Sequence record: AP018399.1
Direction: 5' to 3' (one strand)
DNA length: 64,000 nucleotides
Part shown: positions 1-64,000 of the stretch, one piece after another
How the letters are laid out: every line of letters starts with the position of its first letter
How positions within the stretch are numbered: position 1 is the first letter of the stretch
Notes under the pieces: model-generated
Seen by the model: the letters and a program-made list of their open reading frames with translations, nothing else
Told to the model about the DNA's origin: nothing
Database searches by the model: none
Made by a program: the position numbers and the translations under genes

Positions 1-253
1 CGGCCATACCCATCGTCGTTTCGATGCTGATGTAGCCGCTCTTACTCTTGGCCGACAAGTCCTTAATCAATTGGCTTGCTCGTAGCGTCTGATAGTTCTC
101 GTCATTCCAGACCGCGTAGGAGTAGATGAGCCAGTCTTCCGGTTGGTACTCCGCGACGATGGAGTCAAGCTTGTCGAAATTGATGTAAGTATCCATCTGG
201 TTCCAATGCGGAATGATGGTGCTTTCAAGGTCTAGGGCTAGCAGGGTTTTCAT
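1..253 (-). CDS. Partial CDS running off the window edge; possible HAD-like hydrolase
   Basis: Not in ORF track. ATG at 253 overlaps the TGA of the upstream gene (ATGA); reads MKTLLALDLESTIIPHWNQMDTYINF...; DLEST resembles HAD motif I (DxD/ExT). Confidence 0.5.
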   Translation of the reverse strand, partial: MKTLLALDLESTIIPHWNQMDTYINFDKLDSIVAEYQPEDWLIYSYAVWNDENYQTLRASQLIKDLSAKSKSGYISIETTMGMA

Positions 254-795
254 TCGGATTCCTCTGTGGCGATTTCCACACGCGGTTCGGTTACCGTGCA
301 GAAGTATCCGAGCTTTTCGTTGTCCACGATGGCGTCCGGATAGCCTTGAGCCTCAATCTTTTCACTCAACAATCCACCACCACGAACCTGTGTTGTCTTG
401 GTGATGTAGGTTCCCTTGGGGATTTCAATTTCGTTGAGTGACTTGAACTTACTCTTGGTGATGAACTTGGTCTGGAAGGTGTGCGTCTTGGCTGGGCCAA
501 GCGTCACAATCTCGCCCGTCATCTTGACGTACTTACTTAGATTTTCTTCTGACAGAAGAGCAGACTTCATAGTGAAGGTGTTCTTCTTGTGGTCATACGA
601 AGCACCCGTCACGATGTACACGGGTTCCACTGCCTCAATGTCTGTACACGTCACCGACACCAATTCGTTGTTGTGAAACAGTTCCTTGTCACCATACTGA
701 GCCTTGAATGGCTTGATGATACGGCCATTGGTCTGTTCATGACGTTCCCGCGCTTCAACCATGCGGGCATAAACACTCTTAAATTCTTCGGTCAT
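250..795 (-). CDS. Hypothetical protein
   Basis: 181-aa ORF in a run of overlapping minus-strand genes; no recognised motif. Confidence 0.75.
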   Translation of the reverse strand: MTEEFKSVYARMVEARERHEQTNGRIIKPFKAQYGDKELFHNNELVSVTCTDIEAVEPVYIVTGASYDHKKNTFTMKSALLSEENLSKYVKMTGEIVTLGPAKTHTFQTKFITKSKFKSLNEIEIPKGTYITKTTQVRGGGLLSEKIEAQGYPDAIVDNEKLGYFCTVTEPRVEIATEESE

Positions 796-1145
796 TGTGG
801 GATTTCGATGTTGATGTTCACGTCCACATAATGGTCGGGGAAACGTGATTGTAGTACGTTACGAATCAAATCTTGGAATGCGTCAACATCGACTTCTCCA
901 TCCTCTTCCGGAAGATTGAAGTCCATTGCCAGTACGGTATCTCCGGGCACAATGTTGATATCACCGCGACCATTAACCAGATACTTTGCATTATCTTGAC
1001 TCAAGATTTCCTTAAGACCACCAGAGCCTTTGGTGTCATATGTGTAAATCTTAAGGTTGTCGCGGACGGTGAACTCTTGCGTACCAGTCTTCTTGGTTAC
1101 AACAGTTCCGTCAGGAATGTATTTGGCTTCAAGTAGTAGTTTCAT
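792..1145 (-). CDS. Hypothetical protein
   Basis: ORF track 792..1190; ATG at 1145 (MKLLLEAKY) preferred; ATGA overlap with next gene. Confidence 0.7.
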   Translation of the reverse strand: MKLLLEAKYIPDGTVVTKKTGTQEFTVRDNLKIYTYDTKGSGGLKEILSQDNAKYLVNGRGDINIVPGDTVLAMDFNLPEEDGEVDVDAFQDLIRNVLQSRFPDHYVDVNINIEIPQ

Positions 1146-1249
1146 TCTGGCTCTTCTTGTATAGGTTCTTACAATACCAAATGACTCCACCCAACACTGC
1201 GAAGGGTAGAGCCATGATGGTTAGCAGCCCACCGGCTAGGGCATACAAT

Positions 1250-1663
1250 TTAATTATTTCTAGCGTGTCGCTCACTGGCGATTTCCTTTAGTTCCTCAAA
1301 TCTGACGAACTCAAAGTAAGGCGGATGTTCCGTCTCACTCATGAATCCATCTTGGATTTCCGTTTCATAATCATATTCTACCAGCTTGAACGTGTAATCT
1401 CTATAGTTCGGGTTCAGGAGGTACGGACGACTGGAAACGGACTTGATGGTAAGCTCTTCGCCTAGCACCAAATCCTCGTAGTCGTCATCGTTCACGCGAG
1501 TGACCCTGACTTTCTCGCCAACCAACTCTTCGCCCAATTTGGCGAAGATGAACTCGACCCACACTTCACGGGAGAGATTCTTGATTAGCTGTTCGCCGCG
1601 AGGGGTCTTGGCGAATCTTTCATACTCATCTTTCAGTTCAGGATTCCACTCGCTCATAGCCAC
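1250..1663 (-). CDS. Hypothetical protein
   Basis: 137-aa ORF overlapping the upstream stop. Confidence 0.7.
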   Translation of the reverse strand: MAMSEWNPELKDEYERFAKTPRGEQLIKNLSREVWVEFIFAKLGEELVGEKVRVTRVNDDDYEDLVLGEELTIKSVSSRPYLLNPNYRDYTFKLVEYDYETEIQDGFMSETEHPPYFEFVRFEELKEIASERHARNN

Positions 1664-1995
1664 TTCTTATCCATGTAAACATTGCGTTGGATGCAATCGG
1701 TATCCCGGCCGAAGCCACAGATGTGGGTACCATCCATCTTGTACAAATCGTAATTGGAAACTTTGTTCATCGCGTTGAAGGTCTTGACCAGCAGCACAAG
1801 TTCGTCTTTCTTGAACATCGGTTCCCGCAAGGTCACGATGGTCCGATTACGTTGGTGGTCCCAATCGTAATCGTATGCTTCTTGGTCTTTGACTGCATAG
1901 GTTTTGTAAGTGGTAACGGTCAGTGAAGAGAGGATGGTTTCCCTCTTCACCTGACCGCAATGCTTACGTAGCGGATTGGGTTGTTCGTCGCTCAT
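1654..1995 (-). CDS. Hypothetical protein
   Basis: ORF track 1654..2100 overlaps the helicase; ATG at 1995 (MSDEQPNPL) directly follows the helicase stop. Confidence 0.7.
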   Translation of the reverse strand: MSDEQPNPLRKHCGQVKRETILSSLTVTTYKTYAVKDQEAYDYDWDHQRNRTIVTLREPMFKKDELVLLVKTFNAMNKVSNYDLYKMDGTHICGFGRDTDCIQRNVYMDKKWL

Positions 1996-1997
1996 AA

Positions 1998-3677
1998 TTA
2001 CATTTCCGTGTATGCGTCTTTCCACCACTTCGGAATCATGTACTTCGAACGTCGGTACAGGTTTTCCCATGCCGAGTCCAGAATGTAGACGTGACCCCAA
2101 TCTTCCGGGCTACGAACCACGCGACCGCCGCCCTGAATGATGGCGATGAGCGCTTGGATGCTGTACCAAGTGTTCGAAAGCGACATACGCTTCTTCACCC
2201 ATGCATCGCCGAGGTACGGATACGGAACCTTCGCGAACAGCGCAAAGCGACCCTTGTCACCCTTCAAGTCCAGACCTTCGGTGACAGACGGTGAAATCAG
2301 GAGCTTCGGGATTCCATCATCAACTTGGAAGTCGTTGATTACTTGGTCACGGGTATACCCCGACTCTGGATTGTGGTGCATGATTTGATGTGGAATCTTG
2401 CCGCTCAATTCCTTCACCAGCCATGCGGCAACTTGGAAGCTACCGGTATGGATGACGCCAGTTTCGTCCGGGTGAACGTCACGGCACAGCTTGGTCACAC
2501 GCTCAATCATTTTCTTGCGTTCAGCACGAGCTACCGGGGTATCATCTGACCAGCCGAACGTCATCTTGATGGTCGGCATGTAGATAACCGGACGGTTGTC
2601 CTTCGGGAACTCTGACGGAATCGAAATGAAAGCCGTCTTGTCTGGGTCGATGCCCAAATCCGAGCAATACGAATCCTTGTCCAGAATCGTGGACGACATG
2701 AACAGGAACTTGTCAGCCATCGGCTCAACCAGTTCCTTGAAAATGTGGCGACCGTACAGTTCCTTGAACTTGAAGCTGGTCTTGCTTTCGTTCACCAGAA
2801 CGTAGCGACTATCAACTTCGCCAATGTCCTTGGAAATTAGCTGTTCGATGATGGCCTGACGATGTTCCTTCAACTCACGCAAATCCTTGATGGAACGCTG
2901 TTCGTCCATCGACAGGCGACGGCCGGGTTCGAATTCCATTTCAGTCAGGATGCGCTGAACATCCGGCGTCGATTTGGAAATCTTGTCCGTCACGGCCGGG
3001 ATGTAAATCTTGCGAATCCACTCCATCGCTTCGTAGATGCTCTTCGGCACTTGAAAGCGGATGTTCAGTCGCTTGCAGCGCATTTCGCTGAAAACAATCG
3101 AATTGAATTCGGTCAGGTGATGTTCCAGAGTGTGGGCTTCGTCAAACACCAGCAGCTTACGGCTACACACCGGACCATCGTCCGAAGCGACGTACTTGAA
3201 CAGGTTCAAGGCCAGCGTGTAGTTCAACACCACATTCGGAGCCATCGGCATACGCTGGATAGCGTCGCGGTGCGGACAGTTCGCACACTGCGGCTTGATA
3301 TCCGCGCCAATGTCGCAGTTGGTGTTCTTGCTTTCGCACTGGTAGTTGGACTTACCGTACAGGGTGTGCAGAAGATGCTTGTCGAACGACTCTTCGTACT
3401 GCTTCTGTAGGATTTTCTGCGGGGTCAGCAGGTAGGAATCACCGAACGAACGCGAGAACCAACCGCTCAGGTTGAGCGCCAGCGGAGACTTACCACCACC
3501 AACCGGGACTTCGCAAATGATGTAGCGGATATCAGGGCCAAGACTCTGGACCCAATCCTGAATGATTTCCTGCGACACACGCGGCGGGAACTCCCCGAAC
3601 GGCCAGAAGGAGAGGATATCTTCCTTGTCCAACTGGTTCAGGTCACGGGTGTTGCCGATATTACGCTGCATGGTCAT
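1998..3677 (-). CDS. SF2 DinG/Rad3(XPD)-like ATP-dependent DNA helicase
   Basis: Walker A PVGGGKS, DEAH, Cys cluster (CESKNTNC...CANC, likely Fe-S), SVTEGLDLKG, QGGGRVVRSPEDWGHVYILD; AAGGAA RBS before ATG at 3677. Confidence 0.9.
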   Translation of the reverse strand: MTMQRNIGNTRDLNQLDKEDILSFWPFGEFPPRVSQEIIQDWVQSLGPDIRYIICEVPVGGGKSPLALNLSGWFSRSFGDSYLLTPQKILQKQYEESFDKHLLHTLYGKSNYQCESKNTNCDIGADIKPQCANCPHRDAIQRMPMAPNVVLNYTLALNLFKYVASDDGPVCSRKLLVFDEAHTLEHHLTEFNSIVFSEMRCKRLNIRFQVPKSIYEAMEWIRKIYIPAVTDKISKSTPDVQRILTEMEFEPGRRLSMDEQRSIKDLRELKEHRQAIIEQLISKDIGEVDSRYVLVNESKTSFKFKELYGRHIFKELVEPMADKFLFMSSTILDKDSYCSDLGIDPDKTAFISIPSEFPKDNRPVIYMPTIKMTFGWSDDTPVARAERKKMIERVTKLCRDVHPDETGVIHTGSFQVAAWLVKELSGKIPHQIMHHNPESGYTRDQVINDFQVDDGIPKLLISPSVTEGLDLKGDKGRFALFAKVPYPYLGDAWVKKRMSLSNTWYSIQALIAIIQGGGRVVRSPEDWGHVYILDSAWENLYRRSKYMIPKWWKDAYTEM

Positions 3678-3700
3678 GAGGTTCCTTTGAATGTCCAAGA

Positions 3701-3729
3701 AGTATAAGACAGACAAGCGCCTAAGTCAA
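3701..3729 (-). promoter_or_regulatory. sigma70-type promoter for the helicase operon
   Basis: Minus strand TTGACT-N17-TATACT. Confidence 0.7.
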
Positions 3730-3773
3730 GGAAAAATTATTGGGAAGAGTCTTAAAGAAATTATTCTCAGGGC

Positions 3774-4163
3774 AATAAACCCCCCGTTCTCACTCTCCCT
3801 GATGGATAAAACGAACATTTCTTTCAAATATTCTACCAATGGGATTGCATGAGACGGATACCTCACCCAATTTATTCAACGCCCTACTGACGCTTAAGCC
3901 ATAGCTCTAAATTGTTTGAGGTCGGAGACTGACGGTAGGATTTGTTGTCTTGTCAAGTCTCGGTTACGGGTTGTCTAGCCAGCGCCGCTAGGGGAGTCAT
4001 TCCCTTCTCTTTGTATTCACGGCCAGAAATAACCTTTCGGTCAGGTGTCGTTTTAGCTGGTTTGTATGTTGCGGTAACTCGCAGCTTAGAAACTTCGGAC
4101 GGCGTAACCTTGCGGTCGGGCCACCCTCTTTGAATCTAAGCCCACATGGGCGGGGGGTTTATT
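3774..4163 (-). ncRNA. Candidate structured non-coding RNA (or origin) closed by a 13-bp inverted repeat
   Basis: AATAAACCCCCCG (3774-3786) pairs perfectly with CGGGGGGTTTATT (4151-4163); internal GNRA-capped hairpins on the minus strand; no credible ORF. Confidence 0.4.
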
Positions 4164-4361
4164 TCAATCAGTCTTTCTCTGATACGCACCCAACGGACAG
4201 TAGTGTTTAGCGTGTTGTCCGTTCCTTCACGGGTACCAATGACTCATAGTACCATTAGCATTCTCAATTAAATAAAGCGTTCTAAGAGCGTTCTCGACGC
4301 GAATGCTAACATAAAGCCCACTCTCATTGCAAGGTGGGCATATGGGTCTAAAGACTAGGGA

Positions 4362-5417
4362 TTAATATTGACGTAGAGTGTCACGTACACCCTGACGACG
4401 TGCATGAGTCTTGTCGGCTGAGCGGTCAAGAGATTTGAAGTCTACACGGCTATCAAAGGCATCGTCAATCTGCTGCAATAGTTCATCAGCATTGTTCGCA
4501 TCAGGGAAGGAACGAATGACAGATGGGACAATGGTCGTTAGAAGCTGGTATGCATCATCGGATAGGTCTTCCTGACGAGGCTTCTTACCATTCTTCAACA
4601 TGGTGTATGTGGCTTGAGGTAGGTTCTTCATCATATCCCATACCTGACGACCCTTCTCAGTACGGTTACGAGAAGATGGGTGGATAGCAAATAGGATACG
4701 GTTGATGTTACGGGCAGTGTTACCAGCCGAGTGAGTAGCCCACTGGTAGAAGCCGGGGATTAGGGTCTTGACACGGGCTGGGTCAAGAGCGTTGATTTTA
4801 CCAACAAATGAGTCCCAAGCACCCTTGTTGAATCCACCGGTACGAGGGTCGATGAATCCTAGAGATTCCAAACGTGCTAGGCGGTCCGGATTCTTTTCCT
4901 TCATTGCCTGAACGTAAGAAGCACGTTCACGATGGTTTTCAGCACGGTCACGGATACCGTTCAGGATGGCGATATCTTCCTGCTCAAGCTCACGAGCCTG
5001 AGCAACCGCTTTCAATGTATCTTCATCTAGAGTTTCAAGATATTCGCGGGTAGCTTCATCGGTAACATCCATGAAGAAACGGCGAAGAGCCTTGTAACCC
5101 TGACTAGCAGCCTTAGTTAGATTTGACTCACCGGTACCACGCGACGGAGCGGCTAGCGACTGGCGCAGTTCCGAACCGCGAGCGGTCGGGACAACCATTG
5201 AACCTTTCTGCTGTAGGAAACCCTTCTTGGTAAACCAATTGGTAATGTAGTCAGTGATTTCATCCTGACCCGGCTTCACCGTGCGACGGTTTAGTAGGCC
5301 GACTAGCTTCTGTGCAGACGGTGCTTCCTGTCCAGTATCGCGCTGGAAATCCTGAGCAAACTGGTTGTAGACGTTAGCGTTGTTAGAAGCTTCGATTAGA
5401 TACTGTACAAATCGCAT
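4362..5417 (-). CDS. Putative internal head protein with capsid-targeting-like N-terminus
   Basis: N-terminus MRFVQYLIE-A resembles T4 IP targeting sequence MKTYQEFIAE; TAAATA late promoter at 5442-5447. Confidence 0.55.
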   Translation of the reverse strand: MRFVQYLIEASNNANVYNQFAQDFQRDTGQEAPSAQKLVGLLNRRTVKPGQDEITDYITNWFTKKGFLQQKGSMVVPTARGSELRQSLAAPSRGTGESNLTKAASQGYKALRRFFMDVTDEATREYLETLDEDTLKAVAQARELEQEDIAILNGIRDRAENHRERASYVQAMKEKNPDRLARLESLGFIDPRTGGFNKGAWDSFVGKINALDPARVKTLIPGFYQWATHSAGNTARNINRILFAIHPSSRNRTEKGRQVWDMMKNLPQATYTMLKNGKKPRQEDLSDDAYQLLTTIVPSVIRSFPDANNADELLQQIDDAFDSRVDFKSLDRSADKTHARRQGVRDTLRQY

Positions 5418-5440
5418 TGAAAGGGTTCCGGTAATACCCC

Positions 5441-6175
5441 TTATTTATTCAACGGCTGCGGAGCCTTGATGATTTCGTATAGGGTCTTGGCGTCGTTGAT
5501 ATCTTCAATAGGTTTCGGGATGGATTTCATGTCCAGAATTTCTTCGGACTGTTCACGAATGAACTCAACCCACTTGTCGCCCTTGAGATTGGTGTTGTGT
5601 AGGAGTGCCTTATAAATTTCCGGCTTCTTGAATGAACCACCGGCCACACCATCTGGATTACGGTACTCAGTTTTCTTACCTTTCTGGATAGCTGGGTAAA
5701 CTAGAGCAGCCGCTTTCTGCTTAACTTCGGTTGGCTGATAGATTCGTAGTTCTGGAATCTGGACTCCGGAAATATCATCCGAAGCTCGGAATCTATTGTA
5801 AATTGCACGACGCAGTAGGGTACCAAAGGTTACCAAGTCGATGAGTGGACCGGCTGCTGATGAATAGCTGTACCCTTCAATGGCTACGACGATACCCTTT
5901 GATGAATCACAGAAAATGTCGATATCTTCCGAAATGGTATCCACGATACGACTGAAATGTCCAAGCTTACGAAGCTCAAGTTCACTGTGGGTCAGGTCAC
6001 CCTCAATCTCATCGAACACACGAATGCGAACACCTTGGTCTTCACATTCTTGGAACCAACGCTTCAATTCACCCTTCTTGGTGTGAGCGACAGTTGGAGT
6101 CGTGTAAACGAACTTCTTATCGTTCACAACCATTGCAGTACAGCTTAGGGAAGGGTCAATTGCCACATAGTTCAT
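5441..6175 (-). CDS. ruvC: RuvC-like Holliday junction resolvase
   Basis: VAIDPSLSCTA, VAIEGYSY, C-terminal DINDA acidic catalytic pattern. Confidence 0.8.
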   Translation of the reverse strand: MNYVAIDPSLSCTAMVVNDKKFVYTTPTVAHTKKGELKRWFQECEDQGVRIRVFDEIEGDLTHSELELRKLGHFSRIVDTISEDIDIFCDSSKGIVVAIEGYSYSSAAGPLIDLVTFGTLLRRAIYNRFRASDDISGVQIPELRIYQPTEVKQKAAALVYPAIQKGKKTEYRNPDGVAGGSFKKPEIYKALLHNTNLKGDKWVEFIREQSEEILDMKSIPKPIEDINDAKTLYEIIKAPQPLNK

Positions 6176-6360
6176 TAGTACACTCTCGCCATTGTTGGCG
6201 GTTTCGAACCTTCGTCCTTCAACCGCTTCTCAATAAAATTACTGATTCTCTGTCTTTCATGGAACGTTGTCTCCATCATGTCAAAGTATTGGATAGCCCC
6301 TCGCATGAAGTAGACAAGTTCTACGGCTTCGTCCACGATTTTCGTTCGTGAATCCATCAA
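6175..6360 (-). CDS. Baseplate hub assembly catalyst (gp51-like)
   Basis: 61 aa directly after the gp26-like gene; Y..MM..T..ER..I...I.KR pattern. Confidence 0.6.
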   Translation of the reverse strand: MMDSRTKIVDEAVELVYFMRGAIQYFDMMETTFHERQRISNFIEKRLKDEGSKPPTMARVY

Positions 6361-6380
6361 GTCCGCATAAACTTTACCGA

Positions 6381-7220
6381 TTAGTTTTGCGTCTTTGGAC
6401 TTGATGGCGGAATAAAAAAAGCTGTTGGGTTGAGTTCAGTAGTCAACTCATTTGAGTGCTTACACTTGCTGCACTTGGCGTTGTACTTGAAGGTCGGACC
6501 CCAATCCTGTAGACCAGCTACAGCCTTGGTGATGAGTTCAGTGTCGCTACGCGGAATGTGGTTCAACCATTCCTTAATGAATTCACGCTGTTCTTCACTG
6601 GTGTTTTCAACTTCACCCACCGCTGCGATGACTGATGAGAACGAATCTAGAACATATTCTTCAAGAACGTTCGGGTCGGTCAGGCTGTCAGCATTAATCT
6701 GCTGCATCATTAGGAAGTCACGGAAGGTAATCGGCTTCAAGCGGACGGTGTGACCATCGGTAGGAGTGGTCAACGAGAACTTGGCATCGAAGTCGGTAAC
6801 GTCGATTTCCTTTGAGCCGTTGGTAAAGTATTCAAGTGGAACACGGACTTCGTTCTCATGCTTACACTTTGGGTTCGAACAGGTAAACGGAACTTCCACA
6901 AATGGTCCGAAAGAAATTCGACGTAGGTGGGTCAGGATGAAGTCAACGTCAGAAGTCAACAGGTCAAGTGGCTTCTTGATGTTCGGGGAGCAACGCTGGA
7001 ACACACGTTCAATAGCTGTGCCTTGGAAGAGCATGTCCGGAGACTTCATCATAATCTCGTCGGTCATGGTCATCGGATTTAGGACGATTTCGCCGTTCAC
7101 AGTGTCTTCGGTCAGTTCACCGTTGGTGTAGAACTTACCTAGCGACGGTAGACGAATGGTTTCACCCGGCATACGGTTCAGACGGGCTAGAAGGGGATTG
7201 GCTGGTTTATTGTCACTCAT
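6381..7220 (-). CDS. Baseplate hub assembly protein (gp26-like)
   Basis: ANPLL..LPSLGKFY, MT..DEI.MK.PD.L, D.DFIL..LR..S.G, two CxxC pairs; ATG at 7220 follows TAAATA at 7250-7255. Confidence 0.75.
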   Translation of the reverse strand: MSDNKPANPLLARLNRMPGETIRLPSLGKFYTNGELTEDTVNGEIVLNPMTMTDEIMMKSPDMLFQGTAIERVFQRCSPNIKKPLDLLTSDVDFILTHLRRISFGPFVEVPFTCSNPKCKHENEVRVPLEYFTNGSKEIDVTDFDAKFSLTTPTDGHTVRLKPITFRDFLMMQQINADSLTDPNVLEEYVLDSFSSVIAAVGEVENTSEEQREFIKEWLNHIPRSDTELITKAVAGLQDWGPTFKYNAKCSKCKHSNELTTELNPTAFFIPPSSPKTQN

Positions 7221-7320
7221 GAATTTGCTCTCTAAAAGAATTATGGCTTTATTTAGAGTGGTGCCAAAACGCATTTTTGCACACAAATAAATAGTCCTAT
7301 ACTTATGTAGGTTCATAAAA

Positions 7321-8109
7321 ATGGCGAGTAGCACGTCGAGTCAAAACACCCAGCAGAACTACAACAATGCTAACGCAAACAATCCGGACGATAAGACCAC
7401 CGTTACTTCGGTGACAGAATCCCCCGGTGAATTCGTTAGCAGCGCTGACGCACGCAACCGCCAGTCTGTAGCTGCCGCTGCTGAGCGTGAGTGGTTGACG
7501 CGAGTTTCCGAAGCACCGAAAGATGGTGAATCACCGTATTCGAACGGTCGTAGCAACAAGATTCGCCTTGTCAGCACCATCGTTGCCAAGGAAGGGAATG
7601 GGCAGGTAAACACCGGTCTGGAACAGGTAGAGTTCAACCTGTCACCGGAAATCTCAGAATCAAAGCAGGTTATCTACGCGGAAATCGGTGACATTCGTCA
7701 GGCCGCGTCGATTCTAATTTATGGTGGCTCACCTAGCCGTAAGTGGTCAGTGAACGCCAAGTTCCTGTCTCGTACAGCCAAGGAAGCTGACCTGACATGG
7801 AAATCAGTTCAGCTAATGCGTTCATGGGCCAATCCGGATACCAATTATAAGTATGGTATCGACTCGGGTACCCCACACGTCCTTCGTCTCTACGGATATG
7901 GTCGTACTTGGCAGGGTATTCCAGTGGTGTTGTCATCTATCAACGTAGACTATCCAAGTGATATCGACTACATCCCGACCGCATATGGCACGAACGTCCC
8001 GGTCATCCAGAGCGTATCGTTCCAACTAACCGAAGCCCGTACACCTGACGACCTTCTAAAGAAGTTCGACCTAGAGAAGTTCAAGCTCGGCGTCCTACCG
8101 GAGTGGTAA
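7321..8109 (+). CDS. Baseplate-tail tube initiator / tube-fold protein
   Basis: Tube-like beta pattern (FNLSPEISESK...IY.GSPSR.W...AKF...; VVLSSINVDYPSDIDY) and position before the gp53-like gene. Confidence 0.55.
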   Translation: MASSTSSQNTQQNYNNANANNPDDKTTVTSVTESPGEFVSSADARNRQSVAAAAEREWLTRVSEAPKDGESPYSNGRSNKIRLVSTIVAKEGNGQVNTGLEQVEFNLSPEISESKQVIYAEIGDIRQAASILIYGGSPSRKWSVNAKFLSRTAKEADLTWKSVQLMRSWANPDTNYKYGIDSGTPHVLRLYGYGRTWQGIPVVLSSINVDYPSDIDYIPTAYGTNVPVIQSVSFQLTEARTPDDLLKKFDLEKFKLGVLPEW

Positions 8110-8114
8110 TCTAA

Positions 8115-8474
8115 ATGAAATTCAAGCTATATCAAAACAAGTCATCGGTCAAGAAAAAGAACTCCCGCTACCTACAGGGTGGCGAAACCGACGTGTTCAA
8201 GGAACGTCTCGGTTGGTGGGAGAAGCGCACCGACATTCCTAATGAAGAAATCAGCGATACCGTCTTCGTTCTAACGAAGCGTTATGAACACCGTCCATAT
8301 CTGGTCGCCAAGATTTTCCTTGACAGAGAGGATTTGGAATGGTTGATTTTGCAATACAATGAAATTGTTGATATAATGGAAGAGTTTGTTGCTGGACGTG
8401 AAATCCGCATTCCAAGTAAGAATCGCGTGAATTTCAGTATCATCACCAAGCCAACCACAAGTAACAAGCTATGA
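8115..8474 (+). CDS. Baseplate wedge protein, LysM-like (gp53-like)
   Basis: YEHRPYLVA...LEWLILQYNEIVD...G.EIRIP. Confidence 0.75.
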   Translation: MKFKLYQNKSSVKKKNSRYLQGGETDVFKERLGWWEKRTDIPNEEISDTVFVLTKRYEHRPYLVAKIFLDREDLEWLILQYNEIVDIMEEFVAGREIRIPSKNRVNFSIITKPTTSNKL

Positions 8475-10318
8475 CCCCAGAAGAACAGAACCCGCTTTCG
8501 CGATTCCAATCCTACGACATTAAGCACGTAATCATCGGATTCCGATTCTCGGAAGACGCTTGTATGTTCGATATCAAGGGTGACGTGGGCGTAACGGGTA
8601 GCACTGTGACCGGACCAAACTGTAAGGGTCCGGGTATTGTGGTCATCAATGAACTTGAAGACCCCACTTTTGTAATGTACAGCGCAGAAACGGTCTGGGA
8701 TTATTTCTCGGCCGCTAGTGCTACAACCGGCTCTTATGTTGGATACATGAATATCCAAGACCGCGTTGGTATGCTATTTGCCCAGCGTCTACGAAAGTAT
8801 TGCGAACAGCTAGGTATGGCCCTCGGTCACATTACATTCGCATGGAAGACATTCTACATCGGTAACCTGCCAGACGGTTCCAAGGAAATTGTAACCGCCA
8901 ATCCGATGATTTTTCACATCACCGACTTCATGCAGTCACTTTCGGCTCTTGACGGTCGTACTTACATTATGACATTTGTGTCATCTTATAACACATTTGG
9001 TCAGCTTCCTCAGTTCTCCAAGATGTTCCAGACCACCTTGACCCACGCTGACGGTAACGCTCAGAAGGAAATTCCGGGTGCAAACTCGGCAGGAAGTGGA
9101 TTGGTCAGCCGCGAAGAGGAAGACCGAATCAAGGAAGCTGCCCGTAAGGCTCGTCAGGATAAGACAAAGCCGATGAAGAATCTACAGGATGTGTTCGACG
9201 CCTTGCAAACCGAAATGACGGAGCAGAGCTATCCACATAAGACTCAGATTCAGGAATGGCAGACGACAATCCGTGATGACTATACCAAGAAGCTGATTCC
9301 ACCGAAGCAGTATCTACCGGAACTTCCAATCAAGTATACCGTCAAGCTTGAAGACAAATTCACTTCGTATAAGATTGACAACCGTAACCTACCGTTTGAA
9401 CAGCCGGAACAAGACCAGCGTCTTGAAGGTATCCGTTCAATTCCGTTCCACGTTGGGACGGATATGCCAACGGCCATTGACACATTGATGCTCATGTCCA
9501 AGTCTGTTGGTAAGGATTACCAAGGGGCATCACCACAGGGCTATCGCTCAACTGTGACCGTGCTTCGTGGCTGTTCCGGGGCATACAATGTCCACACTAA
9601 CATCAATTCGTATAAGATTCCTATCAACCGCGTAGACGGTCCAGATACCGGACCCGGTGACGGTGTGATTGGTGGTCCACTTGAATATGTTTATCAGGAC
9701 TCGGAACACAAGGGTCGTGACATTATCTCCATCCTATACCGTTCAAACGTTACCCCACTCCAACGCAATCTTGAGGAAGCTACGGAAGGTGCTGACGATA
9801 TCGGTGTGGTCTACGGTAATCGTGAACCTATTTCCATTCAGCGTATGCCACAGGTCGGTGATGACTTCTTCACTTCGGGCTATGCTGGTAACCGTGGTGC
9901 GGTCGGTCTATTGGACATTAATGGCCTTGAGAGTGCGGATACCGCCTCGGTCATCAAGTCCAACCTAGTCCCGTCATTGGTGAAACAAACAACAAGCTAC
10001 AACATCAAAATCGTCGGTAATCCGTACATCATCAATGACCTGAACCGCAACCCTATGGACGTTCGTGAGGGTCTTGGTCAAAATGTAGGTAAGAAACCCC
10101 GCTGGACTTACATTCTATACGACAAGCCGGAATACATTCCAATGTATTTGAAGCTAACTGTGTACATGCGACCGGAAGGTATGCTCTCCGGTGAGACGGA
10201 CGTTGACCAAACGTACTTCTATTCCGGGTACCTACATATTACGAGAGTCACCACGTCCTACGTCATGAGTTCATTTACTCAAATGATTGAAGGTGTTCGT
10301 ACAGAAGATAGCATCTAA
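8471..10318 (+). CDS. Putative baseplate hub protein (gp27-like position)
   Basis: 615 aa between gp53-like and gp5-like genes; C-terminal IKIVGNP...YSG.L.ITRV..SY..SSFTQ.I hub-like pattern. Confidence 0.5.
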   Translation: MTPEEQNPLSRFQSYDIKHVIIGFRFSEDACMFDIKGDVGVTGSTVTGPNCKGPGIVVINELEDPTFVMYSAETVWDYFSAASATTGSYVGYMNIQDRVGMLFAQRLRKYCEQLGMALGHITFAWKTFYIGNLPDGSKEIVTANPMIFHITDFMQSLSALDGRTYIMTFVSSYNTFGQLPQFSKMFQTTLTHADGNAQKEIPGANSAGSGLVSREEEDRIKEAARKARQDKTKPMKNLQDVFDALQTEMTEQSYPHKTQIQEWQTTIRDDYTKKLIPPKQYLPELPIKYTVKLEDKFTSYKIDNRNLPFEQPEQDQRLEGIRSIPFHVGTDMPTAIDTLMLMSKSVGKDYQGASPQGYRSTVTVLRGCSGAYNVHTNINSYKIPINRVDGPDTGPGDGVIGGPLEYVYQDSEHKGRDIISILYRSNVTPLQRNLEEATEGADDIGVVYGNREPISIQRMPQVGDDFFTSGYAGNRGAVGLLDINGLESADTASVIKSNLVPSLVKQTTSYNIKIVGNPYIINDLNRNPMDVREGLGQNVGKKPRWTYILYDKPEYIPMYLKLTVYMRPEGMLSGETDVDQTYFYSGYLHITRVTTSYVMSSFTQMIEGVRTEDSI

Positions 10319-13098
10319 TGAGTAACATTAATCCAAACAAAATCGCAGAAAACTTTGCCAAGCAATACTCTACCGATGGTGAGGGTGATAACTACTCGCG
10401 TGCCCAATTCTCGGGCCTAACCCTTGGTGTTGTAGTCGATACTGACGACCCGCTACAGATGGGTCGCCTACGTATCTTCTGTCCATCCCTGAACGACAGT
10501 CCGAAGAAGCCACAACTTCTACCGTGGGCCACGTACATTACACCGTTTGGTGGCAGCATCAATAACAGTGAATTTTACCGTGGTACCGACGAAAACAATG
10601 CTACATCGAACGGCAGCTTGCACTATGGTTTCTGGGCCGTCCCAGAAATGGGCGCTCAGGTTCTAGTTGGCTGTGTTGACGGTGACCCGCGTCGCCGTTT
10701 CTGGATTGGCTGCGTTCCGGAGCATCAGCAGACCCACACGCTTCATAACGGTCGTTGGAAGTGGAAGGATGGTGTTGTCGATGGTCCGTTGACTGGCAAC
10801 GGAAATCCGATGCAGCCAGCACACGCTAATGCCACGAAGGCATTTGATGGCCGCAATGACTCTCCGGAATGGCGTTCACGTATTGCTGACTACCAGACTA
10901 CCGCTAACAGTGAGGACGTAGGTCAGCTTCCAAACAGCAAGATGACTGAATCGCTTGACCAGCAGAATTCCCAGATTCGCGCAAACGACCCGGATACTTG
11001 GGAACGTGCAACCCTAGGTTCGCATGGATACGATTGGTCGGGCTTTAAGAAGTTGGATTACAAGTCGTCTCGTGTGGTCGGTCTATCGACACCGGGTATG
11101 CACTCATTGGTGATGGACGACCGTCCATTCAATAGCCGTATCCGTTTGAAGACCACGGCAGGACACCAGATTCTTCTAGACGATACCAACGAACGCATCT
11201 ACATTTCCACTTACGATGGCGAGAACTGGATGGAGTTCGACCGCAACGGAAACATTGATATGTTCTCGTCTAATCGAATTTCGATTCATGCAGCCAAGGA
11301 CTTGAACTTCAACGCTGGACAGACCATCCGCTTCTTCGCAGGCGAAGGTATTCACGGTTACTGTGGTTCGGATATCGTGACTCAGGACGTTTTTGATTAC
11401 GAAAACCCGACAGGTATCCTACGTCAAGACCCACTGGAACAACCGCCGCAGGCCGGTGAAATCCGCTTCCACGCGACTGCTGACATGCATCTAAAGTCGG
11501 AACAGAACATCCGCACGCTATCGCTAGTCGATACGTTCATGGAAGCCAACGGCAACTTCTGGGGTAAGGTTGATAAATCGTACTACCTACAGGTAGCTAC
11601 GGATATCAACATCAGCACCGAAACCGGTGACTGGAACCTAACCACAGCCAACAACATCAATGAAACTACGAAGGGTCACGCCAAGCGTTTCAGCTATGGC
11701 AATACCTCCGTGGCAGCAAACGGTCGTGCCGAACTATTCAGCTTCGAAGGTACCGTGGATATCGGTGCCCAAGGTGGCTTGAACATGAAGTCCAGTAATG
11801 GTGACGTTATGTTCGAAGCACAGGGTAATGGTAGCGGTGCTGGTCGTGTCCAGATTCGTACTCCGGTATCTCAATTTGAAGTTGGTGACGATGGTATCGG
11901 TGCTATGACCGAGAAGTCGGTTCGTGTGAAGTCGCAGGAAAATCAGGAATTCGAAATCACTCCGACCGGTCCGAAGCTATCTTCGCCAGTGTCGATTGAA
12001 GGTATTCCAGATATCAGCGACGTTGCATGTGGCGCTCCTACCACACCGATTCCGTGGGACGGGTCACGTACCACGATTACACCAGATGAAGCCGCTCAAG
12101 TTTGCTACAACGCGGGCTTCCGTGGCAAAGACCTTGTTATCGCCGTGGCAACCTGTATGGGGGAATCATCACTACGCACTAGCGTCTTGAATCCGGCTGC
12201 ACCGCAGAACTCCAAGTGGGGTGAAGTTGTGGGACTATTCCAGATTCGTACCCTAAAGAATCCAGATGCATACACTGGCATTGACCGTCTACGTGATAAC
12301 CGTAACCGCCAGCTTGAAAACCCAAATACAAACGCTCAGGTCGGATACAAGATTTTCTCCGAAGCCTCGCCACCCGGTCAATGGACTGTTGGTAAGTGGG
12401 AATCCTTCGGTGGCGTACATGGTGGCGAATTGATTACCAAAAACCTAGCTGCGGCGTCGGCTGCGGTGAATCGCCTATGCGGTAACCCACTTCCAATGTC
12501 TCTGATGGCTTCACTGAATGAAGATTCATTCAGCCTTGGTTACGTAGTGGAAGATGAAGTGATTCCGGCTGAACCGATGATGCTAATGTCATCATTTGAT
12601 GATGAGCCAATGACACTACTACAGAGCTTCGGCCCGGTAGGCAACGCGGTAACTGCGGCTCAGGGTACTTTGATGCAGCTATCGAAGGTCAGCGGTGCCA
12701 AGCTACAGTCAATGGTTGACATTGAATTGAAGAGCCTAAGTGCGGGTCTACAGACCAAGTACACCGACCTAGTTGCTCAAGTCAATGCGAACATCCTGTC
12801 TAACGACTTGCTATCGTACTCAATGGGTACAATTCTACCTGTAATTCAGGCGGCTCTATCGGCTGTAGACGGTGGTATCGACATTGACATTCCGTTCTCA
12901 TTCGACATGGATGGACTATTGAACGTTCTGAACATGGCTGGTGTACCATTGGATTTCTTGGGTGCTGTCATGCCGCTACAGAACATCATCACTCAGATTA
13001 AGACTCTGGACGTTCCGGTCATCGAACTTCCACGATTCGACAACCTAGTTGACCGCATTTTCAGCAACAACTCAATTCCATTGAAGTTGGATATCTAA
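10318..13098 (+). CDS. gp5: Central tail spike (gp5/VgrG-like) with inserted lytic-transglycosylase-like domain
   Basis: OB-fold GVVVDTDDPLQMGRLRIFCP and VPEMGAQVLV; RIRLKTTAGHQILLDDTNERIYI; later IAVATCMGESS...GLFQIR SLT/lysozyme-like motif. Confidence 0.8.
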   Translation: MSNINPNKIAENFAKQYSTDGEGDNYSRAQFSGLTLGVVVDTDDPLQMGRLRIFCPSLNDSPKKPQLLPWATYITPFGGSINNSEFYRGTDENNATSNGSLHYGFWAVPEMGAQVLVGCVDGDPRRRFWIGCVPEHQQTHTLHNGRWKWKDGVVDGPLTGNGNPMQPAHANATKAFDGRNDSPEWRSRIADYQTTANSEDVGQLPNSKMTESLDQQNSQIRANDPDTWERATLGSHGYDWSGFKKLDYKSSRVVGLSTPGMHSLVMDDRPFNSRIRLKTTAGHQILLDDTNERIYISTYDGENWMEFDRNGNIDMFSSNRISIHAAKDLNFNAGQTIRFFAGEGIHGYCGSDIVTQDVFDYENPTGILRQDPLEQPPQAGEIRFHATADMHLKSEQNIRTLSLVDTFMEANGNFWGKVDKSYYLQVATDINISTETGDWNLTTANNINETTKGHAKRFSYGNTSVAANGRAELFSFEGTVDIGAQGGLNMKSSNGDVMFEAQGNGSGAGRVQIRTPVSQFEVGDDGIGAMTEKSVRVKSQENQEFEITPTGPKLSSPVSIEGIPDISDVACGAPTTPIPWDGSRTTITPDEAAQVCYNAGFRGKDLVIAVATCMGESSLRTSVLNPAAPQNSKWGEVVGLFQIRTLKNPDAYTGIDRLRDNRNRQLENPNTNAQVGYKIFSEASPPGQWTVGKWESFGGVHGGELITKNLAAASAAVNRLCGNPLPMSLMASLNEDSFSLGYVVEDEVIPAEPMMLMSSFDDEPMTLLQSFGPVGNAVTAAQGTLMQLSKVSGAKLQSMVDIELKSLSAGLQTKYTDLVAQVNANILSNDLLSYSMGTILPVIQAALSAVDGGIDIDIPFSFDMDGLLNVLNMAGVPLDFLGAVMPLQNIITQIKTLDVPVIELPRFDNLVDRIFSNNSIPLKLDI

Positions 13099-13112
13099 GG
13101 GAGACATGAGAA

Positions 13113-13952
13113 ATGGCTAATTGGGATTGGGCACTAAACACAATTTTCCCTGACCGTGGTGGTGAACGCGCTCGTATTACAAGCACGTTCGCCCAGCACT
13201 TGGCACGTAACCCGCCGTCAAAGGGTGGTGTGGACGTGTCGTACCCGTCAGCGGTTGCTCCACCAGTATTCACACCGATTGCCGGTAAAGTAATTTCGGC
13301 CGGTTCCGACAGTTGGAACACTGTCAACATTGTGGACAAGGACGGTAACAAGCACGGATTCTTGCATATGTCCCGCGTCACTGTCAGCGTCGGCATGGAA
13401 ATCAAGGCCGGTACGCAGATTGGTAACGAAGGTGGTATGGGACCGGTTGAAAAAGGTCGCCGCAAATCGAACACCGCGTATACGGCTCACTTGCATTACC
13501 AGATTACGGACAACGCAACTGGTAAGCGTGTGGACCCTGTTGCATGGTGGAACGGTAATCGTGACCCCGGCGAAATCGACCCTAATGCGGATTCAAGTGA
13601 AGTAGCACTGGACGAAAACGGCCAGCCTACCGACCCATCTACGCTACCGGATACATCGTCTCCACCGCCGCCACCAGTCGGTAGTGTTGAGGAATACAAG
13701 CCGAAACAGGCCGCTCCTAGCCAAGTCTCACAGACTTCACTAGCCGTGTGGACAAATCGTATGCCAATGCATGAGCCGTGGCCGCGTGTATTGTTGGTTG
13801 ACTCTACAACAAACAAGCCGACAGATAGTTACCAATTCAATGTGAACCATCTTCCACAGATTGCCGACCTCGGAACTGAGAAAACTTCGGGTCAGATTGG
13901 CCGTCTTGAGGGTGATGAAATCACCGAACGTAACCCATTTTGGCGTAGGTAA
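13113..13952 (+). CDS. M23-family peptidase, virion associated
   Basis: FLHMSRVTVSVG.EIKAGTQIG..G..G, HLHYQI, VDPVAW; within the baseplate operon. Confidence 0.8.
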   Translation: MANWDWALNTIFPDRGGERARITSTFAQHLARNPPSKGGVDVSYPSAVAPPVFTPIAGKVISAGSDSWNTVNIVDKDGNKHGFLHMSRVTVSVGMEIKAGTQIGNEGGMGPVEKGRRKSNTAYTAHLHYQITDNATGKRVDPVAWWNGNRDPGEIDPNADSSEVALDENGQPTDPSTLPDTSSPPPPPVGSVEEYKPKQAAPSQVSQTSLAVWTNRMPMHEPWPRVLLVDSTTNKPTDSYQFNVNHLPQIADLGTEKTSGQIGRLEGDEITERNPFWRR

Positions 13953-13970
13953 CGGGGCTAAATACATTAC

Positions 13971-14348
13971 ATGGCTAATGAGAATCTTTATCGCGGTCTT
14001 TCATTCCGTAACTTTTCCAAGAACAAAAGCATCAAGCTTTATGATGTGGAATTGATTAAGAAAGACCTTTTGAATCACATCTTCACCCGTCGCGGTGAAC
14101 GTGTGAAGATGTTCACATACGGTACTCGCATCCCCGACTTGGTTTTCGAACAGTTGGATGACATTGCATTGACTGTTGTAACCGAAGACCTCAACGCCGT
14201 CGTGGCCTCAGAACCGCGTGTCAGCCTAGTTGACCTACGAATCGTTCCACTATATGACCGTAACGTAATCATCGCAAGCCTTGTCCTGTACTACGTGGAA
14301 CTGGATTTCACTGACCAGTTTGACGTTAGCATCCAGTTTGAATCGTAA
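13971..14348 (+). CDS. gp25: Baseplate wedge subunit gp25
   Basis: IKKDLLNHIFTRRGERV....YGTRIPDLVFE...EPRV. Confidence 0.9.
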   Translation: MANENLYRGLSFRNFSKNKSIKLYDVELIKKDLLNHIFTRRGERVKMFTYGTRIPDLVFEQLDDIALTVVTEDLNAVVASEPRVSLVDLRIVPLYDRNVIIASLVLYYVELDFTDQFDVSIQFES

Positions 14349-14388
14349 TACAGCATAAAATAAATACTCGGAATCGGAATTTTAATTA

Positions 14389-17304
14389 ATGAGACAGGTT
14401 AGCAAGGCAGAAAATTGGGAACGCGCTTATGAAGCCTTCCAGCAAATCAACTTCTCGGCGTGGGATTTCAACACCGTCAAGGAGTCTTTGCTTGACTACC
14501 TAAAGCTGTACTACCCAGAAGACTTCAACGACTTCACCGAAAACAGCGACATGATTGCTGTTTTGGAACTGTTCGCCTACATTGCGGAACAGTTTGCGTA
14601 TCGTTATGACCTTAACGCCCACGAGAATTTCATTTCGACTGCCGAGCGTAAGGAATCCGTTCTTCGTCTAGCGAAGCTACTGTCTTATAACGCTTCCCGT
14701 AATATCCCGGCTCGTGGTCTGGTCAAGGTTACCAGCATCATCACGACCGAACGTGTGTTCGACTCAAAGGGCAACGACCTATCGAACAAGACGATTTACT
14801 GGAACGACCCGAACAACCCAAACTGGAAGGAACAATTCACTCTAGTTATCAACCGCGTTCTTGAACAGGAATTTGGTTCGGTACTACCGTCCGACCGTGT
14901 ACAGGTCAACGACGTTCTATTTGAATTGTATCCGCTAAAGAACGACCCTCTTCTTCCGACCCTAACCATCCCGTTCAACGTCACAGTGTCCGGCAACAAC
15001 TATCCGATGGAAGTTGTGACCTCACGCCTAAACGAATACGGTCCGTATGAAAAGCGTCCGGAGAAGGACCAGCGCCTAAACTTCCTATACCTATCGGATG
15101 GTCTTGGCGACGCCTCTGAAAACACCGGCTTCTTCTACCTTGTCAAGCAGGGTACGCTAGGCCGTCAAGAAATGGTGTTCGATGGTGTAACCCCGAACCA
15201 GACCTATGACGTAACCGTAGTTGACTGTAATGAAACCGACGTTTGGCTGAACAACATCGACCCGGATACCGGCTTGATTATCGTCGGTGACGACGTGACC
15301 GCTGATACTCGCCTAGGTGAGTGGGAGCGTGTGGACATTGCGAACTCGCAGAACGTCATCTTCAACACCAATCCGCAGCGTAACAAGTACGAAGTCGAAA
15401 CTATCGCTCAGGGTGACCGTGAGGATATGTTCCGTCTCATCTTCGGTGACGGTAAGTTTGCGAACATCCCGTCAGGTACCTTCGAAGTTTGGTACCGTGT
15501 TTCGGCCAACGAAGACCTAGTAATCCCAACCTCGGCCATCCAGAATGTGGGTACCACGTTCACCTACCGTGATGCTGATGGTAAGGAACAGACGTTCTCA
15601 TCAAACTTCTCGCTGACAAATCCAATTCAGAATGCGGCTCCTTCGGAAACGATTGACCACATTCGCCGCATCGCTCCTGCCGTGTACTACACTCAGGACC
15701 GTATGGTCAACGGCCGTGACTACAATGAATTCCCGCTACAGGACAACACCATCCTCAAGCTACGTGCCATCAACCGCACGTTCGCTGGTGATTCAAAGTA
15801 TATCTATTGGCATGACCCGTCAGAATACTACGAGAATGTCAAGATTTTCGGTAACGACCTTGTAATCTATTACAAGAATTACGAAGACCAGACAACCATC
15901 CCTTCATCGGTTCTACCACCGGATGACGGCGGTGCCAACATCGCCCTAATCAATGCCCTAGTTTTGAACTGGATTCAGCCGGTCCTACAGTCCGAAGCGT
16001 ACTTCTTGAAGTGCGTCATCGGTGGTATGCCACCGACCGATATCCGTACCGAATTCACGGCTGCGGAACTTGTGAACATCGAAGCTGGTCTATTGACCAT
16101 CATCAACAACGTTCCGGGTTCGCTATACTTCTCGTACAGCATTCAGGACAACCTATGGACTGTGACCAATACTCCACCGGTCAACGGTTATTGGTTCTTC
16201 ATTCAGTCGAATACTGACGGTAGCTTCCTACGTTCATTCAACGCCATCAAGATGGTTGTTCATAGCTCAGACACCAAGTTCTGGGTGACCAATGATAACC
16301 AGAAGGTGACGACCTATGACACTTTCGCCAATCGTTACGACACTATCACCCTGCTACGTGCTAACGTCGGTACGACGGGTTGCTCACTAGGCCGTAACTA
16401 TGACTTCCGCGTTCTACGTCAGGATATCATCACCAACGGTACTGAGATTGGTACTGAAAGTATTCATGACCTAGTTGTCCTACCGAATGACGATAACAAT
16501 GACGGTATTCCGGACGACGTGGCCCTAAGCTACCTAATCGACCCTGCAAATCCTACTTACGTTTACTTCACTCGTGCCAGCACAAGTGATGAGTGGGTCT
16601 ATGTGCCGTGGTCGGAAGACGCTGTAGCTTCGTGGACAGCGGACCAAGCCGCTGGCCTAGGTCTATGGAAGCGTGAATGGGGTGTGGAAGGTTTGAACTT
16701 CCTATGGATGCACCGTACCCCACGTTACCACCTAATTGACCCAGCCGCTTCAAACATCATTGACTGGTTCATCATCAGCCGTTCGTACTATTTCAGCACC
16801 CGTTTGTGGCTAGCCGGTCAGCTTGACACCAAGCCGACACCGCCTACTCCATTCCAGTTGAAGTCAGACTACAACCAGTTGCTAGACAGTAAGATGATTT
16901 CGGATACGGTTATCCTACATCCGGGTCGCTTCAAGTTCATCATTGGTAACAAGGCTGACGCTGAACTACAGGCTACCATCAAGGTAATCCGTTCGCCGAA
17001 CAAGGTTCTTACCAACAACCAGATTAAGACTGTGATTGTTGACGCAATCAACGTCTTCTTCGACATTGAAAAGTGGGAATTCGGTGAGACGTTCTACTTC
17101 TCAGAGCTTGCAGCCTACATCCACACCCGCCTACCGGTCGATATCGACTCAATCGTTATCGTTCCGAAATACGTGTCTCAGGTGTACGGTGACCTACAGC
17201 AGATTTTCGCTAAGGAAGACGAAATCATCCAGCCAAGTATCTCGGTTGATGATATCGAAATCATCGAATCTTTGAACCCGCGCAACCTAAAACAAACGCT
17301 CTAA
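14389..17304 (+). CDS. gp6: Baseplate wedge subunit gp6-like
   Basis: DFNTVKESLLDYLK.YYPEDFNDF.E.S, TAERKESVLRLAKLLSY, FGDG.F..IP, ETIDHIRR.AP.VYYTQDRMVN..DY. Confidence 0.85.
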   Translation: MRQVSKAENWERAYEAFQQINFSAWDFNTVKESLLDYLKLYYPEDFNDFTENSDMIAVLELFAYIAEQFAYRYDLNAHENFISTAERKESVLRLAKLLSYNASRNIPARGLVKVTSIITTERVFDSKGNDLSNKTIYWNDPNNPNWKEQFTLVINRVLEQEFGSVLPSDRVQVNDVLFELYPLKNDPLLPTLTIPFNVTVSGNNYPMEVVTSRLNEYGPYEKRPEKDQRLNFLYLSDGLGDASENTGFFYLVKQGTLGRQEMVFDGVTPNQTYDVTVVDCNETDVWLNNIDPDTGLIIVGDDVTADTRLGEWERVDIANSQNVIFNTNPQRNKYEVETIAQGDREDMFRLIFGDGKFANIPSGTFEVWYRVSANEDLVIPTSAIQNVGTTFTYRDADGKEQTFSSNFSLTNPIQNAAPSETIDHIRRIAPAVYYTQDRMVNGRDYNEFPLQDNTILKLRAINRTFAGDSKYIYWHDPSEYYENVKIFGNDLVIYYKNYEDQTTIPSSVLPPDDGGANIALINALVLNWIQPVLQSEAYFLKCVIGGMPPTDIRTEFTAAELVNIEAGLLTIINNVPGSLYFSYSIQDNLWTVTNTPPVNGYWFFIQSNTDGSFLRSFNAIKMVVHSSDTKFWVTNDNQKVTTYDTFANRYDTITLLRANVGTTGCSLGRNYDFRVLRQDIITNGTEIGTESIHDLVVLPNDDNNDGIPDDVALSYLIDPANPTYVYFTRASTSDEWVYVPWSEDAVASWTADQAAGLGLWKREWGVEGLNFLWMHRTPRYHLIDPAASNIIDWFIISRSYYFSTRLWLAGQLDTKPTPPTPFQLKSDYNQLLDSKMISDTVILHPGRFKFIIGNKADAELQATIKVIRSPNKVLTNNQIKTVIVDAINVFFDIEKWEFGETFYFSELAAYIHTRLPVDIDSIVIVPKYVSQVYGDLQQIFAKEDEIIQPSISVDDIEIIESLNPRNLKQTL

Positions 17305-17369
17305 GCGGTCAAAAAAGGGCAAAATCACAACCACTAAATAGTTCTATAACATTTTAGGACTGACCAATC

Positions 17370-20300
17370 GTGGCCGATAATAATTCAGATTATAAGAAGA
17401 CAAACTTTAATCTAAACGACTTCCTTCCGGAAACCAATAAGGGTGAATTTCTAGATTCTCTAAACAAGAATCTGTTCAACCGTTATCTAACGAAGGATGA
17501 ATTCGACCACATTGTTGGCATCATCGGTGACGCTGACCCGAACGACAAGGTAACCAAGCCTATCAAGGAACGCACCGCGTTCCGTCAGGATAACCAGCTA
17601 CAGCCGGTTGTAACTGAAAAGATTGGTTCAGTGAACCACTTCATGGGCTTTGAAGACTTCATGACCCGCATCGGTCGTACCGGTGTGGACACTGAGAAGT
17701 TTGACCAGTGGGGCAACGCCCTACAGTTCAATTGGGTTCCACCGATTGACCTAGACAAGATTGTCAACTACCGCGATTATTACTGGAACAGCACCGCTAA
17801 CCCGGACCATGCTATTCCGCAGTACATCGTCATCAAGAGTCAGAAGAATTGGACCGCAGCCCGCTACGTGCAGGCTCTTAAGACCATCGTGGATATCACT
17901 GGCGTCGTGCCAGTTGAGAGCTTCGACATTCCAACACAGAAGCTAATGCTTCCGGGTAACGTGGCTTCCAGCTACGTTGCAGGTAACCACCTTGTTCTAT
18001 CACAGGCGGACGGTTCACTACAGCTAGTGACCATTGCCTCGGCTACCTATAATTTCGCTTCCACCAAGACTGAAATCGCAACCGTTGAAAGCTTCACGCT
18101 ATCGTCGGCTGCGAACCTGTCGGTGTACATCAGCCCGGTTGAACTACCGGTCGTGTCCATCAGCGGCGAAAACCTAACTCTAAACGGCAACTTCACGAAC
18201 CTCCTAATCGAAGGTTACGTGGTTGGTGTGAATACAAACCCAGCCCGTCTATACACTGTCAAGACAAGCACATTCGACACTGTTACCAACGTGACGACTG
18301 TGACCCTAGACGGCCTAACTGTGGTCGGTTTCAATACGCTGTCGCTATACCCGGCCCTAGCCTTGATTCAGGCAGAAGCCGAGTTCACGGCCGACAACGA
18401 TACGTCGTACCCGACTGGTGGTTGGGACAACAACAATATCGGTAAGATTTTCTGGTACCGTAATACAGAAATTCTAAATGGTACTCAAGGTTCAACGTCA
18501 CTAGGTTCAAACATCCTACAGGACTTGACCAAGAACTACCTTGTGTTCGGAATCCAGAACACCGACGAACTACAAATCAATGTGGGTAACAAGAATGCTG
18601 GTAAGTACACCATCAACTCTGTAACCCCGACAACTATCCAGACGAACTCTGGACAGTTCTTCTCGGCTAGCACAATTTCGTACCGTGTAATCCGTCCTTT
18701 CAGCTTCGAATCCATCAGCGATTCGACACCACCGCTGTCACCTTCGTTGAACCAGATGTGGTACAACACTGCAACAGATACATTGTCGCAGTGGAATGGT
18801 TCCACATGGAACCTCGTTTATATCGGTATCTCAAATCTAGCTAAGCTAGTAAACGACCGTATCGTTACCAACTTCTCAAACGAGAATGACTGGTCGGACG
18901 ACAACGAGTGGGTCCACACTTCGCAGATTACGGAATTCACGGGCATGATTCGTGCCCAGATGCCAATCATCGAATACTTCCCATACTTGGATATGTCAGA
19001 GACTTCATACTCTGAAAAGGTATGGCGTTACCGTAAGGACGACGCTCTATCCTATGTGGATTCGGCAGTCGGTCCGAAGATGATTGAATTGATGAACTTC
19101 ACCTACTCTGGTTCTGAGTTCACATTCCCAGACGTTAACACAATGCAGTTCGACCAGAAGTTCGGTAACTTCGTGGGCGAATTGGAAGTGGGTGACGAAG
19201 TGGTGCTATCCGGATTCACTCAGAACGATGGTATCTACACCATCGCTACAAAGGAATACTACCAACCGGGACCGGGACAGCGTTACGTTTCACGTATCAC
19301 CTTCACAACGCCAATCATTTCAACAACCGACCTACCAATGGGTGCGAACTTCGGTCCGTACCTAACGTCGAATGGTGACCTATTCGCTGGCCTAGACGCC
19401 AAGCAGTGGGAATTCGGTGGTGTACAGGATATCCGTGCTTCATCGCTAGCCCCAACCAAGAACCCGATGTTGGACGTGAACGTCGCAACCGGTACTTCAA
19501 ACGGCTTCGAATGGATTCTAGGTTTGAACTCTCAGACGTATTCGTCTCAGGGTAACATCGTTGTGGAACCAACATTCTTCTTCGATACCAGCCTACACGA
19601 CCTAGTTCTATACGACGACTATCAGGAAGGTGATATCCGCGTTTACATCAACGGTAAGCGTGTATACGGTGCGTTCGAAGACTTGGCTTCATGGGTTGAC
19701 CCTGACTACGTGGGTGGTATCAAGTTCATCAACGGCTATACCGTCTACGCTTCGGATATCGTCCGAATCGAACTAGGTGAATATGCCATTGAAGATATCG
19801 GCCTACGTGCCATCTTGGTTAACACTCCAATCGGCAACGAGCTATACAACCTAACCAATGTTCGTAAGATTGAACAGCGTAAGAGCGAAAGCAACCAATA
19901 CCCGTACTTCGCCCTGCGCGATATCTACGGCGAACGCTTGAACCTAGCAACTTCAATTTTCAAGTACGCTGAATCAGAAAGCTCAGCCATCAATGCCAAC
20001 GTGTTGAAGCGTATCGTTACCAACGGTGACGGTACCGACTACACATTCGTGCAGGAACTAAAAGACCCAGCCACCGGCCGTCTATACTGCTACTACGACT
20101 ATCAGGAAGTTGGTGACGAGCTACAGACCATTTGGAAGCACGGTACCTATTCCGAGCAGTACGTCCCTACCAAGGTTGACGGTGCTTGGGAAATGCCGAA
20201 TCAGTGGTACTACAACATCAGCCACGACAACTACACCGAAGTGAAGTTGACGGAAATCTTCCGTCACTTCAAGTCGATTATCGACCTACAGGAACAGCCG

Positions 20301-23300
20301 GGTCTATTCAGCAAGACCGCTGGCCTGTTCTTCCTAGACGACCAAATCAATTACGGTGTTGGTGGTACAATCAAGGAACATAACGACGGCTTCGATACGC
20401 TGGTGTCGTCAATCTTCGTGAACAACGGTAATCCGACAACGATTATCAACTTCGCCAAGAACGAATACGACAATCAGGTTCGTTACGTCAAGGAACGTTA
20501 CTATCAGGAAGCCGCTGACCTGTTCAGCAACACGGCTCTAAATGTTTCAGACCTACAGGCTGCTATCACAGAGTCCCTAATTAATTCAGTTGAAAACAAC
20601 GGCAAGTTTGACCAGTGGTTCGGCGATACGACCTCGTATGACGCCGCCACGGCCCTTGGCGTTCGTAATTGGATTGCTACGCTACCTCAGTTCGGCCTAC
20701 AGCCTCGTTCGGTACCGTTCAGCGTTCAGGATAGCTCGCTAGGAATGTACGAAGTTCATTGCCATGACGGCCACGTTACCAACGTCGCCTTCAACCCGGC
20801 AATGACTGAACAGCTAGTCCGTCGCATCACAGCCAACAATCCGTCAATCTCTCAGGTGGTTGCATCGGAAGCTGTGCCATTCCCAACCGACTATGAAGGT
20901 AACCCGCTATCGACTGGCATCTACCTAATCCGTACCAACACAACCGCTCGTACCCGTAAGCTATATCGCTTCGGTGGCGCTGCTGTGTGGGAATTGGTGG
21001 ACGTGAACGCCATCTTCGCAAACACCATCCTAGAAATCGAAAACCGTCTATACGCGGTTGCTCCGGAAGTGTTCGATGCTCGCTACGACTTTACTGACGT
21101 TGAAGCTGACCCAGCATTCGAAGACTTGATGGAAGTTCAGTTCCTAGAATACACACGTCTGGAAGGTATCAGCACACCGCTGAACAACAGCGACCGCTTC
21201 CGCCAGAACAACCCATTCACTTGGAATTACTACTACTCACCAATCCAGAACGACCCGCTAACCGGCCTAGTGTCTTATAACACTGCTGGTACATGGCAGG
21301 CTCTATACGAAAACGTGTTCGGTACGGCGTACCCGCACCTAGAACCGTGGGTTCTACAGGGCTATGACAACAAGCCATCATGGTGGGATGCTCAGTACGC
21401 CGACACAACCGGCTCACGTCGCTGGACTCTAACGATGTGGAGCAACGTGTTCGACGGCATCATTCCAGTTGGACAGACTGCACCGAACGGTAATCCGGGT
21501 ACGGGTACTGTCGGCCAGATTACCAACCGCTTCTCATACCTACCGGTCAACACCGGTTCGGTAGAGACTGATGATGGTTACGGTCTGGACGCAATCCTAC
21601 CACCATACTGGAACACCGTGAACACAACCGACGCTCGCATCCGTGGTCTATATGACCCGAATGCTGGTGAGTTGGTGACGACTCCGCAGTTGAACTTCGA
21701 ATTCGGCCAGAACGGTCTAGTTGAGTGGGAATGGCGTCAGTCGCTATCCTACCTATACGACCGCATGGTTGTTGCTTATAAGATTGACCCGATGCGTTTC
21801 ATGCATGAAACGTTTGGTATCGACTACCAGATTGTTTCGTGTCTACAGATTTCGAAGGAATCGGAGAAGGTGTTCTCACATAAGGACACCATCTTCCACG
21901 GTGACTTCATCGACGCGACGAACAACATCTACAAGGCTTACGGTCTAAATCAGTGGTACGTCCACTACCAGCGCTACAGCGGATTTGACGGTATCTCGTC
22001 AGAGTTCCGTTCGCTATGGAAGGATTGGGATACTGACCTAGCGTACCTAGTTGGTGCGTTCCTAGACACCCCAAGCTTCTCAATCGAATCAGATTTCTTC
22101 GACATTACAACGAAGGACTACGAAATCGCTGTTAAGAAGACCAAGGGTATTGCGGACGAATGGCTAACATCGTTGACTGCGACCGTTCTAAACGTTCCAT
22201 CACCGTATGCGAAGCTTCGTGACCAAGGTATCGGCTGGACCGTGGAAATCAGTGACAATTGTCCGGTTGCCCGTCCTATCCAGTACCACCCAACTCAGAA
22301 CTACTCGGTCAACGTCAACACGTCAGGCCAGCCGTTCCGCATCTTCTCGTACCCGCTAAAGGGTATTGAGCTAGTACCGGCTCGTGGCTTCCAGACTGTT
22401 ACGTACAATTCGCCAGTGGCAATGTCGTCTTCGACCGGCCTAAACCCGGCTACGACGTACACATTTGAAGTGGAATTCAACCAGACCACCCTAGCCAACG
22501 CTACGGTGCTAGGTTCGGATGCCCAGACATTTGGTGACCTGTTCAACGTTCTAGCTGACCAGATTGGTACGGCCGGTTCGTTCGGTATCGAAAACGGTAA
22601 CGTTGTTGTGTATAGCGCTTCGAACGCTCCTACATCGTCAGTGGTCATCACAGACAACACCGTGTTCGCAGCGACAAGTGGCTTCGTACAGCTAGAAACC
22701 CCAGCGTCAACTCCTAATAAGTTTGACGGTGCATTCCGCATTGAAGGTAACTTCTACAGTACGTTCGTTGACGCTGGTCAGATTACCATCACATATTCAA
22801 CGCTGTTCAACGGTACCTACACAATCGACCGTGTGTACTACGATGCGACGACCTACCAGACCTTGATTTTCGTCAAGGAAAACGTAACTCTACCATCGAC
22901 AGGTTCGGTGCTAGTGGATGGTCTACTTGAGCCATTGAACGCCAAGACCCTACCACCAGAGTGGACGACTGGTACGGAAGTGTACTTCAACACAACCGGC
23001 TACCTACCAAACAACTTCGATGACGAAGTTCCATACTACGTCATCCGTTTGAGTGACCGTGAGTTCCGCGTGGCGGAAACCAAGGATGCTGCGTTGAAGG
23101 GTGTCTACGTGACACCGACCAGCAACGCTTTGGGTGAAGTATTCATCGGCAAGATTCTAATGACGTTCCAAGCCCTAGGCGGTCAGTTGACTACCTACAA
23201 CTGGCGTCACCATGCCGTGGACTACCGTTACGTCGATAGCTCAAGCAGCAACTTGATGATTTCAGGTATCCAGCAGGTTGTCGATTTCCTAACCGGCTAT

Positions 23301-26300
23301 GATGCTTATACTCAGACCAACGGCTTCCGTTACCGTAACATCAACGGTGAGAACTACGACGCCACAACTGGATTGAACAACAACTGGCAGACTGTAACCG
23401 AGAAGTTCATCAACTGGCTATATGCCCTACGTAACTTCCAGCAGGAAACCATGCTGTCTTATAAGGTCACTGGCAATGCGTCAAACGACTCGCTAGTGAT
23501 GCTAAACGGCACGGTTCCAAACTGGCAAAACGGTACACCGGTCATCTTGTTGGATGATGCTAACTCAACGCTACCAGCAGAGTTCAACAACCCGCTATCG
23601 TCAATCATCCCTTACTACGTAATTCGTGTACAGGGAAGCCTAACTGAGTTCAAGCTAGCCGCTACGGCGTATGATGCTGCGCGTGGTAATGCCATCCCAA
23701 TGACCGACAGCGGCGTTGGTGCATTCCGTGTGCAGGTTTACAAGGCCGTGTCTCAGTACCCAACTTACGAGTTGAACCCATTCAAGCATTACATTTGGGT
23801 TCACCATGAGCAGGGTGTCCTATCGAACGTGTTGGACGATGACTACACTGACCCAACCAGCGCAGCCCGTCTATACGATAACAACGGTATCGAATTGACC
23901 ACGGCCAACGTACTTGTGTTCCGTGAAGACAAGGAAAGTCGTATCTCCCTAACCGAAGATACGATTGCCCAGAACCGTCTAGCCGAAGAGCAGAACAAGC
24001 CGACAATGCATATGTCGGGTATGCACCTGTTCTTCGACGGCTACGAACACATGATTCGTTTCAACGATTACTCGGTTGACAATTCGCTAATCTACGACTC
24101 GTTCCTAGGCTTGAACACTCCACGCTTCTACGTGGAATTCGACCGTCAGCAAGACTTCACCCTACGTCCTAACGTGGGTGGTTTCTACATGCTAGGCGAA
24201 AGCTTGGTTCAGAACTTCGAATCGACAGTCAACGACATGCGTTACTACTACGACAGCGTGAAGGCACCGGAAGGTCGCGTCACAACTGACCTAGTTCGCA
24301 AGTCGCTTGGCTACGATGGTCCGAAGGACTACATGAGCGACCTAAAGATTAACCCGAAGACACAGTTCCAGTTCTGGCAGGCTATGATTCAGAACAAGGG
24401 TACGAACCGTGCGGTCCGTGCTTTCACGAACCAGTCAATCTTCGACTCCGCTGTGGTTGACGAATTCTGGGCTTATAAGCTGGCTGAATTCGGTGACAAC
24501 AAGGAACGTAATTACATTGAAATGAAGCTCTTCCCATCTGACGTGGTGAAGAACGACCTACGTATCGAATTCATTGCTCCTGAGAATGCTGCCATCGACA
24601 GCACCTTCACTGGTGTTGAACTAACGGACATGAACCGTTGGTGGGACCAGCCAGACCAGATTGAAGCAATGCGTCCATACGAAGCGTTCTTCTTCAACAC
24701 GAAGGTGAGCAGCATCATCGACAACATCGCGTCGGTTGTCCAGCGTATTGACAACCGTATCATTTACGTATTCAACGATTTTGTTGATAGCGTGGTGATG
24801 ACGTACTTCGACCCAACTACTCAGACAACCAAGGTGTTGAACGAGGGCGTTGAGTATCGCTTCCTAAACTCAAAGGTAATTGAGTTCCTAATCGAACCGG
24901 GCGTTCTACCGCCGATTACTGCCAGCACGTTGTCTTACGACTACGACGCCCAGAATCCGGCCAAGCTAATCGACAAGGACGCTGGTATTGTCCTAGCTAC
25001 TGTTCCATTCTGGCACCCGGCTATCGGCCAATACTACAACGTACCGTACTACGCTGTTGACCTACGTCGTCCAACCGACCCGGCAATCTACACGACTTCG
25101 CTAGATGGTGGTAACACCGGTAGCGCAACGTGGAAGAAGAACCATGTCGGAACCGTGTGGATGGATAGCAGCATCGAACAGTACCTACCGTACTTCGACA
25201 AGACTGTATACCCAGCTATCAACGACCGTATCAACAAGTGGGGTAAGCTAGCTGATTGGGCTGATATCAACCTGTACCAGTGGACCGAATCTACCGTCCC
25301 ACCGGAATCATATGATGAATTGGCACGTCGCCAGTCATTCGATATGTCCATTCCGGACGAAGACAAGGCAACTGGTGAAACCTACAAGTTGCTATACCAG
25401 AACGTCAACTACGATAGCCCGGACGATGTGGACGCACCGCCATTCTGGATTCAGATTCAGGATACACACTACGACTTCATCGCTGGTCTAAGCTCACAGG
25501 GCATGGATACAACGTTGGCTGGTAAGAAGGCCGAAATCTTCATCAACGGTAAATTCCTAGAAGCAATCACGTTTGAAGACGCTCAGGCTGTACACGCTTA
25601 CTTCGCACAGTTCAACTTCGGTGACTACTGTCACGCGATTGTTCGTGCCCATGTTCCGACCGCTGACGAAATTCAGGCCGGTGCGTATGCGTACTACACA
25701 CCACACAGCATCGAAAAGCGTTTCGATGTGAAGTCGGGTACGACATACAATGTCTACTACTATTGGGTCAAGGACAAGAAGCAGCCGGTATCACCATTGG
25801 CTACCAGCGTTTCTCTATACTCGGCCAAGAAGCAGCTTGTCGATATGTCCGACCCGTACATGATTCTACAGGGTGTACGTACTCCGGACTTCGGTTACGG
25901 CCTAATCTTCGGTCACGTATTCGATGAATTCGCTTACAATCTACCTTACCGCTACACCCAGATGATTGCCAAGGGTCTACATGGCACAGTGAAGGACAAC
26001 AACCGCACGGTTATGCGTTTCACTCGTGACTTCACCCTACGCGACAAGCTGGACAAGGACAGCATCACTCCGAAGAACAAGCATGAAGAGTGGAAGCTAT
26101 TCCGTGAGCAGCAGCTAGAGAAGGTTGACCGCTACCTATGGAACAAGGTGACTGAGGCTCTAATCGGCTTCAAGTTGAACCTAGACGCTACAGCAGCGAC
26201 CGATGAGGCCATCCCATCGTTGAACCGAATCCTATTCGACCGTATCTACCAAGCTGATACTCAGTACGGTATGGGCGACGAACAGGTATTCACCAACAAG

Positions 26301-27311
26301 GACTTGTCACGCCAGACCATCCTAGCGGTCCTAACCGACCCTAACCGTGAGTTTGAATACGTAAACATCGAAGAGTTCCTAGCACGCCATGACTTCCTAA
26401 CACCGGAAGATATCATCGCTGCCATGAATGAAATCTACTTGAACTTCTCAGTGTCAGAAGTCAACACGATTTTCTTCGCGGTCCTACACGATGCTATGAG
26501 CTTGAAGATGGAACATTCTGAAATCTTTAAGACTTCGTGGGTTGCTCTACAGATTTCGCAGAATGTCGTACCGTCGATTCCGATGCCATATGACGAGCTA
26601 CGTCTAGTTCCGGGTCCAGACTGTGCGGCTCCACCGCCGTCACCGTCTCCGACACCAACACCGACAACTACGCCGCAGCTAAGCCCAACACCTACTCCGA
26701 CACCGGACACCTGTGGCAACGGTCCAGATGACCGTATCCTTGAAGATGGTGAGGGACGTATCACGGAAGACGGTCAGTGCCGTATCGTTGAACCGTATGT
26801 GCCAGAGCCTACTCCGACACCTACACCAACACCTACACCGATTCCTCAGTGTGGCGATGGCGACGATGACCGTGTAACAGAAGACGGTGAAGGTCGCATC
26901 ACCGAAGATGGTGAGTGTCGCATTGTGGAACCAGTGGTTAATAATCGCCAGATTGTAGGTACGATGTATGTCTATGACATGGGAGAAGGTGGTCAAAATC
27001 TATGGATAGCAACCACCGAAGGCTATTGTGGTCCAGAGGTTATTACATCACTGGAAGCCGTGGGGGACTATGTAACCGTTGACCCTATCAATGACACATG
27101 GGATTGTCCAGTTACCGACCAAGAGTTCAATGACCCGGTTACATACTCAATCATTCTAGGACCAGAAGTTCCGGAAGGAAATGGTAATTGGGTGGCAAAT
27201 ACGGGCGCATTGAGCGGTTACAGCCCATCGTCTCGTCAATATGTAATGGAATTGATTGTGAATGGAACTGACACAATTTATGTGTGGATGGTAATTTCCG
27301 AGGGTGTATGA
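17370..27311 (+). CDS. Giant baseplate wedge/structural protein (gp7-like position), 3313 aa, C-terminal Pro/Thr tracts
   Basis: Uninterrupted ORF after gp6; GTG start with AGGA RBS and TAAATA at 17335-17340. Confidence 0.7.
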   Translation: MADNNSDYKKTNFNLNDFLPETNKGEFLDSLNKNLFNRYLTKDEFDHIVGIIGDADPNDKVTKPIKERTAFRQDNQLQPVVTEKIGSVNHFMGFEDFMTRIGRTGVDTEKFDQWGNALQFNWVPPIDLDKIVNYRDYYWNSTANPDHAIPQYIVIKSQKNWTAARYVQALKTIVDITGVVPVESFDIPTQKLMLPGNVASSYVAGNHLVLSQADGSLQLVTIASATYNFASTKTEIATVESFTLSSAANLSVYISPVELPVVSISGENLTLNGNFTNLLIEGYVVGVNTNPARLYTVKTSTFDTVTNVTTVTLDGLTVVGFNTLSLYPALALIQAEAEFTADNDTSYPTGGWDNNNIGKIFWYRNTEILNGTQGSTSLGSNILQDLTKNYLVFGIQNTDELQINVGNKNAGKYTINSVTPTTIQTNSGQFFSASTISYRVIRPFSFESISDSTPPLSPSLNQMWYNTATDTLSQWNGSTWNLVYIGISNLAKLVNDRIVTNFSNENDWSDDNEWVHTSQITEFTGMIRAQMPIIEYFPYLDMSETSYSEKVWRYRKDDALSYVDSAVGPKMIELMNFTYSGSEFTFPDVNTMQFDQKFGNFVGELEVGDEVVLSGFTQNDGIYTIATKEYYQPGPGQRYVSRITFTTPIISTTDLPMGANFGPYLTSNGDLFAGLDAKQWEFGGVQDIRASSLAPTKNPMLDVNVATGTSNGFEWILGLNSQTYSSQGNIVVEPTFFFDTSLHDLVLYDDYQEGDIRVYINGKRVYGAFEDLASWVDPDYVGGIKFINGYTVYASDIVRIELGEYAIEDIGLRAILVNTPIGNELYNLTNVRKIEQRKSESNQYPYFALRDIYGERLNLATSIFKYAESESSAINANVLKRIVTNGDGTDYTFVQELKDPATGRLYCYYDYQEVGDELQTIWKHGTYSEQYVPTKVDGAWEMPNQWYYNISHDNYTEVKLTEIFRHFKSIIDLQEQPGLFSKTAGLFFLDDQINYGVGGTIKEHNDGFDTLVSSIFVNNGNPTTIINFAKNEYDNQVRYVKERYYQEAADLFSNTALNVSDLQAAITESLINSVENNGKFDQWFGDTTSYDAATALGVRNWIATLPQFGLQPRSVPFSVQDSSLGMYEVHCHDGHVTNVAFNPAMTEQLVRRITANNPSISQVVASEAVPFPTDYEGNPLSTGIYLIRTNTTARTRKLYRFGGAAVWELVDVNAIFANTILEIENRLYAVAPEVFDARYDFTDVEADPAFEDLMEVQFLEYTRLEGISTPLNNSDRFRQNNPFTWNYYYSPIQNDPLTGLVSYNTAGTWQALYENVFGTAYPHLEPWVLQGYDNKPSWWDAQYADTTGSRRWTLTMWSNVFDGIIPVGQTAPNGNPGTGTVGQITNRFSYLPVNTGSVETDDGYGLDAILPPYWNTVNTTDARIRGLYDPNAGELVTTPQLNFEFGQNGLVEWEWRQSLSYLYDRMVVAYKIDPMRFMHETFGIDYQIVSCLQISKESEKVFSHKDTIFHGDFIDATNNIYKAYGLNQWYVHYQRYSGFDGISSEFRSLWKDWDTDLAYLVGAFLDTPSFSIESDFFDITTKDYEIAVKKTKGIADEWLTSLTATVLNVPSPYAKLRDQGIGWTVEISDNCPVARPIQYHPTQNYSVNVNTSGQPFRIFSYPLKGIELVPARGFQTVTYNSPVAMSSSTGLNPATTYTFEVEFNQTTLANATVLGSDAQTFGDLFNVLADQIGTAGSFGIENGNVVVYSASNAPTSSVVITDNTVFAATSGFVQLETPASTPNKFDGAFRIEGNFYSTFVDAGQITITYSTLFNGTYTIDRVYYDATTYQTLIFVKENVTLPSTGSVLVDGLLEPLNAKTLPPEWTTGTEVYFNTTGYLPNNFDDEVPYYVIRLSDREFRVAETKDAALKGVYVTPTSNALGEVFIGKILMTFQALGGQLTTYNWRHHAVDYRYVDSSSSNLMISGIQQVVDFLTGYDAYTQTNGFRYRNINGENYDATTGLNNNWQTVTEKFINWLYALRNFQQETMLSYKVTGNASNDSLVMLNGTVPNWQNGTPVILLDDANSTLPAEFNNPLSSIIPYYVIRVQGSLTEFKLAATAYDAARGNAIPMTDSGVGAFRVQVYKAVSQYPTYELNPFKHYIWVHHEQGVLSNVLDDDYTDPTSAARLYDNNGIELTTANVLVFREDKESRISLTEDTIAQNRLAEEQNKPTMHMSGMHLFFDGYEHMIRFNDYSVDNSLIYDSFLGLNTPRFYVEFDRQQDFTLRPNVGGFYMLGESLVQNFESTVNDMRYYYDSVKAPEGRVTTDLVRKSLGYDGPKDYMSDLKINPKTQFQFWQAMIQNKGTNRAVRAFTNQSIFDSAVVDEFWAYKLAEFGDNKERNYIEMKLFPSDVVKNDLRIEFIAPENAAIDSTFTGVELTDMNRWWDQPDQIEAMRPYEAFFFNTKVSSIIDNIASVVQRIDNRIIYVFNDFVDSVVMTYFDPTTQTTKVLNEGVEYRFLNSKVIEFLIEPGVLPPITASTLSYDYDAQNPAKLIDKDAGIVLATVPFWHPAIGQYYNVPYYAVDLRRPTDPAIYTTSLDGGNTGSATWKKNHVGTVWMDSSIEQYLPYFDKTVYPAINDRINKWGKLADWADINLYQWTESTVPPESYDELARRQSFDMSIPDEDKATGETYKLLYQNVNYDSPDDVDAPPFWIQIQDTHYDFIAGLSSQGMDTTLAGKKAEIFINGKFLEAITFEDAQAVHAYFAQFNFGDYCHAIVRAHVPTADEIQAGAYAYYTPHSIEKRFDVKSGTTYNVYYYWVKDKKQPVSPLATSVSLYSAKKQLVDMSDPYMILQGVRTPDFGYGLIFGHVFDEFAYNLPYRYTQMIAKGLHGTVKDNNRTVMRFTRDFTLRDKLDKDSITPKNKHEEWKLFREQQLEKVDRYLWNKVTEALIGFKLNLDATAATDEAIPSLNRILFDRIYQADTQYGMGDEQVFTNKDLSRQTILAVLTDPNREFEYVNIEEFLARHDFLTPEDIIAAMNEIYLNFSVSEVNTIFFAVLHDAMSLKMEHSEIFKTSWVALQISQNVVPSIPMPYDELRLVPGPDCAAPPPSPSPTPTPTTTPQLSPTPTPTPDTCGNGPDDRILEDGEGRITEDGQCRIVEPYVPEPTPTPTPTPTPIPQCGDGDDDRVTEDGEGRITEDGECRIVEPVVNNRQIVGTMYVYDMGEGGQNLWIATTEGYCGPEVITSLEAVGDYVTVDPINDTWDCPVTDQEFNDPVTYSIILGPEVPEGNGNWVANTGALSGYSPSSRQYVMELIVNGTDTIYVWMVISEGV
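26712..26933 (+). repeat. Two 28-aa Cys-flanked acidic repeats separated by a PT linker
   Basis: CGNGPDDRILEDGEGRITEDGQCRIVEP (26712-26795) and CGDGDDDRVTEDGEGRITEDGECRIVEP (26850-26933). Confidence 0.9.
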
Positions 27312-27829
27312 TTGATGTGCATGTCCTAACCATGAGGAATCATCCGCCGTATGGGCGGCGGGAGAATCTTCCTTATATTCTGGACGCACTTTCCAGAGAG
27401 CCAGTCAACGTTCATCTAGTGGACGTTGACCAAATTGGTAATGAAACTGCCATGAGAATAAAGGCTCTACAGAAGGGTACCTCAGAATGGGTCGGGTGGG
27501 TTGACCCGGATGATGAAATCATTCCGGGTGCTTACCAGATGCTACTTGACCACAAAGGTAATACGTCATTCGCATGGTCAAATGAACTTGTCAATTCATT
27601 TGACCGAAATGGAAAATTGGTAAGTACGACAGTTTACCGCGAGCCGCATCACATGATGATTATTCATCGTGATGTTCTTGACCTAGATTATCTCGCAAAA
27701 CGAGAATTCGCAACAGTCATTGGACTCCATCCTCTTATGAAGATTGGAACCCATGTAAATGAAATTGGATATGTCTGGAATCGTCATCCTGATTCCGACT
27801 GTGAAGTAGCCAAACGCCTATATAAATAA
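27308..27829 (+). CDS. Small GT-A (GT2-like) glycosyltransferase
   Basis: Beta-strand start IDVHVLT, RIKALQKGTSEWVGWVDPDDEI (DxDD motif); ATG 27308 overlaps the TGA of the giant protein. Confidence 0.65.
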   Translation: MIDVHVLTMRNHPPYGRRENLPYILDALSREPVNVHLVDVDQIGNETAMRIKALQKGTSEWVGWVDPDDEIIPGAYQMLLDHKGNTSFAWSNELVNSFDRNGKLVSTTVYREPHHMMIIHRDVLDLDYLAKREFATVIGLHPLMKIGTHVNEIGYVWNRHPDSDCEVAKRLYK

Positions 27830-27849
27830 CATCAAGGAACCCTAAAACC

Positions 27850-28563
27850 ATGTCCCAACGTATCAGTGACCTAACCCCCGTTTCAAGTATTGCCGGTGAC
27901 GAGCTAGTTGAAGTTGCCGTTCCCAATAGTGAATCTCCGACCGGATATGTAAGCCGCTCGGCAAGTACCTCCCTATTCGGTGGCGGTGGTGGACTACCAT
28001 ATCGCTTTACTTTCGAAATCAACGACGAGCCTATCGGCAGTGACCTATCATTCCAATTGTATTTGGAAAAGGGACAGTTTGATAGTACAGCATTCCGCCC
28101 AAATGCAGATTCGGACCCTGATGGTGACTGGACCCTAGCTACTGCTATCATGAATTTCAATGCTATTGCTGGCTTCCATTTCTCTTCGGAAGATAACTTC
28201 CAGTTTTACGCATTTTCACCGCTTAATTCATCGGTATGGGTAAACAAGATGGGCGGCGCTCTAGGAAGTGGTGCTGACTCGGATGCTGACCAGTTGCGTT
28301 GGGGTACATTCAATAACAGCAATGACCTATCAATTTACCAGATTCCCGATAACTACCCATCAAGCAACTACATGAATAACACTCCGGTAATTGCTCCGGT
28401 TGAAGTTTATGAAGATGGTAACTTCGGTCCGGACGGTTCTATTGTGATTCGCTTCCGCGTTGTATCTCCGTATAATGGATGGGGTACATACCCACAGACA
28501 TTCAGCCTCAAAGGATACGCCGATATTAACATGGCATTCAGCAACTTCTATCGTCCGGCATGA
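27850..28563 (+). CDS. Putative tail fibre/appendage protein
   Basis: N-terminal RISDLTPVSSIAGDELVEV fibre-type motif; exact TATAAATA at 27821-27828. Confidence 0.5.
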   Translation: MSQRISDLTPVSSIAGDELVEVAVPNSESPTGYVSRSASTSLFGGGGGLPYRFTFEINDEPIGSDLSFQLYLEKGQFDSTAFRPNADSDPDGDWTLATAIMNFNAIAGFHFSSEDNFQFYAFSPLNSSVWVNKMGGALGSGADSDADQLRWGTFNNSNDLSIYQIPDNYPSSNYMNNTPVIAPVEVYEDGNFGPDGSIVIRFRVVSPYNGWGTYPQTFSLKGYADINMAFSNFYRPA

Positions 28564-29228
28564 TTTTAAATTTTGAAGGACAGCACTCAGGGGACGTGAT
28601 TATGGCATTGCCGGTAATCACGTCCCTTCGGCTTTCCGGGGTAGACGTTAAAATTTATGTAGCCGAAGACTACAGGTATCTTCTAACAGGGCTTGGTCTG
28701 GAATATGTAAGTGAACCTATTGGCCCTAGGCTATCAACCCAAAACATTACCGGCCACGCTACTGAATTCTGGTTGGATTACTTCCGAGTAGAGCCGGTGA
28801 AGATGGACGTTCCGACTCTTCCTGCTACACCAACGGTGGTACTATCTCCGGATGCTCGTACACACGTTCGTAGATTTCCAAATGAATTCTGGGAAGCGAT
28901 TGTATGGTGGTGTAGTGACCGGAACCTGCCAGTGACGGTGATTGGTCCCAAGGATGCTGTCAAACGTAACGCATTCCTAAGCGGCCCAAACGTCACCAAC
29001 CTCACGGGTGAGCAGACGATTGAAGAAACCTACGCGACGCTGAAACATGCTCTGGCGGTCGTTACGACGGACACCGGAACATCACATCTATCCGATGCTT
29101 TGAACGATGTAACGGTCACAGCATTCCGTGTAAATAATGATGAAAAGTTTGCGCCATATTGGAATCGGAGAGTCGTGAAAGACTTATCCGGTGCGATAAA
29201 GCACCTTGAAACATTGATAAATAAGTGA
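28560..29228 (+). CDS. GT9 (heptosyltransferase-like) glycosyltransferase
   Basis: SGDVIMALP..., NLTGEQTIEETYATLKHALAVVTTDTGTSHLSDAL (D.G..H.A motif); ATGA overlap with upstream gene. Confidence 0.8.
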   Translation: MILNFEGQHSGDVIMALPVITSLRLSGVDVKIYVAEDYRYLLTGLGLEYVSEPIGPRLSTQNITGHATEFWLDYFRVEPVKMDVPTLPATPTVVLSPDARTHVRRFPNEFWEAIVWWCSDRNLPVTVIGPKDAVKRNAFLSGPNVTNLTGEQTIEETYATLKHALAVVTTDTGTSHLSDALNDVTVTAFRVNNDEKFAPYWNRRVVKDLSGAIKHLETLINK

Positions 29229-29247
29229 ACTAACCAAGGTTGAAGAA

Positions 29248-30456
29248 ATGTCGAACCCCGTAACACTAAATCTGCCAGTTCAGATTGACACTCGTGTCAT
29301 CATTTCGAACGCTGAAACTGGCGAAGTTCTGGTTGATAAGCCGAACTCAATCCACAGCCAGAACATGGCTCGTGTTCTAGCCCGTGGCCTTGCTCGTGAA
29401 GCCAACTATTACATTCGCCGCATGGCATTTGGTAACGGTGGTACATTCCGTGACGCTGCTGGTAACCTAGTCTACAACCCGCCGAATGACGGCCGTGACG
29501 GTAGCTGGGAATCTCGTTTGTATAACGAAACTTATTCCGAAATCATTGACGACTCTGACCCGCTATTCGGTGAAGACCCCGGTTCAGCCGAATCAGGTAA
29601 TATTCGTCCGGGTGGCGGTGCAATCCCGACCGACGACCCGACTGGTGCCGGTGTGGTGTCACAGGAAGTTGGTACCAAGTCCAACGTCATCTGTACTGTT
29701 TATTTGAATAACAACGAACCAATGGGTCAGGTGGATTCACACTACGACCCGGCCACGATTGCCAACCCAGACAACCGCTGCTTCCAGTTCGATGAACTTG
29801 GCCTATACAGCCCCGGCGCTCCGGCAACAGCCACTAACGGCTATTCGTCCGTAAACGTCAACGACGCGACCTCTGAGACGGCTACCACGCTGGCTCCTAA
29901 TACAACCTACCAGATTTCCATTGACGTTGACGGAATCACGTACAGCGCGATTCTGACGACTCCGGGCGGTGGTTCAGGTCCGACCAGCCAGTTCACCTAC
30001 GGTGATATCTGTGAAGGTATCAACACCGGCTCATGGATTACTGGCGGTGACCCAATCAATGACGTTGTGTACGTCTACATCACCGACCGTTCAGGTGGTA
30101 CGTACCCAACCATCATCGGCAAGCAGTCCTACGGCTTCCTACTGTTCCAGAGCAAGACCCTTGGTGCAGGCTCAAGTGTGAACCTGAACTGTTCAACTGC
30201 CAGCCCAACCAATTTCTTCAATGTTTTGACAAGTGGTTCATGTGTTAACGTGAATGTCAATCAGGAACAGGGTGAAAATGCTGGTGTTGCGAACGACCCC
30301 ACAAATCCGAGCAACGAACGCGAACGCCTCTTGACACATCTGATTTTTGACCCTATCCTTAAGTCCACATTCCGCTCATTGAAGATTGTGTACATACTAA
30401 CGGTATCAGTTCCTAAGACTACGGATAGTCAGACAGAAGTGGTAACAGGGGCATAA
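29248..30456 (+). CDS. Putative baseplate/fibre-attachment structural protein
   Basis: MAFGNGGT...RLYNETY...FDELGLY...LLTHLIFDPILKS; TAAATA at 29218-29223. Confidence 0.55.
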   Translation: MSNPVTLNLPVQIDTRVIISNAETGEVLVDKPNSIHSQNMARVLARGLAREANYYIRRMAFGNGGTFRDAAGNLVYNPPNDGRDGSWESRLYNETYSEIIDDSDPLFGEDPGSAESGNIRPGGGAIPTDDPTGAGVVSQEVGTKSNVICTVYLNNNEPMGQVDSHYDPATIANPDNRCFQFDELGLYSPGAPATATNGYSSVNVNDATSETATTLAPNTTYQISIDVDGITYSAILTTPGGGSGPTSQFTYGDICEGINTGSWITGGDPINDVVYVYITDRSGGTYPTIIGKQSYGFLLFQSKTLGAGSSVNLNCSTASPTNFFNVLTSGSCVNVNVNQEQGENAGVANDPTNPSNERERLLTHLIFDPILKSTFRSLKIVYILTVSVPKTTDSQTEVVTGA

Positions 30457-30480
30457 GGTTAGTGGTTTTTCCTTCATGCA

Positions 30481-30547
30481 AGAAAATGTCCGCGAAAGCG
30501 GACATTTTCTTTTGTGCTAAACAAAATGTCCGCTTTCGCGGACATTT
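30481..30547. terminator. Bidirectional terminator formed by two inverted copies of one GAAA hairpin
   Basis: AGAAAATGTCCGC-GAAA-GCGGACATTTTCT then AAATGTCCGC-TTTC-GCGGACATTT, between convergent operons. Confidence 0.85.
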
Positions 30548-30550
30548 ATG

Positions 30551-32191
30551 TTAGTTCTTGTAGTGTTCATTCTCTCGTCGGGTCTTCCCGTCGTAATGGT
30601 ACACGCGATTGTGGTTGATGACCGTCGCTAGCAGGCTACCGACCTTCAACTTCCCTTCACGCATGTGCATCATGGTCTGGCTCATCCAAGTCTGTTCATA
30701 AAGGTGAGCGTACTGGACTTCCTTGAAGACGACCTGTGTACCCTTCTTCGTGAACATGATAGGCCAGTTGCAGTAGTGGTATTCACCTACTGCGTATGGC
30801 AGACCCTTATGGCTGTTGGTGTAGAACACCTTGGTCGCCCAATTCTCACCACCCTTCTCCGGTTCCGGGAAGTATTCCTGACGCTTGTGTTCGGGAAGAT
30901 TCTTGTAGGCCCAATTGTGGTGGTTGTCACCATAGAACTCGGTGAAGGCAAGCTTCAAGTAATCTAGCTGCTCATTCTTCATGATATCCATGCACTTGTC
31001 GAACACGTCATCGTGGAAGGTTGTGAAACCCATCTTACACGGAGCCGCACCACGCTGCTGCATTAGCATGTCGTCTTCGAAGAACACCATGTAATTGTGC
31101 TTGGATTCTAGGAAGTGTTCTGCTGCGAACTGACGACCGCCATTGATGCCGATGTTGTCCTTCTTGAACTCTTCGAAACCATACTTCTCAAACAATGCCT
31201 TGTACTTCTTGTCTACACGCTTGTCGGTGGAGTTGTTGATAACGTACTTACGAACCTGTTTGAACACGTCTGGGAACGCCGAAATGAATGACTCAGCCCA
31301 TAGTTCAAACTGCTGTGGTAGATTATAAGTTAGCACGTATACGGCTAGTTCCTCTTCCACGTCCGGCAAGGGTCGGTCTTTTAGGTCTTGTAGGTAACGG
31401 TAAACTAGACCGTTGCTCTCAATCATACGTACATTCACCTTTTCTGGATGCTTGTATGCGATGATAGTGAAGATGGATTCCTCGGTACCCATCAATCCCT
31501 GATTCAACGAGTCGTTCAACAAACCGTAGTAGATATCGTTGATATCGTTGATTATGTGCTTCGGACCACCGAAGATACCACCACGGCACACGTACTGCGT
31601 ATCAGCACCGGCCATACGGTTCATGGCATTCTTTTCAAAGCCGTGAACTTCTAGGGTACCGTCATACGGGAACGCGACGTAGAGCATCTTGTTCATGTCC
31701 TGCGTAACGCGACGTTCGAAGTCAGCGTCCAAGTAAGCAGTAGGGTCGCCAATGGTATTTGCAATACCGGCGTCAATCCATAGGTAATACTTGGTGTCGA
31801 AGAAGTTGAAGTGGGTAGCGTCGTTCAAGAAGAACTGCTTGGACATTACAAGTGGGTTGTATAGCTCAAGCTTGGCCTGAGTGGAGTCCGGTAGCCAACC
31901 TGCGTAATTGAACCACTTCTCATCGGTACGAATCTTTTGTACTTGGTCGTAGAACGGGAACGCACGAAGGTCATCCAGCGTCTTGAAAATCAGACGGGTG
32001 TTCTCCTGCTTACGATACTTCCAGATGGTTTCTGCGAGCTTTTCTTCACAGTAGATTACCATCGGATAATCCACCTTCAATAGCTTGCTGAACGACTCAA
32101 CGTAGTGGTCGAACGAACGCTTGAAGCCGGAATCCAAGTCTCCGCGACCAAGGTCAAATAGGGCTGTAACTAGGGTAAGATTGCCGGCCAT
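30551..32191 (-). CDS. HtrL/YibB-family glycosyltransferase-like domain fused to a GT-A (GT2-like) domain
   Basis: LTLVTALFDLGR, YLWIDAG, GGIFGG, GTEESI; second domain AVYVLTYN...YVINNSTD...NIGINGGRQ...MVFFEDDML. Confidence 0.75.
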   Translation of the reverse strand: MAGNLTLVTALFDLGRGDLDSGFKRSFDHYVESFSKLLKVDYPMVIYCEEKLAETIWKYRKQENTRLIFKTLDDLRAFPFYDQVQKIRTDEKWFNYAGWLPDSTQAKLELYNPLVMSKQFFLNDATHFNFFDTKYYLWIDAGIANTIGDPTAYLDADFERRVTQDMNKMLYVAFPYDGTLEVHGFEKNAMNRMAGADTQYVCRGGIFGGPKHIINDINDIYYGLLNDSLNQGLMGTEESIFTIIAYKHPEKVNVRMIESNGLVYRYLQDLKDRPLPDVEEELAVYVLTYNLPQQFELWAESFISAFPDVFKQVRKYVINNSTDKRVDKKYKALFEKYGFEEFKKDNIGINGGRQFAAEHFLESKHNYMVFFEDDMLMQQRGAAPCKMGFTTFHDDVFDKCMDIMKNEQLDYLKLAFTEFYGDNHHNWAYKNLPEHKRQEYFPEPEKGGENWATKVFYTNSHKGLPYAVGEYHYCNWPIMFTKKGTQVVFKEVQYAHLYEQTWMSQTMMHMREGKLKVGSLLATVINHNRVYHYDGKTRRENEHYKN

Positions 32192-32194
32192 TGC

Positions 32195-32935
32195 TTAAAT
32201 AATCCTCATAATTTTGTCGTGATGTAGATACCTAAATGTATGTAGAACTGGATTTGTTCGCATGAAATTCAGGATGGGTGTATTGGGTAGATTCGACTCA
32301 CTCATGGCGTAAGAAATCTCCAAAGCTTCAATGAACGGGTTGATTCCTCGGTCATGGCAGCGCTTGGTAATCTCAACCCATGTGTCCATGAATGTCTTGA
32401 ATTCCGGACAATTTGGCTTGAAGAACATGAACACTTCGATGGGCATCTTGGCCTTAATCTTATTCATGTCGATACTCAACGCCTGAGCCTTCGGGTCCAG
32501 TAGGAACGCGATACCACCTTCCTCGCATGGACGATTGCGGAAGCGAGCGATTAGACCCTGTTCCGGCTGTGCGATGAAGTTCTGGAAGTCTTCTTCGTCC
32601 CAGCCAATCAGGAAGCCGTCAGCATCCGAATGGATAATCATGTCGTAACCGCCACGTTCGTATGCTACCTTCGTAGGTAGAATCTTCAAATTGAAGTTGA
32701 ACATGCGTTCAGCAAACCAAATGTTTTGGTCAGACACCGACTTGAATTCCACGATATGGATTCGGTTGGCGTCAAGTTCCGGATGCTCATTCACGTAGGT
32801 CGTCAATTCCTTAACATCATCGGTGATGACAATCACATCACCCTTGGTTAGAAGGTTGACGCAATCAATCAGAGTGCGGACTTTGTAATTGTGTTCCACG
32901 CCAAGGGCGAGGCTTGCGAATGCATACTTATGCAC
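32195..32935 (-). CDS. GT-A-like glycosyltransferase (DxD)
   Basis: VIVITDD, FNFNLK, IIHSDADGFL; co-transcribed with the GT cluster. Confidence 0.55.
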   Translation of the reverse strand: MHKYAFASLALGVEHNYKVRTLIDCVNLLTKGDVIVITDDVKELTTYVNEHPELDANRIHIVEFKSVSDQNIWFAERMFNFNLKILPTKVAYERGGYDMIIHSDADGFLIGWDEEDFQNFIAQPEQGLIARFRNRPCEEGGIAFLLDPKAQALSIDMNKIKAKMPIEVFMFFKPNCPEFKTFMDTWVEITKRCHDRGINPFIEALEISYAMSESNLPNTPILNFMRTNPVLHTFRYLHHDKIMRII

Positions 32936-33788
32936 GAATCACCTTAAAGAAATCTGAGAACGCTACGTGAACGTTCGGGTCGTACAGGTCAATCGGCCAG
33001 TCGTCATGGTACCAGCTATTGAACTTGAAATTTGTGTAAAGCTCTGGCTCACGCTGGTGAAGGTAGTACATGATTTCCTCTTCCTTGAGAAGAACGTCAT
33101 GGTCAATCACAAGCTGCATGTGCGTCGTTGCCTTGCCGATGTAATCCAACAGTACGTCACGCTTGCCGCCGAAGATACCGCCGATTACGGCGTATTCTGG
33201 ACGGTCTGGGTAGACTTGTACGTAATCGTCAGAGCCGTGGTTCACGGTCTGTGACAGGATATTCAGCACCTTGTCGCCAGCGTGCTTGTTCAGGTCTTCA
33301 AATAGATTACGCTTCTGGTTGATGAGGTCGAAATCGTAGAACGACTTACTCTCTGGACTACGGAACTTATTGGTAATCAGGCCACCGTGGAAGATACCGG
33401 CATCAATCCAGTACAGGCTATCGCCAGCTTCTAGCTCCGTGGTATTCTTCCAGAGCCAGTAGAACTTACCCCACATGATTTCCACACAGCGGGAACGCCA
33501 TGCATCTTCGGTAGTGTACTTCGCCTTACGGTCCTTGATGGCTTCAATCTGCTGATGGAAGTAGTTCTCGGATAGTTCCTCGACAACCAACTTGACATTC
33601 GGATGATTCTCAAACCAATTGGTCAAGTCTTCCAGATGCGCAGAAGCAGTATAGCAGACGATGGAGTAGCCACCGTCTGCCAGAGAGCGAAGCGAAAGTT
33701 TGTAGCGGTCATAGATGGCCGCTGTGTTACCGTTATATCGTGTGCCCTCTAGTCCAGTATAGATTGCAGTTACGAATTGGGGCTTCAC
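32928..33788 (-). CDS. HtrL/YibB-family glycosyltransferase-like protein
   Basis: FVTAIY, MWGKFYWL, LYWIDAGI, GGIFGG, EEEIM; paralogue of 30551..32191. Confidence 0.7.
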   Translation of the reverse strand: MKPQFVTAIYTGLEGTRYNGNTAAIYDRYKLSLRSLADGGYSIVCYTASAHLEDLTNWFENHPNVKLVVEELSENYFHQQIEAIKDRKAKYTTEDAWRSRCVEIMWGKFYWLWKNTTELEAGDSLYWIDAGIFHGGLITNKFRSPESKSFYDFDLINQKRNLFEDLNKHAGDKVLNILSQTVNHGSDDYVQVYPDRPEYAVIGGIFGGKRDVLLDYIGKATTHMQLVIDHDVLLKEEEIMYYLHQREPELYTNFKFNSWYHDDWPIDLYDPNVHVAFSDFFKVIRA

Positions 33789-33790
33789 GG

Positions 33791-36088
33791 TTATTCCTCT
33801 ATCAATTTAACCTTGTCTACTGCGCCTAGAATGGCTGGGGCTAGGTATTCATGGTCTAGGTTACTGACCTTGCCTAGCTGGCAGTACCATAGGTACATTG
33901 CCTCCCACTGATTGCTTAGCCATTCTACATTTTCAAAATTGCCACCGAAGAACTTCACTGATGGGTGTAGTTCGCCCATACCACGACCGAACTTGTCACT
34001 CAACCACTTCTCATCGAATGTCGTGTTGACGATATCACGCTTAGCCGATAGGATTAGGTGTGAATTGTTCTGCGACATTGTAATTAGATTGTTCAAGTCC
34101 TTCTGGAAGGTCGCCGGGTCGAACTGAGCTAGGTCAACGAAGACGTGGTGTGAAGCCATGTAGCGGTCTTCGTTCAACGCTTCCTTCGTCCATAGCAGAC
34201 GAATCTTGTCATAGGCACCAACGACCGTCTTCTCTCCGTGGTAGTTCTTGAGGTACACATGACGCGGTTCCACAGTGTAGACATGGAAGCCAGTCAGGTC
34301 ATGCTTAGCCTTGGTGGACTCTTCGGTGATGATGACTACATTGTCCTTACCACGTAGAGCCGCTAGGTTCTTGGCAATCGTTTCGTGCTGGTCCGGAGAC
34401 TGTTCGAACACGAACGCATTGACGCCCATTCCTGCGCGAGCCTTCTTCGAAGTGAATACCGGCGAACGCTTGAACTTACGGGCATCCTTCTTCTTGAAGA
34501 TGAGGTTACCCTTGTAGTAGATAGCGTCCATTTCCGAGTTGTCTAGGATGGAGAATGCATCCGATAGACGGGTCAGAATTGGCTTACCATTCACGTTGAA
34601 CGAAGTGTTCAAGATGACAGCATGACCGGCGTGCTTTTCGAACTCGGTGATTAGGTCATAGATTAGTTCGTTCTGTAGACGGGTCACCGTCTGTAGACGA
34701 GCCGTACCGTCCGTGTGGGTGATGGCCGGGAGCGTTGCCTTGTACTCTTCACGCACGTTGGCGACGAACGTCATATGACGCGACTCAACGTTGTAGTCGT
34801 AGTGGAAATACTTGTTGGCATCCTCTAGACGCACGATAGGAGCGAACGGACGGTACCATTCACGATGCTTGACCTTGTGGTTCAGCACATCCTTCATGTC
34901 GCCTGACGGGTTACAGATGATTGAGCGATTGCCTAGCGCACGCGAACCATGTTCCGAATTACCTTGGATTAGACCGACGATGTTGTTGTCAGCCACGAAC
35001 TCAGCAAGCTCCTGAACCGTCACGTTCTCGTAAACGAAATACTTTGACTGGTCCTGAATGTAGGTTGAGAATTCCTTGTCGTCCAGAATCGGTAGACCGG
35101 AGTAGGTCAGGTCAACCGGGTACTTCGGAGCGATGTGCCATAGCAGGCCACCAGCGGAGATACCACAGTCGCTAGTGTTCGGCGGAACGAAGACGTTACC
35201 ACCCTTGATTTCAAGCAGACGAGCGTTCAGAAGAACGTTCAGACCACAACCACCAGACACGACTAGCGGAATGTGACTGTACTGTTCTAGGAACGGCCCT
35301 GCCAATTCAAGGAAGACTTCCTCAAAGGCTTTCTGGGTCGTAGCAGCGATATCCCAAGCGACCTGACCGCTAAAGCGCGTCTTTTCAAAGTCAAATCCTT
35401 CGAATAGACCGATAGCGGTTAGTAGGTCGGTGACAGCCTTGGTTCGCAGTTCTAGACCACCGATGTAGGAGTCTCCACTGTATACGAATTGCTTGTAGTA
35501 GTGTTTGAAGGCATCCATCCACTCTTCGCGGACGGTACCATACGAGCATAGACCCATCAGCTTACCGGCATACACAAGGTTGCCGATGCTCAAGGAATCT
35601 CGCTTGATATCCTCAAGGTAGTCGGCAAGCAGCATGTATGGGAAGCCAAGGTCATTAGGTAGACGATGGATGAGCTTGATACCTGTGTTTCGGTCAGCTT
35701 CGTAGAAATTGAAGTAGCTACCATCACCGCCACCGTCGAACGAAATGGCTAGAGCCTTGTCGAACGGTGACTGGTAGAAAGCAGCCGCAGCATGTGCAAC
35801 ATGGTGGTCTGCGGCTAGTTGCTTCTTGTACTTGAACTTCGGAACAATCTTGCTCACGTAACCGGTGATGTAAACGTCAACTTCTGTCTTACCAGCCTTG
35901 GCTAGAAGCCAATCGGTAATCTCATCGAACACCACCTGTGGATGTGAACACGGCATGTAATTCACCAAGCCGATGTTCTTTGAGTTCAACCAACGTTCTA
36001 CTTCAACTACAGTGTATTCGCCCTTGTAATACATTGAGATTGCGGCGTTATGGGAACCATACGCCGAAATCACCAGATAATCGTTCAT
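33791..36088 (-). CDS. NodU/CmcH/TobZ-family O-carbamoyltransferase with C-terminal degenerate HtrL-like domain
   Basis: HHVAHAAAAFYQSPF, FDGGGD, GKLMGL, GGCGLN, D.GIS.G, EHGSRALGNRSI, REWYRPFAP, H.DGTARLQTV, LNTSFN..GKPI. Confidence 0.92.
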   Translation of the reverse strand: MNDYLVISAYGSHNAAISMYYKGEYTVVEVERWLNSKNIGLVNYMPCSHPQVVFDEITDWLLAKAGKTEVDVYITGYVSKIVPKFKYKKQLAADHHVAHAAAAFYQSPFDKALAISFDGGGDGSYFNFYEADRNTGIKLIHRLPNDLGFPYMLLADYLEDIKRDSLSIGNLVYAGKLMGLCSYGTVREEWMDAFKHYYKQFVYSGDSYIGGLELRTKAVTDLLTAIGLFEGFDFEKTRFSGQVAWDIAATTQKAFEEVFLELAGPFLEQYSHIPLVVSGGCGLNVLLNARLLEIKGGNVFVPPNTSDCGISAGGLLWHIAPKYPVDLTYSGLPILDDKEFSTYIQDQSKYFVYENVTVQELAEFVADNNIVGLIQGNSEHGSRALGNRSIICNPSGDMKDVLNHKVKHREWYRPFAPIVRLEDANKYFHYDYNVESRHMTFVANVREEYKATLPAITHTDGTARLQTVTRLQNELIYDLITEFEKHAGHAVILNTSFNVNGKPILTRLSDAFSILDNSEMDAIYYKGNLIFKKKDARKFKRSPVFTSKKARAGMGVNAFVFEQSPDQHETIAKNLAALRGKDNVVIITEESTKAKHDLTGFHVYTVEPRHVYLKNYHGEKTVVGAYDKIRLLWTKEALNEDRYMASHHVFVDLAQFDPATFQKDLNNLITMSQNNSHLILSAKRDIVNTTFDEKWLSDKFGRGMGELHPSVKFFGGNFENVEWLSNQWEAMYLWYCQLGKVSNLDHEYLAPAILGAVDKVKLIEE

Positions 36089-36134
36089 TGTGTACCTTTG
36101 AATTGTTTTGACTTAGTATTTACCATTCTGCCAA

Positions 36135-37508
36135 TTAGACTGTAACTGGCTTGGCGATACGATTGCCCCAACCCTTCGACGCACTGTGCGGCCATACGAT
36201 GTACTGCGTAGCAGCCTGATTGCCACGCCAAATTAGGCGGAAGTCAATCCATTCGTTCTGGACGTAAGCCTTGATTTCGTGCGGCTGTGCGTCCTTACGG
36301 AAGATTTCCTTACCCTCTGCGTCAGCCGAACCGACGTACCAGAATGTCATGTCATCCGGTAGCGTTCCGTCTGGGAAGGTTAGTTCGTTGCGGTGGATTA
36401 GAACGCGGATATCATGCGAACCCACGAAGGTTCCCTTCCACTGTTCCTCATTCTCATACACGAAGTCGCCCGGTGGTTCTAGACGGTCGATGGTCTTCTG
36501 CTGAACACCACGGTACTTGAAGCTGATACCGGCGTACTGTTCGTACTCAAGCACGGTGCGTGCAGTACCGAAACCGTACTTGCCGAAATCAATCTGTGAC
36601 GGGTCTTCACCATCCATTCCAAATAGAATGCGGTTACGCTTGTGGCATAGGTCATTACGCTGGACCCAATCTAGCTCCACACGGCCCTTATTCTTCTGTG
36701 CAGTGGTGTGGTCGTCCCAAACCTTGGTACGGCCCTTACGGGTGTACTCGTGCCATGCGATTAGGCGGTGCGGGTGATACAGGTCATAGCCGTGAGTGTA
36801 TGCACGGACAGCGATGGAGATTTCTTCACCGTGGAAGAAGTATTCCGGGTCGTGCTGAACTTCTTCTGCGAAGATGCCATCGGCAAATGCGAAGTGAGCA
36901 GAGAAGAAGCGAGCGCGCATCGGTTCAGTGAGTTCCTTCCAGTTGTCGATAGTTGACGGAATGAAGAACACAGCACCTTCCGGAATGAAGCGGTCAAAGT
37001 CCATCTTCCACGGGTCTTGTACGCGAGCGCCGGGGTCATTCTCTGGGTCGAACGACGGAATGTAAGCGGTTAGAAGCGGCTTCGGTGACTTGGTACGAAG
37101 ACCTTCTAGCATTTCGATAGCGACCTCATCCCAGCCTTCAACGAAGCGGTGGTGAGAGTCAAGCTGCATGGTATACTTTTCCTTGGAGTATAGCTGCTGA
37201 ATCTGGTTACGTGCCCAGCAAGCGCCCTTGGTCTTATGGAAGTGAATGTCGATGACAGACAGCTTGGTGCCTTCTGGGCTTACGACGTTCAGGACAGTCG
37301 CACCACCAACACGCTGGTCTTCGGAAAAGCCTTCAACAACGAAGCCAGCATCTAGGAAAATGTCGGTCGGTTCGTCTTCACCATGCTGCCAGCAGATACC
37401 TACGTGTAGGTTCTCTGGATGCTTGGCGTTCTCAATCATGTTGCGTAGGGTAGGAATCAACTGCGGGTCGCGGTACGCGGCCATCTGAACGTAAATGGTA
37501 TTGGTCAT
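36135..37508 (-). CDS. GT60-like polypeptide/hydroxyproline alpha-GlcNAc transferase (Skp1 GlcNAcT/Gnt1 family)
   Basis: TIYVQMAAYRDPQL, GICWQ, KGACWAR, QLDSHHRF (DxH), KPLLTAY, FSAHFAF, FF.GEEISIAVRAYTHGYDLY.P. Confidence 0.85.
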   Translation of the reverse strand: MTNTIYVQMAAYRDPQLIPTLRNMIENAKHPENLHVGICWQHGEDEPTDIFLDAGFVVEGFSEDQRVGGATVLNVVSPEGTKLSVIDIHFHKTKGACWARNQIQQLYSKEKYTMQLDSHHRFVEGWDEVAIEMLEGLRTKSPKPLLTAYIPSFDPENDPGARVQDPWKMDFDRFIPEGAVFFIPSTIDNWKELTEPMRARFFSAHFAFADGIFAEEVQHDPEYFFHGEEISIAVRAYTHGYDLYHPHRLIAWHEYTRKGRTKVWDDHTTAQKNKGRVELDWVQRNDLCHKRNRILFGMDGEDPSQIDFGKYGFGTARTVLEYEQYAGISFKYRGVQQKTIDRLEPPGDFVYENEEQWKGTFVGSHDIRVLIHRNELTFPDGTLPDDMTFWYVGSADAEGKEIFRKDAQPHEIKAYVQNEWIDFRLIWRGNQAATQYIVWPHSASKGWGNRIAKPVTV

Positions 37509-37570
37509 GAATAGGTTCCTGTAAAAGTTACTCTTTTACTTATTACAAGTGTTTTAACAAGTAATCCATA

Positions 37571-37620
37571 TTAGAGGATACGATTCCATGTTAGTGGATA
37601 CGATTCAATCTTAGAGGATA
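37571..37620 (+). repeat. 2.5 tandem copies of a 20-bp unit in a divergent promoter region
   Basis: TTAGAGGATACGATTCCATG / TTAGTGGATACGATTCAATC / TTAGAGGATA. Confidence 0.85.
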
Positions 37621-37630
37621 AATATCCTTC

Positions 37631-38068
37631 ATGAATGTAAAAGAATTCCTCCAAACACCCAATTGGGCTATTCGCCTAAGCAAACTATCCTACGCATCAC
37701 GTAAGATGATTGAGAACAACATCGTCTTCCAGACACCCTTCCTGCCACAGACGGCTACCATTCCACAACGAGCATGGCACATCGTCCATGAAGTGAACAC
37801 GGTTCCAGTCTGTAGCATCTGTGGACAGTTCTTGAAGTTTCAGAAGACGAACAAGTATTCGTCCTACTGTTCGGTTAAGTGTTCCAGAAAATCACCTGAC
37901 GTGCATAAGAAGAAACTCAAGACAGAAATCGCCAAGTGTGGTAGTGTGGAGAAGTTCAGGGAAAAGAAAGCCGCTACATTCAGGCAAATTTCCCAAGAGC
38001 TTTACGGAGTGGACAATATCTCACAGGCCGAAAGCATCAAAGAGCAGATAAAGAAAAAGCGAGGATAA
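37631..38068 (+). CDS. Zn-finger protein resembling the N-terminal part of phage homing-endonuclease-like proteins
   Basis: CSIC...YCSVKC; YGVDNISQ.E.IKE.IK; no nuclease domain follows. Confidence 0.55.
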   Translation: MNVKEFLQTPNWAIRLSKLSYASRKMIENNIVFQTPFLPQTATIPQRAWHIVHEVNTVPVCSICGQFLKFQKTNKYSSYCSVKCSRKSPDVHKKKLKTEIAKCGSVEKFREKKAATFRQISQELYGVDNISQAESIKEQIKKKRG

Positions 38069-38104
38069 ATCCTCGCTTTTCTTATGCTTGATTGTCAGAG
38101 CTTA

Positions 38105-38647
38105 TTAGGCTTTGACCTTACGCGGGCGACCGGCCTTGCGCTTCGGAGCGGCAACCGCAACCGGTGCAGCTTCCTCGTCGCCTTCCTCTAGCTCGACGTA
38201 TTCAACGTCGTGGTCTTCGGTCACGGCAACAGCCTTAGCGTTCGGGTCGGTATAACCGGCCGATGCTGGACCCTTGTAGCCGAACTCGCTAATCGGTAGA
38301 CCGCGAGCCTGACCCGGAGACACGATTTCACCACCAATGGTGCGAACCTTGACGAACTGCTGGAAGAACTCAAGCGAATTCATGCCGTTCGGTAGGGTCT
38401 TCTGGCTCATCAAGTCCCATAGGGCGTAACGAGCGCTGTCACGGGTAAGGATAATCTGCTTTAGGCGCTTGATATCAATCGGGTCTAGGTGGTCTAGACG
38501 GATGAAGTACAAGTCACCGTTACGCTGGTCAATCGCCATGACGGCGACTTCTGTTGCAATCTGCTTGCCGAAAAGGTCAACAGCCGCAATGTGCGGGAAC
38601 TGGCGTGACCATTCGAAGTAGTAAGGTAGGTTCGGTTTGCTGCTCAT
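38105..38647 (-). CDS. Conserved-looking hypothetical protein with acidic/basic tail
   Basis: AGGAG RBS before ATG 38647; TAAATA at 38700-38705; C-terminal KRKAGRPRK. Confidence 0.75.
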   Translation of the reverse strand: MSSKPNLPYYFEWSRQFPHIAAVDLFGKQIATEVAVMAIDQRNGDLYFIRLDHLDPIDIKRLKQIILTRDSARYALWDLMSQKTLPNGMNSLEFFQQFVKVRTIGGEIVSPGQARGLPISEFGYKGPASAGYTDPNAKAVAVTEDHDVEYVELEEGDEEAAPVAVAAPKRKAGRPRKVKA

Positions 38648-38721
38648 TGTAATTTTCTCCTGAATATTGTACAATCACTGTGCAGTGTAAGCTGGAAAAT
38701 ATTTAGAACAGGAAAAATGTC

Positions 38722-39153
38722 GTGAGCGCGAATCAGAACATCTTTAGGGCGGGCATCATTCCGTACTTCATTAACGGCAATTCCGTACATTTCAAGTTCA
38801 TGAAGCCATCCGACCCGAAGTTCGGTGGACCGGATTGGCAGATTGCCAAGGGTCGCGTCGAAGGTGATGATGACAATTTGGTTACCGCTCTCCGTGAGGG
38901 TGCCGAAGAACTCGGCCTCAAGGAATCCAACATCATCAGCATCACCGAACTAGGTGTGTACCTTGGTCGTACTTGCGTCTTTATCTGTGAAGTCAAGGAC
39001 GCTTCGGACTTTGACCCGTTCCATTATGAAACGGGTGCTGTTGTATGGTTCACCCTAAATGAATTCATTCGCAGCAACGGTCGTGAACTTCACCTACCAA
39101 TCATTCAAGATGCGGACCGCTACATCAAGTCCCAGATTGCCGGTAAGGAATGA
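38722..39153 (+). CDS. NUDIX hydrolase
   Basis: Nudix box KGRVEGDDDNLVTALREGAEELG. Confidence 0.9.
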   Translation: MSANQNIFRAGIIPYFINGNSVHFKFMKPSDPKFGGPDWQIAKGRVEGDDDNLVTALREGAEELGLKESNIISITELGVYLGRTCVFICEVKDASDFDPFHYETGAVVWFTLNEFIRSNGRELHLPIIQDADRYIKSQIAGKE

Positions 39154-40054
39154 AGAACTGACCAAGAGCCATATTTAGCTCATGGATATTTCGGATTTGG
39201 TAGACGCCTTCACCTTCCCATGAAGGCTCACCGAATCCAAGTACAAAACTCTTCCAATCGAAGTCAGCCTCAATGGTGTAAGCGTCTACGAATTTCAAAT
39301 TGAATTTCTTGACGGCTTCTTGGATAGAAGACCATCCACCCACAGTCACACCGATACGGAACAGCTTATTGTTCTTGGCATCCGGAACCTGTAGCACGTA
39401 CAGAACCTTGTCGTTGACCACTTCAAGAGCCTGACCAAGAGCGACCTTACACTTCGGACCAAGGAACTCACGCCATGAGAACCAGTCACCGGTTTTGAAG
39501 TAAGCAATGTCAGGACGGTGCGGAATGTCATCCGGGCACTGTCCAGACTTGCAGAACGCGGTCCATGCGGGCACGTTCTCAAACCCCTTACCGTGTACGT
39601 AAGCCTTGGCATCCTTGTATGGACGCCAACTCTTCTTTTTCACGTAAGGGAACGGATTGTTGGTACCAAGGAAATGTCCCCAGCCTTGCCACTTTCCACG
39701 ACGGCGATAGAAGTCTTCCGGAGACTGAGGCATCTTGGCCGGATGATTCATGCGATGCCATGTGGTGTATTCGGCCATCGTGCGGATGCCTTCGGCTTGG
39801 ATGCGCTCTCTGGCTTCCTCGTAACCCAAGTAATCTTCATAGCGACGGCGTTTACGACGCTTCTTGGAACGGTATGTTTCCATGTATTCCTTTCGCTTCT
39901 TTCGGCTCTCGGCCTTTTCTTCTGCGGTCAGGAATGGGCGTCCCATCTTCTTGATTTCACCAGTGTTTACCTTGTTCCGGTACTCAATCATTTCCGGTGA
40001 ACCATCCGATTTAAGTGGATAATTCTTCTGCTTTTTCTTTTGGGAATCTGACAT
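39125..40054 (-). CDS. Putative DNA-binding protein with two phage-integrase-repeat-type units
   Basis: YEEAR...P..PE..Y...G.W.GW..FLG and YKDAK...IP.RPD..Y...G.W.SW..FLG; basic N-terminus. Confidence 0.6.
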   Translation of the reverse strand: MSDSQKKKQKNYPLKSDGSPEMIEYRNKVNTGEIKKMGRPFLTAEEKAESRKKRKEYMETYRSKKRRKRRRYEDYLGYEEARERIQAEGIRTMAEYTTWHRMNHPAKMPQSPEDFYRRRGKWQGWGHFLGTNNPFPYVKKKSWRPYKDAKAYVHGKGFENVPAWTAFCKSGQCPDDIPHRPDIAYFKTGDWFSWREFLGPKCKVALGQALEVVNDKVLYVLQVPDAKNNKLFRIGVTVGGWSSIQEAVKKFNLKFVDAYTIEADFDWKSFVLGFGEPSWEGEGVYQIRNIHELNMALGQFFIPYRQSGT

Positions 40055-40089
40055 AAACCGATAAATAATTATATAATTCTGGGATTGAT

Positions 40090-40458
40090 ATGAGAAAGTT
40101 TAAGACTTGGGCACTGAACGTAGCCGAAGCATTTGACGCATGGCGAATCGTCCCGCGTGCTATGCTGGTTTCGTATGGCTATTTAGTTTGGTCAATGTAT
40201 GTGTGGTATAAGAGCATTCCGCTATACCCACAGATGAAGTGTGACAGCGCCGTTCTGGAAGTCGTACTTGCTCGTGGTGTGAAGCTTGCTCAGGCCGCAG
40301 AAATTGCATGTGGATATATTGGTACGGTCGGTGGGCCGACTAGCGAACAAACCATGTTCGTCACTACCATCACTGGCCTGTCGGCTGGTATCTTCGCTCT
40401 CTACACCACAACGGGTAGAAAGTGGCAGAAAGAAACTGGCGTTGTACCAAAAGAATAA
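40090..40458 (+). CDS. Two-TM membrane protein (holin-like candidate)
   Basis: DAWRIVPR + hydrophobic helix; second helix FVTTITGLSAGIFALY; basic C-terminus; TAAATA at 40062-40067. Confidence 0.5.
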   Translation: MRKFKTWALNVAEAFDAWRIVPRAMLVSYGYLVWSMYVWYKSIPLYPQMKCDSAVLEVVLARGVKLAQAAEIACGYIGTVGGPTSEQTMFVTTITGLSAGIFALYTTTGRKWQKETGVVPKE

Positions 40459-40477
40459 GGGGAGCTTAGCTCCCCTT
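40457..40477. terminator. Bidirectional hairpin terminator
   Basis: AAGGGGAGC-TTA-GCTCCCCTT between convergent genes. Confidence 0.75.
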
Positions 40478-41416
40478 TCTTTTACAACTCAGCATTGGTA
40501 CGTATGAATCCGCTCGTTCTCGGATGGCATTTAGTTCATACTTGCCACAGAATCGCAAGAATTCCATGTAATTGAACTTGCCACGATTTTCGATGGCATC
40601 CGTAATCGTTTCATCAATCAAGTCACGAATGTAATCTGGCTGGGCAGTCAAGTCCATTAGAAGTACATTCTCATCAAACACTTCCTGCGTAACGAACTCG
40701 GTTTCCTGCGGAACGCCATCGTCATCATTCACTAGAACGGTGAACTTGTTCTGCATGATGTTGGTACGAACGAGAGGGTCACGGTACGCTTCTTCAATCT
40801 TCGTCTGACGGATACGTGGATAGGACGACATTACGTTGTCGCCAGTATCGCCACGTAGACACTTCTCAAACATGAAGAAATCAGGGTCGTTGTTGTGTTC
40901 CTCTAGGGTACGTTCCTTGTCTGTCATCGGGTCGATGATTTTCAAATTATTTCTGACAAGTAGCTGCATGAAGTCCTTGTCCGAACTGATTAGGATATGT
41001 TCGTCTTCCGGATGAGCTTGGATGTAGCCTGCAATCAGGTCGTCAGCCTCTAGGTACTTGCGGTGGAGAACCACTACACGAGTACGCTCACGGAACAAGT
41101 CAACGAACTCCTGAATGTGGGAGTCGAACTTCTCCATCTTTTCCTTGTCCGAAGGACTCATGTCCTTACGGCGGGTACCCTTGTACTTCTTGTAGGTAAC
41201 GCACTTAGATAGGTTCTTGGTGTAAGCCTTACGCCAAGAGTAATCATCGAATGCGAGAATCACGTCGTCAGCTTTGGTATTGATGAAATACTTGTTTATG
41301 GTTGACAGAGCGATGTGATGGCACATACCAACGTTCACATCAAGAGCTTCCTTGATGTGAGCGAAGAATGTACGGTACAGAATGTTACTTGCGTCGATGA
41401 CTAGCTTGCGGGCCAT
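40466..41416 (-). CDS. rnh: RNase H / 5'-3' flap exonuclease (T4 rnh-like)
   Basis: LVIDASN, YK..RR, EADDLIA, ISSDKDF.QL, LRGDTGDNV. Confidence 0.9.
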   Translation of the reverse strand: MARKLVIDASNILYRTFFAHIKEALDVNVGMCHHIALSTINKYFINTKADDVILAFDDYSWRKAYTKNLSKCVTYKKYKGTRRKDMSPSDKEKMEKFDSHIQEFVDLFRERTRVVVLHRKYLEADDLIAGYIQAHPEDEHILISSDKDFMQLLVRNNLKIIDPMTDKERTLEEHNNDPDFFMFEKCLRGDTGDNVMSSYPRIRQTKIEEAYRDPLVRTNIMQNKFTVLVNDDDGVPQETEFVTQEVFDENVLLMDLTAQPDYIRDLIDETITDAIENRGKFNYMEFLRFCGKYELNAIRERADSYVPMLSCKRKGS

Positions 41417-42027
41417 TAATGGTATTCCTCTCCGTTGGTGTCTTTCTCAAGAGCAGCCAACCAAGCCTGAACCAGTACGTCATCGGTCGCTCCACGGAAG
41501 CCGTTTAGTCGAAGGTACTTGACAAAAGCAGCGTTCCAGTCCAATTGTAGTTCAATTCGACCATCTTCGTCAATCTTCTCACCAACAACTTCAACCCACG
41601 GTTCAGCAGACAAACGCTTCTTCTCACGTTCTTCTGCAATGACACGCTGACGCTCTTCCTCATCCTGACGAGCAAGGTACGACTGGAAGACTTCCGAGTC
41701 CGTTTCACCCTTGTGACCCTTCTTAATCAAATCCTTGATGAAGGCTTGATTCCAGCGATAACGCTGGTGAATGAAGGTCGCATCCTCGCTACCAATGATT
41801 GGTTCAAACCACGGGGTATTGCTGTCCATCTTTTCTTGTAGAAGCTTGGCCTCTACTTCCTTTCGGATACGCTCTTCTTCGGCAGCACGTTCTTCGGCAG
41901 CAGCAACTTCGGCAAGTCGCTTAGCTTCTGCTTCCTCTTCGAACTTCTGACGTAGTGCGGCGTCACGAGTAGCTTGTTCCGCTACTCGTGTTGCTTCTGA
42001 TTTAAAAATTTCTTTTAGCCAATTCAT
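41416..42027 (-). CDS. Hypothetical protein with coiled coil and duplicated PW..WN.AF domain
   Basis: PWFEP...WNQAFIKDL.K.G..G.TD and PWVEV...WNAAFVKYL...G..G.TD. Confidence 0.7.
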   Translation of the reverse strand: MNWLKEIFKSEATRVAEQATRDAALRQKFEEEAEAKRLAEVAAAEERAAEEERIRKEVEAKLLQEKMDSNTPWFEPIIGSEDATFIHQRYRWNQAFIKDLIKKGHKGETDSEVFQSYLARQDEEERQRVIAEEREKKRLSAEPWVEVVGEKIDEDGRIELQLDWNAAFVKYLRLNGFRGATDDVLVQAWLAALEKDTNGEEYH

Positions 42028-42036
42028 GTGGGTTCC

Positions 42037-42768
42037 TTATACTTCCGGGAACACGTAGGCTGGGATGCCGTTGACTTCAATCTTCATGATTCCACGCTTG
42101 GTCACAACTACGTCTACCGGTGCTTCCTTAGCAGCATCGGAGATTTCCTTGAGAACGGGGAACAGAATCTTGGTCTTGTACGACGCAGCGAAGGTGTCCG
42201 TTGTCATCTTGATATCTAGTCCCGATTCCAACTCGTGAACCAGAGCATCACCCTCGGAAGCCGAAATGGTGTAGTTGACAGTCTGACCGTCCTTGGTGGT
42301 GAAGGTAACCGTGTCAGCCTGCATAGCAGCCTTGGCACTGACCATCATCTTGATATCGTCTGCGGTGAACTGGAAGCCGAAGGCATCAGGGTCTTTGAAC
42401 GCCTTGGGAGCGCGAACCTGAGCCGGGTCAGTACACTTGAAGTCAATCTTTGTCTTATTCTTCTTAAGTTCTAGGCGGAAGACAAATTGCTCTCCGCTGT
42501 CACGCTGCTTATACTCCGGTGTAATGGTGCCATCGGCACCTAGGAGCTTCAAGCGGGCCTTGAGAACAGGAACACGACCGATACCCATAGAACCGAAGTC
42601 TAGTTCAGTTCCGTCCGGGAACGGCAGCAGCATGAGCGTGCCGTTATCCTGAGACTCGCCACGGAGCGAAAGGTTGTCAATAACCAATCGCTCAATGCCG
42701 AGCATCGTTGCTGTATCAATTGCGTCTTGTAGAAGGGTCAAGGTGCCCTTTCCAAATGGTTTACTCAT
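42037..42768 (-). CDS. Probable DNA sliding clamp (gp45-like)
   Basis: 243 aa directly downstream of the polymerase; two-domain alpha/beta pattern; size and synteny only. Confidence 0.5.
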   Translation of the reverse strand: MSKPFGKGTLTLLQDAIDTATMLGIERLVIDNLSLRGESQDNGTLMLLPFPDGTELDFGSMGIGRVPVLKARLKLLGADGTITPEYKQRDSGEQFVFRLELKKNKTKIDFKCTDPAQVRAPKAFKDPDAFGFQFTADDIKMMVSAKAAMQADTVTFTTKDGQTVNYTISASEGDALVHELESGLDIKMTTDTFAASYKTKILFPVLKEISDAAKEAPVDVVVTKRGIMKIEVNGIPAYVFPEV

Positions 42769-42782
42769 CTAAATTTATTTCC

Positions 42783-45431
42783 TTAATATTCCACAAGGGA
42801 ATCAAACAGCAGCGACTTTCTAGTTGGAATACGTTCGCCAATAGCGCCAAGTATATGCTTAAGTGGGCTATCAATCAAGCGCAAGCCTTGTGCATCGCGG
42901 TCAATCAGGTGTTCGAAGTGTTCCGAGAACCACGGTGGCAGCTTCTTGGTATCCGTTGGAAGTGCAATGCTCTTGAATTGACCAAACTTCTCAGTTAGAT
43001 AGAAGGTCTTAATCTTTGAGCCTGACACAATCTTTTGGGATTCCTTGTCACCGTAGTGTTCCAGACAGGTGTTATAGAAAATCGACGCCGATACGTGGCC
43101 CGGTAGACGGAGGTCTGGTTCCTTACGCTTCCAGCGGTCGGTGTAGTCCTCAATACCCTTGATGCCCTTCGGAAGACCCATGTCCATGATATCCGTGGAC
43201 GCTAGAATTTCTTCCTTATATTCGACAATCTCTTCCTGAATGGTTCGCCAGTCATCACCCTTCAACAGACGTTCGATGAACTTGGTGAGCTTGATACCAA
43301 TCGGCTTCGGAATGTTGGTCTTCTTAATCTGTAGACCCATCACCTTCATCTTGTCCACATCGTTGTCTTCGAAGTAGTCAAGGTGCATGATGTACATCTT
43401 CGGCTTGATGAAGATTGAGCGTGACGAAATCAAGTCCAAACCGGCCTTAATGACGTTGTTGTCCGAGTTGAATGCTTCCTTGCAGAAGCCGGGGAACGAA
43501 GCGTTCGTCTTCTTCTCGACTAGGGCACAAATCTTCTTGGCTTCTTCCACTGATTCCGCATAGGTCTTGAAGTAACACGAGTCAGTGTCACCGTAGACGA
43601 TACATTCGGAGCTTGGTAGGAACCACGTATCACCATCCACAATCTGCTTCTCTGGCGGCGAGTACACGCCATCCATTAGCTGGGCAATATAAGCAATCAT
43701 GTGCATCAACACTTCACGGCCAGAACGAGTAGTCGATTCAGCCAGTCGAATGTCAAAGAACTTGAAATACTTGTTACCAAGCGCACCATAAGCCGAGTTC
43801 AGTAGAATCTTGTAGACGTACTGTAGGCGGTAGTAGTATTCGAACTTGGTATTGGCTTCGTTGTATTCCTTGGAACCCTTTGGTAGTTCCTTGGCCTTAG
43901 CCTTCCATTCCTTCGCGGTAGCCTGATATTCCTTACGCAGCTTGTACCACATCGCCAGAATCGTAGGTAGGAAACCCTGCGAGTCCTGATTGAACACGGT
44001 GCCGTAGCCGCTTAGGGTGAAGTTTTGCTCACGGAAGTAGTCGTACCACTCAGCCGCAGTCTTGATTTCCACTTCACCATCTTCGGTACGGAAGTACAAT
44101 TCCGCACTGGACTTGGCAAAGATTTCTTCATAAGCACGGTGGTTTTCGAAGAACTGACCCACAATCTTTTCTGGGCTGATGTTCACGGTACGAATGGCAG
44201 ACGGGTACAGCGAGTTCACGTCAAGAGCCGCGACACGCTCATGCATACCGACACGAGGCTTCAACACCGCCGCACCAGTAAACTTGCCCATGCTCATGTC
44301 CACTTCCTTCTTGGAGTCAGGGACAATCTTGTTCATTTCGTAGTGACAGAAGTTGATGATAGCGTTTTCTACTACCTTCAACGTACCCATCACGTTCTTC
44401 AAGTGAGTTGTTGAACCGTGCGTCATCTGCACAGCCAGACGGATGTAGCCTAGCTTCTTCTCAAAGCCGTCTAGACACTCTGAGTCTCGGATACCGTATC
44501 GAACGAAGTGTTCGAAGTCGTTGCGGTACAGCGAGTACAGGGTGCCTTCGTAATCCAGCTTCTTCAACTCAGGTAGGATTTCTTCTGAAATCGCATCTAG
44601 AGTGTAGGATGGACGCATGGACATTTCGAACTTCTGGAATGCCTTGAGGTAGTCAACATGCTCACGACCATAGATTTCCAGAACTTGGTCAATCTGGCCG
44701 AACTTACCTTCGACTTCCTTGTAGCGTGGCTCACGGGCTTCATCAAAGCACCACAGCTTCTTCGCACGGTCGCCCCATAGACGCAAGCAACGCTCATAGA
44801 CATACGGAACGTCGAAGCCTTCGGAGTTCCAGCCTGCGATAATGTCGGTGTCTTGGATTAGCTCAAAGAACTTAAGTAGAAGCTCTTCTTCGGATTCGAA
44901 GAATTGGATATCGGCCATAGCACGGGTTTCCGGCGATAGCATATCGACGGTCCATTCCGGTCCGGGATTCCATTGGCTTAGGTGTGGAGACACTAGCAGC
45001 ATGTACGACTTCTGGGACCAGAAGTGGAACAGGGAGATAGCATTCACAGGAGCGTAAGGATTCTGCGGGCTTGAGAAGCCCTGTTCCTTGTCGTAGTCAA
45101 CTTCGATATCGAAGAACGAGATATGCGAGTCAACTGTGTTTTCCTTCCCGTAGTAATGCTCGGAAAGAATCTTCTGGTCAACGGCAATATCCGACTCATA
45201 CACCTTCTCACCAAAATTCAAGTAGCGGTCACGCTTTTCCTTGAATGAGTTGTAGTCGGCGAAGTCGAGACGACGCAGCTTATTGTCGTGAATATCGGAG
45301 TATTCACCATCCTCGTCTTGCACGTAAAAATAATAAGGGGCCGGGTAGCGTTTAGTTACCCGGCCTGCCTTCGTGCGCTCCCAAACGAGGACTTCCTTCA
45401 TATTGGGTGTTACTTGTGCGCTGATGTACAT
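42783..45431 (-). CDS. gp43: Family B DNA polymerase
   Basis: Exo FFDIEV, GWNSEGFDVPY, YGIRDS; Pol DVNSLYPS, KILLNSAYG, YGDTDS. Confidence 0.97.
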   Translation of the reverse strand: MYISAQVTPNMKEVLVWERTKAGRVTKRYPAPYYFYVQDEDGEYSDIHDNKLRRLDFADYNSFKEKRDRYLNFGEKVYESDIAVDQKILSEHYYGKENTVDSHISFFDIEVDYDKEQGFSSPQNPYAPVNAISLFHFWSQKSYMLLVSPHLSQWNPGPEWTVDMLSPETRAMADIQFFESEEELLLKFFELIQDTDIIAGWNSEGFDVPYVYERCLRLWGDRAKKLWCFDEAREPRYKEVEGKFGQIDQVLEIYGREHVDYLKAFQKFEMSMRPSYTLDAISEEILPELKKLDYEGTLYSLYRNDFEHFVRYGIRDSECLDGFEKKLGYIRLAVQMTHGSTTHLKNVMGTLKVVENAIINFCHYEMNKIVPDSKKEVDMSMGKFTGAAVLKPRVGMHERVAALDVNSLYPSAIRTVNISPEKIVGQFFENHRAYEEIFAKSSAELYFRTEDGEVEIKTAAEWYDYFREQNFTLSGYGTVFNQDSQGFLPTILAMWYKLRKEYQATAKEWKAKAKELPKGSKEYNEANTKFEYYYRLQYVYKILLNSAYGALGNKYFKFFDIRLAESTTRSGREVLMHMIAYIAQLMDGVYSPPEKQIVDGDTWFLPSSECIVYGDTDSCYFKTYAESVEEAKKICALVEKKTNASFPGFCKEAFNSDNNVIKAGLDLISSRSIFIKPKMYIMHLDYFEDNDVDKMKVMGLQIKKTNIPKPIGIKLTKFIERLLKGDDWRTIQEEIVEYKEEILASTDIMDMGLPKGIKGIEDYTDRWKRKEPDLRLPGHVSASIFYNTCLEHYGDKESQKIVSGSKIKTFYLTEKFGQFKSIALPTDTKKLPPWFSEHFEHLIDRDAQGLRLIDSPLKHILGAIGERIPTRKSLLFDSLVEY

Positions 45432-45439
45432 TTAAAGTA

Positions 45440-45766
45440 TTATTCCTCTTCTGATTCGTCCCCAGCCGAATCATCCGCACGGAATAGAGTCTGGTAGGCA
45501 ATTTCGAACGACTCGTTTTCGATTGACTGCTTTTCGAATTCGTTACCGCGTTCATCGTCCTTCAACGAGATAGCAGCCATCTTCTTGGCGACCTTCGGCG
45601 GAACTTCTAGTTCTTCCTTCAAGCGCTGTTCGATAGCCTTGATGTGTTCCTTTGCGGAACTGATTGCGATAAGCTGTACCTTGATTTCCTCAATACCATC
45701 CTTGATGGCCTTGCGGTCCTTCGGGTTGCTCGGTAGAACGTATTCGTTTGTAGATTCAATAGTCAT
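45440..45766 (-). CDS. DsbA-like dsDNA-binding protein
   Basis: Helical RKAIKDGIEEI...IKAIEQRLKEELEVP.K..KKM pattern, acidic tail. Confidence 0.5.
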   Translation of the reverse strand: MTIESTNEYVLPSNPKDRKAIKDGIEEIKVQLIAISSAKEHIKAIEQRLKEELEVPPKVAKKMAAISLKDDERGNEFEKQSIENESFEIAYQTLFRADDSAGDESEEE

Positions 45767-45828
45767 TTGGGTTGTCCTTGTTGGTTAGGTCCGACAAGAA
45801 TACAACTCAAATTATAATTATCAACTGG

Positions 45829-46437
45829 TCAATCGAACCAAGTCTTATAATTGCCCGGAAACTTATTCATATCGTATTTGTACGGGTCCATTGCAACCAA
45901 TTGAAAGCGAATTTGATAGGTATCCCCAATCTTGGGACTGATTGTAGAATTGACGAAATTGGGGGCGCTTGGGAAGACGATGAGACGGCCACGGGCCGGA
46001 GGAAAGCCGAACTGATGGTTCGGGAACTGCAACTTGGTGCCGTAAACTTCAAACAAATCATCGAAGTTACGTTCTGTGCTATCATCCTTCAAGAAGATGA
46101 CACCGGTAAAGTCATGGTCGTTGACACGCTGCCACTTACCGTCCTTCACCATGCTGTTTTCAGCACGGATACCTTCCTGCTTACAGTTTTCCGGGTAATA
46201 CTCAATGCTGAGCGGAAGGATGCCACCATGTTCAAATCCAAAGTAGCTTTCTAGCTCTGGAATGATATCCTCCAAGTACGGTAGGATACGGTTTTGGGTT
46301 AGTAGATTCTGGGTGGTGGATTTAACCGGGACGCCATTGACGGTGTTTGGAAACTCAAAGTATGAGCGATTAATAATGTCCTCGCACTCTAGTGGTGAGA
46401 GGAATTCGTCCATGACGAAGAAGGGCGGTTTATTCAT
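45829..46437 (-). CDS. 2OG-Fe(II) oxygenase (prolyl-4-hydroxylase-like) fold with non-canonical metal ligands
   Basis: VMDEFLSPLEC, DFTGVIFLKD, G.KLQF, PARGRLIVFPS; HxD...H appear as RxE...N. Confidence 0.6.
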   Translation of the reverse strand: MNKPPFFVMDEFLSPLECEDIINRSYFEFPNTVNGVPVKSTTQNLLTQNRILPYLEDIIPELESYFGFEHGGILPLSIEYYPENCKQEGIRAENSMVKDGKWQRVNDHDFTGVIFLKDDSTERNFDDLFEVYGTKLQFPNHQFGFPPARGRLIVFPSAPNFVNSTISPKIGDTYQIRFQLVAMDPYKYDMNKFPGNYKTWFD

Positions 46438-46897
46438 TGGTTGATAGTGTTTTCGGATTCAACAGCATTATATAGTCCGAGTCACTATCGTGTGTCTTCT
46501 TCAACTTGAATGGAACGTTGCTGTGGTCTTTCTCATTCAGCATGACGTTCAGGTAGATAGTCGGGCCATCTTCCGACTCACATACGTTTGTGTAGATAGT
46601 TCTACCGAGAACTGTGACCTTCCCGGTAGAACATGCCATTGGAACGCTATCGTAGTCTTCCACGTATAGTACGTTCTCTGTTAGGGCTTCGTCAATCCCC
46701 GCCTTGATGGTAGGAGCGTCGGAGAATGACTTGATGCTTACAGCACCTTCAAATACATTAAAACTGACAGGAACCTCTACGGCCGGAACATTGTCCTCGA
46801 CCGAGATTGGCTTGAAAGTGATTTCAAATGATTTGAGACGGTCTTCACCAATGATGCTGACGTACTCAATTAGTTCCTGTGTATTTGAAAATTTCAT
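46430..46897 (-). CDS. Hypothetical protein
   Basis: 155-aa ORF overlapping both neighbours. Confidence 0.7.
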   Translation of the reverse strand: MKFSNTQELIEYVSIIGEDRLKSFEITFKPISVEDNVPAVEVPVSFNVFEGAVSIKSFSDAPTIKAGIDEALTENVLYVEDYDSVPMACSTGKVTVLGRTIYTNVCESEDGPTIYLNVMLNEKDHSNVPFKLKKTHDSDSDYIMLLNPKTLSTNE

Positions 46898-48300
46898 GCT
46901 GGTGGATTTGCCTGCTGACCCTGTTGCTGGTTGCCCTGCTGGCCGTTAGGCTGTTGCTGCTGACCACGCTGATTCGGCTGCTGTTGCTGCTGTTGATTTG
47001 GATTCTGTTCCTGCTGACCCTTCTCACGCTGCTGCTTGGCATAGATTTCGCGGGCACGGGCTGAACGCATACGAGCCTGTAGCTCACGCATTTCATTTGC
47101 CTGCTGCTGGTTCTTGTATGCACGAGTTGCCATGTCATCGTTCGGGAACACTTCCCACTTCTGTGGTAGAGCGGCCATCAACTTACGTACAAGAGCAACG
47201 GTTTCACCACTGTCGCTTTCATTAACGCCAAAGCTTGAAGTCTGTTGGACGCGATACTTGGCAATGTCGGCTAGCTTCTTGGCCTGCTTTTCCTGAGCCT
47301 TCTGCTTTTCCATGTCAGCTTCCATACGGGCAAGCTCTTCCTGCTGGGCTACGGTAGCCTGTGCAGCACGGGCAGAGTATTCGGCTTGGTCAGCACGATA
47401 CTTTTCAGCTTCGGCGTTAGCCTTGGCAGTTTCAGCTTCGGCCTGAGCCTTTAGCATGTCCAGAACGCGGTCAAGGATTGAACCTTCATCGGCTGGTGGC
47501 TCTTCAAAGCCTTCAACGCCTTCGGCATCACCTTCTGGTTCCAGAGCATCTAGCTCTCCACCCGGCTCACCTTCACCACCCATTGCATCGCCTTCTAGGT
47601 CATCAATACCTTCACCAGAAATGTCATTCAAATCCATTCGGTCCTTACCGTTGGCAACCGGACCTAGGTCGTCTTCACCTTCCATTCCACCCGGAGCGCC
47701 AATGTCACCACCTTGGTCAAGGTTGGTCTGGTCGTCGGTAACTTGGTCGTTTGCTGGCATCTGGCTAGCAGGCTGCACAGTAGCTTGGTCGGCGTTGTAC
47801 ACTACGTCGGTAGGAATCTTAGGGAATTCTACGTCGATAATGTCGAACTTGTCCTTTAGGTTGTAAAGTAGTTCGGCCATCGACACATCCTTACCCTGTT
47901 CACCAGTAACGGAGAATGCTTCAATGTCGGCTAGCTCATGAGCTAGAACCGCTTCGAATTCGGCAGCTTGGTCCTTGCGGACCGTGACCTTCATGATGTT
48001 ACCTTCGTCGTCTTCAACACCGTAGGTTACGTTGTCACGCGGCTCGACTGACTTACCTTCAATACCACGTAGACGTGATAGTACGTCCTGTAGGTCAAAG
48101 GCTTCGCCTAGACGAATCGGGAACGGAGTTACAGGAGCGAACTTGTAGCGGTTGACTACACGCTTCTGGAACTTACGTAGGTAATCTTGTAGGCTACGAC
48201 GCTGCTTGCCGGAAATACCCGGACCGTCAGTACGAACAGCGACGCCACCGGCACCCGTTGCACCGCCGCCTGCTGTCTCGTTTAGCTTCTGCTTAGTCAT
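46894..48300 (-). CDS. Putative prohead core/scaffold-like protein
   Basis: Acidic Gly-rich middle, long coiled coil, Gln-rich tail, LxE motifs; exact TATAAATA at 48328-48335. Confidence 0.45.
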   Translation of the reverse strand: MTKQKLNETAGGGATGAGGVAVRTDGPGISGKQRRSLQDYLRKFQKRVVNRYKFAPVTPFPIRLGEAFDLQDVLSRLRGIEGKSVEPRDNVTYGVEDDEGNIMKVTVRKDQAAEFEAVLAHELADIEAFSVTGEQGKDVSMAELLYNLKDKFDIIDVEFPKIPTDVVYNADQATVQPASQMPANDQVTDDQTNLDQGGDIGAPGGMEGEDDLGPVANGKDRMDLNDISGEGIDDLEGDAMGGEGEPGGELDALEPEGDAEGVEGFEEPPADEGSILDRVLDMLKAQAEAETAKANAEAEKYRADQAEYSARAAQATVAQQEELARMEADMEKQKAQEKQAKKLADIAKYRVQQTSSFGVNESDSGETVALVRKLMAALPQKWEVFPNDDMATRAYKNQQQANEMRELQARMRSARAREIYAKQQREKGQQEQNPNQQQQQQPNQRGQQQQPNGQQGNQQQGQQANPPA

Positions 48301-48337
48301 GGAATGAGGAACCCTTTATGTATTAGGTATTTATAAC

Positions 48338-48817
48338 TTATTTCCGAAAAATGCTCTTTTCTGACAGTACAGAGAACTTGACGTTGTTCTGTTGGCACCA
48401 ATTATTGGCTGCGGTGAACTTTGCCATGTTGACAATGTACTGCATATTTTCAAATGCCTTGGTGGCACTGTTCCTTGCTCGCGATGCTCGGGTGAACTTT
48501 TCGGGCTTTACTTCAATCAATTCTTTAATCAAACTACCTTCACGGTCCACGTATTCTACGTACAGGTCCGGGAAGTAACGGGCAGGCTTGTACCCACCCG
48601 GAAACGGCTTCATGTAAGGGATGGCAATTTCTTCCGACCCCCACCTTAAAACATTTGGATTGTTGTCGCAGAACTGAAACACCCGCAATTCCCATGAGGA
48701 ACGGATGATGATATTGTCCGCATCACCCATGTATTTCTCAGGGTGATTGGGTCGGAATCGCTTCTTGTCGTCGTCTGCTGTTGAGACTTTTGTCTTTTTA
48801 ACTAATCTAGTTGCCAT
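48338..48817 (-). CDS. gp4: Head completion nuclease (T4 gp4 / TnsA-N fold)
   Basis: FRP.HPEKY.GD...I..RSSWE...CD.NPNVLRWGSEEIAIPY, YFPD, LIEVKP. Confidence 0.88.
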   Translation of the reverse strand: MATRLVKKTKVSTADDDKKRFRPNHPEKYMGDADNIIIRSSWELRVFQFCDNNPNVLRWGSEEIAIPYMKPFPGGYKPARYFPDLYVEYVDREGSLIKELIEVKPEKFTRASRARNSATKAFENMQYIVNMAKFTAANNWCQQNNVKFSVLSEKSIFRK

Positions 48818-49596
48818 TAAGGTACATTTTCTACTGCATCACCGTCGCCAGTGCGACCATCATTTACGATGACACGGCCACCATCGAACGTTCCTTCATT
48901 GTGTTCGACGGTGATATTTACTGAATCGTAAACGAATGTGACACTAATCATCGAAACGTCCGAAGCTGACATATCCAATTCATCCCAATTGAATTGCTGA
49001 ATCTTAGGATTGATGTAGTCGTAATGGACCTTGGAGAAGTAAGACGGGTCCGCCGAGTTACCAGAATTATAGTGATGGGTAACACGAAGCGACTTGATTA
49101 AGCCATCGGCATCATTCTGTGGTAGCGGTCCTAGAGAAGCCCACTGTTGAATGTTATCCTGTAGGTAGTAGTTCGTTCCGCGCTCTTTGTTGGAAACTGG
49201 ACTGATAGCATTCAAGTAATCTTGTAGGATACCATGAGCCGTGTTCTTGTTGTCGTCATAGAATGTGACTGTGACGGTACCAACATCGGTACGAGTAGCC
49301 ACCTTGTAACGATAGTTGTACGAATTCACTTCAACATAGTTGACATTGATGTTTGGTCGGGTAGCTGACTTACATGCATAGACAATCTGGCCCATGTCAT
49401 CATTACCCTGATTAAAACCAAGTGTCTCACCCAATTCAAATGAAAGAGTGAACAGGAACTTTAGCTTCGGAGCATCGTAACCGGCAAATTCGGAACCAAT
49501 GTTAACCGGCAACGCTCCGGGAGTACCCGGAATGTCGTTGGACAATTGCCAAGCTGTTAGTGGTTGTGGTGTGCGGTCGCGGACAAATCGTGCCAT
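48817..49596 (-). CDS. Tail tube-like protein (gp19/gp54 family)
   Basis: PKLKFLF, KSATRPN.......VNSYN, VTVTFYDD, WDELDMS.S....ISVTF.YD. Confidence 0.7.
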   Translation of the reverse strand: MARFVRDRTPQPLTAWQLSNDIPGTPGALPVNIGSEFAGYDAPKLKFLFTLSFELGETLGFNQGNDDMGQIVYACKSATRPNINVNYVEVNSYNYRYKVATRTDVGTVTVTFYDDNKNTAHGILQDYLNAISPVSNKERGTNYYLQDNIQQWASLGPLPQNDADGLIKSLRVTHHYNSGNSADPSYFSKVHYDYINPKIQQFNWDELDMSASDVSMISVTFVYDSVNITVEHNEGTFDGGRVIVNDGRTGDGDAVENVP

Positions 49597-49606
49597 TTCT
49601 ATTCTC

Positions 49607-51571
49607 TTAAATTATTGGTGTTGGAGTCGGAGTGATTGTAGCTGAAACCGTAGGTGTTACAGTCAATCCCGGTGTGGTGCTTGGGCTAGGAGTTGGAGTC
49701 GGTGATACCAATCCAGCCGTTGATGTTGGAGTTGGTGTCGGAGACAGAGTTGGTGTTGGAGTTACCGTAGGAGTCGGAGTCGCTGATGCTACCGGTGGAC
49801 CCTCTTCCGGGAACGGTCCGGCTACTGGCGTGTAGCTGCCAGTGTAGCGGCAAACGCCCTGAGTGTAACGAATGTTGGTGAAGTAACCACGGAACGATTG
49901 CAAATCGCTTCGACCCACAATACCAAACACCGCAAATGGAGTAGAGTCACTGGTCGTCTCAATGCTATCAATATTGGTTCCTATTAAAACGCCATCCTTA
50001 AATGCATAGATGGTACCGTCAGCATCACGACAGAATGCCACTGATACCCATGTGTTCATACCAAATGTAGAATCTAGGTTTGGAGTACCCCACAGGTTTG
50101 TATAGATTCCTGTAGTGTCGAACTTACCCATATGACGAACTCCGTCATTGGATAGCATATAGCCACCGGTATCTGTAGCCTTATACCAGAACTCCATTGT
50201 ATAGACTTGCTCTAGAGCAAAGTCAATACTAGACGCGAAGGAATAGAATGTACCAAATTGAGTTGAGTTATGATACGAAGTATAACTGCCACCAAATGGG
50301 CTATCAGCCACTAGAGATACGCCAGTGGTATTGTCTGGGAGACGTTCGTAGCTACTCGTATCGGCTAGGGTCTGTCCATTCAGCAACAAAACTACATTGT
50401 CAAAATATGGGTCATAGTTGATGACCGGAGTAACTGTAGGCGTCAACGTCGGAGACACGGTAGCTGTTACCGCTGGGGTAGCTGATGGAGTTACCGTTGC
50501 CGTAGGTGTTGGGGTAGGCTGAATCGGCGAAGCTGTTGGGCTTCTAGTAATTGTAGGGGTTACCGTTGCAGTAGGCGTTGGAGTAGCCGAAACCACGGCC
50601 GGGGTAACCGTTGGGCTTGGAGTCAAAGTAATAGCAGCCGTAGCACTCGGGGTAATTGTTGGAGTGATGGTCGCTGATGGAGTTGGAGTAATTGTGATGC
50701 CCGGTGTACCAGTCACCGTCTGTGTCGGAGTCACGGTTACCACTGGTGTTCCGGAAATCGTCGGCGTCACACTTGCAGTCGGAGTGATTGTACGTGTAAC
50801 AGTCGGCGTGACCGTCGCAGTTGGTGTTGCGGTAGTCGTCGGAGTAATGGTTGGGGTCGCCGTTACCGATGGGGTAAACGACGGAGTAGGTGTCGGAGTC
50901 GGCTGAATTGGCGACGGAGACGGGGTTATAGATGGAGTCGGTGTTGGGGTAGGAGACGGCTTGAGAATATCAACGTCAGTGACACCCGGAACATACTGGC
51001 TTGAACGTGCAGCAGCTACAGAAAGCTTCTTACCGTACACAAGCATCTGTGACTCAACGTTTTCCTTCTGAAAGACGCCCGAACGAACCTGATAACCAAT
51101 CTGGAAACATGCATTGCGGAAAGCTGCTACCAAACTAGGAGCTACCGTAACTGCATTGGCTTCAACATCCGTCAAGCCAAGGTTCTCAACCACGATATCA
51201 ATTAGCTCTTCGCGGTTGGCATTCTTGACGGCATTAGGGTTGGACGAGTAGATGACGTTGTTGAACAGATATAGATTCTGAGCAGGAACGCCCTTACACA
51301 GACGTGAGAGTAGTTCCAGACCACGAAGACCTTTCGACACACGTCCATTACCGCTGTCTAGGAAGATATTCGAATTCTGGTACAATGCTGTCTGTTCGGC
51401 CTTGGGCTTCTCTGGTACGTAGCCGTTGTCCGACTGGCTAATGGCAACAGGGAACTTAAGCGAATCAATGTACTTGACCACTGCACTGACTGACTGGTTT
51501 ACAAAACGCTGGTCAATCTCTTCAAAAGTTGTCAGGTTTCGGATAAGTTCGGAATCTTTTTTGTTTGCCAT
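49607..51571 (-). CDS. Virion protein: N-terminal domain, Thr/Pro tract, LamG/concanavalin-like domain, Thr/Pro tail
   Basis: ~180-aa TPT-rich tract; DPYFDNVVLLLNG...YTMEFWYK...WVSVAFCR...FRGYFTNIRYT; ATG 51571 after TAAATA 51589-51594. Confidence 0.75.
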   Translation of the reverse strand: MANKKDSELIRNLTTFEEIDQRFVNQSVSAVVKYIDSLKFPVAISQSDNGYVPEKPKAEQTALYQNSNIFLDSGNGRVSKGLRGLELLSRLCKGVPAQNLYLFNNVIYSSNPNAVKNANREELIDIVVENLGLTDVEANAVTVAPSLVAAFRNACFQIGYQVRSGVFQKENVESQMLVYGKKLSVAAARSSQYVPGVTDVDILKPSPTPTPTPSITPSPSPIQPTPTPTPSFTPSVTATPTITPTTTATPTATVTPTVTRTITPTASVTPTISGTPVVTVTPTQTVTGTPGITITPTPSATITPTITPSATAAITLTPSPTVTPAVVSATPTPTATVTPTITRSPTASPIQPTPTPTATVTPSATPAVTATVSPTLTPTVTPVINYDPYFDNVVLLLNGQTLADTSSYERLPDNTTGVSLVADSPFGGSYTSYHNSTQFGTFYSFASSIDFALEQVYTMEFWYKATDTGGYMLSNDGVRHMGKFDTTGIYTNLWGTPNLDSTFGMNTWVSVAFCRDADGTIYAFKDGVLIGTNIDSIETTSDSTPFAVFGIVGRSDLQSFRGYFTNIRYTQGVCRYTGSYTPVAGPFPEEGPPVASATPTPTVTPTPTLSPTPTPTSTAGLVSPTPTPSPSTTPGLTVTPTVSATITPTPTPII

Positions 51572-51601
51572 TGAAAGCCTCGTTTTAATATTTATCCAAT
51601 A

Positions 51602-51627
51602 AGAAAAGGGGCCGAAGCCCCTTTTCT
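51602..51627 (-). terminator. Intrinsic terminator after the tail tube gene
   Basis: Minus strand AGAAAAGGGGC-TTCG-GCCCCTTTTCT (UUCG loop). Confidence 0.85.
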
Positions 51628-51646
51628 GTTGAACCAAGTTGGTTGA

Positions 51647-52231
51647 TTATAGCGTTGGAGCCATACCACCAGTTGCACGGCCCGGTAGACCCAAGATTTC
51701 CTGACGAGCGTGGTCGTAGGAGATAGCTAGCTGAATCTTGATTGTTTCAGAAGCAGCGTAGTCTAGGTCGGTGAAGTCGGCATTTTCAATCCAAGCACCT
51801 TCAACGTACCACACTTCGATAGGAGTGTTGTCACCGTCTAGGATTTCCTGAGTGATTGAGAACTTGTAATCCTGACCCGCAAGAGCGGCCGGTAGACGCG
51901 GAGCGGCAGTCATGCCGATGATGCGTTGCTGACGTTCTAGCTGGTTGCGGATTACCGAAGCAACATTACCACCGATATCGGCTTCGAATGTTACGTTGAT
52001 TGGGTCGAACTGATGCTTACCGGCGATGTAGGCACGAGAGTTGTAGCGGTCAAGTGTGACCTTTTCGAAGGATAGCTTTGGACGGTCACAAGTGATAGCT
52101 TGGAACGTAAGAGCCTGACTATCCAGTACGCCGCCGATACCATTGAAGGTCAAGCGCCACTTGTTTTTCATCTGGGGGTGCAGAATTTCGCCGCCGTTTC
52201 CGCGTACACCCATGTCGAGAATCAAAGCCAT
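51647..52231 (-). CDS. gp19: Tail tube protein
   Basis: PQMKNKWRLTF, DRPKLSF, YIAGKH.F.PI.VTF, W..EGAW......DLDYA.SE...I.L.I.YDHA; strong RBS and late promoter. Confidence 0.85.
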   Translation of the reverse strand: MALILDMGVRGNGGEILHPQMKNKWRLTFNGIGGVLDSQALTFQAITCDRPKLSFEKVTLDRYNSRAYIAGKHQFDPINVTFEADIGGNVASVIRNQLERQQRIIGMTAAPRLPAALAGQDYKFSITQEILDGDNTPIEVWYVEGAWIENADFTDLDYAASETIKIQLAISYDHARQEILGLPGRATGGMAPTL

Positions 52232-52328
52232 TGTGTGAACTCCTAAAAAATTTGTGTTCGATTATATTTATTGCTGACGACAAGAAAATTCGATAAATAT
52301 TAACAAGCGAACATCCAAGGCATAAGCA

Positions 52329-53063
52329 ATGAGATTCACATCCTATTTAATCGAAACGCACAAAACACCGCAGACTCTTGTGGAGAAGCACGAGCTTGTT
52401 CTACAGAAGGTCATCGACGCTGTGGACAACGGTCACGTAGAATATGGCGATTCCAAGATTACCTTTGACATTGGTGATATCTCGGACACTCCACAGCTAC
52501 GCGGCTTGAAGTTGGTCATCCGTCCGGCTCAGGACAACGAAATCAAGCTAGGCCGTACCAAGGACGGAACCTACGCTATCGTCATCCACACCACATCGGA
52601 TATGCCGGGTCGTAAGGACATTGACACCTTCCTAGCCAGTAAGCCCATCTATGCAGGCTTCCGCCGAGCATACGAAAAGTATGTGAAAAACTTCCACGAC
52701 CACTCAAAGGAATATGAGCCTAACGAAACCCAGCAGAAGGTCGCAGCTAACAGCCGTGACAACTTCGAAGGTTCCTATACTGAGCTAATGCAGGCGGTTG
52801 CCGAACATAACAAGAAGTACACCGATTCCATCAAGGAAATCGACAAGGAAATGGACAAGATTGCCAACATCGGTCGTAAGAAGACCCTTGAGCTTGCCAA
52901 GGAACAGCTAAAGGCTGAATACTTGGGCAAGGATGCCAAGGAATTTGTGTCCAAGGTTATGCAGCTTCCACAGGCCGACTTCACCAAGCATTTGGAGAAG
53001 GAATGGAAGGAGAAGCTAGAATCGCGTCTAGCCAACTACTATGGCAGCACGTATGCTAAGTGA
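52329..53063 (+). CDS. Putative internal head protein with capsid-targeting-like N-terminus
   Basis: MRFTSYLIE-T, near-identical to the 4362..5417 N-terminus; TAAATA at 52294-52299. Confidence 0.55.
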   Translation: MRFTSYLIETHKTPQTLVEKHELVLQKVIDAVDNGHVEYGDSKITFDIGDISDTPQLRGLKLVIRPAQDNEIKLGRTKDGTYAIVIHTTSDMPGRKDIDTFLASKPIYAGFRRAYEKYVKNFHDHSKEYEPNETQQKVAANSRDNFEGSYTELMQAVAEHNKKYTDSIKEIDKEMDKIANIGRKKTLELAKEQLKAEYLGKDAKEFVSKVMQLPQADFTKHLEKEWKEKLESRLANYYGSTYAK

Positions 53064-53081
53064 AAATGACTTCGGCCTGTT

Positions 53082-53837
53082 TTAAGGCCGATAAAGAAAT
53101 AGATTGTTGTACGCATCTACATCACTAAGCAGATGCGATGAAATAGCGGTATGGCCCACACAATCGAACTTGTGAATAGTGACACGAGGGAAGTGGGCCA
53201 GTTCCATACAATCCGCATAGTCTCGGAAGCCTTCGGTTTCCAACCTCTCCCCACAAGCCTGTAGAATGATTTCCGCGTCCGGAGAACCATGCTTCTCCCA
53301 TAGCTCGCGGATAGAACGGTATTGTTCAAAGAATTTGTCTTGGATTTGTGGGTACTTCTTGGCGACAAGATAGTCCGGAAATACGGTCTGTGGCGAACTT
53401 GCCACAATCTTGTCCACTCTCTTCGCCCAAGTCGGATACAATAGGGCACCATACGCACCCATAGAAAAGCCAGCGTAGACCACGTTCTTGATGTGTGGCT
53501 TGCTGTTGATGAACTTGTCTAGATTCTTCGCTACATTCTCTGGACAGCTTCCGTGAGGGAATGGCTGTAGATACCAGCTAGCCTCATCCGAGCGCATTAC
53601 CAACGCATTACAGTTCAGGCTACGGATGGTTGTAAGTCCGCGAGCGTGGCCGTTGTAGTTGCCAAAATACACCAGCATGTCCGGTGAATTCTTATTCTCG
53701 ACGTAGGTAGCGAATGGGAGGTTTGGCGAACTCTTCATTCGCTCAATATCATGTAGAGGCCAGCGTTCGAACATGCAATTATTTATTTTCTTTAAGTTGA
53801 CGTTCACATTGTAACACGCTATTATATGGGTCTTCAA
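53082..53837 (-). CDS. Alpha/beta hydrolase (esterase-like)
   Basis: Nucleophile elbow GFSMG, downstream D and C-terminal GH. Confidence 0.65.
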   Translation of the reverse strand: MKTHIIACYNVNVNLKKINNCMFERWPLHDIERMKSSPNLPFATYVENKNSPDMLVYFGNYNGHARGLTTIRSLNCNALVMRSDEASWYLQPFPHGSCPENVAKNLDKFINSKPHIKNVVYAGFSMGAYGALLYPTWAKRVDKIVASSPQTVFPDYLVAKKYPQIQDKFFEQYRSIRELWEKHGSPDAEIILQACGERLETEGFRDYADCMELAHFPRVTIHKFDCVGHTAISSHLLSDVDAYNNLFLYRP

Positions 53838-53850
53838 TTAGTTTAAGACC

Positions 53851-54474
53851 ATGAAAGCTTACCCTAGCATTACTACATCCATTGACTTTTCAAAGCCTTA
53901 CTACCTGTTCGACAAGCTCGACGGGTCGAACATCCGTGCCGAATGGGCACCGAAGAAAGGCTTCTCCAAGTTCGGCAGTCGCACGCAGCTACTAACGCCG
54001 GACCAATCCGTTCTGTACCCGTCCATTGAGGCGTTCAAGGAAAAGTACAACGAGGAACTTGAAGCCCGTTTCCGCAAGGCCAAGTTCGAACGTGCCGTCG
54101 TGTTTTTCGAATGGCTTGGCCCGAATTCATTTGCCGGGTCACATCCTGACCCACTTGACCAGATGGATGCTGTTGTCATCGACATTGCCGTCTACAAGAA
54201 GGGCATCCTTCCGGCACAGAAGTTCCTAGACTTCATGGAAGGTTTGCATCACCCGCCAGTGCTTCACAAGGGCCACATTAGCGAAGAGAAGTTCCAGTCC
54301 GTGCGTACAAGCACGCTTCCGGGAATGACCTTTGAAGGTGTCATCGGCAAGAGCGAAGAGTTCTCACAGAAGGAAGGCGGTCCCATCATGTTCAAAATCA
54401 AGAGCAATGCTTGGTTGAACAAATTGAAAGAAATCTGCAAGGGCGATGAAGCCCTCTACAATAGGCTCAAATAA
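53851..54474 (+). CDS. ATP-dependent RNA ligase-like nucleotidyltransferase (single domain)
   Basis: Motif I FDKLDGSN, FFEW, VIDI, EGVIGK, MFKIK. Confidence 0.75.
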   Translation: MKAYPSITTSIDFSKPYYLFDKLDGSNIRAEWAPKKGFSKFGSRTQLLTPDQSVLYPSIEAFKEKYNEELEARFRKAKFERAVVFFEWLGPNSFAGSHPDPLDQMDAVVIDIAVYKKGILPAQKFLDFMEGLHHPPVLHKGHISEEKFQSVRTSTLPGMTFEGVIGKSEEFSQKEGGPIMFKIKSNAWLNKLKEICKGDEALYNRLK

Positions 54475-54692
54475 TGAAATTCAAATACCTTCTCATCCCG
54501 GTTCTCGCAATTCTGGCTATTGGTGGGTGCCGCAAGCTGACTCCTGCCGAAGTTGCACAGATGAACAAGCAATCCGCCACGTTCCAGACTACGTGCATTT
54601 CCGGCTATACATTCACGTACAACCGTTACAACGTATCTGACCGTCCGGTTCAGGTGATGGACAAGGACGGTAACGGAATTCCCTGTGAGTAA
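54474..54692 (+). CDS. Small lipoprotein
   Basis: Signal peptide MKFKYLLIPVLAILAIGG-C (lipobox); two further Cys. Confidence 0.7.
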   Translation: MKFKYLLIPVLAILAIGGCRKLTPAEVAQMNKQSATFQTTCISGYTFTYNRYNVSDRPVQVMDKDGNGIPCE

Positions 54693-55425
54693 TCCGTACA
54701 TCACCATCAAGTACAACAAACTGCGTGACCGTCTCCGCGAGAAGGTCAAAATGTCGGCTACTGAGATTCAGGGATTTGTAGTTGGATTGAGTGGAACTGA
54801 CTCAATCCTGACCTACATGCTTCTGACGGAGCTTGCCAATGATGAAGCTTTGAAGAAGGTCAATCGCCACTTCAAGGTTCATGGAATTCATTATGTGGAT
54901 TCTCTGGCGGTTCCTGATACGTTCCAGAAGGTGGCGGTTCCGTTCCTGTCTAACCTTGGTGGGAAGATTGAGACATTTGAGCTTCCGAACAATGTAGACC
55001 AGTTCCGTTGGGCGGACCTACATTATCGTGCAGCCAACCGTCCAATGCGCGGTCCACGTCGGGATATCCCTGAACGCTTCTGGGTAGCCAGCACCGTAAA
55101 TGCAACGGAAAAGGCTTTAGGTACGTACAGCATCATGGCGAAGAGTGCCAGCATCGAACCCATCGCATCGCTCTACAAGAGCGAAGTGTTGGATATCTGC
55201 CATGAGTTGGGAGTTCCGGAACAGTTGATTAAGAATTCCCAGATTCCGGATTGCGCTTGTGGCCGTGAAGAATTTGCTGCCGAGAACATTGAATTGATTG
55301 ACGCTCTGATTAGGAATTCAATTCCGGAGGGGTATTCAATTGAAAAGGTTCGTGAAGCTATGAAGTACATTGCTGACACCAAGAAGGAATTTGGCTTTAA
55401 GCAACGAACTCCATACAACGTTTGA
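54685..55425 (+). CDS. nadE: NH3-dependent NAD+ synthetase-like (NadE fold)
   Basis: FVVGLSGTDS (variant PP-loop), TVNATE..LGTY, PIASLYKSEV...LGVPEQLI. Confidence 0.7.
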   Translation: MSNPYITIKYNKLRDRLREKVKMSATEIQGFVVGLSGTDSILTYMLLTELANDEALKKVNRHFKVHGIHYVDSLAVPDTFQKVAVPFLSNLGGKIETFELPNNVDQFRWADLHYRAANRPMRGPRRDIPERFWVASTVNATEKALGTYSIMAKSASIEPIASLYKSEVLDICHELGVPEQLIKNSQIPDCACGREEFAAENIELIDALIRNSIPEGYSIEKVREAMKYIADTKKEFGFKQRTPYNV

Positions 55426-55450
55426 CTATTTTAAGTAGATACGTTATCAT
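55422..55450 (+). promoter_or_regulatory. sigma70-type (early) promoter
   Basis: TTGACT-N17-TATCAT upstream of AAGGA RBS and ATG 55493. Confidence 0.7.
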
Positions 55451-55492
55451 TGTTGTGGATGTTAAATATCATCCACGATAAGGAAAATTAAA

Positions 55493-55729
55493 ATGTCTCA
55501 CAATATCAAAGAAATGGTTTCCGGTGGGAAGCTAGTGAACTTCCAGTATTACCGCAAGGGAGAGCTTTGGTACAAGACGGAATGTGGCTTCATGTTCCCG
55601 GTACCAGTCTCCGATGTTGGTGATGGTACCTTCAATGCAACAGAGAAGGCCATGCTGATGATGCGATATATTCGCAAGCAGATTGAAGCACACGTAGCTG
55701 AACACGGAGAAGCCCATGAAGTACAGTGA
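55493..55729 (+). CDS. Hypothetical protein
   Basis: 78 aa, good RBS; YYRKGELWY...GF.FPVP..D.G...F. Confidence 0.75.
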   Translation: MSHNIKEMVSGGKLVNFQYYRKGELWYKTECGFMFPVPVSDVGDGTFNATEKAMLMMRYIRKQIEAHVAEHGEAHEVQ

Positions 55730-55943
55730 CGCCCAAGAACGTCTCCTAGAGACTTTTAAAGAATTTGCCCTAGCCAAACAGGAATTCCTGATGCTGGGTG
55801 GCGAACTGGAATTTTCTGTCCATCGACAGGAACTTCACATGAAGGTCGAAGATGGCCCTTCCATTTCTTTCCCGTTTATTGTAGACTCTACCGCCCTTGA
55901 AAGATTCAAGGCCGCTAACCCACAACACGAGTATAAAGAATAA
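55716..55943 (+). CDS. Hypothetical protein
   Basis: 75 aa, overlapping neighbours, GGAG RBS. Confidence 0.6.
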   Translation: MKYSDAQERLLETFKEFALAKQEFLMLGGELEFSVHRQELHMKVEDGPSISFPFIVDSTALERFKAANPQHEYKE

Positions 55944-56128
55944 TGGAACGCCATTCTCATTCCCAGATTCACCTTGAACGCGGTTCAATGAACCGTGTTC
56001 ATCACGAACAAGAGGCTAAAAAGAATGGCGTCGATTTTCAGTCTACGCCAGTTCAACGACGACTGGTGAAGAAGTCTCGCAACAAGAAACGTCGTCAATA
56101 CAACAACGAAGAAGTCCCATCAATATGA
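55943..56128 (+). CDS. Small basic hypothetical protein
   Basis: TAATG/ATGA coupling on both sides. Confidence 0.55.
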   Translation: MERHSHSQIHLERGSMNRVHHEQEAKKNGVDFQSTPVQRRLVKKSRNKKRRQYNNEEVPSI

Positions 56129-56568
56129 GTACGCTAGAGAAAATTAAAGCAGACCGCATCGCTGCCATGAAGGCGGGTCAGGGCGTTCGCAAGGACACAC
56201 TGGCTCTAGTTCTGGCAGGCATCAAGCAGGTTGAAGTCGATACCCGCAAGGAATTGACCGAAGCCGACGTTATTGGCCTTCTGACCAAGATGGCGAAGCA
56301 GCGTCAGGAATCCATCAATCAGTACGTCGCAGCCGGTCGTAACGACCTTGCTGACGTTGAGATTGCCGAAAAGGTAATCATTGAGGAATACCTGCCGCAG
56401 CAGCTTTCCGAAGAGGAAGTTCGTCTCAAGGTTGCAGAAGCCATTTCGGCCACTGGTGCAACAACCATGAAGGACATGGGCAAGGTTGTGGCTCTGTTGA
56501 AGCCGGACCTTGTGGGTAAGGCTGACATGGGCTTCGTTTCGAAGCTTGTGAAGGACTCCCTACAGTGA
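56125..56568 (+). CDS. yqeY: GatB/YqeY-domain protein
   Basis: AMKAG...L.LVLA.IKQ.EVD.R, KQRQESI.QY..AGR.DLA..E, EYLPQQLSEEE, KDMGKV...GKAD. Confidence 0.92.
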   Translation: MSTLEKIKADRIAAMKAGQGVRKDTLALVLAGIKQVEVDTRKELTEADVIGLLTKMAKQRQESINQYVAAGRNDLADVEIAEKVIIEEYLPQQLSEEEVRLKVAEAISATGATTMKDMGKVVALLKPDLVGKADMGFVSKLVKDSLQ

Positions 56569-56912
56569 AGCTAGCACTTAAGGTGATGGCGGTTATCGCC
56601 CTGATAGCCGTCGTCACCTATGCTATTTTCACCAAGGACAGAGACGCAGTAGCGATTCTGTTTGAGAAGAAGGGCTACACGCCAGACGAGATTGTGGTCA
56701 CCGACCACATCGTTGATACGTACTGTGGGTACATCACAGTCAATGGTAAAAATGAAAACCGAGTTTGGTACAAAATCGACAAGACTGGTCTAAATCTTTA
56801 TACCAATGGTGTTGTCGTTGACTCACCAAACAGCAGGACGATTTACATTCTTCAAGAAGGCGTAGCTCTTGAGGAATTTAGAGCAATTTGTAAAGTAGCA
56901 TATCGAACATGA
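56565..56912 (+). CDS. Membrane-anchored hypothetical protein
   Basis: GTGA overlap; N-terminal hydrophobic helix. Confidence 0.65.
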   Translation: MKLALKVMAVIALIAVVTYAIFTKDRDAVAILFEKKGYTPDEIVVTDHIVDTYCGYITVNGKNENRVWYKIDKTGLNLYTNGVVVDSPNSRTIYILQEGVALEEFRAICKVAYRT

Positions 56913-57097
56913 CAGAAGCAGAACAACACGGGTATCTTACCGGTGTTTCCGATTTGAGTAGTGCCCGCTGGGACGGGGATAACGTCATCCCACCAAGCGA
57001 GTACATGCACCACAGCCGTGAATGGTACACAGGCTACAACAAGGCGTATCAGGACCGCATTGGCCGACACGCATACCAGTCGTTCGCAGAGGATTGA
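56909..57097 (+). CDS. Hypothetical protein
   Basis: ATGA overlap; EWY.GY..AY motif. Confidence 0.55.
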   Translation: MTEAEQHGYLTGVSDLSSARWDGDNVIPPSEYMHHSREWYTGYNKAYQDRIGRHAYQSFAED

Positions 57098-57622
57098 ATG
57101 AAGCTAGACACAATTGACGTGGAATTGGTCCGTGGTAAGGACGACCGTGGCACTCCGTATGAAGTGATTGAACTCATTTTGAACGGAGAAAAGCTAAAGA
57201 ACCGCACATTCGACCCGTTCGAATTCGCGGTCCCGCGCATCAAGAACGCCAACTGGTACTTGATGACTTGTAGCTGTGGCATCGCAGGGTGCGGCGGTTA
57301 CCATTACGGCGTCAACATCAAGCGTCGTCTACACACCATCGAATGGCGTGACCACGAGAAGGACAAAGACACGTTCCTAAAGCCGTTCTATTCCTTCAAC
57401 CGTAGTCAGTACGAGGCGGTGCAGGAGAAGTGCATGGACATGATTCATGCTATTGTAAATGAGCGCGAGCAGGCTGGCCGTCCGTTTATCAGCGAAGACC
57501 CGGATGATTACGACTATGACCGCGACTCAATCATCAACTGGTACACGGTTGAGGACTTGAACCGCTCGGTTCAGCGCTACAACGATTTCATTAAGAAGCA
57601 CCGCTCAAGCTGGTCGTGGTGA
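57098..57622 (+). CDS. Hypothetical protein with CSCG..GCG motif
   Basis: 174 aa; LMTCSCGIAGCGG. Confidence 0.7.
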   Translation: MKLDTIDVELVRGKDDRGTPYEVIELILNGEKLKNRTFDPFEFAVPRIKNANWYLMTCSCGIAGCGGYHYGVNIKRRLHTIEWRDHEKDKDTFLKPFYSFNRSQYEAVQEKCMDMIHAIVNEREQAGRPFISEDPDDYDYDRDSIINWYTVEDLNRSVQRYNDFIKKHRSSWSW

Positions 57623-57626
57623 CCCC

Positions 57627-57669
57627 TTGACAAGCCCCACGGACTATGCTCTAATGCATTCCGTGGGGC
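57627..57669 (+). promoter_or_regulatory. sigma70-type promoter overlapped by a 10-bp inverted repeat
   Basis: TTGACA(57627)-N17-TCTAAT(57650); GCCCCACGGA 57634-57643 / TCCGTGGGGC 57660-57669. Confidence 0.65.
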
Positions 57670-57734
57670 CAAGCACTAAATAAGGTTTTGGGCAGTCCCC
57701 ACAATTACTTTAAACTTAACAGAGGATTAATACC

Positions 57735-57743
57735 ATGAAGTAG
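57735..57743 (+). other. AUG-AAG-UAG minigene in frame with the downstream CDS
   Basis: AGAGGA SD at 57721-57726, ATG AAG TAG ACC ATT AAA GCG ATG(57756). Confidence 0.7.
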
Positions 57744-57755
57744 ACCATTAAAGCG

Positions 57756-58595
57756 ATGAAGTTGACGGCACAGACCTCCGGGCAGAACATTCTGCAACAC
57801 GGTCTATCGGTGTTTCGGTACACCAACAAGCTACTGAACAAGGATTTTGAAGGATTCCGCCTACCGCAATGGTGGGGCCAGTATGAAGAGGCTATCTACG
57901 CCAATCTTCATGACTTCAAGACCATCAAGCATTACACGATTTGGCATGACATTGGCAAGCCTTTCTGTCTTGAAATCGACAGCGAGGGTAAGCGCCATTT
58001 CCCTAACCATGCCCAAAAATCCAAAGAAATCTGGGATTCCCTGTTTCCGGACCGGAAGGACGAGTCGCGGCTGATTGCCCACGACATGGCGTTCCATACC
58101 ATGTCCGCAGAGGATATCCTTGGCCTTGGACTGTCTACGAAAGACCTTTGCACCCTGATGCTGGCTTCGCTTGCGGAGCTTCATTCGAATGCAAATATGT
58201 TCGGTGGAATCGAATCGGATTCCTTCAAGATTAAGTTCAAGAAGTGGAGCAAGACGGCTCAACGTATCTGCGACAAGCTGTTCAACCATGCGTATATGTA
58301 CGTGCTGGTGCGAAACGACTTGTCGAAGGCTCAGCAGGCCGTGCAGTCCGCCCACGCTGCCATTGAATCGTCCCGCAACTACCTTGCCTCCGGCGACGAA
58401 CACCCGTCCGTGATTATCTGTTCCGTGAAGAGCGAACAGAAGCTACTCATGTGCGCGGATGAGTTCAAGGAGAAGGGTATCGACTTCCAGATTTTCCGTG
58501 AGCCGGATATCGGCAATCAAGCAACCGCACTGGCCTCCCGTCCGCTCCGTGGACAGGAACGTACAGCCTTTGCCCGATTCCAGCTAATGCAGTAA
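57756..58595 (+). CDS. HD-domain protein fused to a peptidyl-tRNA hydrolase II-like domain
   Basis: H..WHDIGKP...HFPNHA...HD (CCA-enzyme-type HD); MYVLVRNDLS..QQAVQSAHA...FREPDIGNQ.TA. Confidence 0.75.
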   Translation: MKLTAQTSGQNILQHGLSVFRYTNKLLNKDFEGFRLPQWWGQYEEAIYANLHDFKTIKHYTIWHDIGKPFCLEIDSEGKRHFPNHAQKSKEIWDSLFPDRKDESRLIAHDMAFHTMSAEDILGLGLSTKDLCTLMLASLAELHSNANMFGGIESDSFKIKFKKWSKTAQRICDKLFNHAYMYVLVRNDLSKAQQAVQSAHAAIESSRNYLASGDEHPSVIICSVKSEQKLLMCADEFKEKGIDFQIFREPDIGNQATALASRPLRGQERTAFARFQLMQ

Positions 58596-58599
58596 CCCA

Positions 58600-59283
58600 A
58601 TGGAGATAACCATGAATCGTGAAAAACTACTTGAATACTTTGAACAGAGCCTTGTCATGAACGTCGCAGTGGACGACAAGGAAGAGGAAGCTGCCGGTGA
58701 CCGACTGGACCGAATCTGGTACCACGAGTTCACCGAGAACGAACGTCGCCTTGTCAATTTGCTTCTAAAAGAAGCCTACCGCTCAGGCGAGAAAGTTACA
58801 CCGAAACACGCTATCAAGCAAATCATCGCAAAACTACAGGAGAAACCCGTCATGATGAATGTATTTGAAAACAAAGAAGATTACCTAAAGCTCCGCGACT
58901 TCTGGAAGACCTTCCACGCTGAGAAGAAGTACGCTGCGGTCCCGAAGGAATTCACCCGCTTCGATTACGGTCAGCGTAAGTCCGTGGTCGCAGGATACCA
59001 CATGGTATCGCCGCTGGAATTCCGTCATCACCTTGTCTACTTGGCCGCTGTGGGACGTGACATGGAGAAGGGTACGAAGGGTATGTGGCTAAGCACCATC
59101 GAAGGTATCCGCTCGGACCTGAGCTTTGTGCGCAACCGTCCGGCTGACCTCAAGAAGTATTGGTTTGAGTTGTTCGGTGATGCGATTGACGAGAAGTATT
59201 ACGGCGTTATCGCGGACCGCATCAAGGACTTCTTCGACGGCCAGTACGAGTCCTTCAAGGCCAATGGATGGAAGCGTCCATAA
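58600..59283 (+). CDS. Hypothetical protein
   Basis: 227 aa following the HD-Pth gene. Confidence 0.75.
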   Translation: MEITMNREKLLEYFEQSLVMNVAVDDKEEEAAGDRLDRIWYHEFTENERRLVNLLLKEAYRSGEKVTPKHAIKQIIAKLQEKPVMMNVFENKEDYLKLRDFWKTFHAEKKYAAVPKEFTRFDYGQRKSVVAGYHMVSPLEFRHHLVYLAAVGRDMEKGTKGMWLSTIEGIRSDLSFVRNRPADLKKYWFELFGDAIDEKYYGVIADRIKDFFDGQYESFKANGWKRP

Positions 59284-59287
59284 GAGA

Positions 59288-59308
59288 AAGGGGAGCTAAG
59301 CTCCCCTT
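59288..59308. terminator. Bidirectional hairpin terminator
   Basis: AAGGGGAGC-TAA-GCTCCCCTT flanked by A/T runs, between convergent genes. Confidence 0.8.
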
Positions 59309-59312
59309 TTCT

Positions 59313-60131
59313 TTACGCAATCTCAACTGAACTACCACATTCATGGCAGAACTTTGCTACTTGACGCACACTCGTCCCGCACATGCTACAACGCTTGAGC
59401 CGAGTCACCGTAACGGGTTTGGTCACTTCCTGCTGGCCTTCCACCAGACCCTTTAGCTGCATTGTTAGGACGTGCTTGACGCCATCGCCAATGAACATAC
59501 CAGCCGGTGTGAACTTCTGCTCCTGAATCGAACCGGGAGCCGTGATACCTGCTGAGTTCTTGGCGACTGCACGGGCAGTCTGTGGAGCCACGCTGGAAAC
59601 TACTTGAGAATAGTACGCATGGTTGTCACCCAACGAAGCCTGACCATCATGGATGGAGTCTTCGAAAGAATTGCTGGTGTACGTCCATGAAGTATCCCCG
59701 ATGCCGCGATAGGTTCCGCCGTAACCGAACGGGTCATACGGCTTGGCCGGAGTGATAGAACCTTGGATACGGTTCTGCCAATCTGATTCGAATTCGTACT
59801 CGACGGTGATTAGCCCGTCTTCCGCACGATTACCACGATGCTTCTCAATCTTCTCGGTCTTTTCAATGAACTTAAATGCATTACCAGCGTCCAGATTGCC
59901 ATTCTTGATGAATCGCTTTAGGTCGATGGAGTCATGGGGGTCGATGATAAGACTCTTTCCGTCTAGGGCGTCCTGACCGTCAATCTTGACGTGGACCTTG
60001 ACTTTCTTGCGGAAGAGATTCTTTAGAAGGATGCTATACTCGGTTCCGAACGGAAGATAGACGGTATCGTCAAATTCACGCAAAACCTTACCACTGGCTT
60101 TAACAGCCACAACGAAGTTGTTCTTAAACAT
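59313..60131 (-). CDS. Hypothetical protein with C-terminal zinc ribbon
   Basis: FVVAVK..GKVLRE...YLPFG.EYSILLKN; CSMC...CHECG; AAGGA RBS before ATG 60131. Confidence 0.75.
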   Translation of the reverse strand: MFKNNFVVAVKASGKVLREFDDTVYLPFGTEYSILLKNLFRKKVKVHVKIDGQDALDGKSLIIDPHDSIDLKRFIKNGNLDAGNAFKFIEKTEKIEKHRGNRAEDGLITVEYEFESDWQNRIQGSITPAKPYDPFGYGGTYRGIGDTSWTYTSNSFEDSIHDGQASLGDNHAYYSQVVSSVAPQTARAVAKNSAGITAPGSIQEQKFTPAGMFIGDGVKHVLTMQLKGLVEGQQEVTKPVTVTRLKRCSMCGTSVRQVAKFCHECGSSVEIA

Positions 60132-60226
60132 TTGATTTTCCTTAAGGCTCACCACCTAAGAGCCTAGTTAGTAAAGGTGGTTTGGGTATGATACCCGAAC
60201 TTATTTAGTATTGCAAGCCCATAAAT

Positions 60227-60254
60227 GAAAAGGGAGCCTTTCGGCTCCCTTTTC
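60227..60254 (-). terminator. Intrinsic terminator after the sheath gene
   Basis: Minus strand GAAAAGGGAGCC-GAAA-GGCTCCCTTTTC. Confidence 0.85.
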
Positions 60255-60271
60255 TGTCTTGCTCAATCGTC

Positions 60272-62416
60272 TTACTGACCGACTGTGATTGCACGTCCTG
60301 TACCAATGTCCGTACCAGTGTTGACGATGCGGATTGTTGTGTAGATGAATTCCACCACCTTGGTAGGCTTGATGGCTAGGTCTACTAGCAATTCGTTGTT
60401 GTCAACGTTCTGCGGAGTGTTGTTCGTGTCGTCAACGATTGTGGCGAAGTCGTACAGGGCACGACGGTTCACAAGGTCAAGACAGAAGTTGTCCACAGCG
60501 TACTTCACGTTCTTACGTGTAATGTCGTCGTTCGGTTCGAATAGGTACGCGAATAGAGCCTTACGGATTTCGCGCTTCATGAACTTCACTAGACGGCTCA
60601 CGTTTACGCGGTCCATAGCCGAAGTGATAGGTGAAGTTGTCTTCTGGCCTAGCACAAGGATACCACGACCCGGAATGAACGTGATTGGGTTGATGTTCTT
60701 AGGAGCTTCGTATAGTTCATCACGCTCGCCAGTGTTTAGGTAAGCAGAAGTGAACACAGTCGGACCACCTAGGGCACCAGACACATAACCAACGTCAGTT
60801 AGGAACTCACAGCGACCGCGTGAAGTACCAGCCGGGGCGAACCATAGCTCGGCTTCTGCGTCGTTGTATGCATACACACGTAGAGCCGACGAACCAGCCG
60901 TGGTCATGATGTTCTTACCGTCGATGTTTGACGAGATACCGTGACCGTAGTAGTACGCGATGTTCGGTGATGTAGCACGGGCCGGAGTACGTGCCCAAGT
61001 GTTGATGCCGTTCGGACCAGTCGGTGGCTTATCGAATGGAGTTTCGCCGATGACGAAGACTTCTTCTAGCATGTCGGTTGACAAGCGTAGTAGTTCGTCC
61101 GCACATTCGAAGTAACCCGGAGCGATAGCTAGGTTGTACTCTAGGTCTTCACCACGAGCGCCGTTGTTCGGGCTGTTGATTGTAGCCTGTAGGGCTTCAA
61201 CAATCTTGGCACGACGTTCTGCGTCGTTGGTACCGATTGAAGTGTCAGCACGGAATTCCTTCGTGTTATCGAAGTCAGCCGCAGCAGCTAGAAGTAGACC
61301 TTCCGCTTCATTTGGTGTGAATTCGTCAATCACGATTGAGCCTGAGTGCCAGTCGTTGATTAGAGCCTGTAGACCGTCGTATGTTCCAACGATAGTTGTG
61401 AAGCTGTCATCATAAACGATTAGCGGGTTCGGACCCTGACCGTTGATTGGAGTAGCTAGACGCTGGTATAGAGCTAGGTTGGCGAATAGAGGTAGTGAAC
61501 CGCTAGTTGCACCGTCCTGCACGATATCGACAGCCGAAGTTGCACCGGCTAGCGAGCTTTCGATACGTAGACGACCACCAACGAAGGCAGCAGTACCGGC
61601 AGCACCGAAAGTGGTGTTTAGCTTGTTGATTAGAGCGCCGAAAGTCACAGCTTCCGAACCTAGTAGTGAAACAGTGAACGTCTGAACGCCTGCACCAGAA
61701 GTGATGCTGACAGCAGCCGAGTAACGTGTTTCTAGCTCTAGGCCAGTGATATCGGCTGGGGTTAGGAAACCACCAGACGTGTCGAAGATAACGTCCTGAT
61801 AACCAGCCTGATTGATGGTGTGGTCATAGTCGAAGTCAACGAAGAACTGGTCGCTGCTGAATGAAGAGCTAGCGTAAACCGGAGCCATAGCTTCGGCAAC
61901 TAGGTCAGTTAGTTCAGCGGCAGTTACAGTCTGCTTGTAGTCTGGGTCTGATGGGAATAGCTGGTTGGCGTTGTTGTAGGCTTCGATGTAGTCAGCCACA
62001 AGAACGTTTAGTAGGTCAGCAGAGTCAGCAACCTTACGCTGCCACATGGCCTTGATATCCACATAGCTGTCGTTGTTGTTGATGTTTGCACGGATAACGT
62101 ATGCACGATTGCCGACTTCAAGATACTTTAGAAGAGCATCTAGGCCGTATTCGTTACGGGCATCACCGTGGTGCGGTAGACCGTCAGCAGAAGTGTAGAA
62201 CTTCGGCACGCCGTATAGTTCTAGAGCCTGCTTGGTTGAGGTCACAACACGTAGAACGTTTGCTTCATAGGTACCAAGAGCCGGAGTTACGCCGTCTTCC
62301 TGAGTCTTCTCCGCAGCAGTAGCGATGAAGATGATAGGAACGGTCGCAGCACGGCCGGGGATGTATACGCTTTCATCAACAATGTTGACTTCTACGCCGG
62401 GTGAAATGAGAGCCAT
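60272..62416 (-). CDS. gp18: Tail sheath protein
   Basis: LISPGVEVNIVDES, WFAPAG..RG, RDELY...INPI, GQKT....SAMDRVNVSRL, YLFEPND..TR. Confidence 0.95.
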   Translation of the reverse strand: MALISPGVEVNIVDESVYIPGRAATVPIIFIATAAEKTQEDGVTPALGTYEANVLRVVTSTKQALELYGVPKFYTSADGLPHHGDARNEYGLDALLKYLEVGNRAYVIRANINNNDSYVDIKAMWQRKVADSADLLNVLVADYIEAYNNANQLFPSDPDYKQTVTAAELTDLVAEAMAPVYASSSFSSDQFFVDFDYDHTINQAGYQDVIFDTSGGFLTPADITGLELETRYSAAVSITSGAGVQTFTVSLLGSEAVTFGALINKLNTTFGAAGTAAFVGGRLRIESSLAGATSAVDIVQDGATSGSLPLFANLALYQRLATPINGQGPNPLIVYDDSFTTIVGTYDGLQALINDWHSGSIVIDEFTPNEAEGLLLAAAADFDNTKEFRADTSIGTNDAERRAKIVEALQATINSPNNGARGEDLEYNLAIAPGYFECADELLRLSTDMLEEVFVIGETPFDKPPTGPNGINTWARTPARATSPNIAYYYGHGISSNIDGKNIMTTAGSSALRVYAYNDAEAELWFAPAGTSRGRCEFLTDVGYVSGALGGPTVFTSAYLNTGERDELYEAPKNINPITFIPGRGILVLGQKTTSPITSAMDRVNVSRLVKFMKREIRKALFAYLFEPNDDITRKNVKYAVDNFCLDLVNRRALYDFATIVDDTNNTPQNVDNNELLVDLAIKPTKVVEFIYTTIRIVNTGTDIGTGRAITVGQ

Positions 62417-62517
62417 TTGAGATTTCTCCTAAAATAATGGAATCGAACTTATTTATTGAATATGTTCAAAACCCCTAAAATATAGGAGAAAAAAGTGGCA
62501 GAAGGATAAATAGCGCC

Positions 62518-63327
62518 TTAGTTGGGCGGTATGTCGAGTTTGTCCACATCCACTAGTGTTTCGTACTCATCCGGAGCGCCCGGAACGTCTTCTAGCTTGA
62601 ATAGTTCGAAGCTGTCAGTACGAGCCAATTCTGAAATACGAAGCTTGATTTTCTTGATGTAGTTGTCACGAACGTTGACCGGTGGCGACAAGTAGCACAG
62701 AACCTTGAACTGTAGGTTCGTGGTGATGATACGGCGGTCAGCTTCGCTAGGGTACGGAGTCTCTAGTCCGACGCTCACCAATTCGACGTGAGTAATCTTC
62801 GTCCAGTCGTTGTAACCGTCCGAAATCTGAATCTGTAGGTCCGGGTTGAACAGAAGTAGAATCTGCTCAAGCATCTGCTGATGCTGATATTCGTTAGTTG
62901 CCAGAATAGCCGCTTCCATAGTTAGGAAGTACGGGAACGGCATGTATTTGTAAACTACCTTACCGTCGTCCGGCAAAGTACCACCAACCGGGAACACCGT
63001 GTTACGAGCCTGCTGATTGCTACCCTTTACGTAATCGAATGCTGGTTCCATGCCTAGCATGTTGGTCGCAATAACCGGGGCACGTACCGGCTTGTTCTGG
63101 GTGTTGCCAGCCAGAATCGAAGCCACTACACGGTCCATTGAACCAATCTTGACGGGAACAGTCATCAAGTTCGTCTGCTGTTCGTAGTCATTCTTACCCA
63201 CGGCTACTTGCAGTTCGGAGAAGATAGCCGCGAACTGAATCTGTAGCTTTCGAATTTGACCCGTGTAAAAGTAGTTGTCAAGCGACTTTGAGTATTGGGT
63301 ATTCTTGTAGGTACTTAGATTGGTCAT
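62518..63327 (-). CDS. gp15: Tail sheath stabiliser/terminator (gp15-like)
   Basis: YFY.GQIRK...QF..IFS, VPV..G...R, MP.PY.LT.E..I......Q.LEQIL.LFNP. Confidence 0.8.
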   Translation of the reverse strand: MTNLSTYKNTQYSKSLDNYFYTGQIRKLQIQFAAIFSELQVAVGKNDYEQQTNLMTVPVKIGSMDRVVASILAGNTQNKPVRAPVIATNMLGMEPAFDYVKGSNQQARNTVFPVGGTLPDDGKVVYKYMPFPYFLTMEAAILATNEYQHQQMLEQILLLFNPDLQIQISDGYNDWTKITHVELVSVGLETPYPSEADRRIITTNLQFKVLCYLSPPVNVRDNYIKKIKLRISELARTDSFELFKLEDVPGAPDEYETLVDVDKLDIPPN

Positions 63328-63341
63328 AGTTCAAATATTTA

Positions 63342-64000
63342 TTAGGCACATTCGTTGTCAATACCACCACAACGGCAACCGTTGAAGATTGGAGTACAGT
63401 TCATTGGGCATCCGCAGTTGTCTTCAACTGTGCCACCACAGCCCTGATTTGGTCCGCACTGTGTTCCACCGCCACCCGAAGGCGTCTGTGTAGGTGTGGC
63501 CGAAGGTGCCGGAGTGTTGGATGGAGCCGGAGTGTTGGATGGAGCCGGAGTATTCGAAGGTGCTGGCGTCTGTGTACGTGTTGGTGTCACTGGCGGCGTT
63601 GGTGATGGAGTCACAGCGGCCGTTCGTGTCGGTGTAGCAGTTACCGGTGGGGTCGGTGATGGAGTACGGGTACGTGTCACCGATGGAGTCACCGAAATTG
63701 TTGGAGTAACGCTTGGGGTCACTGTCGCGGTACGGGTCACTGTTGGAGTTACCGTGGCCGTTACAGATGGTGTTGGTGTGTATGTTCTTGTTGGAGTACG
63801 TGTAACCGTTGGAGTCGGCGAAGCCGTCGCTGTTGGGGTAAGCGTTACTGTTGGTGAAACTGTAGCCGTCACGGTAGGAGTAATCGTCTGAGTTACAGCC
63901 GGAGTTGCGGTTGGGCTAGCAGTGGTCGTCACGGTAGGAGTAATCGTAGCCGTGACCGATGGTGTAACCGTTGGAGTTACACCAGAAGTTGGAGTCACAG
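63342..64000 (-). CDS. Partial Thr/Pro-rich (mucin-like) protein ending in an 8-Cys mini-domain
   Basis: At least 170 aa of TPTVT repeats, (TPAPSN)x3, GGGG linker, CGPNQGC...CGC..NC...GCRC...EC; open to the window edge. Confidence 0.8.
   Translation of the reverse strand, partial: VTPTSGVTPTVTPSVTATITPTVTTTASPTATPAVTQTITPTVTATVSPTVTLTPTATASPTPTVTRTPTRTYTPTPSVTATVTPTVTRTATVTPSVTPTISVTPSVTRTRTPSPTPPVTATPTRTAAVTPSPTPPVTPTRTQTPAPSNTPAPSNTPAPSNTPAPSATPTQTPSGGGGTQCGPNQGCGGTVEDNCGCPMNCTPIFNGCRCGGIDNECA

Follow-up and report, generated by a model that had tools for sequence, protein, structure and literature searches.

A predicted large structured RNA gene between ORF314 and the helicase gene of Xanthomonas phage XacN1 and related jumbo phages

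The gap between ORF314 and the helicase gene

What is maintained in the long gap that separates ORF314 from the helicase gene in Xanthomonas phage XacN1, and what might it do there? The window considered here is a 64-kb stretch of the XacN1 genome (AP018399.1; window position equals record position minus 186000), in which the gap and the genes concerned lie as follows.

3678-4361: gap of ~640 bases between the ORF314 stop and the ATG of helicase ORF312
4362-5417, minus strand: ORF314, bordering the RNA gap
1998-3677, minus strand: helicase ORF312, bordering the RNA gap
3691-3852, plus strand: ORF313, a 53-aa predicted ORF placed in the gap by the XacN1 annotators

The gap is kept in 15/15 related phage loci, measuring 690-1160 nt where both genes are called: it is present in Xoo-sp13, in RAS14/CM1 and in 12 metagenomic contigs, where ORF314 shares 49-88% identity with its XacN1 counterpart. 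In 13 of these 15 loci it holds one homologous minus-strand RNA, on the strand of both flanking genes. A structured minus-strand RNA had been proposed in the initial annotation, with a replication origin as the alternative; compensatory changes in the 13 homologues and a G-U strand signal bear the proposal out, and the origin survives as a hypothesis on the role of the RNA, not as a replacement for it. Comparison of these loci makes a stand-alone non-coding RNA gene in the gap well supported.

The neighbourhood is one of DNA-metabolism genes (the helicase, a weakly RuvC-like ORF315 and a recombination endonuclease), and transcription diverges at about 7.3 kb, 3 kb from the gap. Both neighbours are complete: the helicase comes with an ATG, a ribosome-binding site and a promoter of its own, and the ORF314 stop codon is present in homologues where ORF314 is called. 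ORF314 has one borderline RNase H3 profile match (PDB 4py5, E = 0.004); its identity as an RNase H was rejected, Pfam on 26 homologues giving no confirmation and Foldseek on an AlphaFold model giving a best E of 0.25, with only weak MarR-like winged-helix matches. An RNA-guided nuclease composed of RuvC-like ORF315 and the downstream RNA was likewise considered and dropped, because ORF315 has only a weak resolvase-family match and nothing in PDB.

A conserved fold on the minus strand

Alignment of the 13 homologous sequences, which sample only about eight independent lineages, gives a common fold of 74 base pairs in 14 helical elements, laid out here from the 5' side of the RNA.

3772..4296, minus strand: non-coding RNA, predicted extent of about 525 nt, from conserved helices P1-P11 and promoter position
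4232..4253, minus strand: P1 hairpin, GGUAC / GUACC, with covariation
4245-4238, minus strand: P1 loop GAGUCAUU, 5' partner in the loop-loop pairing
4231-4228 (CGUG) / 4188-4185 (UGCG), minus strand: P2, invariant, enclosing P3
4185..4231, minus strand: P2 and P3 element
4222-4217 / 4198-4193, minus strand: P3; 4/6 pairs change on both sides, 100% pair
4167..4183, minus strand: P4 hairpin, AUCAG / CUGAU; 4/5 pairs change on both sides, 100% pair
4151..4163, minus strand: 5' arm of P5 (13-bp closing stem), core ACCCCCCG at 4158-4151
4065..4146, minus strand: P6, distal insert and P7
4146-4136 / 4089-4083 and 4068-4065, minus strand: P6; 8/11 pairs change on both sides
4082-4080 / 4073-4071, minus strand: P7 hairpin, loop AGUUAC; 2/3 pairs change on both sides
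3979..4060, minus strand: central three-way domain (P8, P8a, P8' and the GGG/CCC hairpin)
4060-4056 / 3983-3979, minus strand: P8
4042-4039 / 4034-4031, minus strand: P8a tetraloop hairpin, GAAA in XacN1 and GNRA in 12/13, with covarying pairs
4023-4019 / 3988-3984, minus strand: P8'
4004-4002 / 3993-3991, minus strand: central hairpin GGG/CCC
4001-3994, minus strand: loop AAUGACUC of the central GGG/CCC hairpin, 3' partner in the loop-loop pairing
3862..3961, minus strand: P9 and P10
3961-3956 / 3930-3925, minus strand: P9; 6/6 pairs change on both sides
3920-3909 / 3873-3862, minus strand: P10; 4/4 pairs of the outer part change on both sides
3788..3854, minus strand: P11, UCUCAU..UCCC (3854-3841) with GGGA..GUGAGA (3799-3788), enclosing a variable AU-rich hairpin
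3774..3786, minus strand: 3' arm of P5, core CGGGGGGU at 3786-3779, followed by the tail UUUAUU

The 74 pairs are 97.3% canonical and 42 of them have changed on both sides, compared with 80.2 +/- 0.8% canonical (maximum 82.9%) for the same pairs after shuffling of columns and 0-84% per helix with slid partners. RNAalifold, run on the 13 sequences, returned 70 pairs, 43 with changes on both sides. For the 5' domain by itself (tool count) 96.2% are paired against 82.4% after shuffling, with 0/500 shuffles as high, the covariation score is 0.479 against 0.203, and slid partners pair in 25-43%. This collection of homologues and test of covariation had been suggested in the initial annotation, and the helices covary above the shuffled controls.

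The letters of individual helices turn over while pairing is kept. P1 occurs as GGUAC/GUACC, GAUAC/GUAUC, GGUGU/ACACC or CACCC/GGGUG, and per-sequence folds of P11 give the same closing helix in differing letters (AGGU/ACCU, GUAUAC/GUGUAU, UUUUCA/UGAAAA), around an interior of 15-34% GC as against 37-55% in the core and P9-P10 segments. Several single-stranded loops are invariant; the P3 loop carries a conserved CACGYUAAAY, and the 7-nt loop of P4 reads AGAAAGA in 12/13 sequences. At the other extreme, P2 and P5 are themselves invariant and contribute little or no covariation, P5 having one compensatory change (A-U to C-G in L016) in an 8-bp core otherwise invariant in 13/13 sequences. P5 is the 13-bp inverted repeat at 3774-3786 / 4151-4163 to which the initial annotation had drawn attention, and it is real: perfect, with 364 nt between its arms in XacN1. 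The chance of meeting a perfect inverted repeat of 13 letters in some 650 nt is estimated at 0.003 (roughly 2x10^5 pairs of positions x 4^-13).

Of the smaller stems noted from the XacN1 letters, several belong to the conserved fold. An 8-bp stem (4192/4216) corresponds to the strongly covarying P3, GGGA..TCCC at 3991-4004 is a real hairpin whose loop takes part in the covarying loop-loop pairing, and one of the two minus-strand GNRA hairpins, ACC-GAAA-GGT at 4031-4042, is P8a; the other, GACC-GCAA-GGTT at 4106-4117, is present, but as an XacN1-specific hairpin within the variable distal insert of P6, not conserved even in L028, the closest relative. The proposed CTAGC..GCTAG pairing is not supported, with only 69% of cells pairing and its bases forming P8 and P8' instead. 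A 9-bp stem (4255/4301) is probably not RNA structure, its upstream arm falling on the predicted -10, before the predicted start. Nor does the originally suggested length of ~390 nt stand: the RNA would run roughly from 4296 to 3772, and the covarying P1-P4 lie outside the closing stem.

The 5' hairpin P1 and the central hairpin are joined by an 8-bp loop-loop pairing, 93% paired, with 4/8 positions covarying (AGUC/GACU, UGUC/GACA, AAUC/GAUU, GGUC/GACC); covariation of this kind does not separate pairing within a molecule from pairing between copies. Helices P1-P4 thus make up a 5' domain and P6-P11 a large, multi-branched body; the G/C-rich P5 closes the body, and the loop-loop pairing ties the two together.

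Because G-U cells far exceed A-C cells (79 vs 8), the RNA strand is the minus strand; this ratio of ten to one likewise indicates that RNA, not duplex DNA, is under constraint. Folding energy stands out on the minus strand (z = -3.2) but not on the plus strand (z = -1.1). Codon periodicity is lacking among the variable columns (44/78, 51/79 and 48/80 by phase), and no ORF is open across lineages, antisense ORFs being interrupted in some; stop-free stretches of 60-70 codons do occur in the gap. A short reading frame after a Shine-Dalgarno-like AGGGAG near the RNA 3' end was rejected as not conserved. On this comparative evidence, the locus is conserved as RNA structure, and not as protein or duplex DNA.

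Predicted transcription unit

The ends of the RNA are inferred: a promoter places the 5' end, and the U-rich stretch that follows P5 places the 3' end. The elements concerned are these.

4316..4341, minus strand: terminator-like hairpin at the end of ORF314, GCCCAC / GTGGGC; stem covaries in L024, L025 and L026
4303..4332, minus strand: predicted sigma-70-like RNA promoter, -35 TTGCAA (4332-4327), 18-nt spacer, TG-extended -10 TAGCAT (4308-4303)
4258..4294, minus strand: leader, with AGAAY(GC) as a direct repeat in three copies (starts 4294, 4283 and 4264)
3701..3729, minus strand: predicted sigma-70-like helicase promoter, TTGACT, 17 nt, TATACT, downstream of the RNA terminator and outside the RNA

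A host-type sigma-70 RNA polymerase would start near 4296, at a promoter that is unique in the 64-kb window; an equivalent was found upstream of P1 in 12/13 homologues by a scripted scan, and in L024 a motif was matched by eye only. Since a host-type polymerase would start the transcript, the RNA would be made early. The -35 element lies in the conserved loop of the ORF314-end hairpin, which corresponds to a 6-bp stem (4316/4334) of the initial annotation: the stem covaries, as a terminator-like structure ending ORF314, but it is not part of the RNA. The first 40-100 nt of the transcript would contain 3-5 AGAAY repeats, which in the homologues begin just after the predicted start and are mostly 10-12 nt apart (about one helical turn), and spaced irregularly, by 14-26 nt, in RAS14 and L021; the window has no second array of this kind.

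At the other end, the P5 3' arm and its UUUAUU tail form a predicted intrinsic terminator that would end the transcript near 3772, the tail being weakly U-rich in RAS14, L021 and L024. P5 might thereby serve a double role, ending the transcript and clamping the body of the fold. In 13/13 homologues an equivalent of the helicase promoter follows the G-run and precedes the helicase start (10-12/12 matches in ten homologues, 9 in the pair L022/L027). As this promoter is conserved between terminator and start, the helicase would be independent of read-through; and as the helicase would be read from its own promoter after the RNA terminator, the RNA would be a separate unit.

Public RNA libraries give a weak indication of expression. 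In metatranscriptome X8 depth is highest over the gap (14-22 vs 0-13 in other bins), and in X19 the single contig in 5.9 kb lies at 4004-4199, inside the core; metatranscriptome contigs also span the flanking genes and both predicted RNA ends, and the libraries may contain phage DNA. RNA runs contain 46-66% of the gap's sampled words against <=29% of the helicase's, a comparison confounded by the better conservation of the RNA.

Distribution and conservation

The RNA is known so far from a single clade of jumbo phages, those of Xanthomonas and Stenotrophomonas, and from relatives of these in metagenomes, with one copy per examined locus and a fixed position between ORF314 and the helicase. In 9/10 comparisons conservation is higher in its core than in the flanking genes, for example 92% vs 64-68% for Xoo-sp13, or 0.90 vs 0.70 and 0.76 in another. 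Two loci (L015 and L023) hold a different sequence in the gap, a motif from which found no match in viral and metagenome collections. In the distant jumbo phages RsoM2USA and Tunturi_5, no gap precedes the related helicase. Scanned against IMG/VR as an exact motif, a 16-mer from P7 gave 10 matches, all chance; a pattern with 25 specified bases from P4 to P5 had no match in viral, metagenome and genome collections, which seem to be without this clade, and the ORF314 protein had none in IMG/VR. Cultivable phage-host pairs within the range are XacN1 with Xanthomonas citri, Xoo-sp13 with X. oryzae, and RAS14 and CM1 with Stenotrophomonas.

Relation to known RNA families

The Rfam search that the initial annotation had recommended returned no family match. 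With Rfam 15, which covers RNase P, tmRNA, group I/II introns, GOLLD, ROOL, OLE, HEARO and riboswitches, the whole window gave 0 matches at the gathering threshold, and eight homologous loci gave none with E up to 1; relaxing the limit to E up to 10 over 3500-4600 brought only chance-level snoRNA/lncRNA matches (12-17.5 bits vs thresholds of 42-50), only one of them within the gap proper. By ARAGORN, the 64-kb window is free of tRNA and tmRNA genes. The initial annotation had recognised no tRNA, tmRNA, RNase P or intron signatures.

Particular classes were also considered individually. RNase P RNA came to mind for the 56 tRNA genes of XacN1 and for the loop AGAAAGA, which recalls the P4 region; it was rejected because AGAAAGA is a hairpin loop on a covarying stem and no RNase P model scores. 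A self-splicing intron (group I or II) fits poorly with an RNA that interrupts no gene, ORF314 having its stop and the helicase its own start and promoter. The want of three-base periodicity and candidate ORFs broken in other lineages speak against a protein-coding gene or pseudogene, the promoter that separates RNA and helicase in 13/13 homologues against a cis-regulatory helicase leader, and the finding of no plus-strand promoter-like site for an antisense regulator in 3600-4500 (consensus scan only) against a ColE1-type primer RNA II. What was found, compensatory changes above controls on one strand, is what a generic structured non-coding RNA gene displays.

A published catalogue of about 10,000 viral structured-RNA candidates (29-151 nt, IMG/VR) does not mention these hosts or jumbo phages, and neither the XacN1 genome paper nor a 2026 jumbo-phage review mentions the locus, an origin or such an RNA. 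As judged by these sequence and catalogue searches, the RNA is a previously undescribed family.

Possible functions

To our knowledge, few bacterial or phage RNAs of more than about 400 nt are this densely structured (ribosomal RNA, RNase P, tmRNA, self-splicing introns, OLE, GOLLD, ROOL and HEARO), and each that we know of is a ribozyme, a ribonucleoprotein core, a self-assembling particle or a still open problem. We hypothesize, with moderate confidence, that the locus is a ~525-nt stand-alone RNA gene whose transcript acts in trans as a compactly folded molecule. Action in trans is our best guess by analogy and the weakest step: the invariant loops may bind a partner, the RNA may assemble with its own copies, or it may catalyse a reaction, modes of action known or suspected for other large ornate bacterial and phage RNAs. 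For the AGAAY repeats with their even spacing, and for the AT-rich stretch, a role in the DNA is the better explanation, and they sit awkwardly with this account.

The nearest likeness is to GOLLD and ROOL, which share the size class (roughly 500-800 nt), many covarying helices, conserved loops, variable peripheral inserts, a poorly conserved linker, a covarying loop-loop pairing and carriage by phages (GOLLD and ROOL are often in phages and prophages). Loop pairings of ROOL and GOLLD that were first seen by covariation are bridges between copies in RNA-only cages (bioRxiv 10.1101/2024.12.08.627333). The XacN1 RNA differs in having no Rfam 15 match, another helix layout, an AGAAY repeat leader and one fixed locus (ORF314/helicase) in one phage clade, in a 64-kb window without a tRNA gene. 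With RNase P RNA, group I/II introns and tmRNA it shares a large multi-domain fold, long-range helices, GNRA loops and loop-loop contacts; it differs from them in matching no model, in ARAGORN finding no tmRNA and in interrupting no gene.

The main rival, which we consider unlikely, places a replication origin at the locus, with the structured RNA as the transcript that primes or activates it. Transcription from an early promoter would cross iteron-like repeats to which an initiator binds. The transcript would fold, as ColE1 RNA II must, and over the AT-rich stretch and G-run it would remain paired with the template in an R-loop; this would be processed to a primer and later removed by the adjacent helicase. 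RNA II of ColE1, about 550 nt long, must fold correctly to prime, and is subject to loop-loop pairing with a separate antisense RNA I; length, own promoter, loop-loop pairing, G-run (which takes part in a critical step in RNA II) and the need for a defined fold make it a precedent. In XacN1, however, G-run and C-run pair within one RNA, a terminator-like tail comes after the G-run, the fold is far more intricate, and the consensus scan gave no promoter-like site for a ColE1-style antisense regulator. T4 offers further precedents: oriF and oriG have a promoter, an AT-rich unwinding element and an R-loop that is processed by RNase H and unwound by the UvsW helicase, and oriE an early promoter and evenly spaced 12-nt repeats (PMC3016281). 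The XacN1 locus has the same succession of promoter and AT-rich stretch, with 3-5 direct repeats at 10-12 nt spacing after the predicted start in most lineages, and it too adjoins recombination/helicase genes near a switch of transcription direction (PMC3016281). In keeping with an origin, a variable AT-rich segment (15-34% GC, 20-163 nt) directly precedes the invariant G6, and the C6 and G6 arms are invariant where most other helices drift. Yet T4 origin transcripts need no specific sequence or fold, R-loop formation being independent of specific sequence (PMC3016281), whereas XacN1 has about 450 nt of covarying structure between repeats and AT-rich stretch, far more (14 helical elements, loop-loop pairing, tetraloop) than known origin transcripts need. 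The AT-rich stretch is short and itself keeps an RNA hairpin in changing letters, the repeats are irregular in RAS14 and L021, the RNase H3 match of ORF314 is unsupported by Pfam or fold search, and GC skew, proposed in the initial annotation as a check for an origin, has no inflection at the gap.

Two further readings are much less probable. The RNA might be a cis-acting helicase leader, a very large attenuator or riboswitch-like sensor in which P5 formation decides between termination and read-through. It does lie directly upstream of the helicase on the same strand, and P5 with its U-rich tail is terminator-like, with an upstream arm 365-590 nt away, so that termination could depend on the fold; the conserved promoter between terminator and helicase start makes this improbable, as do a size several times that of known riboswitches or T-box leaders, no match to any Rfam cis-regulatory family, and the related helicases of RsoM2USA and Tunturi_5 without a gap. 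Next to no credence is left for a gap without functional RNA, whether the remnant of a gene, an unannotated gene for a small protein or a DNA element with incidental hairpins. The annotated 53-aa ORF313 and the stop-free stretches might suggest as much, but substitutions lack codon periodicity, antisense ORFs are interrupted in other lineages, complementarity is kept through letter changes in 42/74 pairs, G-U exceeds A-C as expected of RNA, and the core is better conserved than the DNA of the neighbouring genes in nine of ten comparisons.

It is tempting, and decidedly tentative, to see in the preferred folded RNA, or in a primer RNA, a new class of large ornate RNA private to this jumbo-phage clade, engaged either in higher-order assembly or ribozyme activity or in priming at an origin. 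If the former were true, the 8-bp loop-loop pairing would bridge copies, as in ROOL and GOLLD cages; if the latter, phage replication origins would gain their first ColE1-like structured primer RNA, one that works together with the adjacent helicase. In both cases the L015/L023 gap would contain another structured sequence, unrelated to this one, and the locus would be a slot for interchangeable large RNAs.

Long unannotated gaps of jumbo phages can hide RNA genes missed by current annotation and by Rfam. The family described here has practical advantages: a clean comparative signal, a predicted promoter and terminator, one copy per examined locus and cultivable phage-host pairs. As a single-copy, bounded unit in such pairs, the RNA can be deleted, probed and purified.

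The locus and its coding potential

The sequence belongs to Xanthomonas phage XacN1 (AP018399.1, 100% identity; window position = record position - 186000), a 385-kb jumbo myovirus whose terminal repeats carry 56 tRNA genes (PMC5852040). The minus strand is the orientation of every gene from 250 to 7334, and the interval between ORF314 and the helicase gene, hereafter the gap (3678-4361), contains a tertiary-folded RNA under strong selection. The elements of the locus are:

4362-5417, minus: ORF314, its stop forming the upstream edge of the gap
4316-4341, minus: terminator-like hairpin at the end of ORF314, with a covarying stem and conserved loop
4332-4303, minus: predicted RNA promoter (TTGCAA, 18 nt, TG-extended TAGCAT) of XacN1 and its closest relatives
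3729-3701, minus: predicted sigma-70-like helicase promoter (TTGACT, 17 nt, TATACT), ~50 nt past a U-rich tail
3691-3852, plus: ORF313, a 53-aa predicted ORF and the sole annotation in the gap in the GenBank record
1998-3677, minus: helicase ORF312, its start forming the downstream edge of the gap

A protein gene in the gap is very unlikely. Variable columns show no preference for any of the three codon phases (44/78, 51/79 and 48/80), ORF313 and two antisense ORFs (63 and 41 codons) are broken in other lineages, and in 9 of 10 comparisons both flanking genes are less conserved in their DNA than the RNA core; the metagenomic locus L022 is the exception (core 0.59 vs 0.58 and 0.66). ORF313 lies antisense to the 3' part of the RNA and to the predicted helicase promoter; its reading frame is broken in relatives, and the annotation is probably spurious.

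Conservation relative to XacN1 (RNA core; ORF314 DNA; helicase DNA)
Xoo-sp13: 0.92; 0.64; 0.68
L024 (metagenomic locus): 0.90; 0.70; 0.76
RAS14: 0.71; 0.63; 0.62

A conserved and covarying fold

The minus strand folds more stably than expected (z = -3.2, 0 of 100 shuffles equal), compared with an ordinary value for the plus strand (z = -1.1), in keeping with the strand preferred in the initial annotation. RNAalifold, applied to an alignment of 13 homologous sequences (A3), returned 70 pairs, 43 of which have both partners changed in one or more sequences; to this fold we added the pairs of P8a, a fifth pair in P1 and a long-range pairing between two loops that a blind scan across all column pairs had first picked out. 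Of the cells in the resulting 74 pairs (14 helical elements), 97.3% are canonical vs 80.2 +/- 0.8% in column-shuffled alignments (maximum 82.9%), and sliding the partner by 1-2 columns leaves 0-84% canonical per helix. Compensatory changes are found among the homologues, with 42 of the 74 pairs changed on both sides. The 5' domain taken separately pairs in 96.2% of cells, a share that none of 500 shuffles reached (82.4% when shuffled), with a covariation score of 0.479 vs 0.203 and slid partners pairing in 25-43%. An excess of G-U over A-C cells (79 vs 8) identifies the minus strand as the one that folds. Its elements, 5' to 3', are:

4253-4249 / 4236-4232, minus: P1
4231-4228 / 4188-4185, minus: P2, invariant
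4222-4217 / 4198-4193, minus: P3
4183-4179 / 4171-4167, minus: P4, loop AGAAAGA in 12 of 13 sequences
4158-4151 / 3786-3779, minus: core of P5, the closing stem
4146-4065, minus: P6 and P7
4060-3979, minus: three-way domain of P8, tetraloop hairpin P8a (GAAA in XacN1) and P8'
3961-3925, minus: P9
3920-3862, minus: P10
3854-3841 / 3799-3788, minus: P11, from per-sequence folds
4245-4238 with 4001-3994, minus: complementary loop-loop pairing of the P1 loop GAGUCAUU with the GGG/CCC hairpin loop AAUGACUC

The perfect 13-bp inverted repeat (3774-3786 / 4151-4163) from which a closing stem had been proposed is present, and P5 is both conserved and complementary; covariation is nearly absent, the helix being invariant except for one compensatory extension in the metagenomic locus L016 (A-U to C-G), and its predicted existence rests on conservation and complementarity, not covariation. 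P2 likewise lacks covariation support because it is invariant. The other stems originally listed occur in the sequence and differ in conservation: the GCAA hairpin is not conserved and sits in the variable distal part of P6, and the CTAGC/GCTAG hairpin pairs in only 69% of cells and is an alternative to P8 and P8', for which support is better. P11 is absent from the alignment-based fold and found in every per-sequence fold, with letters that differ among sequences (UCUCAU/GUGAGA, AGGU/ACCU, GUAUAC/GUGUAU, UUUUCA/UGAAAA). The loop-loop complementarity is likewise kept with different letters in RAS14 and L021 (UUGUCAUU/AAUGACAA), the L022 group (UAAUCAUU/AAUGAUUA) and L016 (UGGUC/GACCA). Invariant loops comprise AGAAAGA (in those 12 sequences), CACGYUAAAY, AGUUAC, ACAAACC and ACGACACCU.

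Predicted transcription unit and expression evidence

Upstream of P1, a scripted search for sigma-70-like promoters succeeded in 12 of 13 homologues; L024 has a weaker motif (TTGCAA / TAGTCT) that this search missed and that was seen only by eye in the alignment. The position of the XacN1 promoter, which occurs once in the window, predicts a start near 4296. Its -35 element (TTGCAA) is the conserved loop of the terminator-like hairpin ending ORF314, so that one sequence seemingly serves as both terminator and promoter. Between the predicted start and P1 lie 3-5 copies of AGAAY, spaced 10-12 nt in most lineages and 14-26 nt in RAS14 and L021, an array that also occurs once in the window. The predicted helicase promoter is present in 13 of 13 homologues and precedes the helicase ribosome-binding site and ATG. 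Given its own promoter, a U-rich tail directly after P5 and this second promoter before the helicase, the RNA looks, from its sequence signals, like a separate unit of ~525 nt and not a leader.

Public sequencing runs give weak evidence of expression. Contig depth in a wastewater metatranscriptome (X8) is 14-22 over 3564-4548 vs 0-13 in the other bins of 5.9 kb; in a DNA run (X1) it is flat at ~7. An aquatic metatranscriptome (X19) yielded a single contig in 5.9 kb, at 4004-4199 inside the RNA core; this contig then carries the P3 loop a second time, inverted, and looks like the snap-back product of a single-stranded template. A contig of X18, a wastewater RNA library, spans 3874-4139 and switches at the P3 hairpin onto the opposite strand of 4193-4205; such switches are artefacts of the type expected when a structured single strand is reverse transcribed. 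RNA-library runs contain 46-66% of the gap's sampled words vs at most 29% of the helicase's, a share inflated by the higher conservation of the RNA. RNA libraries can contain phage DNA, and the contigs cross both predicted RNA ends.

Distribution and novelty

Among GenBank phages, a DNA search recovered an equivalent gap from Xoo-sp13 and from two Stenotrophomonas phages, RAS14 and CM1, which are identical to each other across it; identity in the middle of the gap is 70-78%. Homologues of ORF314 number 40 in public assemblies (47-96% identity). Fourteen further loci came from metagenomic contigs (soil, wastewater, groundwater) and one NCBI assembly, and 12 of them entered the alignment; the family is known here from 13 sequences only, representing about eight lineages. 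Pattern scans of IMG/VR, a JGI metagenome set and a GTDB genome set found no members. In every locus with calls for both genes, a baseplate hub gene and two small genes are followed by ORF314, then by 690-1160 nt of gap and the helicase; the distant jumbo phages RsoM2USA and Tunturi_5 (helicase ~27% identical) lack the gap. One metagenomic locus has an extra 210-aa gene without a Pfam family between the ORF314 homologue and the RNA (L027:4052-4684), its RNA and promoter region being otherwise intact.

In two further loci the slot between the ORF314 homologue and the helicase holds a different sequence (L015:4027-4944 and L023:4066-4993) that does not match XacN1-type covariance models (5' domain, E up to 1; central domain, E up to 10). 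The two are conserved blockwise, with compensatory changes in local hairpins (two sequences only), and share a long-range closing stem (AAGGCCA / UGGCCUU) and then a U-rich tail directly before the helicase promoter. The sequence could represent a second class of RNA in this position, or else a homologue that has diverged extremely far.

Known families do not account for the RNA: across the window no score against Rfam 15 is above threshold, relaxing the cutoff to E = 10 in 3500-4600 adds only chance-level matches, eight homologous loci likewise match none of the Rfam 15 models, and ARAGORN finds no tRNA or tmRNA in the window. A large catalogue of viral structured-RNA candidates, drawn from IMG/VR and apparently without this clade, holds motifs of at most 151 nt, and neither the XacN1 genome paper nor a 2026 jumbo-phage review mentions the locus. 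We have filed the RNA as a new family among the large ornate phage-borne non-coding RNAs.

Possible function

Because we take other large ornate RNAs as the model, our best guess is a trans-acting folded RNA, the invariant loops of which would be partner-binding surfaces, or alternatively an RNA that assembles with copies of itself. In ROOL and GOLLD, loop pairings first detected by covariation are bridges between copies (bioRxiv 10.1101/2024.12.08.627333). The main rival is a replication origin or primer transcript: evenly spaced repeats that closely follow a promoter of early type, an invariant G-run preceded by an AT-rich segment (15-34% GC vs 37-55% in the core and P9-P10 segments), and DNA-metabolism genes as neighbours recall both T4 oriE and oriF (PMC3016281) and ColE1 RNA II. 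However, the fold is very elaborate for such a role, the AT-rich part forms a conserved hairpin of its own, the 3' end is terminator-like, and GC skew has no inflection. A trans-acting or self-assembling RNA remains our preferred reading, and the role may be a more novel one.

Neighbouring genes

The RNA always adjoins ORF314, which encodes a conserved 351-aa protein assigned to no family in Pfam or PHROG. AlphaFold predicts a largely helical protein (pLDDT 72) whose N-terminal region weakly resembles a winged helix (residues 35-88). We rejected an assignment to RNase H3, based on a borderline profile match (chain 4py5, E = 0.004; motifs LG[FV]xDxK and NINR[IL]L) to which Pfam and Foldseek gave no confirmation, and ORF314 is no help in assigning a function to the RNA. 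Residues 1-157 of ORF315 (5441-6175, minus) weakly match phrog_159 (E = 1.4e-11), a family of RuvC-like Holliday-junction resolvases; Pfam gave nothing above threshold, and a sequence search of the PDB found no match. Downstream of the helicase, contigs of the wastewater RNA libraries X8 and X18 skip the 677 bases of 1320-1996 and have 15 other letters instead, indicating close relatives without most of the small genes ORF310 and ORF311.

Follow-up and report, generated by a model that had tools for sequence, protein, structure and literature searches.

The window analyzed in the present study, a stretch of 64,000 nucleotides, corresponds to positions 186001-250000 of the genome of the Xanthomonas jumbo phage XacN1 (AP018399.1), and the region 26631-37508 within it is 100% identical to positions 212631-223508 of the same record, with the genes of the cluster annotated as ORF325-ORF334 (Table 1). 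The initial annotation placed this cluster at the end of the baseplate operon; on the minus strand, it is the replication module, not the baseplate operon, that precedes the genes. Findings on this phage were reported in 2018, when two of the glycosyltransferases (GTs) of the cluster were named, at least two Schiff-positive bands were detected in virions, phage-encoded glycosylation was proposed, and an analogy with the glycosylation of chlorovirus PBCV-1 and giant viruses was drawn by the authors themselves (PMC5852040). Virion glycosylation by phage enzymes in XacN1, as proposed in the initial annotation, had thus already been put forward. What is new here is a conserved core of GT60 and an ORF330-type protein followed by a variable set of extending and decorating enzymes, the sixfold enrichment of Pro/Thr-tract genes directly upstream of GT60, and the presence of bacterial GT60 homologues in type VI secretion clusters with VgrG spikes carrying Pro/Thr or Pro/Ser tails.

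Table 1. Genes and sequence motifs of the XacN1 cluster and candidate acceptor genes, with positions in the window
Feature	Position	Strand	Basis or context
ORF325, 3313 aa, candidate acceptor	17370..27311	+	Follows baseplate wedge genes
ORF326, weak GT2-like, possible GT-A with DPDD motif	27308..27829	+	Sub-threshold Pfam
TATAAATA late-promoter-like motif	27821..27828	+	27 nt upstream of ORF327
ORF327, not GT-like	27850..28563	+	Pfam, PHROG, NCBIfam; 4-nt overlap with ORF328
ORF328, shortened GT9-family protein, 222 aa	28560..29228	+	Pfam
TAAATA motif	29218..29223	+	30 nt upstream of ORF329
ORF329, conserved protein, phrog_11259	29248..30456	+	Not GT-like
ORF330, two-domain glycosyltransferase, HtrL/YibB-like GT-A and second GT-A	30551..32191	-	Pfam, AlphaFold model
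ORF331, small orphan family, candidate GT-A	32195..32935	-	Invariant DxD
ORF332, single-domain HtrL/YibB-like glycosyltransferase	32928..33788	-	hhalign against ORF330 N-domain
ORF333, TobZ/NodU-family O-carbamoyltransferase (residues 1-535) and C-terminal ~230 aa	33791..36088	-	Pfam, solved structures
TAAATA motif	36117..36122	-	34 nt upstream of ORF333
ORF334, GT60/PF11397 glycosyltransferase	36135..37508	-	Pfam match, GT-A model, first gene of cassette
ORF350, Pro/Thr-tract protein, candidate acceptor	49607..51571	-	Between head-completion and 'structural protein' genes
ORF369, 3' part, 594 aa in total, runs off window, candidate acceptor	63342..64000	-	Pro/Thr tract

Regarding ORF334, the earlier assignment to GT60 was borne out by a match to PF11397 ('GlcNAc', GT60) with an E-value of 3.2e-77 and 260.8 bits, far above the cut-off of 21, over profile positions 1-350 of 352. 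The predicted structure has a GT-A fold of moderate confidence (pLDDT 72), and a conserved beta-rich domain of ~120 aa forms the C-terminus. The best structural matches of the model include mucin-type polypeptide GalNAc-transferases, but also the teichoic-acid glycosyltransferases TarS, TarP, and RmlT among those in the PDB, so that the class of acceptor cannot be read from the fold. Membership of GT27 was rejected since neither a GT27 nor a ricin Pfam match was obtained, and the likeness to GT27 structures lies at the GT-A level only (TM 0.41-0.42, 12% identity), although ORF334 may work like GT27; sequence searches detected no relative in the PDB. Residues D117-S118-H119 do not vary among 16 sequences with identities of 62-81%, and this Asp-x-His motif may have a metal-binding role. 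The characterized GT60 enzymes named in a study of the Skp1 pathway are polypeptide alpha-GlcNAc-transferases (PMC6939170), and ORF334 is presumed to be the initiating enzyme of the cluster.

The two domains initially noted in ORF330 were recovered as tandem GT-A domains in an AlphaFold model (pLDDT 89.6), the matches of which to LH3, K4 chondroitin polymerase, COLGALT1, and PmHS2 extend across more than 600 columns. Residues 5-254 match HtrL_YibB (PF09612; E 2.5e-21, 76.9 bits, cut-off 24.1), and the YibB equivalog thresholds of NCBIfam were not reached by the HtrL-type proteins described here. ORF330 is the conserved partner of GT60 and is presumed to be the extending enzyme. ORF332, for which no Pfam match was found, aligned with the N-domain of ORF330 in a profile-profile comparison (hhalign, 99.6%, E 3e-24), in agreement with its earlier description as GT-like.

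Both domains of the TobZ/NodU family are present in ORF333 (Carbam_trans_N, E 4.8e-27; Carbam_trans_C, E 4.6e-57), and the nearest solved structures are those of TobZ, NovN, and GdmN (best E-value 1e-45). The protein had been called a NodU-type carbamoyltransferase; the family stands, whereas orthology to NodU was rejected because the score against the NodU equivalog NF041651 was 177.6 bits with a cut-off of 1000. The additional 230 aa at its C-terminus, overlooked in the initial annotation, probably form an HtrL-like domain, judging from hhalign (78.6%, E 1.7e-5). Four of the six genes originally listed as GT-like were verified, the exceptions being ORF326, with a weak GT2 match (Glycos_transf_2, E 1e-3, 19.5 bits, below the cut-off of 23.3), and ORF331, without a match in Pfam, PHROG, NCBIfam, or the PDB. 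ORF331 has 78 relatives among 1.84 billion representatives, and their invariant D104-x-D106 suggests that it may be a GT-A enzyme.

The genes ORF326-ORF328 are additions specific to XacN1 or Xoo-sp13 and do not belong to the conserved system. ORF326 is limited to XacN1, Xoo-sp13, and a small number of further loci (4 of 85) and shares 40% identity with the Xoo-sp13 protein, while only the first 36 residues of ORF327 match its Xoo-sp13 neighbor. ORF328 is absent from all 85 related loci. It matches GT9 with an E-value of 1.8e-15 at profile positions 104-225 of 247, in a family of ~320-350 aa, and its residues 82-200 align with positions 171-290 of solved heptosyltransferases, namely, with the C-terminal half only. 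The donor-binding half is thus kept and the N-terminal half is cut to ~85 aa; a full GT9 lipopolysaccharide (LPS) heptosyltransferase was rejected because the two-Rossmann GT-B architecture is incomplete.

GT60 homologues number more than 6000 and are carried by at least 562 IMG/VR contigs; among cultured phages, GT60 was found in only four, not including Bellamy. In 93 of 104 dereplicated loci, GT60 and an ORF330-like protein were found together, and these two proteins are conserved at 55-80% identity over their full length; this core recurs in hundreds of uncultured phages. An ORF332-type protein was present in 30 of the 104 loci, and when loci were anchored on the carbamoyltransferase, GT60 lay within 10 kb in 75 of 79. 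The genes that follow the core form a variable, swappable decoration set: in relatives, GT60 is followed by genes for GT10 fucosyltransferase, pyruvyl transferase, CmcI and FkbM methyltransferases, GT2, GT25-like, GT34, and PLOD-GT enzymes, and sulfotransferase. This variety of gene content points to an oligosaccharide with variable decoration.

The three Pro/Thr tracts noted initially, in the C-terminus of ORF325, ORF350, and ORF369, are all genuine, and the number of XacN1 proteins with such tracts is at least 16. In ORF325, for which no Pfam family was found, two short linkers (~26631-26849) surround a repeated Cys-containing module, and homologues in Xoo-sp13 and RAS14 also have Pro/Thr linkers. 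In ORF350, an N-domain and a tract of ~180 aa are followed by a middle domain and a second tract, of ~70 aa, at the C-terminus. ORF369 carries a tract of ~230 aa followed by a Cys-rich end, adjoins the gene for a gp15-like tail sheath stabilizer, and has tract-bearing homologues in Xoo-sp13 and RAS14. ORF373, an O-methyltransferase and GT8-like protein, is encoded next to the tract proteins ORF369-372. Some tract proteins, such as ORF232-237 and ORF384, are encoded outside obvious structural modules.

Across the 104 dereplicated loci, tract ORFs occupied 31 of 196 positions at -1 or -2 of GT60 and 49 of 1671 positions elsewhere, with an odds ratio of 6.2 and a p-value of 7e-12 that overstates independence because the loci are phylogenetically related. 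An association of tract proteins with GT60, a point to be checked according to the initial annotation, is thereby supported, except that approximately half of the GT60 loci lack a tract ORF within 10 kb and that none of 27 loci of XacN1-type phages has a tract gene adjacent to GT60. In the surroundings of the tail sheath gene, three tract ORFs each were found in the GT60-bearing phages Xoo-sp13 and RAS14, and none in the GT60-lacking RsoM2USA, PA5oct, Atu_ph07, and Bellamy. Composition is not the driver of the tracts because they are present in loci of 30-37% GC. Bacterial GT60 homologues are found in type VI secretion system (T6SS) clusters, where they neighbor VgrG spikes that end in Pro/Thr or Pro/Ser repeats. 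The indirect support for a possible transfer of GlcNAc by ORF334, in alpha linkage from UDP-GlcNAc onto Thr or hydroxyproline, consists of this neighborhood of tract ORFs and VgrG tails. The overall scheme of the initial annotation, with GT60 as the initiator and with extending GTs and a carbamoyltransferase working on the same phage tracts, gains from the tract enrichment, the lack of tract ORFs in the four GT60-lacking phages, the VgrG tails, and the Schiff-positive bands, but not from ORF350, the tract of which is missing in the closest relatives Xoo-sp13 and RAS14.

Considering these findings, we regard it as reasonably probable that the cluster encodes a cytoplasmic O-glycosylation system for Pro/Thr tracts on phage proteins, with a carbamoyl decoration in XacN1. 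ORF334 would set the first sugar, by family analogy a HexNAc from a host UDP-sugar, on Thr (or Ser) of the long tracts, which would form the stalks or linkers of many XacN1 proteins, including several from the tail, neck, and baseplate modules. The next sugars would be added by ORF330 with its two GT-A domains, and further lineage-specific sugars by ORF332 and the C-terminal domain of ORF333, perhaps together with ORF331, ORF326, and ORF328. The TobZ/NodU-type domain of ORF333 would O-carbamoylate a sugar hydroxyl. As stated in the initial annotation, no nucleotide-sugar genes are annotated in the window, nor are any in the whole XacN1 genome. The glycoproteins stained in 2018 may be the tract proteins, with the caveat that co-purified host LPS or polysaccharide can stain in phage preparations, as was the case in another phage. 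The phage may benefit through resistance to proteases, through stalks that are stiff and extended, or through a surface that can vary.

An unlikely, but not negligible alternative is that the glycan is attached to an acceptor other than the tracts, such as the capsid, the sheath, or ORF329, or that ORF330 polymerizes a polysaccharide, either free or primed, as chondroitin and heparosan synthases do. ORF330 is similar not only to collagen GTs but also to K4CP and PmHS2, which are two-domain polymerases, and the high conservation of GT60 and ORF330 in comparison with the variable tracts suggests a conserved acceptor; ORF329 is a conserved neighbor, always convergent with the cassette end, in XacN1-type phages, and the half of the loci without a nearby tract ORF also fits this reading. 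On the other hand, it is disfavored by the positional enrichment of tract ORFs next to GT60, by the same association in T6SS clusters, by the lack of tract ORFs in the sampled relatives without GT60, and by the absence of export and polymer-secretion genes from the cassettes examined.

Remodeling of the host envelope (LPS core, O-antigen, or exopolysaccharide), for example to block superinfection or to release progeny from receptors, appears improbable. GT9 and HtrL/YibB are known from enterobacterial LPS-core loci, cyanophage carbamoyltransferases lie in islands with nucleotide-sugar and GT genes, for which a role at the cell surface is usually assumed, and a Xanthomonas protein was reported as the best match of ORF328 (PMC5852040). 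However, this GT9 protein is truncated and confined to XacN1, and the core is found in phages of 26-50% GC and thus with very different hosts and envelopes. Genes for lipid-carrier transferases, flippases, and Gtr-type and membrane proteins are absent from the cluster; Pfam, PHROGs, and NCBIfam revealed no polyprenol-phosphate transferase, flippase, or integral-membrane GT in ORF326-334. Moreover, characterized GT60 enzymes act on polypeptides (PMC6939170), and the association with tract genes and VgrG tails would be left unexplained. Both this reading and that of DNA modification are poorly supported.

Hypermodification of phage DNA against restriction by glycosylated and carbamoylated bases is the most remote of these readings: the genes for DNA polymerase, RNase H, and a NUDIX protein do lie immediately upstream of the XacN1-type cassette on the same strand, and glycosyltransferases acting on DNA are familiar from phages (cited in PMC5852040), but BssHII, NaeI, and SpeI cut XacN1 DNA to the expected map (PMC5852040), the genome encodes an ordinary thymidylate synthase, DHFR, and dCMP deaminase, its annotation lists neither a base hydroxymethylase nor an enzyme of the TET/JBP type (ORF200 is of the AlkB type), hairpins resembling terminators stand between GT60 and the replication genes, a second synteny group does not have the cassette next to them, and the fucosyl-, pyruvyl-, methyl-, and sulfotransferases of relatives imply oligosaccharides beyond known DNA modification. 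A T4-type DNA glycosylation system was rejected, given the cleavage by restriction enzymes and the lack of an annotated pathway for hydroxymethylated bases.

The proposed glycosylation of Pro/Thr tracts may be compared with the Skp1 pathway of Dictyostelium and Toxoplasma, in which the GT60 enzyme Gnt1 is followed by the bifunctional two-domain PgtA and later by the GT8-type Gat1; cytoplasmic protein O-glycosylation, a first sugar from GT60, and a two-domain GT as the next enzyme are shared with what is predicted for XacN1 (PMC6939170). The best solved match of the GT8-like domain of ORF373 is also the Skp1 galactosyltransferase (6mw5). However, Skp1 is modified on a single hydroxyproline formed by a dedicated prolyl hydroxylase, whereas the candidate acceptors in XacN1 are long Pro/Thr repeats and no P4H-type enzyme was found in this phage, ORF200 being of the AlkB type. 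ORF330 combines an HtrL-like domain with an unassigned GT-A domain, in contrast to GT74 and GT2 in the Skp1 enzyme, and carbamoylation is not part of the Skp1 pathway. A Golgi membrane enzyme of eukaryotes belongs to the same CAZy family as ORF334. Its acceptors are Thr-rich, Pro-containing mucin tracts, and it is, by analogy, the closest functional counterpart of the 'mucin-type' system envisaged in the initial annotation.

In actinobacteriophages, phage GTs modify virion proteins such as the mycobacteriophage capsid and tail tube in the host cytoplasm. The likeness to XacN1 consists in phage-encoded GTs acting on virion proteins, while the enzyme families and hosts differ; to our knowledge, GT60, a two-domain HtrL-type GT, a carbamoyltransferase, or a Pro/Thr-repeat acceptor has not been described in those systems. 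PBCV-1 and giant viruses use their own GTs to place unusual decorated glycans on structural proteins, similar to the proposal for XacN1, but are eukaryotic viruses with other linkages and families, and often synthesize nucleotide sugars. Residues 1-535 of ORF333 share both family domains with TobZ, NodU, NovN, GdmN, and the 'Nol-like' carbamoyltransferases of cyanophages, the last of which also lie in glycan islands; the extra C-terminal GT-like domain distinguishes ORF333 from these known enzymes. The island of the cyanophage Bellamy contains nucleotide-sugar genes and has no Pro/Thr-tract ORF in the ~41.5-kb region examined.

Of the late-promoter-like hexamer TAAATA, the window contains 30 copies against 21.9 expected. 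XacN1 ORF303 is a gp55-type late sigma factor. The initial annotation described late promoters in front of both arms; the motif precedes ORF327, ORF329, and ORF333, but not the GT60 gene ORF334, and a scan of the window found none before ORF326, ORF328, or ORF330-332 either. Of the 57 gene starts, 18 are preceded at a distance of 10-45 nt by a copy in the orientation of the gene, which accounts for 18 of the 30 copies, whereas control hexamers of the same composition reached at most 7 such positions, except for the overlapping ATAAAT. Among the candidate acceptors, ORF350 has a TAAATA motif 23 nt upstream.

The 10.9-kb region of the cluster ORF325-ORF334 shows 100% identity to the Xanthomonas phage XacN1. 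This jumbo myovirus of Xanthomonas citri has a genome of 384.7 kb (Yoshikawa et al., 2018; PMC5852040). On the plus strand, genes for a baseplate hub, a gp5-like spike with a lysozyme domain (ORF321), an M23 peptidase, and the baseplate wedge are followed by ORF325 (3313 aa) and ORF326-329. The minus-strand genes ORF334-330 are convergent with ORF326-329 and are the final genes of a long leftward block, in which a structural protein gene is followed by head completion, DNA polymerase, RNase H, and NUDIX hydrolase genes. The NUDIX gene is a conserved near neighbor of the GT60 gene (ORF334) in XacN1-type phages (also at loci L004 and L006). The coordinates of these and other features are listed in the table.

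Coordinates of the features described in the text
Feature	Window	AP018399.1	Compared locus
Whole window		186001-250000	
10.9-kb cluster region		212631-223508	
ORF325 C-terminus with Cys-bounded modules	26500-27000		
ORF327	27850-28563		
Xoo-sp13 counterpart of ORF327			L002 21409-22068
Divergent spacer at ORF334	37509-37630		
NUDIX hydrolase gene	38722-39153		
ORF369 Gly/Cys-rich end module	63342-63500		
ORF232-237		124048-133104	L089 30418-39474
ORF373 (outside the window)		261719-263035	L087 19211-20527
GT60 in type VI secretion cluster, Cupriavidus sp. OV096			L199 2849-12136
VgrG spike with Pro/Thr tail, Achromobacter			L204 13055-15538
Region of PqqD/tract protein and GT60 pair, Gemmatimonadaceae MAG			L196 7242-10984

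Regarding ORF334, which is presumed to be the initiating enzyme, membership of PF11397 (GT60) is unambiguous (Pfam, E 3e-77), and neither the single sequence nor a 16-sequence profile found a sequence match in the PDB. The N-domain of ORF330 belongs to HtrL/YibB according to Pfam, and a confident structural model (pLDDT 89.6) predicted two GT-A domains in tandem, with matches over the full length to lysyl hydroxylase LH3, K4 chondroitin polymerase, COLGALT1, and heparosan synthase 2. ORF332 is HtrL-like (99.6% in profile comparisons), and ORF328 is a GT9 protein that comprises the C-terminal half of the fold only. Both carbamoyltransferase domains were detected by Pfam in ORF333, the nearest solved relatives of which are TobZ, NovN, and GdmN, and it is not an orthologue of NodU. 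The extra C-terminal 230 residues of ORF333 matched an HtrL-like profile (78.6%, E 1.7e-5), and this part is probably HtrL-like.

The initial annotation of a glycosylation cluster accompanied by Pro/Thr tracts was largely right and above chance, but not all of its glycosyltransferase (GT) calls hold: four of the six stand, that of ORF326 is weak (its match to GT2 was below the threshold), that of ORF331 is putative, and the GT-like domain at the C-terminus of ORF333 had been missed. ORF331 has an invariant DxD motif after a conserved strand ending in Thr-Asp. No relative of known function was detected for it, its 24-sequence profile had no match in the PDB, and its distant relatives in a search of 1.84 billion proteins carried no Pfam domain except one fused methyltransferase. 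Its alignment also gave no match as a query in hhalign, which with these small profiles is too insensitive for ORF331 because the C-domain of ORF330, structurally GT-A, was likewise not linked to other GT-A clusters. ORF327 and ORF329 are, as far as can be told, not enzymes; the sole PDB match of a 12-sequence profile of ORF329, to a designed protein, was due to chance. When the Pfam threshold was relaxed to E 5, no usable matches were obtained for ORF326, ORF327, ORF329, ORF331, and ORF332, or for the C-terminal parts of ORF330, ORF333, and ORF334. The possibility of ORF327 and ORF328 being one split gene was rejected, as they occupy separate frames with a 4 nt overlap. ORF327 and its counterpart in the relative Xoo-sp13 have the first 36 residues in common. 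Beyond these the two are unrelated, which resembles the exchange of a distal domain on a conserved N-terminal anchor.

Among cultured phages, ORF334 was found only in XacN1, Xoo-sp13, RAS14, and CM1. Metagenomic homologues number in the thousands; for the best 120, full-length identity is 56% or higher and the contigs reach 389 kb in size. In IMG/VR, relatives are encoded on at least 562 contigs. The distribution of ORF330 is similar, and an ORF330-type protein was present in 93 of 104 GT60 loci (dereplicated at 90% GT60 identity), whereas ORF326, ORF327, ORF328, and ORF331 are rare or absent elsewhere. A scan anchored on this carbamoyltransferase subfamily had been designed as a GT60-negative control; since GT60 lay within 10 kb in 75 of its 79 loci (and an ORF330-like gene in 77), it was unusable for that purpose and was taken instead as evidence of co-occurrence. 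GT60 is the first gene of a same-strand cassette, the last gene of which is usually of the ORF330 type. The enzymes encoded between them in relatives include GT10 fucosyltransferases, polysaccharide pyruvyl transferase, CmcI and FkbM methyltransferases, GT2, GT25-like, GT34, and PLOD-type GTs, a sulfotransferase, and carbamoyltransferase. Judged from gene content, this layout is the signature of a predicted oligosaccharide whose first step is fixed and whose extension and decoration vary by lineage.

The three Pro/Thr tracts originally named are all real, and a whole-genome scan revealed at least 16 XacN1 proteins with tracts of 45-400 residues, including ORF174, ORF180, ORF190, ORF232-237, ORF325, ORF350, ORF369, ORF370, ORF372, and ORF384 (2823 aa). 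The tracts contain neither Lys nor Arg, so that tryptic data such as the deposited LC-MS/MS set of XacN1 virions (ProteomeXchange PXD008065; jPOST JPST000339; PMC5852040) may reveal little about them. ORF369-372 come after the genes for a gp15-like sheath stabilizer and the sheath, and are directly followed by ORF373, which is annotated as hypothetical. ORF373 consists of an O-methyltransferase-like N-domain and a GT8-like C-domain, and corresponds to the glycosyltransferase family phrog_1962 (E 3e-41). ORF232-237 are six tandem paralogues (phrog_15511, annotated without a function), each with a central Pro/Thr tract of approximately 90 aa, and adjoin a clamp-loader gene, outside any obvious structural module. 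The C-terminus of ORF325 contains two copies of an approximately 27-aa Cys-bounded module with a high content of Asp, Glu, and Gly. In front of each copy stands a Pro/Thr linker, and these linkers are kept in the Xoo-sp13 and RAS14 homologues. ORF369 ends in a Gly/Cys-rich module (nine Cys in approximately 45 residues) after a Pro/Thr tract of approximately 230 aa, and no family match was found for this module.

The link between GT60 and Pro/Thr tracts was the key inference of the initial annotation. In many loci of a second synteny group, the gene order of which is unrelated to that of XacN1, GT60 directly follows a same-strand gene for a Pro/Thr-tract protein. Across the 104 loci, tract ORFs occupied 31 of 196 slots at positions -1/-2 of GT60 versus 49 of 1671 slots at other positions (odds ratio 6.2; Fisher p 7e-12, a significance inflated by the kinship of the loci). 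The association is large and is also present in loci of 30-37% GC, where composition does not favor tracts. As a replacement control, we used tail-sheath-anchored regions of phages lacking GT60. In Xoo-sp13 and RAS14, which carry GT60, three tract ORFs per phage, the ORF369 homologue among them, are located within 20 kb of the tail sheath gene, whereas none was found in the tail-sheath regions of RsoM2USA, PA5oct, and Atu_ph07, all three without GT60 among the cultured-phage matches, or in that of the carbamoyltransferase-bearing cyanophage Bellamy.

GT60 homologues were also found in the bacterial genomes of 35 species. In Cupriavidus sp. OV096, GT60 is part of a type VI secretion cluster arranged as TssF, TssG, TssA, fimbrial-like protein, GT60, and ClpV, and further bacterial loci are located in such clusters (L193, L198, L202, and L178). 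The tract ORF near GT60 in Achromobacter encodes a VgrG spike (E 4e-163), the C-terminus of which forms a Pro/Thr tail of 130 residues; large ORFs ending in Pro/Ser/Glu or Thr/Pro repeats occupy the corresponding position in Paraburkholderia, Paraherbaspirillum, and a second Achromobacter locus, and are candidate VgrG proteins. On this genomic evidence, type VI secretion loci represent a third, independent context for the association. Separately, on a 1.17-Mb contig of a Gemmatimonadaceae MAG, a protein combining a PqqD-type peptide-recognition domain with a Pro/Thr tract is encoded directly upstream of a GT60 and ORF330-like pair, an arrangement that may point to the glycosylation of peptides in either a cellular genome or a prophage.

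The most serious rival explanation is that the glycan is placed on another acceptor, or that ORF330 makes a polymer. A tract gene was adjacent to GT60 in none of the 27 XacN1-type loci, and the enzymes are far more conserved than the tracts, both of which favor this explanation. The predicted action of GT60 on Pro/Thr tracts with carbamoyl decoration has substantial, independent genomic support, and this prediction reaches well past XacN1.

The characterized GT60 enzymes named in a review are polypeptide alpha-GlcNAc-transferases, and in the Skp1 pathway a bifunctional GT with two domains acts after the GT60 enzyme (PMC6939170). The phage GT60 and the two-domain ORF330 mirror this logic, and the GT8-like part of ORF373 resembles the Skp1 galactosyltransferase (6mw5), its best solved match. 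Based on this likeness, we propose stepwise glycosylation, all chemical details of which we infer: ORF334 would start the glycan on Thr/Ser of the tracts in the cytoplasm with host UDP-HexNAc as the donor, ORF330 would extend it, ORF332, the C-domain of ORF333, and XacN1-specific genes would add further residues, and the catalytic domain of ORF333 would O-carbamoylate a sugar. Thr is favored as the acceptor: the sole 2OG oxygenase detected, ORF200, is of the AlkB type, which speaks against hydroxyproline. Remodeling of host LPS, to which the family names GT9 and HtrL point, is poorly supported: the GT9 protein is shortened and XacN1-only, lipid-carrier and membrane components are absent, and the core is common to phages of very different hosts.

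Regarding the originality of the proposed Pro/Thr-tract glycosylation, the XacN1 paper named ORF328 and ORF334 as glycosyltransferases, reported that two or more bands of virion proteins were Schiff-positive (Supplementary Fig. S4), and proposed that phage GTs make virion glycoproteins, with PBCV-1 as a parallel (PMC5852040). The general idea was thus already published and the outline of the initial annotation is not original; the published context does not include the carbamoyltransferase, the other GTs, or the Pro/Thr tracts. No relevant literature was found on GT60 or PF11397 in phages. Carbohydrate staining of phage preparations may pick up co-purified host glycolipid, a case of which is known in another phage. 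The glycosylated-tract reading, if true, would account for the Schiff-positive XacN1 bands of 2018.

We tentatively propose, with appreciable doubt, a widespread and hitherto undescribed O-glycosylation system common to tailed phages and type VI secretion systems, in which Pro/Thr or Pro/Ser repeat stalks on the fibers and spikes of contractile injection machines are coated by GT60 together with its two-domain GT-A partner, and a fast-swapping set of extending and decorating enzymes (carbamoyl, sulfo, methyl, pyruvyl, and fucosyl) diversifies the glycan by lineage. To our knowledge, only a few phages, mainly those of actinobacteria, have been shown to glycosylate their virions with enzymes of their own; in the latter, the modification alters antibody recognition. 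If true, this system would be a prokaryotic-virus counterpart of mucin biology, and glycosylated Pro/Thr stalks would be common in large environmental phages (hundreds of IMG/VR contigs) and some type VI secretion spikes. The Pro/Thr "linkers" ignored by annotators would then be recognizable glycosylation substrates, and a bacterial-world branch of GT60 could be set against the enzymes of protists. The hypervariability of the decoration cassette would suggest selection on the glycan surface itself, with a bearing on phage adsorption, stability, and recognition.

As for transcription, 18 of the 30 TAAATA copies in the window are correctly oriented and placed 10-45 nt before a start codon, while control hexamers of the same composition showed no such placement; TAAATA is a genuine upstream element, and XacN1 encodes a gp55-type late sigma factor. 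The element precedes ORF327, ORF329, and ORF333, as well as ORF324, ORF325, ORF350, and ORF351. It is absent upstream of ORF334, which must have its own promoter within the divergent spacer, and across relatives it is not enriched upstream of GT60 (16% versus 21% for other genes). Terminator-like GC-rich hairpins with T runs are present within 70 nt upstream of GT60 in XacN1-type phages (L002, L003, L006, L008, L011-L013, L015, L017, L019, and L021), such that the cassette looks like a separate transcription unit after the replication genes. Hypermodification of phage DNA by the cluster is poorly supported in view of these hairpins between GT60 and the replication genes, ordinary dTMP synthesis with no base hydroxymethylase annotated in the genome, and cassettes in relatives that encode far more glycan chemistry than known DNA modifications. 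In the second synteny group (L027, L029, L030, L033, L035, L036, L043, and L054), the 70 nt upstream of GT60 contain a conserved AT-rich element with a perfect 16-nt palindrome approximately 25 nt upstream of the start, which may be a promoter or operator.

Follow-up and report, generated by a model that had tools for sequence, protein, structure and literature searches.

Genomic context of the two glycosyltransferase genes

The window analysed here is a stretch of 64,000 nucleotides from the genome of the jumbo phage Xanthomonas phage XacN1 (AP018399.1; record coordinates are window coordinates plus 186000). On its plus strand, 3′ of the gene for a gp6-like baseplate wedge protein, ORF325 (17370..27311) encodes a giant protein of 3313 aa, for which a Pfam search returned no match. 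It is followed on the same strand by ORF326 (27308..27829), which carries the GenBank label "hypothetical protein" and encodes a minimal GT-A (GT2-like) glycosyltransferase of 173 aa, by ORF327 (27850..28563), encoding an all-beta protein of 237 aa, and by ORF328 (28560..29228), encoding a 222-aa "mini" GT9 glycosyltransferase with a compact GT-B fold. The next gene, ORF329 (29248..30456, plus strand), encodes a conserved protein of 402 aa (phrog_11259) whose N-terminal ~190 aa are common to many jumbo phages. The three genes ORF326 to ORF328 are an accessory module, flanked by the giant baseplate-associated protein on one side and by this conserved protein on the other.

A hairpin with a 10-bp stem (30524..30547, not assigned to a strand) separates ORF329 from the convergent ORF330 and is likely to be a bidirectional terminator closing the tail operon. 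Terminator-like sites above chance strength were not found within the operon, the strong hairpin being present only past ORF329. The convergent genes on the minus strand (ORF330 to ORF334, 30551..37508) make up a sugar-modification cassette that comprises an HtrL/YibB-like protein (ORF330), ORF331, ORF332, a NodU-type carbamoyltransferase (ORF333) and a GT60-type enzyme (ORF334, PF11397).

ORF326, a small GT-A enzyme

Family profile matches, the predicted fold and a DxDD motif make ORF326 a credible glycosyltransferase, in agreement with its preliminary description as a GT-A enzyme. All 13 members of its family match the Pfam GT2 profile (PF00535) at E ≤ 0.01, the best at 3.3e-7. The AlphaFold model of ORF326 (pLDDT 90.3, pTM 0.85) has a GT-A fold, and a Foldseek search with this model retrieved SpsA, AvpGT, WrtF and K4CP with E-values of 5e-7 to 1e-5, a probability of 1.00 and TMq of about 0.6. 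In the family alignment, the DxD metal/nucleotide-sugar motif appears as D66-x-D68-D69, which is invariant, as are HH and R residues.

The SpsA-type GT2 enzymes (PDB 1QG8, 1H7L) share with ORF326 the GT-A fold and a DxD motif placed behind the third strand (SpsA in Foldseek: E ~1e-6, TMq 0.62). ORF326 differs from them in size (173 aa against ~240–256 aa, at 11–17% identity), in its shorter acceptor-side half, and in its own score against PF00535, 19.5 bits, which is below the Pfam gathering cut-off of 23.3.

ORF328, a short GT9 enzyme of a mostly viral class

The assignment of ORF328 to GT9 is well founded, PF01075 matching residues 89–205 with 57.4 bits for a cut-off of 22. At 222 aa the protein is indeed short for its family, as had been pointed out; it is not a fragment but a member of a class of short GT9 proteins (200–275 aa), most of them viral. 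Its Atlas model (pTM 0.84) has the two domains of a GT-B fold and matches three GT9 clusters over residues 1–222 with TM-scores of 0.83–0.86. A profile built from 27 mini-GT9 sequences found LPS heptosyltransferase I (HepI) at E 9.6e-18, LPS heptosyltransferase II at 2e-16, and the protein heptosyltransferase TibC at 3e-6.

Each of the HepI catalytic and donor-binding residues Asp13, Lys192 and Asp261 has a counterpart in ORF328. G11-D12 aligns with the GD motif of HepI (G12-D13), D171 in DTGTSHL (the DTGxSHL motif) aligns with D261, and R104 occupies the position of K192, a conservative change at a site that is K or R throughout the 27 mini-GT9 sequences. In the same set the GD motif is conserved, and D171, H176 and D179 show no or almost no variation. 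Judged by this alignment, ORF328 has retained the heptosyltransferase I catalytic motifs.

This conservation bears on the possibility that one or both proteins are non-enzymatic, acting as a sugar/nucleotide-binding assembly factor, as a chaperone of the fibre-like protein or as a minor virion component. Genes for tail-fibre assembly proteins classically sit immediately downstream of fibre genes, and a position just 3′ of, and overlapping, fibre-type genes would suit such a role. Moreover, the GT9-like fold is non-enzymatic in the chloroplast NDH subunit PnsB1, which is among the PDB matches, and both ORF326 and ORF328 are far smaller than typical members of their families. However, the motifs for donor binding and catalysis vary hardly or not at all in both families, distant members included, so that a purely structural role is not expected, and we regard this possibility as improbable.

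ORF328 resembles WaaC and WaaF (GT9, GT-B; PDB 2GT1, 2H1H, 1PSW) in its Pfam GT9 domain, its two-domain fold (TM 0.86), its C-terminal nucleotide-sugar domain (E 1e-17 against the family profile) and its GD and DTGxSHL motifs. In contrast to these basic proteins of 320–350 aa, it is acidic, has an N-terminal acceptor domain of about half the size (~85 aa against the usual ~165 aa), carries Arg in place of Lys192 and is encoded by a phage. We rejected ORF328 as an equivalog of LPS heptosyltransferase I, II or III (TIGR02193, TIGR02195, TIGR02201), as it lies far under all three cut-offs (best score 44.6 bits against 185.3) with alignments that cover the C-domain alone. The pI is 5.7 for ORF328 and 4.7 for its N-domain, against a median of 9.3 for classic-length GT9 matches (n = 91); this acidity speaks against lipid A-Kdo, which is anionic, as the acceptor.

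Membership in the TibC/Aah autotransporter heptosyltransferases (GT9-related protein O-glycosyltransferases; PDB 4RB4) was rejected as well. The similarity of the mini-GT9 class to TibC is detectable (E 3.1e-6) but far weaker than its likeness to WaaC (HepI, 1e-17), and proteins of this group have ~400 aa (TibC is a dodecamer of a 406-aa protein) against 222 aa. In the TibC/Aah systems, the gene for the GT9-type enzyme adjoins that of its glycosylation target, a surface protein that is large and fibrous or repetitive. They are, by analogy, the closest functional model for a GT9 enzyme acting on protein.

It had been suggested that the phage diverts a host LPS precursor, ADP-heptose, to its tail proteins. 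Our data do not support this proposal, nor do the low equivalog scores. The XacN1 record was searched for gmhA and for the hldE kinase domain, and neither was found. Published core oligosaccharides of Xanthomonas, the host genus, contain Kdo, mannose, glucose, galacturonate, rhamnose and Fuc3NAc but no heptose, as summarised in PMC8042644. For these two reasons ADP-heptose is a doubtful donor for ORF328.

Start/stop overlaps

Both ATGA overlaps reported for the glycosyltransferase genes are present. The stop codon of ORF325 (27309–27311) overlaps the ORF326 start, whose ATG begins at 27308 (ATGA at 27308–27311), and the stop codon of ORF327 overlaps the ORF328 start in the same way at 28560–28563. 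Start and stop codons overlap at 13 of the 42 same-strand junctions in the window, six of these overlaps being of 4 nt, and those at the two glycosyltransferase genes are no more frequent than expected by chance for the XacN1 genome. GAGG is found 4 nt 5′ of the ORF326 ATG; upstream of the ORF328 start, a GGAG-like or Shine-Dalgarno-like sequence was looked for and is absent. An NTGA or TAATG overlap occurs at the upstream junction of the glycosyltransferase gene in most of the 20 junctions listed.

The idea that coupling implies matched stoichiometry with the structural partner is not supported. With overlaps at 13/42 junctions, coupling is generic and uninformative on stoichiometry, and the upstream partner of each enzyme changes because relatives permute the gene order of the module. 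Re-initiation behind the structural genes probably allows ORF326 and ORF328 to be translated through these overlaps, which would represent an ordinary expression route for a gene without its own ribosome-binding site and not a device for 1:1 stoichiometry.

The module in relatives and in other phage lineages

A synteny survey bore out the association with structural genes: both glycosyltransferase genes are embedded among the same structural genes in every relative carrying them, and wherever the module occurs in relatives, it is linked to tail genes. Three gene orders were seen. In XacN1 the GT-A gene comes after the giant gene, in Xoo-sp13 and in loci L052 and L054 after the ORF327-like gene; in these two loci it is in turn followed by the GT9 gene, which Xoo-sp13 does not have. 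An ORF327-like gene always co-occurs with the GT-A gene in relatives, and the Stenotrophomonas relative RAS14 lacks the GT-A, ORF327-like and GT9 genes together. Throughout the jumbo lineage, ORF329 is the next gene after GT9 wherever GT9 exists.

A short GT9 gene lies directly behind, and overlaps, the gene for a large fibre or repeat protein in three of the four lineages examined. In a podophage-like lineage, five clusters (at 50% identity) have a mini-GT9 gene directly behind the gene for a ~900–967-aa protein, with overlapping junctions, and the two such proteins scanned (L055, L060) show an N-terminal match to the tail-fibre family phrog_12940. Another mini-GT9 gene overlaps the 3′ end of the gene for a 1290-aa RTX-repeat protein. 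In a P22-like contig, the mini-GT9 gene is located away from tail genes, in a group of small ORFs 5′ of the terminase gene.

DNA glycosylation is a well-known activity of phage GT-A and GT-B enzymes, and the structure of AvpGT, the top Foldseek match of ORF326, contains a nucleoside ligand. The two XacN1 enzymes could thus be imagined to modify phage DNA bases against host restriction, like the T-even glucosyltransferases; DNA-glycosylating phage enzymes are mentioned in the XacN1 paper (PMC5852040). Against this, the genes reside in a late tail operon, apart from replication genes, close relatives lack the whole module (RAS14) or its GT9 gene (Xoo-sp13), and in other lineages the mini-GT9 gene is associated with a fibre gene. 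We consider DNA modification highly improbable.

Candidate acceptor proteins

ORF327 had been called fibre-like. Its model is all-beta (pLDDT 58), and the matches of this model to tailspike or fibre C-terminal domains and to baseplate proteins, with Z ≤ 5.1, fall in a range where a common arrangement alone may be shared, so the label is kept here only tentatively. Conservation of ORF327 is concentrated in the N-terminal ~55 aa and in a C-terminal strand, with a variable middle, a sequence pattern that would fit a small protein attached to the tail or binding a receptor.

The C-terminal region of ORF325, for which homologues are present in related loci, contains a Pro/Thr/Ser-rich tract (~aa 3088–3112; 26631..26705, plus strand) followed by a Cys-flanked acidic repeat, then a Pro/Thr-rich tract (~aa 3145–3159; 26802..26846, plus strand) followed by a second copy of this repeat. 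The first tract is a candidate O-glycosylation site. Equivalent tracts were found in the giant proteins of loci L002–L005, L052 and L054. In loci L001–L019, the sugar cassette is accompanied by Pro/Thr tracts in proteins of the tail cassette, and both are absent from L020–L051 except for L045 and L048, which have tracts and no detected cassette; these counts are drawn from related phages and do not represent independent events. The mini-GT9 neighbours of the podophage-like lineage were checked for Pro/Thr tracts and have none.

Discussion

The XacN1 paper reports at least two periodate-Schiff-stained glycoprotein bands in virions (PMC5852040, 2018) and names ORF328 and ORF334 as proposed virion-glycosylating enzymes. 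From sequence data, both ORF326 and ORF328 are credible and apparently intact glycosyltransferases, encoded within a presumed late tail/baseplate operon. The reading that we prefer, and to which we would give an even chance, is that these putative enzymes glycosylate the phage's own tail or baseplate proteins late in infection. The analysis itself establishes the folds, motifs, synteny and overlaps; the acceptor, the donor and the timing of expression that we infer for the enzymes are as follows. ORF326 and ORF328 would be soluble, and are predicted to be catalytically competent, enzymes made late from the baseplate/tail operon, and glycosylation would take place in the cytoplasm, ahead of virion assembly. 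By one route, the neighbouring GT60 enzyme would start, and ORF326 and ORF328 would extend, O-glycans at the Pro/Thr tracts of ORF325; by another, ORF327 or ORF329 would be decorated directly. As donors the enzymes would use nucleotide sugars of the host, in the case of ORF328 probably other than ADP-heptose.

The two enzymes may instead modify envelope glycans of the host (LPS core, O-antigen or xanthan-type EPS) during infection, masking receptors so that progeny escape trapping on debris, or blocking superinfection; their linkage to the receptor-binding cassette would then reflect the host specificity of both. Such a role would agree with the proximity of the mini-GT9 profile to LPS heptosyltransferases I and II, with the presence nearby of ORF330, whose HtrL/YibB-like family comes from LPS core loci, with the location of the module in a hypervariable host-range region that differs with the host, and with the basic character of about half of the mini-GT9 proteins. 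ORF328 itself, however, is acidic and has a very small acceptor-side domain, newly made LPS would have little time to arrive at the cell surface if a lytic phage expresses the enzymes late, unrelated lineages repeatedly have a mini-GT9 gene overlapping the 3′ end of a gene for a fibre or repeat protein, and virion glycoproteins do exist (PMC5852040). We therefore find action on host glycans rather unlikely.

Returning to glycosylation of the virion, a broader and more tentative proposal, which we think less likely to be right than wrong, is that short GT9 proteins constitute a phage-specific family that directly glycosylates receptor-binding proteins or tail fibres, as a viral equivalent of TibC/Aah, which act on autotransporter adhesins; the donor would be other than ADP-heptose and the hosts heptose-free. 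A glycan at the tail tip might tune host recognition or protect the fibre.

Soluble viral GT-A enzymes encoded beside structural genes, together with virion glycoproteins, are also features of the mycobacteriophage capsid/tail-tube systems (phage GT2-type) and of the chlorovirus PBCV-1 Vp54 system; the PBCV-1 analogy was drawn by the XacN1 authors themselves (PMC5852040). Unlike in these systems, the XacN1 enzymes are located in a tail/baseplate host-range cassette, one of them is a GT9 protein, and they are accompanied by a much larger sugar cassette (GT60, carbamoyltransferase, HtrL-like).

A GT9 annotation need not mean heptose where the host LPS lacks this sugar, and ATGA overlaps need not mean stoichiometric pairing. 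Glycosylated phage virions are, to our knowledge, known from few systems only, and we are aware of almost nothing on sugars carried by tail proteins or receptor-binding proteins in phages that infect Gram-negative bacteria. Should the two enzymes modify tail proteins, XacN1 and its relatives would carry a compact and portable module travelling with host-range cassettes. Its enzymes would provide very small glycosyltransferase scaffolds for enzymology, and the modification would be a variable possibly affecting the adsorption, stability and serology of phages under development for the biocontrol of citrus canker.

Gene organization and start/stop overlaps

By megablast, 26500-30500 is a 100% match to positions 212500-216500 of Xanthomonas phage XacN1 (AP018399.1), so that record positions are window positions plus 186000. 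In the GenBank annotation, the plus strand carries an M23 peptidase gene (ORF322, 13113-13952), two baseplate wedge genes (ORF323 and ORF324), a giant hypothetical protein of 3313 aa (ORF325, 17370-27311), a hypothetical protein of 173 aa (ORF326, 27308-27829), a predicted ORF of 237 aa (ORF327, 27850-28563), a glycosyltransferase of family 9 (GT9) of 222 aa (ORF328, 28560-29228) and a hypothetical protein of 402 aa (ORF329, 29248-30456). A convergent minus-strand cassette lies 3' of ORF329 and comprises ORF330-332, a carbamoyltransferase (ORF333) and a glycosyltransferase (ORF334). The best terminator-like site within 13000-31000 is a perfect hairpin (10-bp stem, 4-nt loop; 30524-30547) in the gap between ORF329 and ORF330, which converge.

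Reading of the sequence confirmed the ATGA overlaps of ORF325 with ORF326 and of ORF327 with ORF328, exactly at 27308 and 28560. Such overlaps at glycosyltransferase genes are not special in the XacN1 window: in a long-ORF map, 13 of the 42 same-strand junctions overlap, six of them by 4 nt. In XacN1 and its relatives, most glycosyltransferase genes are preceded by a start/stop overlap (ATGA, GTGA, TTGA or TAATG), whatever gene is located upstream. ORF326 has a GAGG 4 nt 5' of its ATG. No Shine-Dalgarno-like sequence was found before ORF328, so that re-initiation behind ORF327 is plausible.

Public metagenome runs of 14 studies contain relatives of the 26800-30500 segment; the sources are wastewater, groundwater, soil, freshwater and marine sediment. 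Two wastewater metatranscriptome libraries yielded short contigs that span the ORF325/ORF326, ORF326/ORF327 and ORF328/ORF329 junctions; DNA carry-over is possible and these contigs are no proof of transcription.

ORF326 and ORF328 as predicted minimal glycosyltransferases

Against the Pfam GT2 family, ORF326 scored 19.5 bits, below the 23.3 cut-off. In an alignment with the 12 homologues collected (n=13), every member has the same five starting residues at the annotated ATG, which rules out the GTG at 27284 as an alternative start. The residues D66-x-D68-D69, H114-H115 and R121 are invariant in this alignment, and 13 out of 13 members match PF00535 with E <= 0.01 (best 3.3e-7). With a pLDDT of 90.3 and a pTM of 0.85, the AlphaFold2 model can be trusted, and a Foldseek search with it retrieved the GT-A enzymes AvpGT, SpsA, WrtF and K4CP (E 5e-7 to 1e-5, probability 1.00, TMq ~0.6). 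Based on the invariant motifs, the family matches, the model and its structural neighbours, ORF326 is predicted to be a minimal GT-A enzyme that public annotation has missed.

ORF328 matches PF01075 with 57.4 bits over residues 89-205. Aligned with E. coli heptosyltransferase I (PDB sequences), its G11-D12 corresponds to G12-D13 (catalytic base), its R104 to K192 and its DTGTSHL motif to DTGLSHL, which holds D261. A word search returned 10 relatives, all of 207-242 aa, and searching 1.84 billion representatives with a profile gave 2800 matches with E <= 1e-3. The top 150 of these 2800 include about 31 that are 200-275 aa long and align over the whole ORF328 query; for the classic GT9 proteins of 310-390 aa in the same set, the match is limited to the C-terminal domain. 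A match to the GT9 C-domain was also obtained when the profile of the short proteins (mini-GT9) was compared with the PDB, for the chloroplast NDH subunit PnsB1 (E ~1e-5), where the GT9 fold is a structural subunit.

The ESM Atlas model of ORF328 is confident (pTM 0.84), with TM scores of 0.83-0.86 to full GT9 enzymes over residues 1-222, and the nearest Atlas feature clusters consist of short GT9 proteins, mainly from Uroviricota. ORF328 is acidic (pI 5.7, N-domain 4.7); classic-length GT9 matches (n=91) have a median pI of 9.3, 95% being above 8. ORF328-family patterns, run against the GTDB species genomes, recovered no relatives. According to Yoshikawa et al. 2018 (PMC5852040), ORF328, annotated as GT9, is the sole XacN1 ORF with its best BLAST match in Xanthomonas. 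Both sequence and model indicate that the short GT9 of XacN1 is a family member and not a fragment.

Across 27 aligned mini-GT9 proteins, D171, H176, D179, the GD motif and a K or R in the place of Lys192 show little or no variation, some gene calls being devoid of an N-terminus simply because the start was placed too late. Alongside this conservation, a non-catalytic role of ORF326 and ORF328 in assembly appears improbable. The mini-GT9 profile is much nearer to the LPS heptosyltransferases HepI (E 1e-17) and HepII (2e-16) than to TibC (3e-6), a heptosyltransferase acting on protein. ORF328 itself approaches none of the heptosyltransferase equivalog cut-offs (44.6 bits versus 185.3). That the two enzymes modify host glycans is, in our opinion, unlikely but worth keeping in mind.

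ORF327 and the synteny of the module

The preliminary description had called ORF327 fibre-like. No named family was found for it in Pfam, PHROGs, NCBIfam or by Atlas feature search, and its model, all-beta, is poor (pLDDT 58). The top structural matches, with Z <= 5.1, a level that may mean a common arrangement alone, are to phage tailspike and fibre C-terminal domains, to baseplate proteins and to jelly rolls of the C1q/TNF type. Comparison of relatives shows a variable middle flanked by a conserved N-terminal part (~55 residues) and a conserved last strand, which is the pattern expected of a putative small tail-attached or receptor-binding protein. Taken with the weak structural matches, this pattern makes a fibre-like ORF327 plausible but weak.

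We compared contigs encoding close and distant ORF328 relatives, together with the isolate Xoo-sp13 and phage RAS14. XacN1 and three contigs (L003, L004, L005) share the order giant protein, GT-A, ORF327, GT9, ORF329, with GT9 identity down to 49%. In L052/L053 and L054 the order is giant protein, a ~1100-aa protein, ORF327-like, GT-A, GT9, ORF329. Xoo-sp13 has giant protein, ORF327-like, GT-A and ORF329, without GT9. Stenotrophomonas phage RAS14 has giant protein, a 1018-aa protein and ORF329, without ORF327, GT-A or GT9, and keeps the minus-strand cassette. Across 46 IMG/VR loci gathered via ORF329, the stretch from the giant or large fibre-type protein to ORF329 is hypervariable, and the GT-A family is limited to four loci (L015-L018), three of them with tandem copies. 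In two of the loci, the slot of the module, flanked by the large tail protein on one side and the ORF329 homologue on the other, is occupied by ~220-aa proteins with weak, below cut-off MptE/Maf-like matches (PF01973; L014, 6180-6845; L017, 6158-6817), a family that includes flagellin glycosyltransferases.

From gene order, ORF327, GT-A and, where present, GT9 thus behave as a single accessory module within the tail host-range region. The glycosyltransferase genes are not unlinked from structural genes in relatives, and DNA modification by ORF326 and ORF328 is a very remote alternative. The coupling had been taken to imply matched stoichiometry of each enzyme with its structural partner. The pairings of the giant protein with GT-A and of ORF327 with GT9 are not conserved, the upstream partner changing with gene order, and the overlaps are generic, so that the basis for a partner-specific stoichiometry is gone.

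Mini-GT9 genes in other phage lineages

Five further mini-GT9 clusters (nine contigs, clustered at 50% identity) are found on podophage-like contigs that encode Phage_capsid_4, an adaptor of the SU10 type and a ~2300-aa internal protein. An IMG/VR scan for this lineage gave one locus with a single protein as query and no match with an alignment as query. Immediately 5' of the GT9 gene lies a ~900-967-aa protein or, in L056, one of 397 aa; the overlaps at these junctions measure 1, 4 or 14 nt, and 59 nt as called in L062/L063. In both contigs scanned (L055 and L060), the N-terminus of the ~900-967-aa protein resembles the tail-fibre family phrog_12940 (E 1e-18 and 9e-15). The ORFs on either side of the L056 mini-GT9 (397 and 307 aa; 6811-9634) match consecutive parts (511-682 and 766-858) of the profile phrog_511, 'internal virion protein'; the GT9 gene apparently lies between two pieces of a gene that is single elsewhere.

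On L066, a short metagenomic contig, a gene for a 1290-aa RTX (HemolysinCabind)-repeat protein shares its last 4 nt with the gene of a 269-aa mini-GT9 (3132-7810 for the pair), a layout that recalls adhesin-glycosyltransferase pairs. On one P22-like contig, the mini-GT9 is located among small ORFs 5' of the terminase gene. In three of the four lineages, the gene located 5' of the mini-GT9 therefore encodes a large fibrous or repeat protein.

Candidate acceptors

About 200 aa before its C-terminus, ORF325 contains two Pro/Thr-rich tracts, and a Cys-flanked acidic repeat comes after each of them; tracts are present in its homologues as well. The duplicated unit (26631-26930, aa ~3088-3187) consists of a Pro/Thr linker and a ~28-aa acidic segment between two cysteines (C-G-x-G-x-D-D-R ... 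E-D-G-x-C-R-I-V-E-P), and also occurs in L052 and L054. In the loci compared, which are related and do not count as independent events, the tracts co-occur with homologues of the cassette genes ORF330, ORF332 and ORF334. More distant loci have neither tracts nor cassette, the exceptions being L045 and L048, with tracts and no cassette homologue detected. The GT-A gene is found 3' of a tract-bearing protein in XacN1 and L017/L018. Since many tract-bearing loci are devoid of a GT-A gene and the GT9 neighbours in the podophage-like lineage have no Pro/Thr tracts, ORF326 and ORF328 look less like the core of virion glycosylation than like lineage-specific additions to it.

Elsewhere in the window, a Pro/Thr/Ser-rich tract is found in the virion-packaged peptidase ORF322 (aa 169-188) and in its Xoo-sp13 homologue, and two minus-strand ORFs (49607-51637 and 63342-63998) are rich in such tracts (7 and 6 windows, respectively).

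Sugar donor and proposed role

The proposal that a host LPS precursor, ADP-heptose, is diverted onto tail proteins fared less well. The XacN1 record contains neither a gmhA match nor one to the hldE kinase domain, and the published XacN1 gene table (PMC5852040) lists no sugar-nucleotide pathway genes. A Xanthomonas review in which the word heptose is absent (PMC8042644) gives the X. campestris core as Kdo-Man-Glc with galacturonyl phosphates; for the X. citri LOS it names Kdo, GalA, hexoses, rhamnose and Fuc3NAc. A literature search for heptose or ADP-heptose genes in Xanthomonas retrieved nothing specific. Because the phage has no gmhA or hldE and the published Xanthomonas cores no heptose, ADP-heptose is doubtful as the donor of ORF328. 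Xanthomonas has a GT9 homologue, OpsX (PMC4892815), so GT9 enzymes work in a heptose-free setting.

The best explanation, which we hold with middling confidence, is that ORF326 and ORF328 would act in the late glycosylation of tail or baseplate proteins. The observation from which the preliminary description started is confirmed and its interpretation partly supported. Yoshikawa et al. 2018 (PMC5852040) report at least two Schiff-stained bands in XacN1 virions and propose ORF328 and ORF334, by analogy with PBCV-1, as makers of virion glycoproteins; the central idea is therefore already published. A literature search for phage heptosyltransferases linked to tail-fibre glycosylation found nothing specific. 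New here are the predicted GT-A identity of ORF326, the ORF326/ORF327/ORF328 module with its permuted gene orders, the case against heptose as donor, and a phage-wide class of putative mini-GT9 enzymes whose genes adjoin fibre genes.
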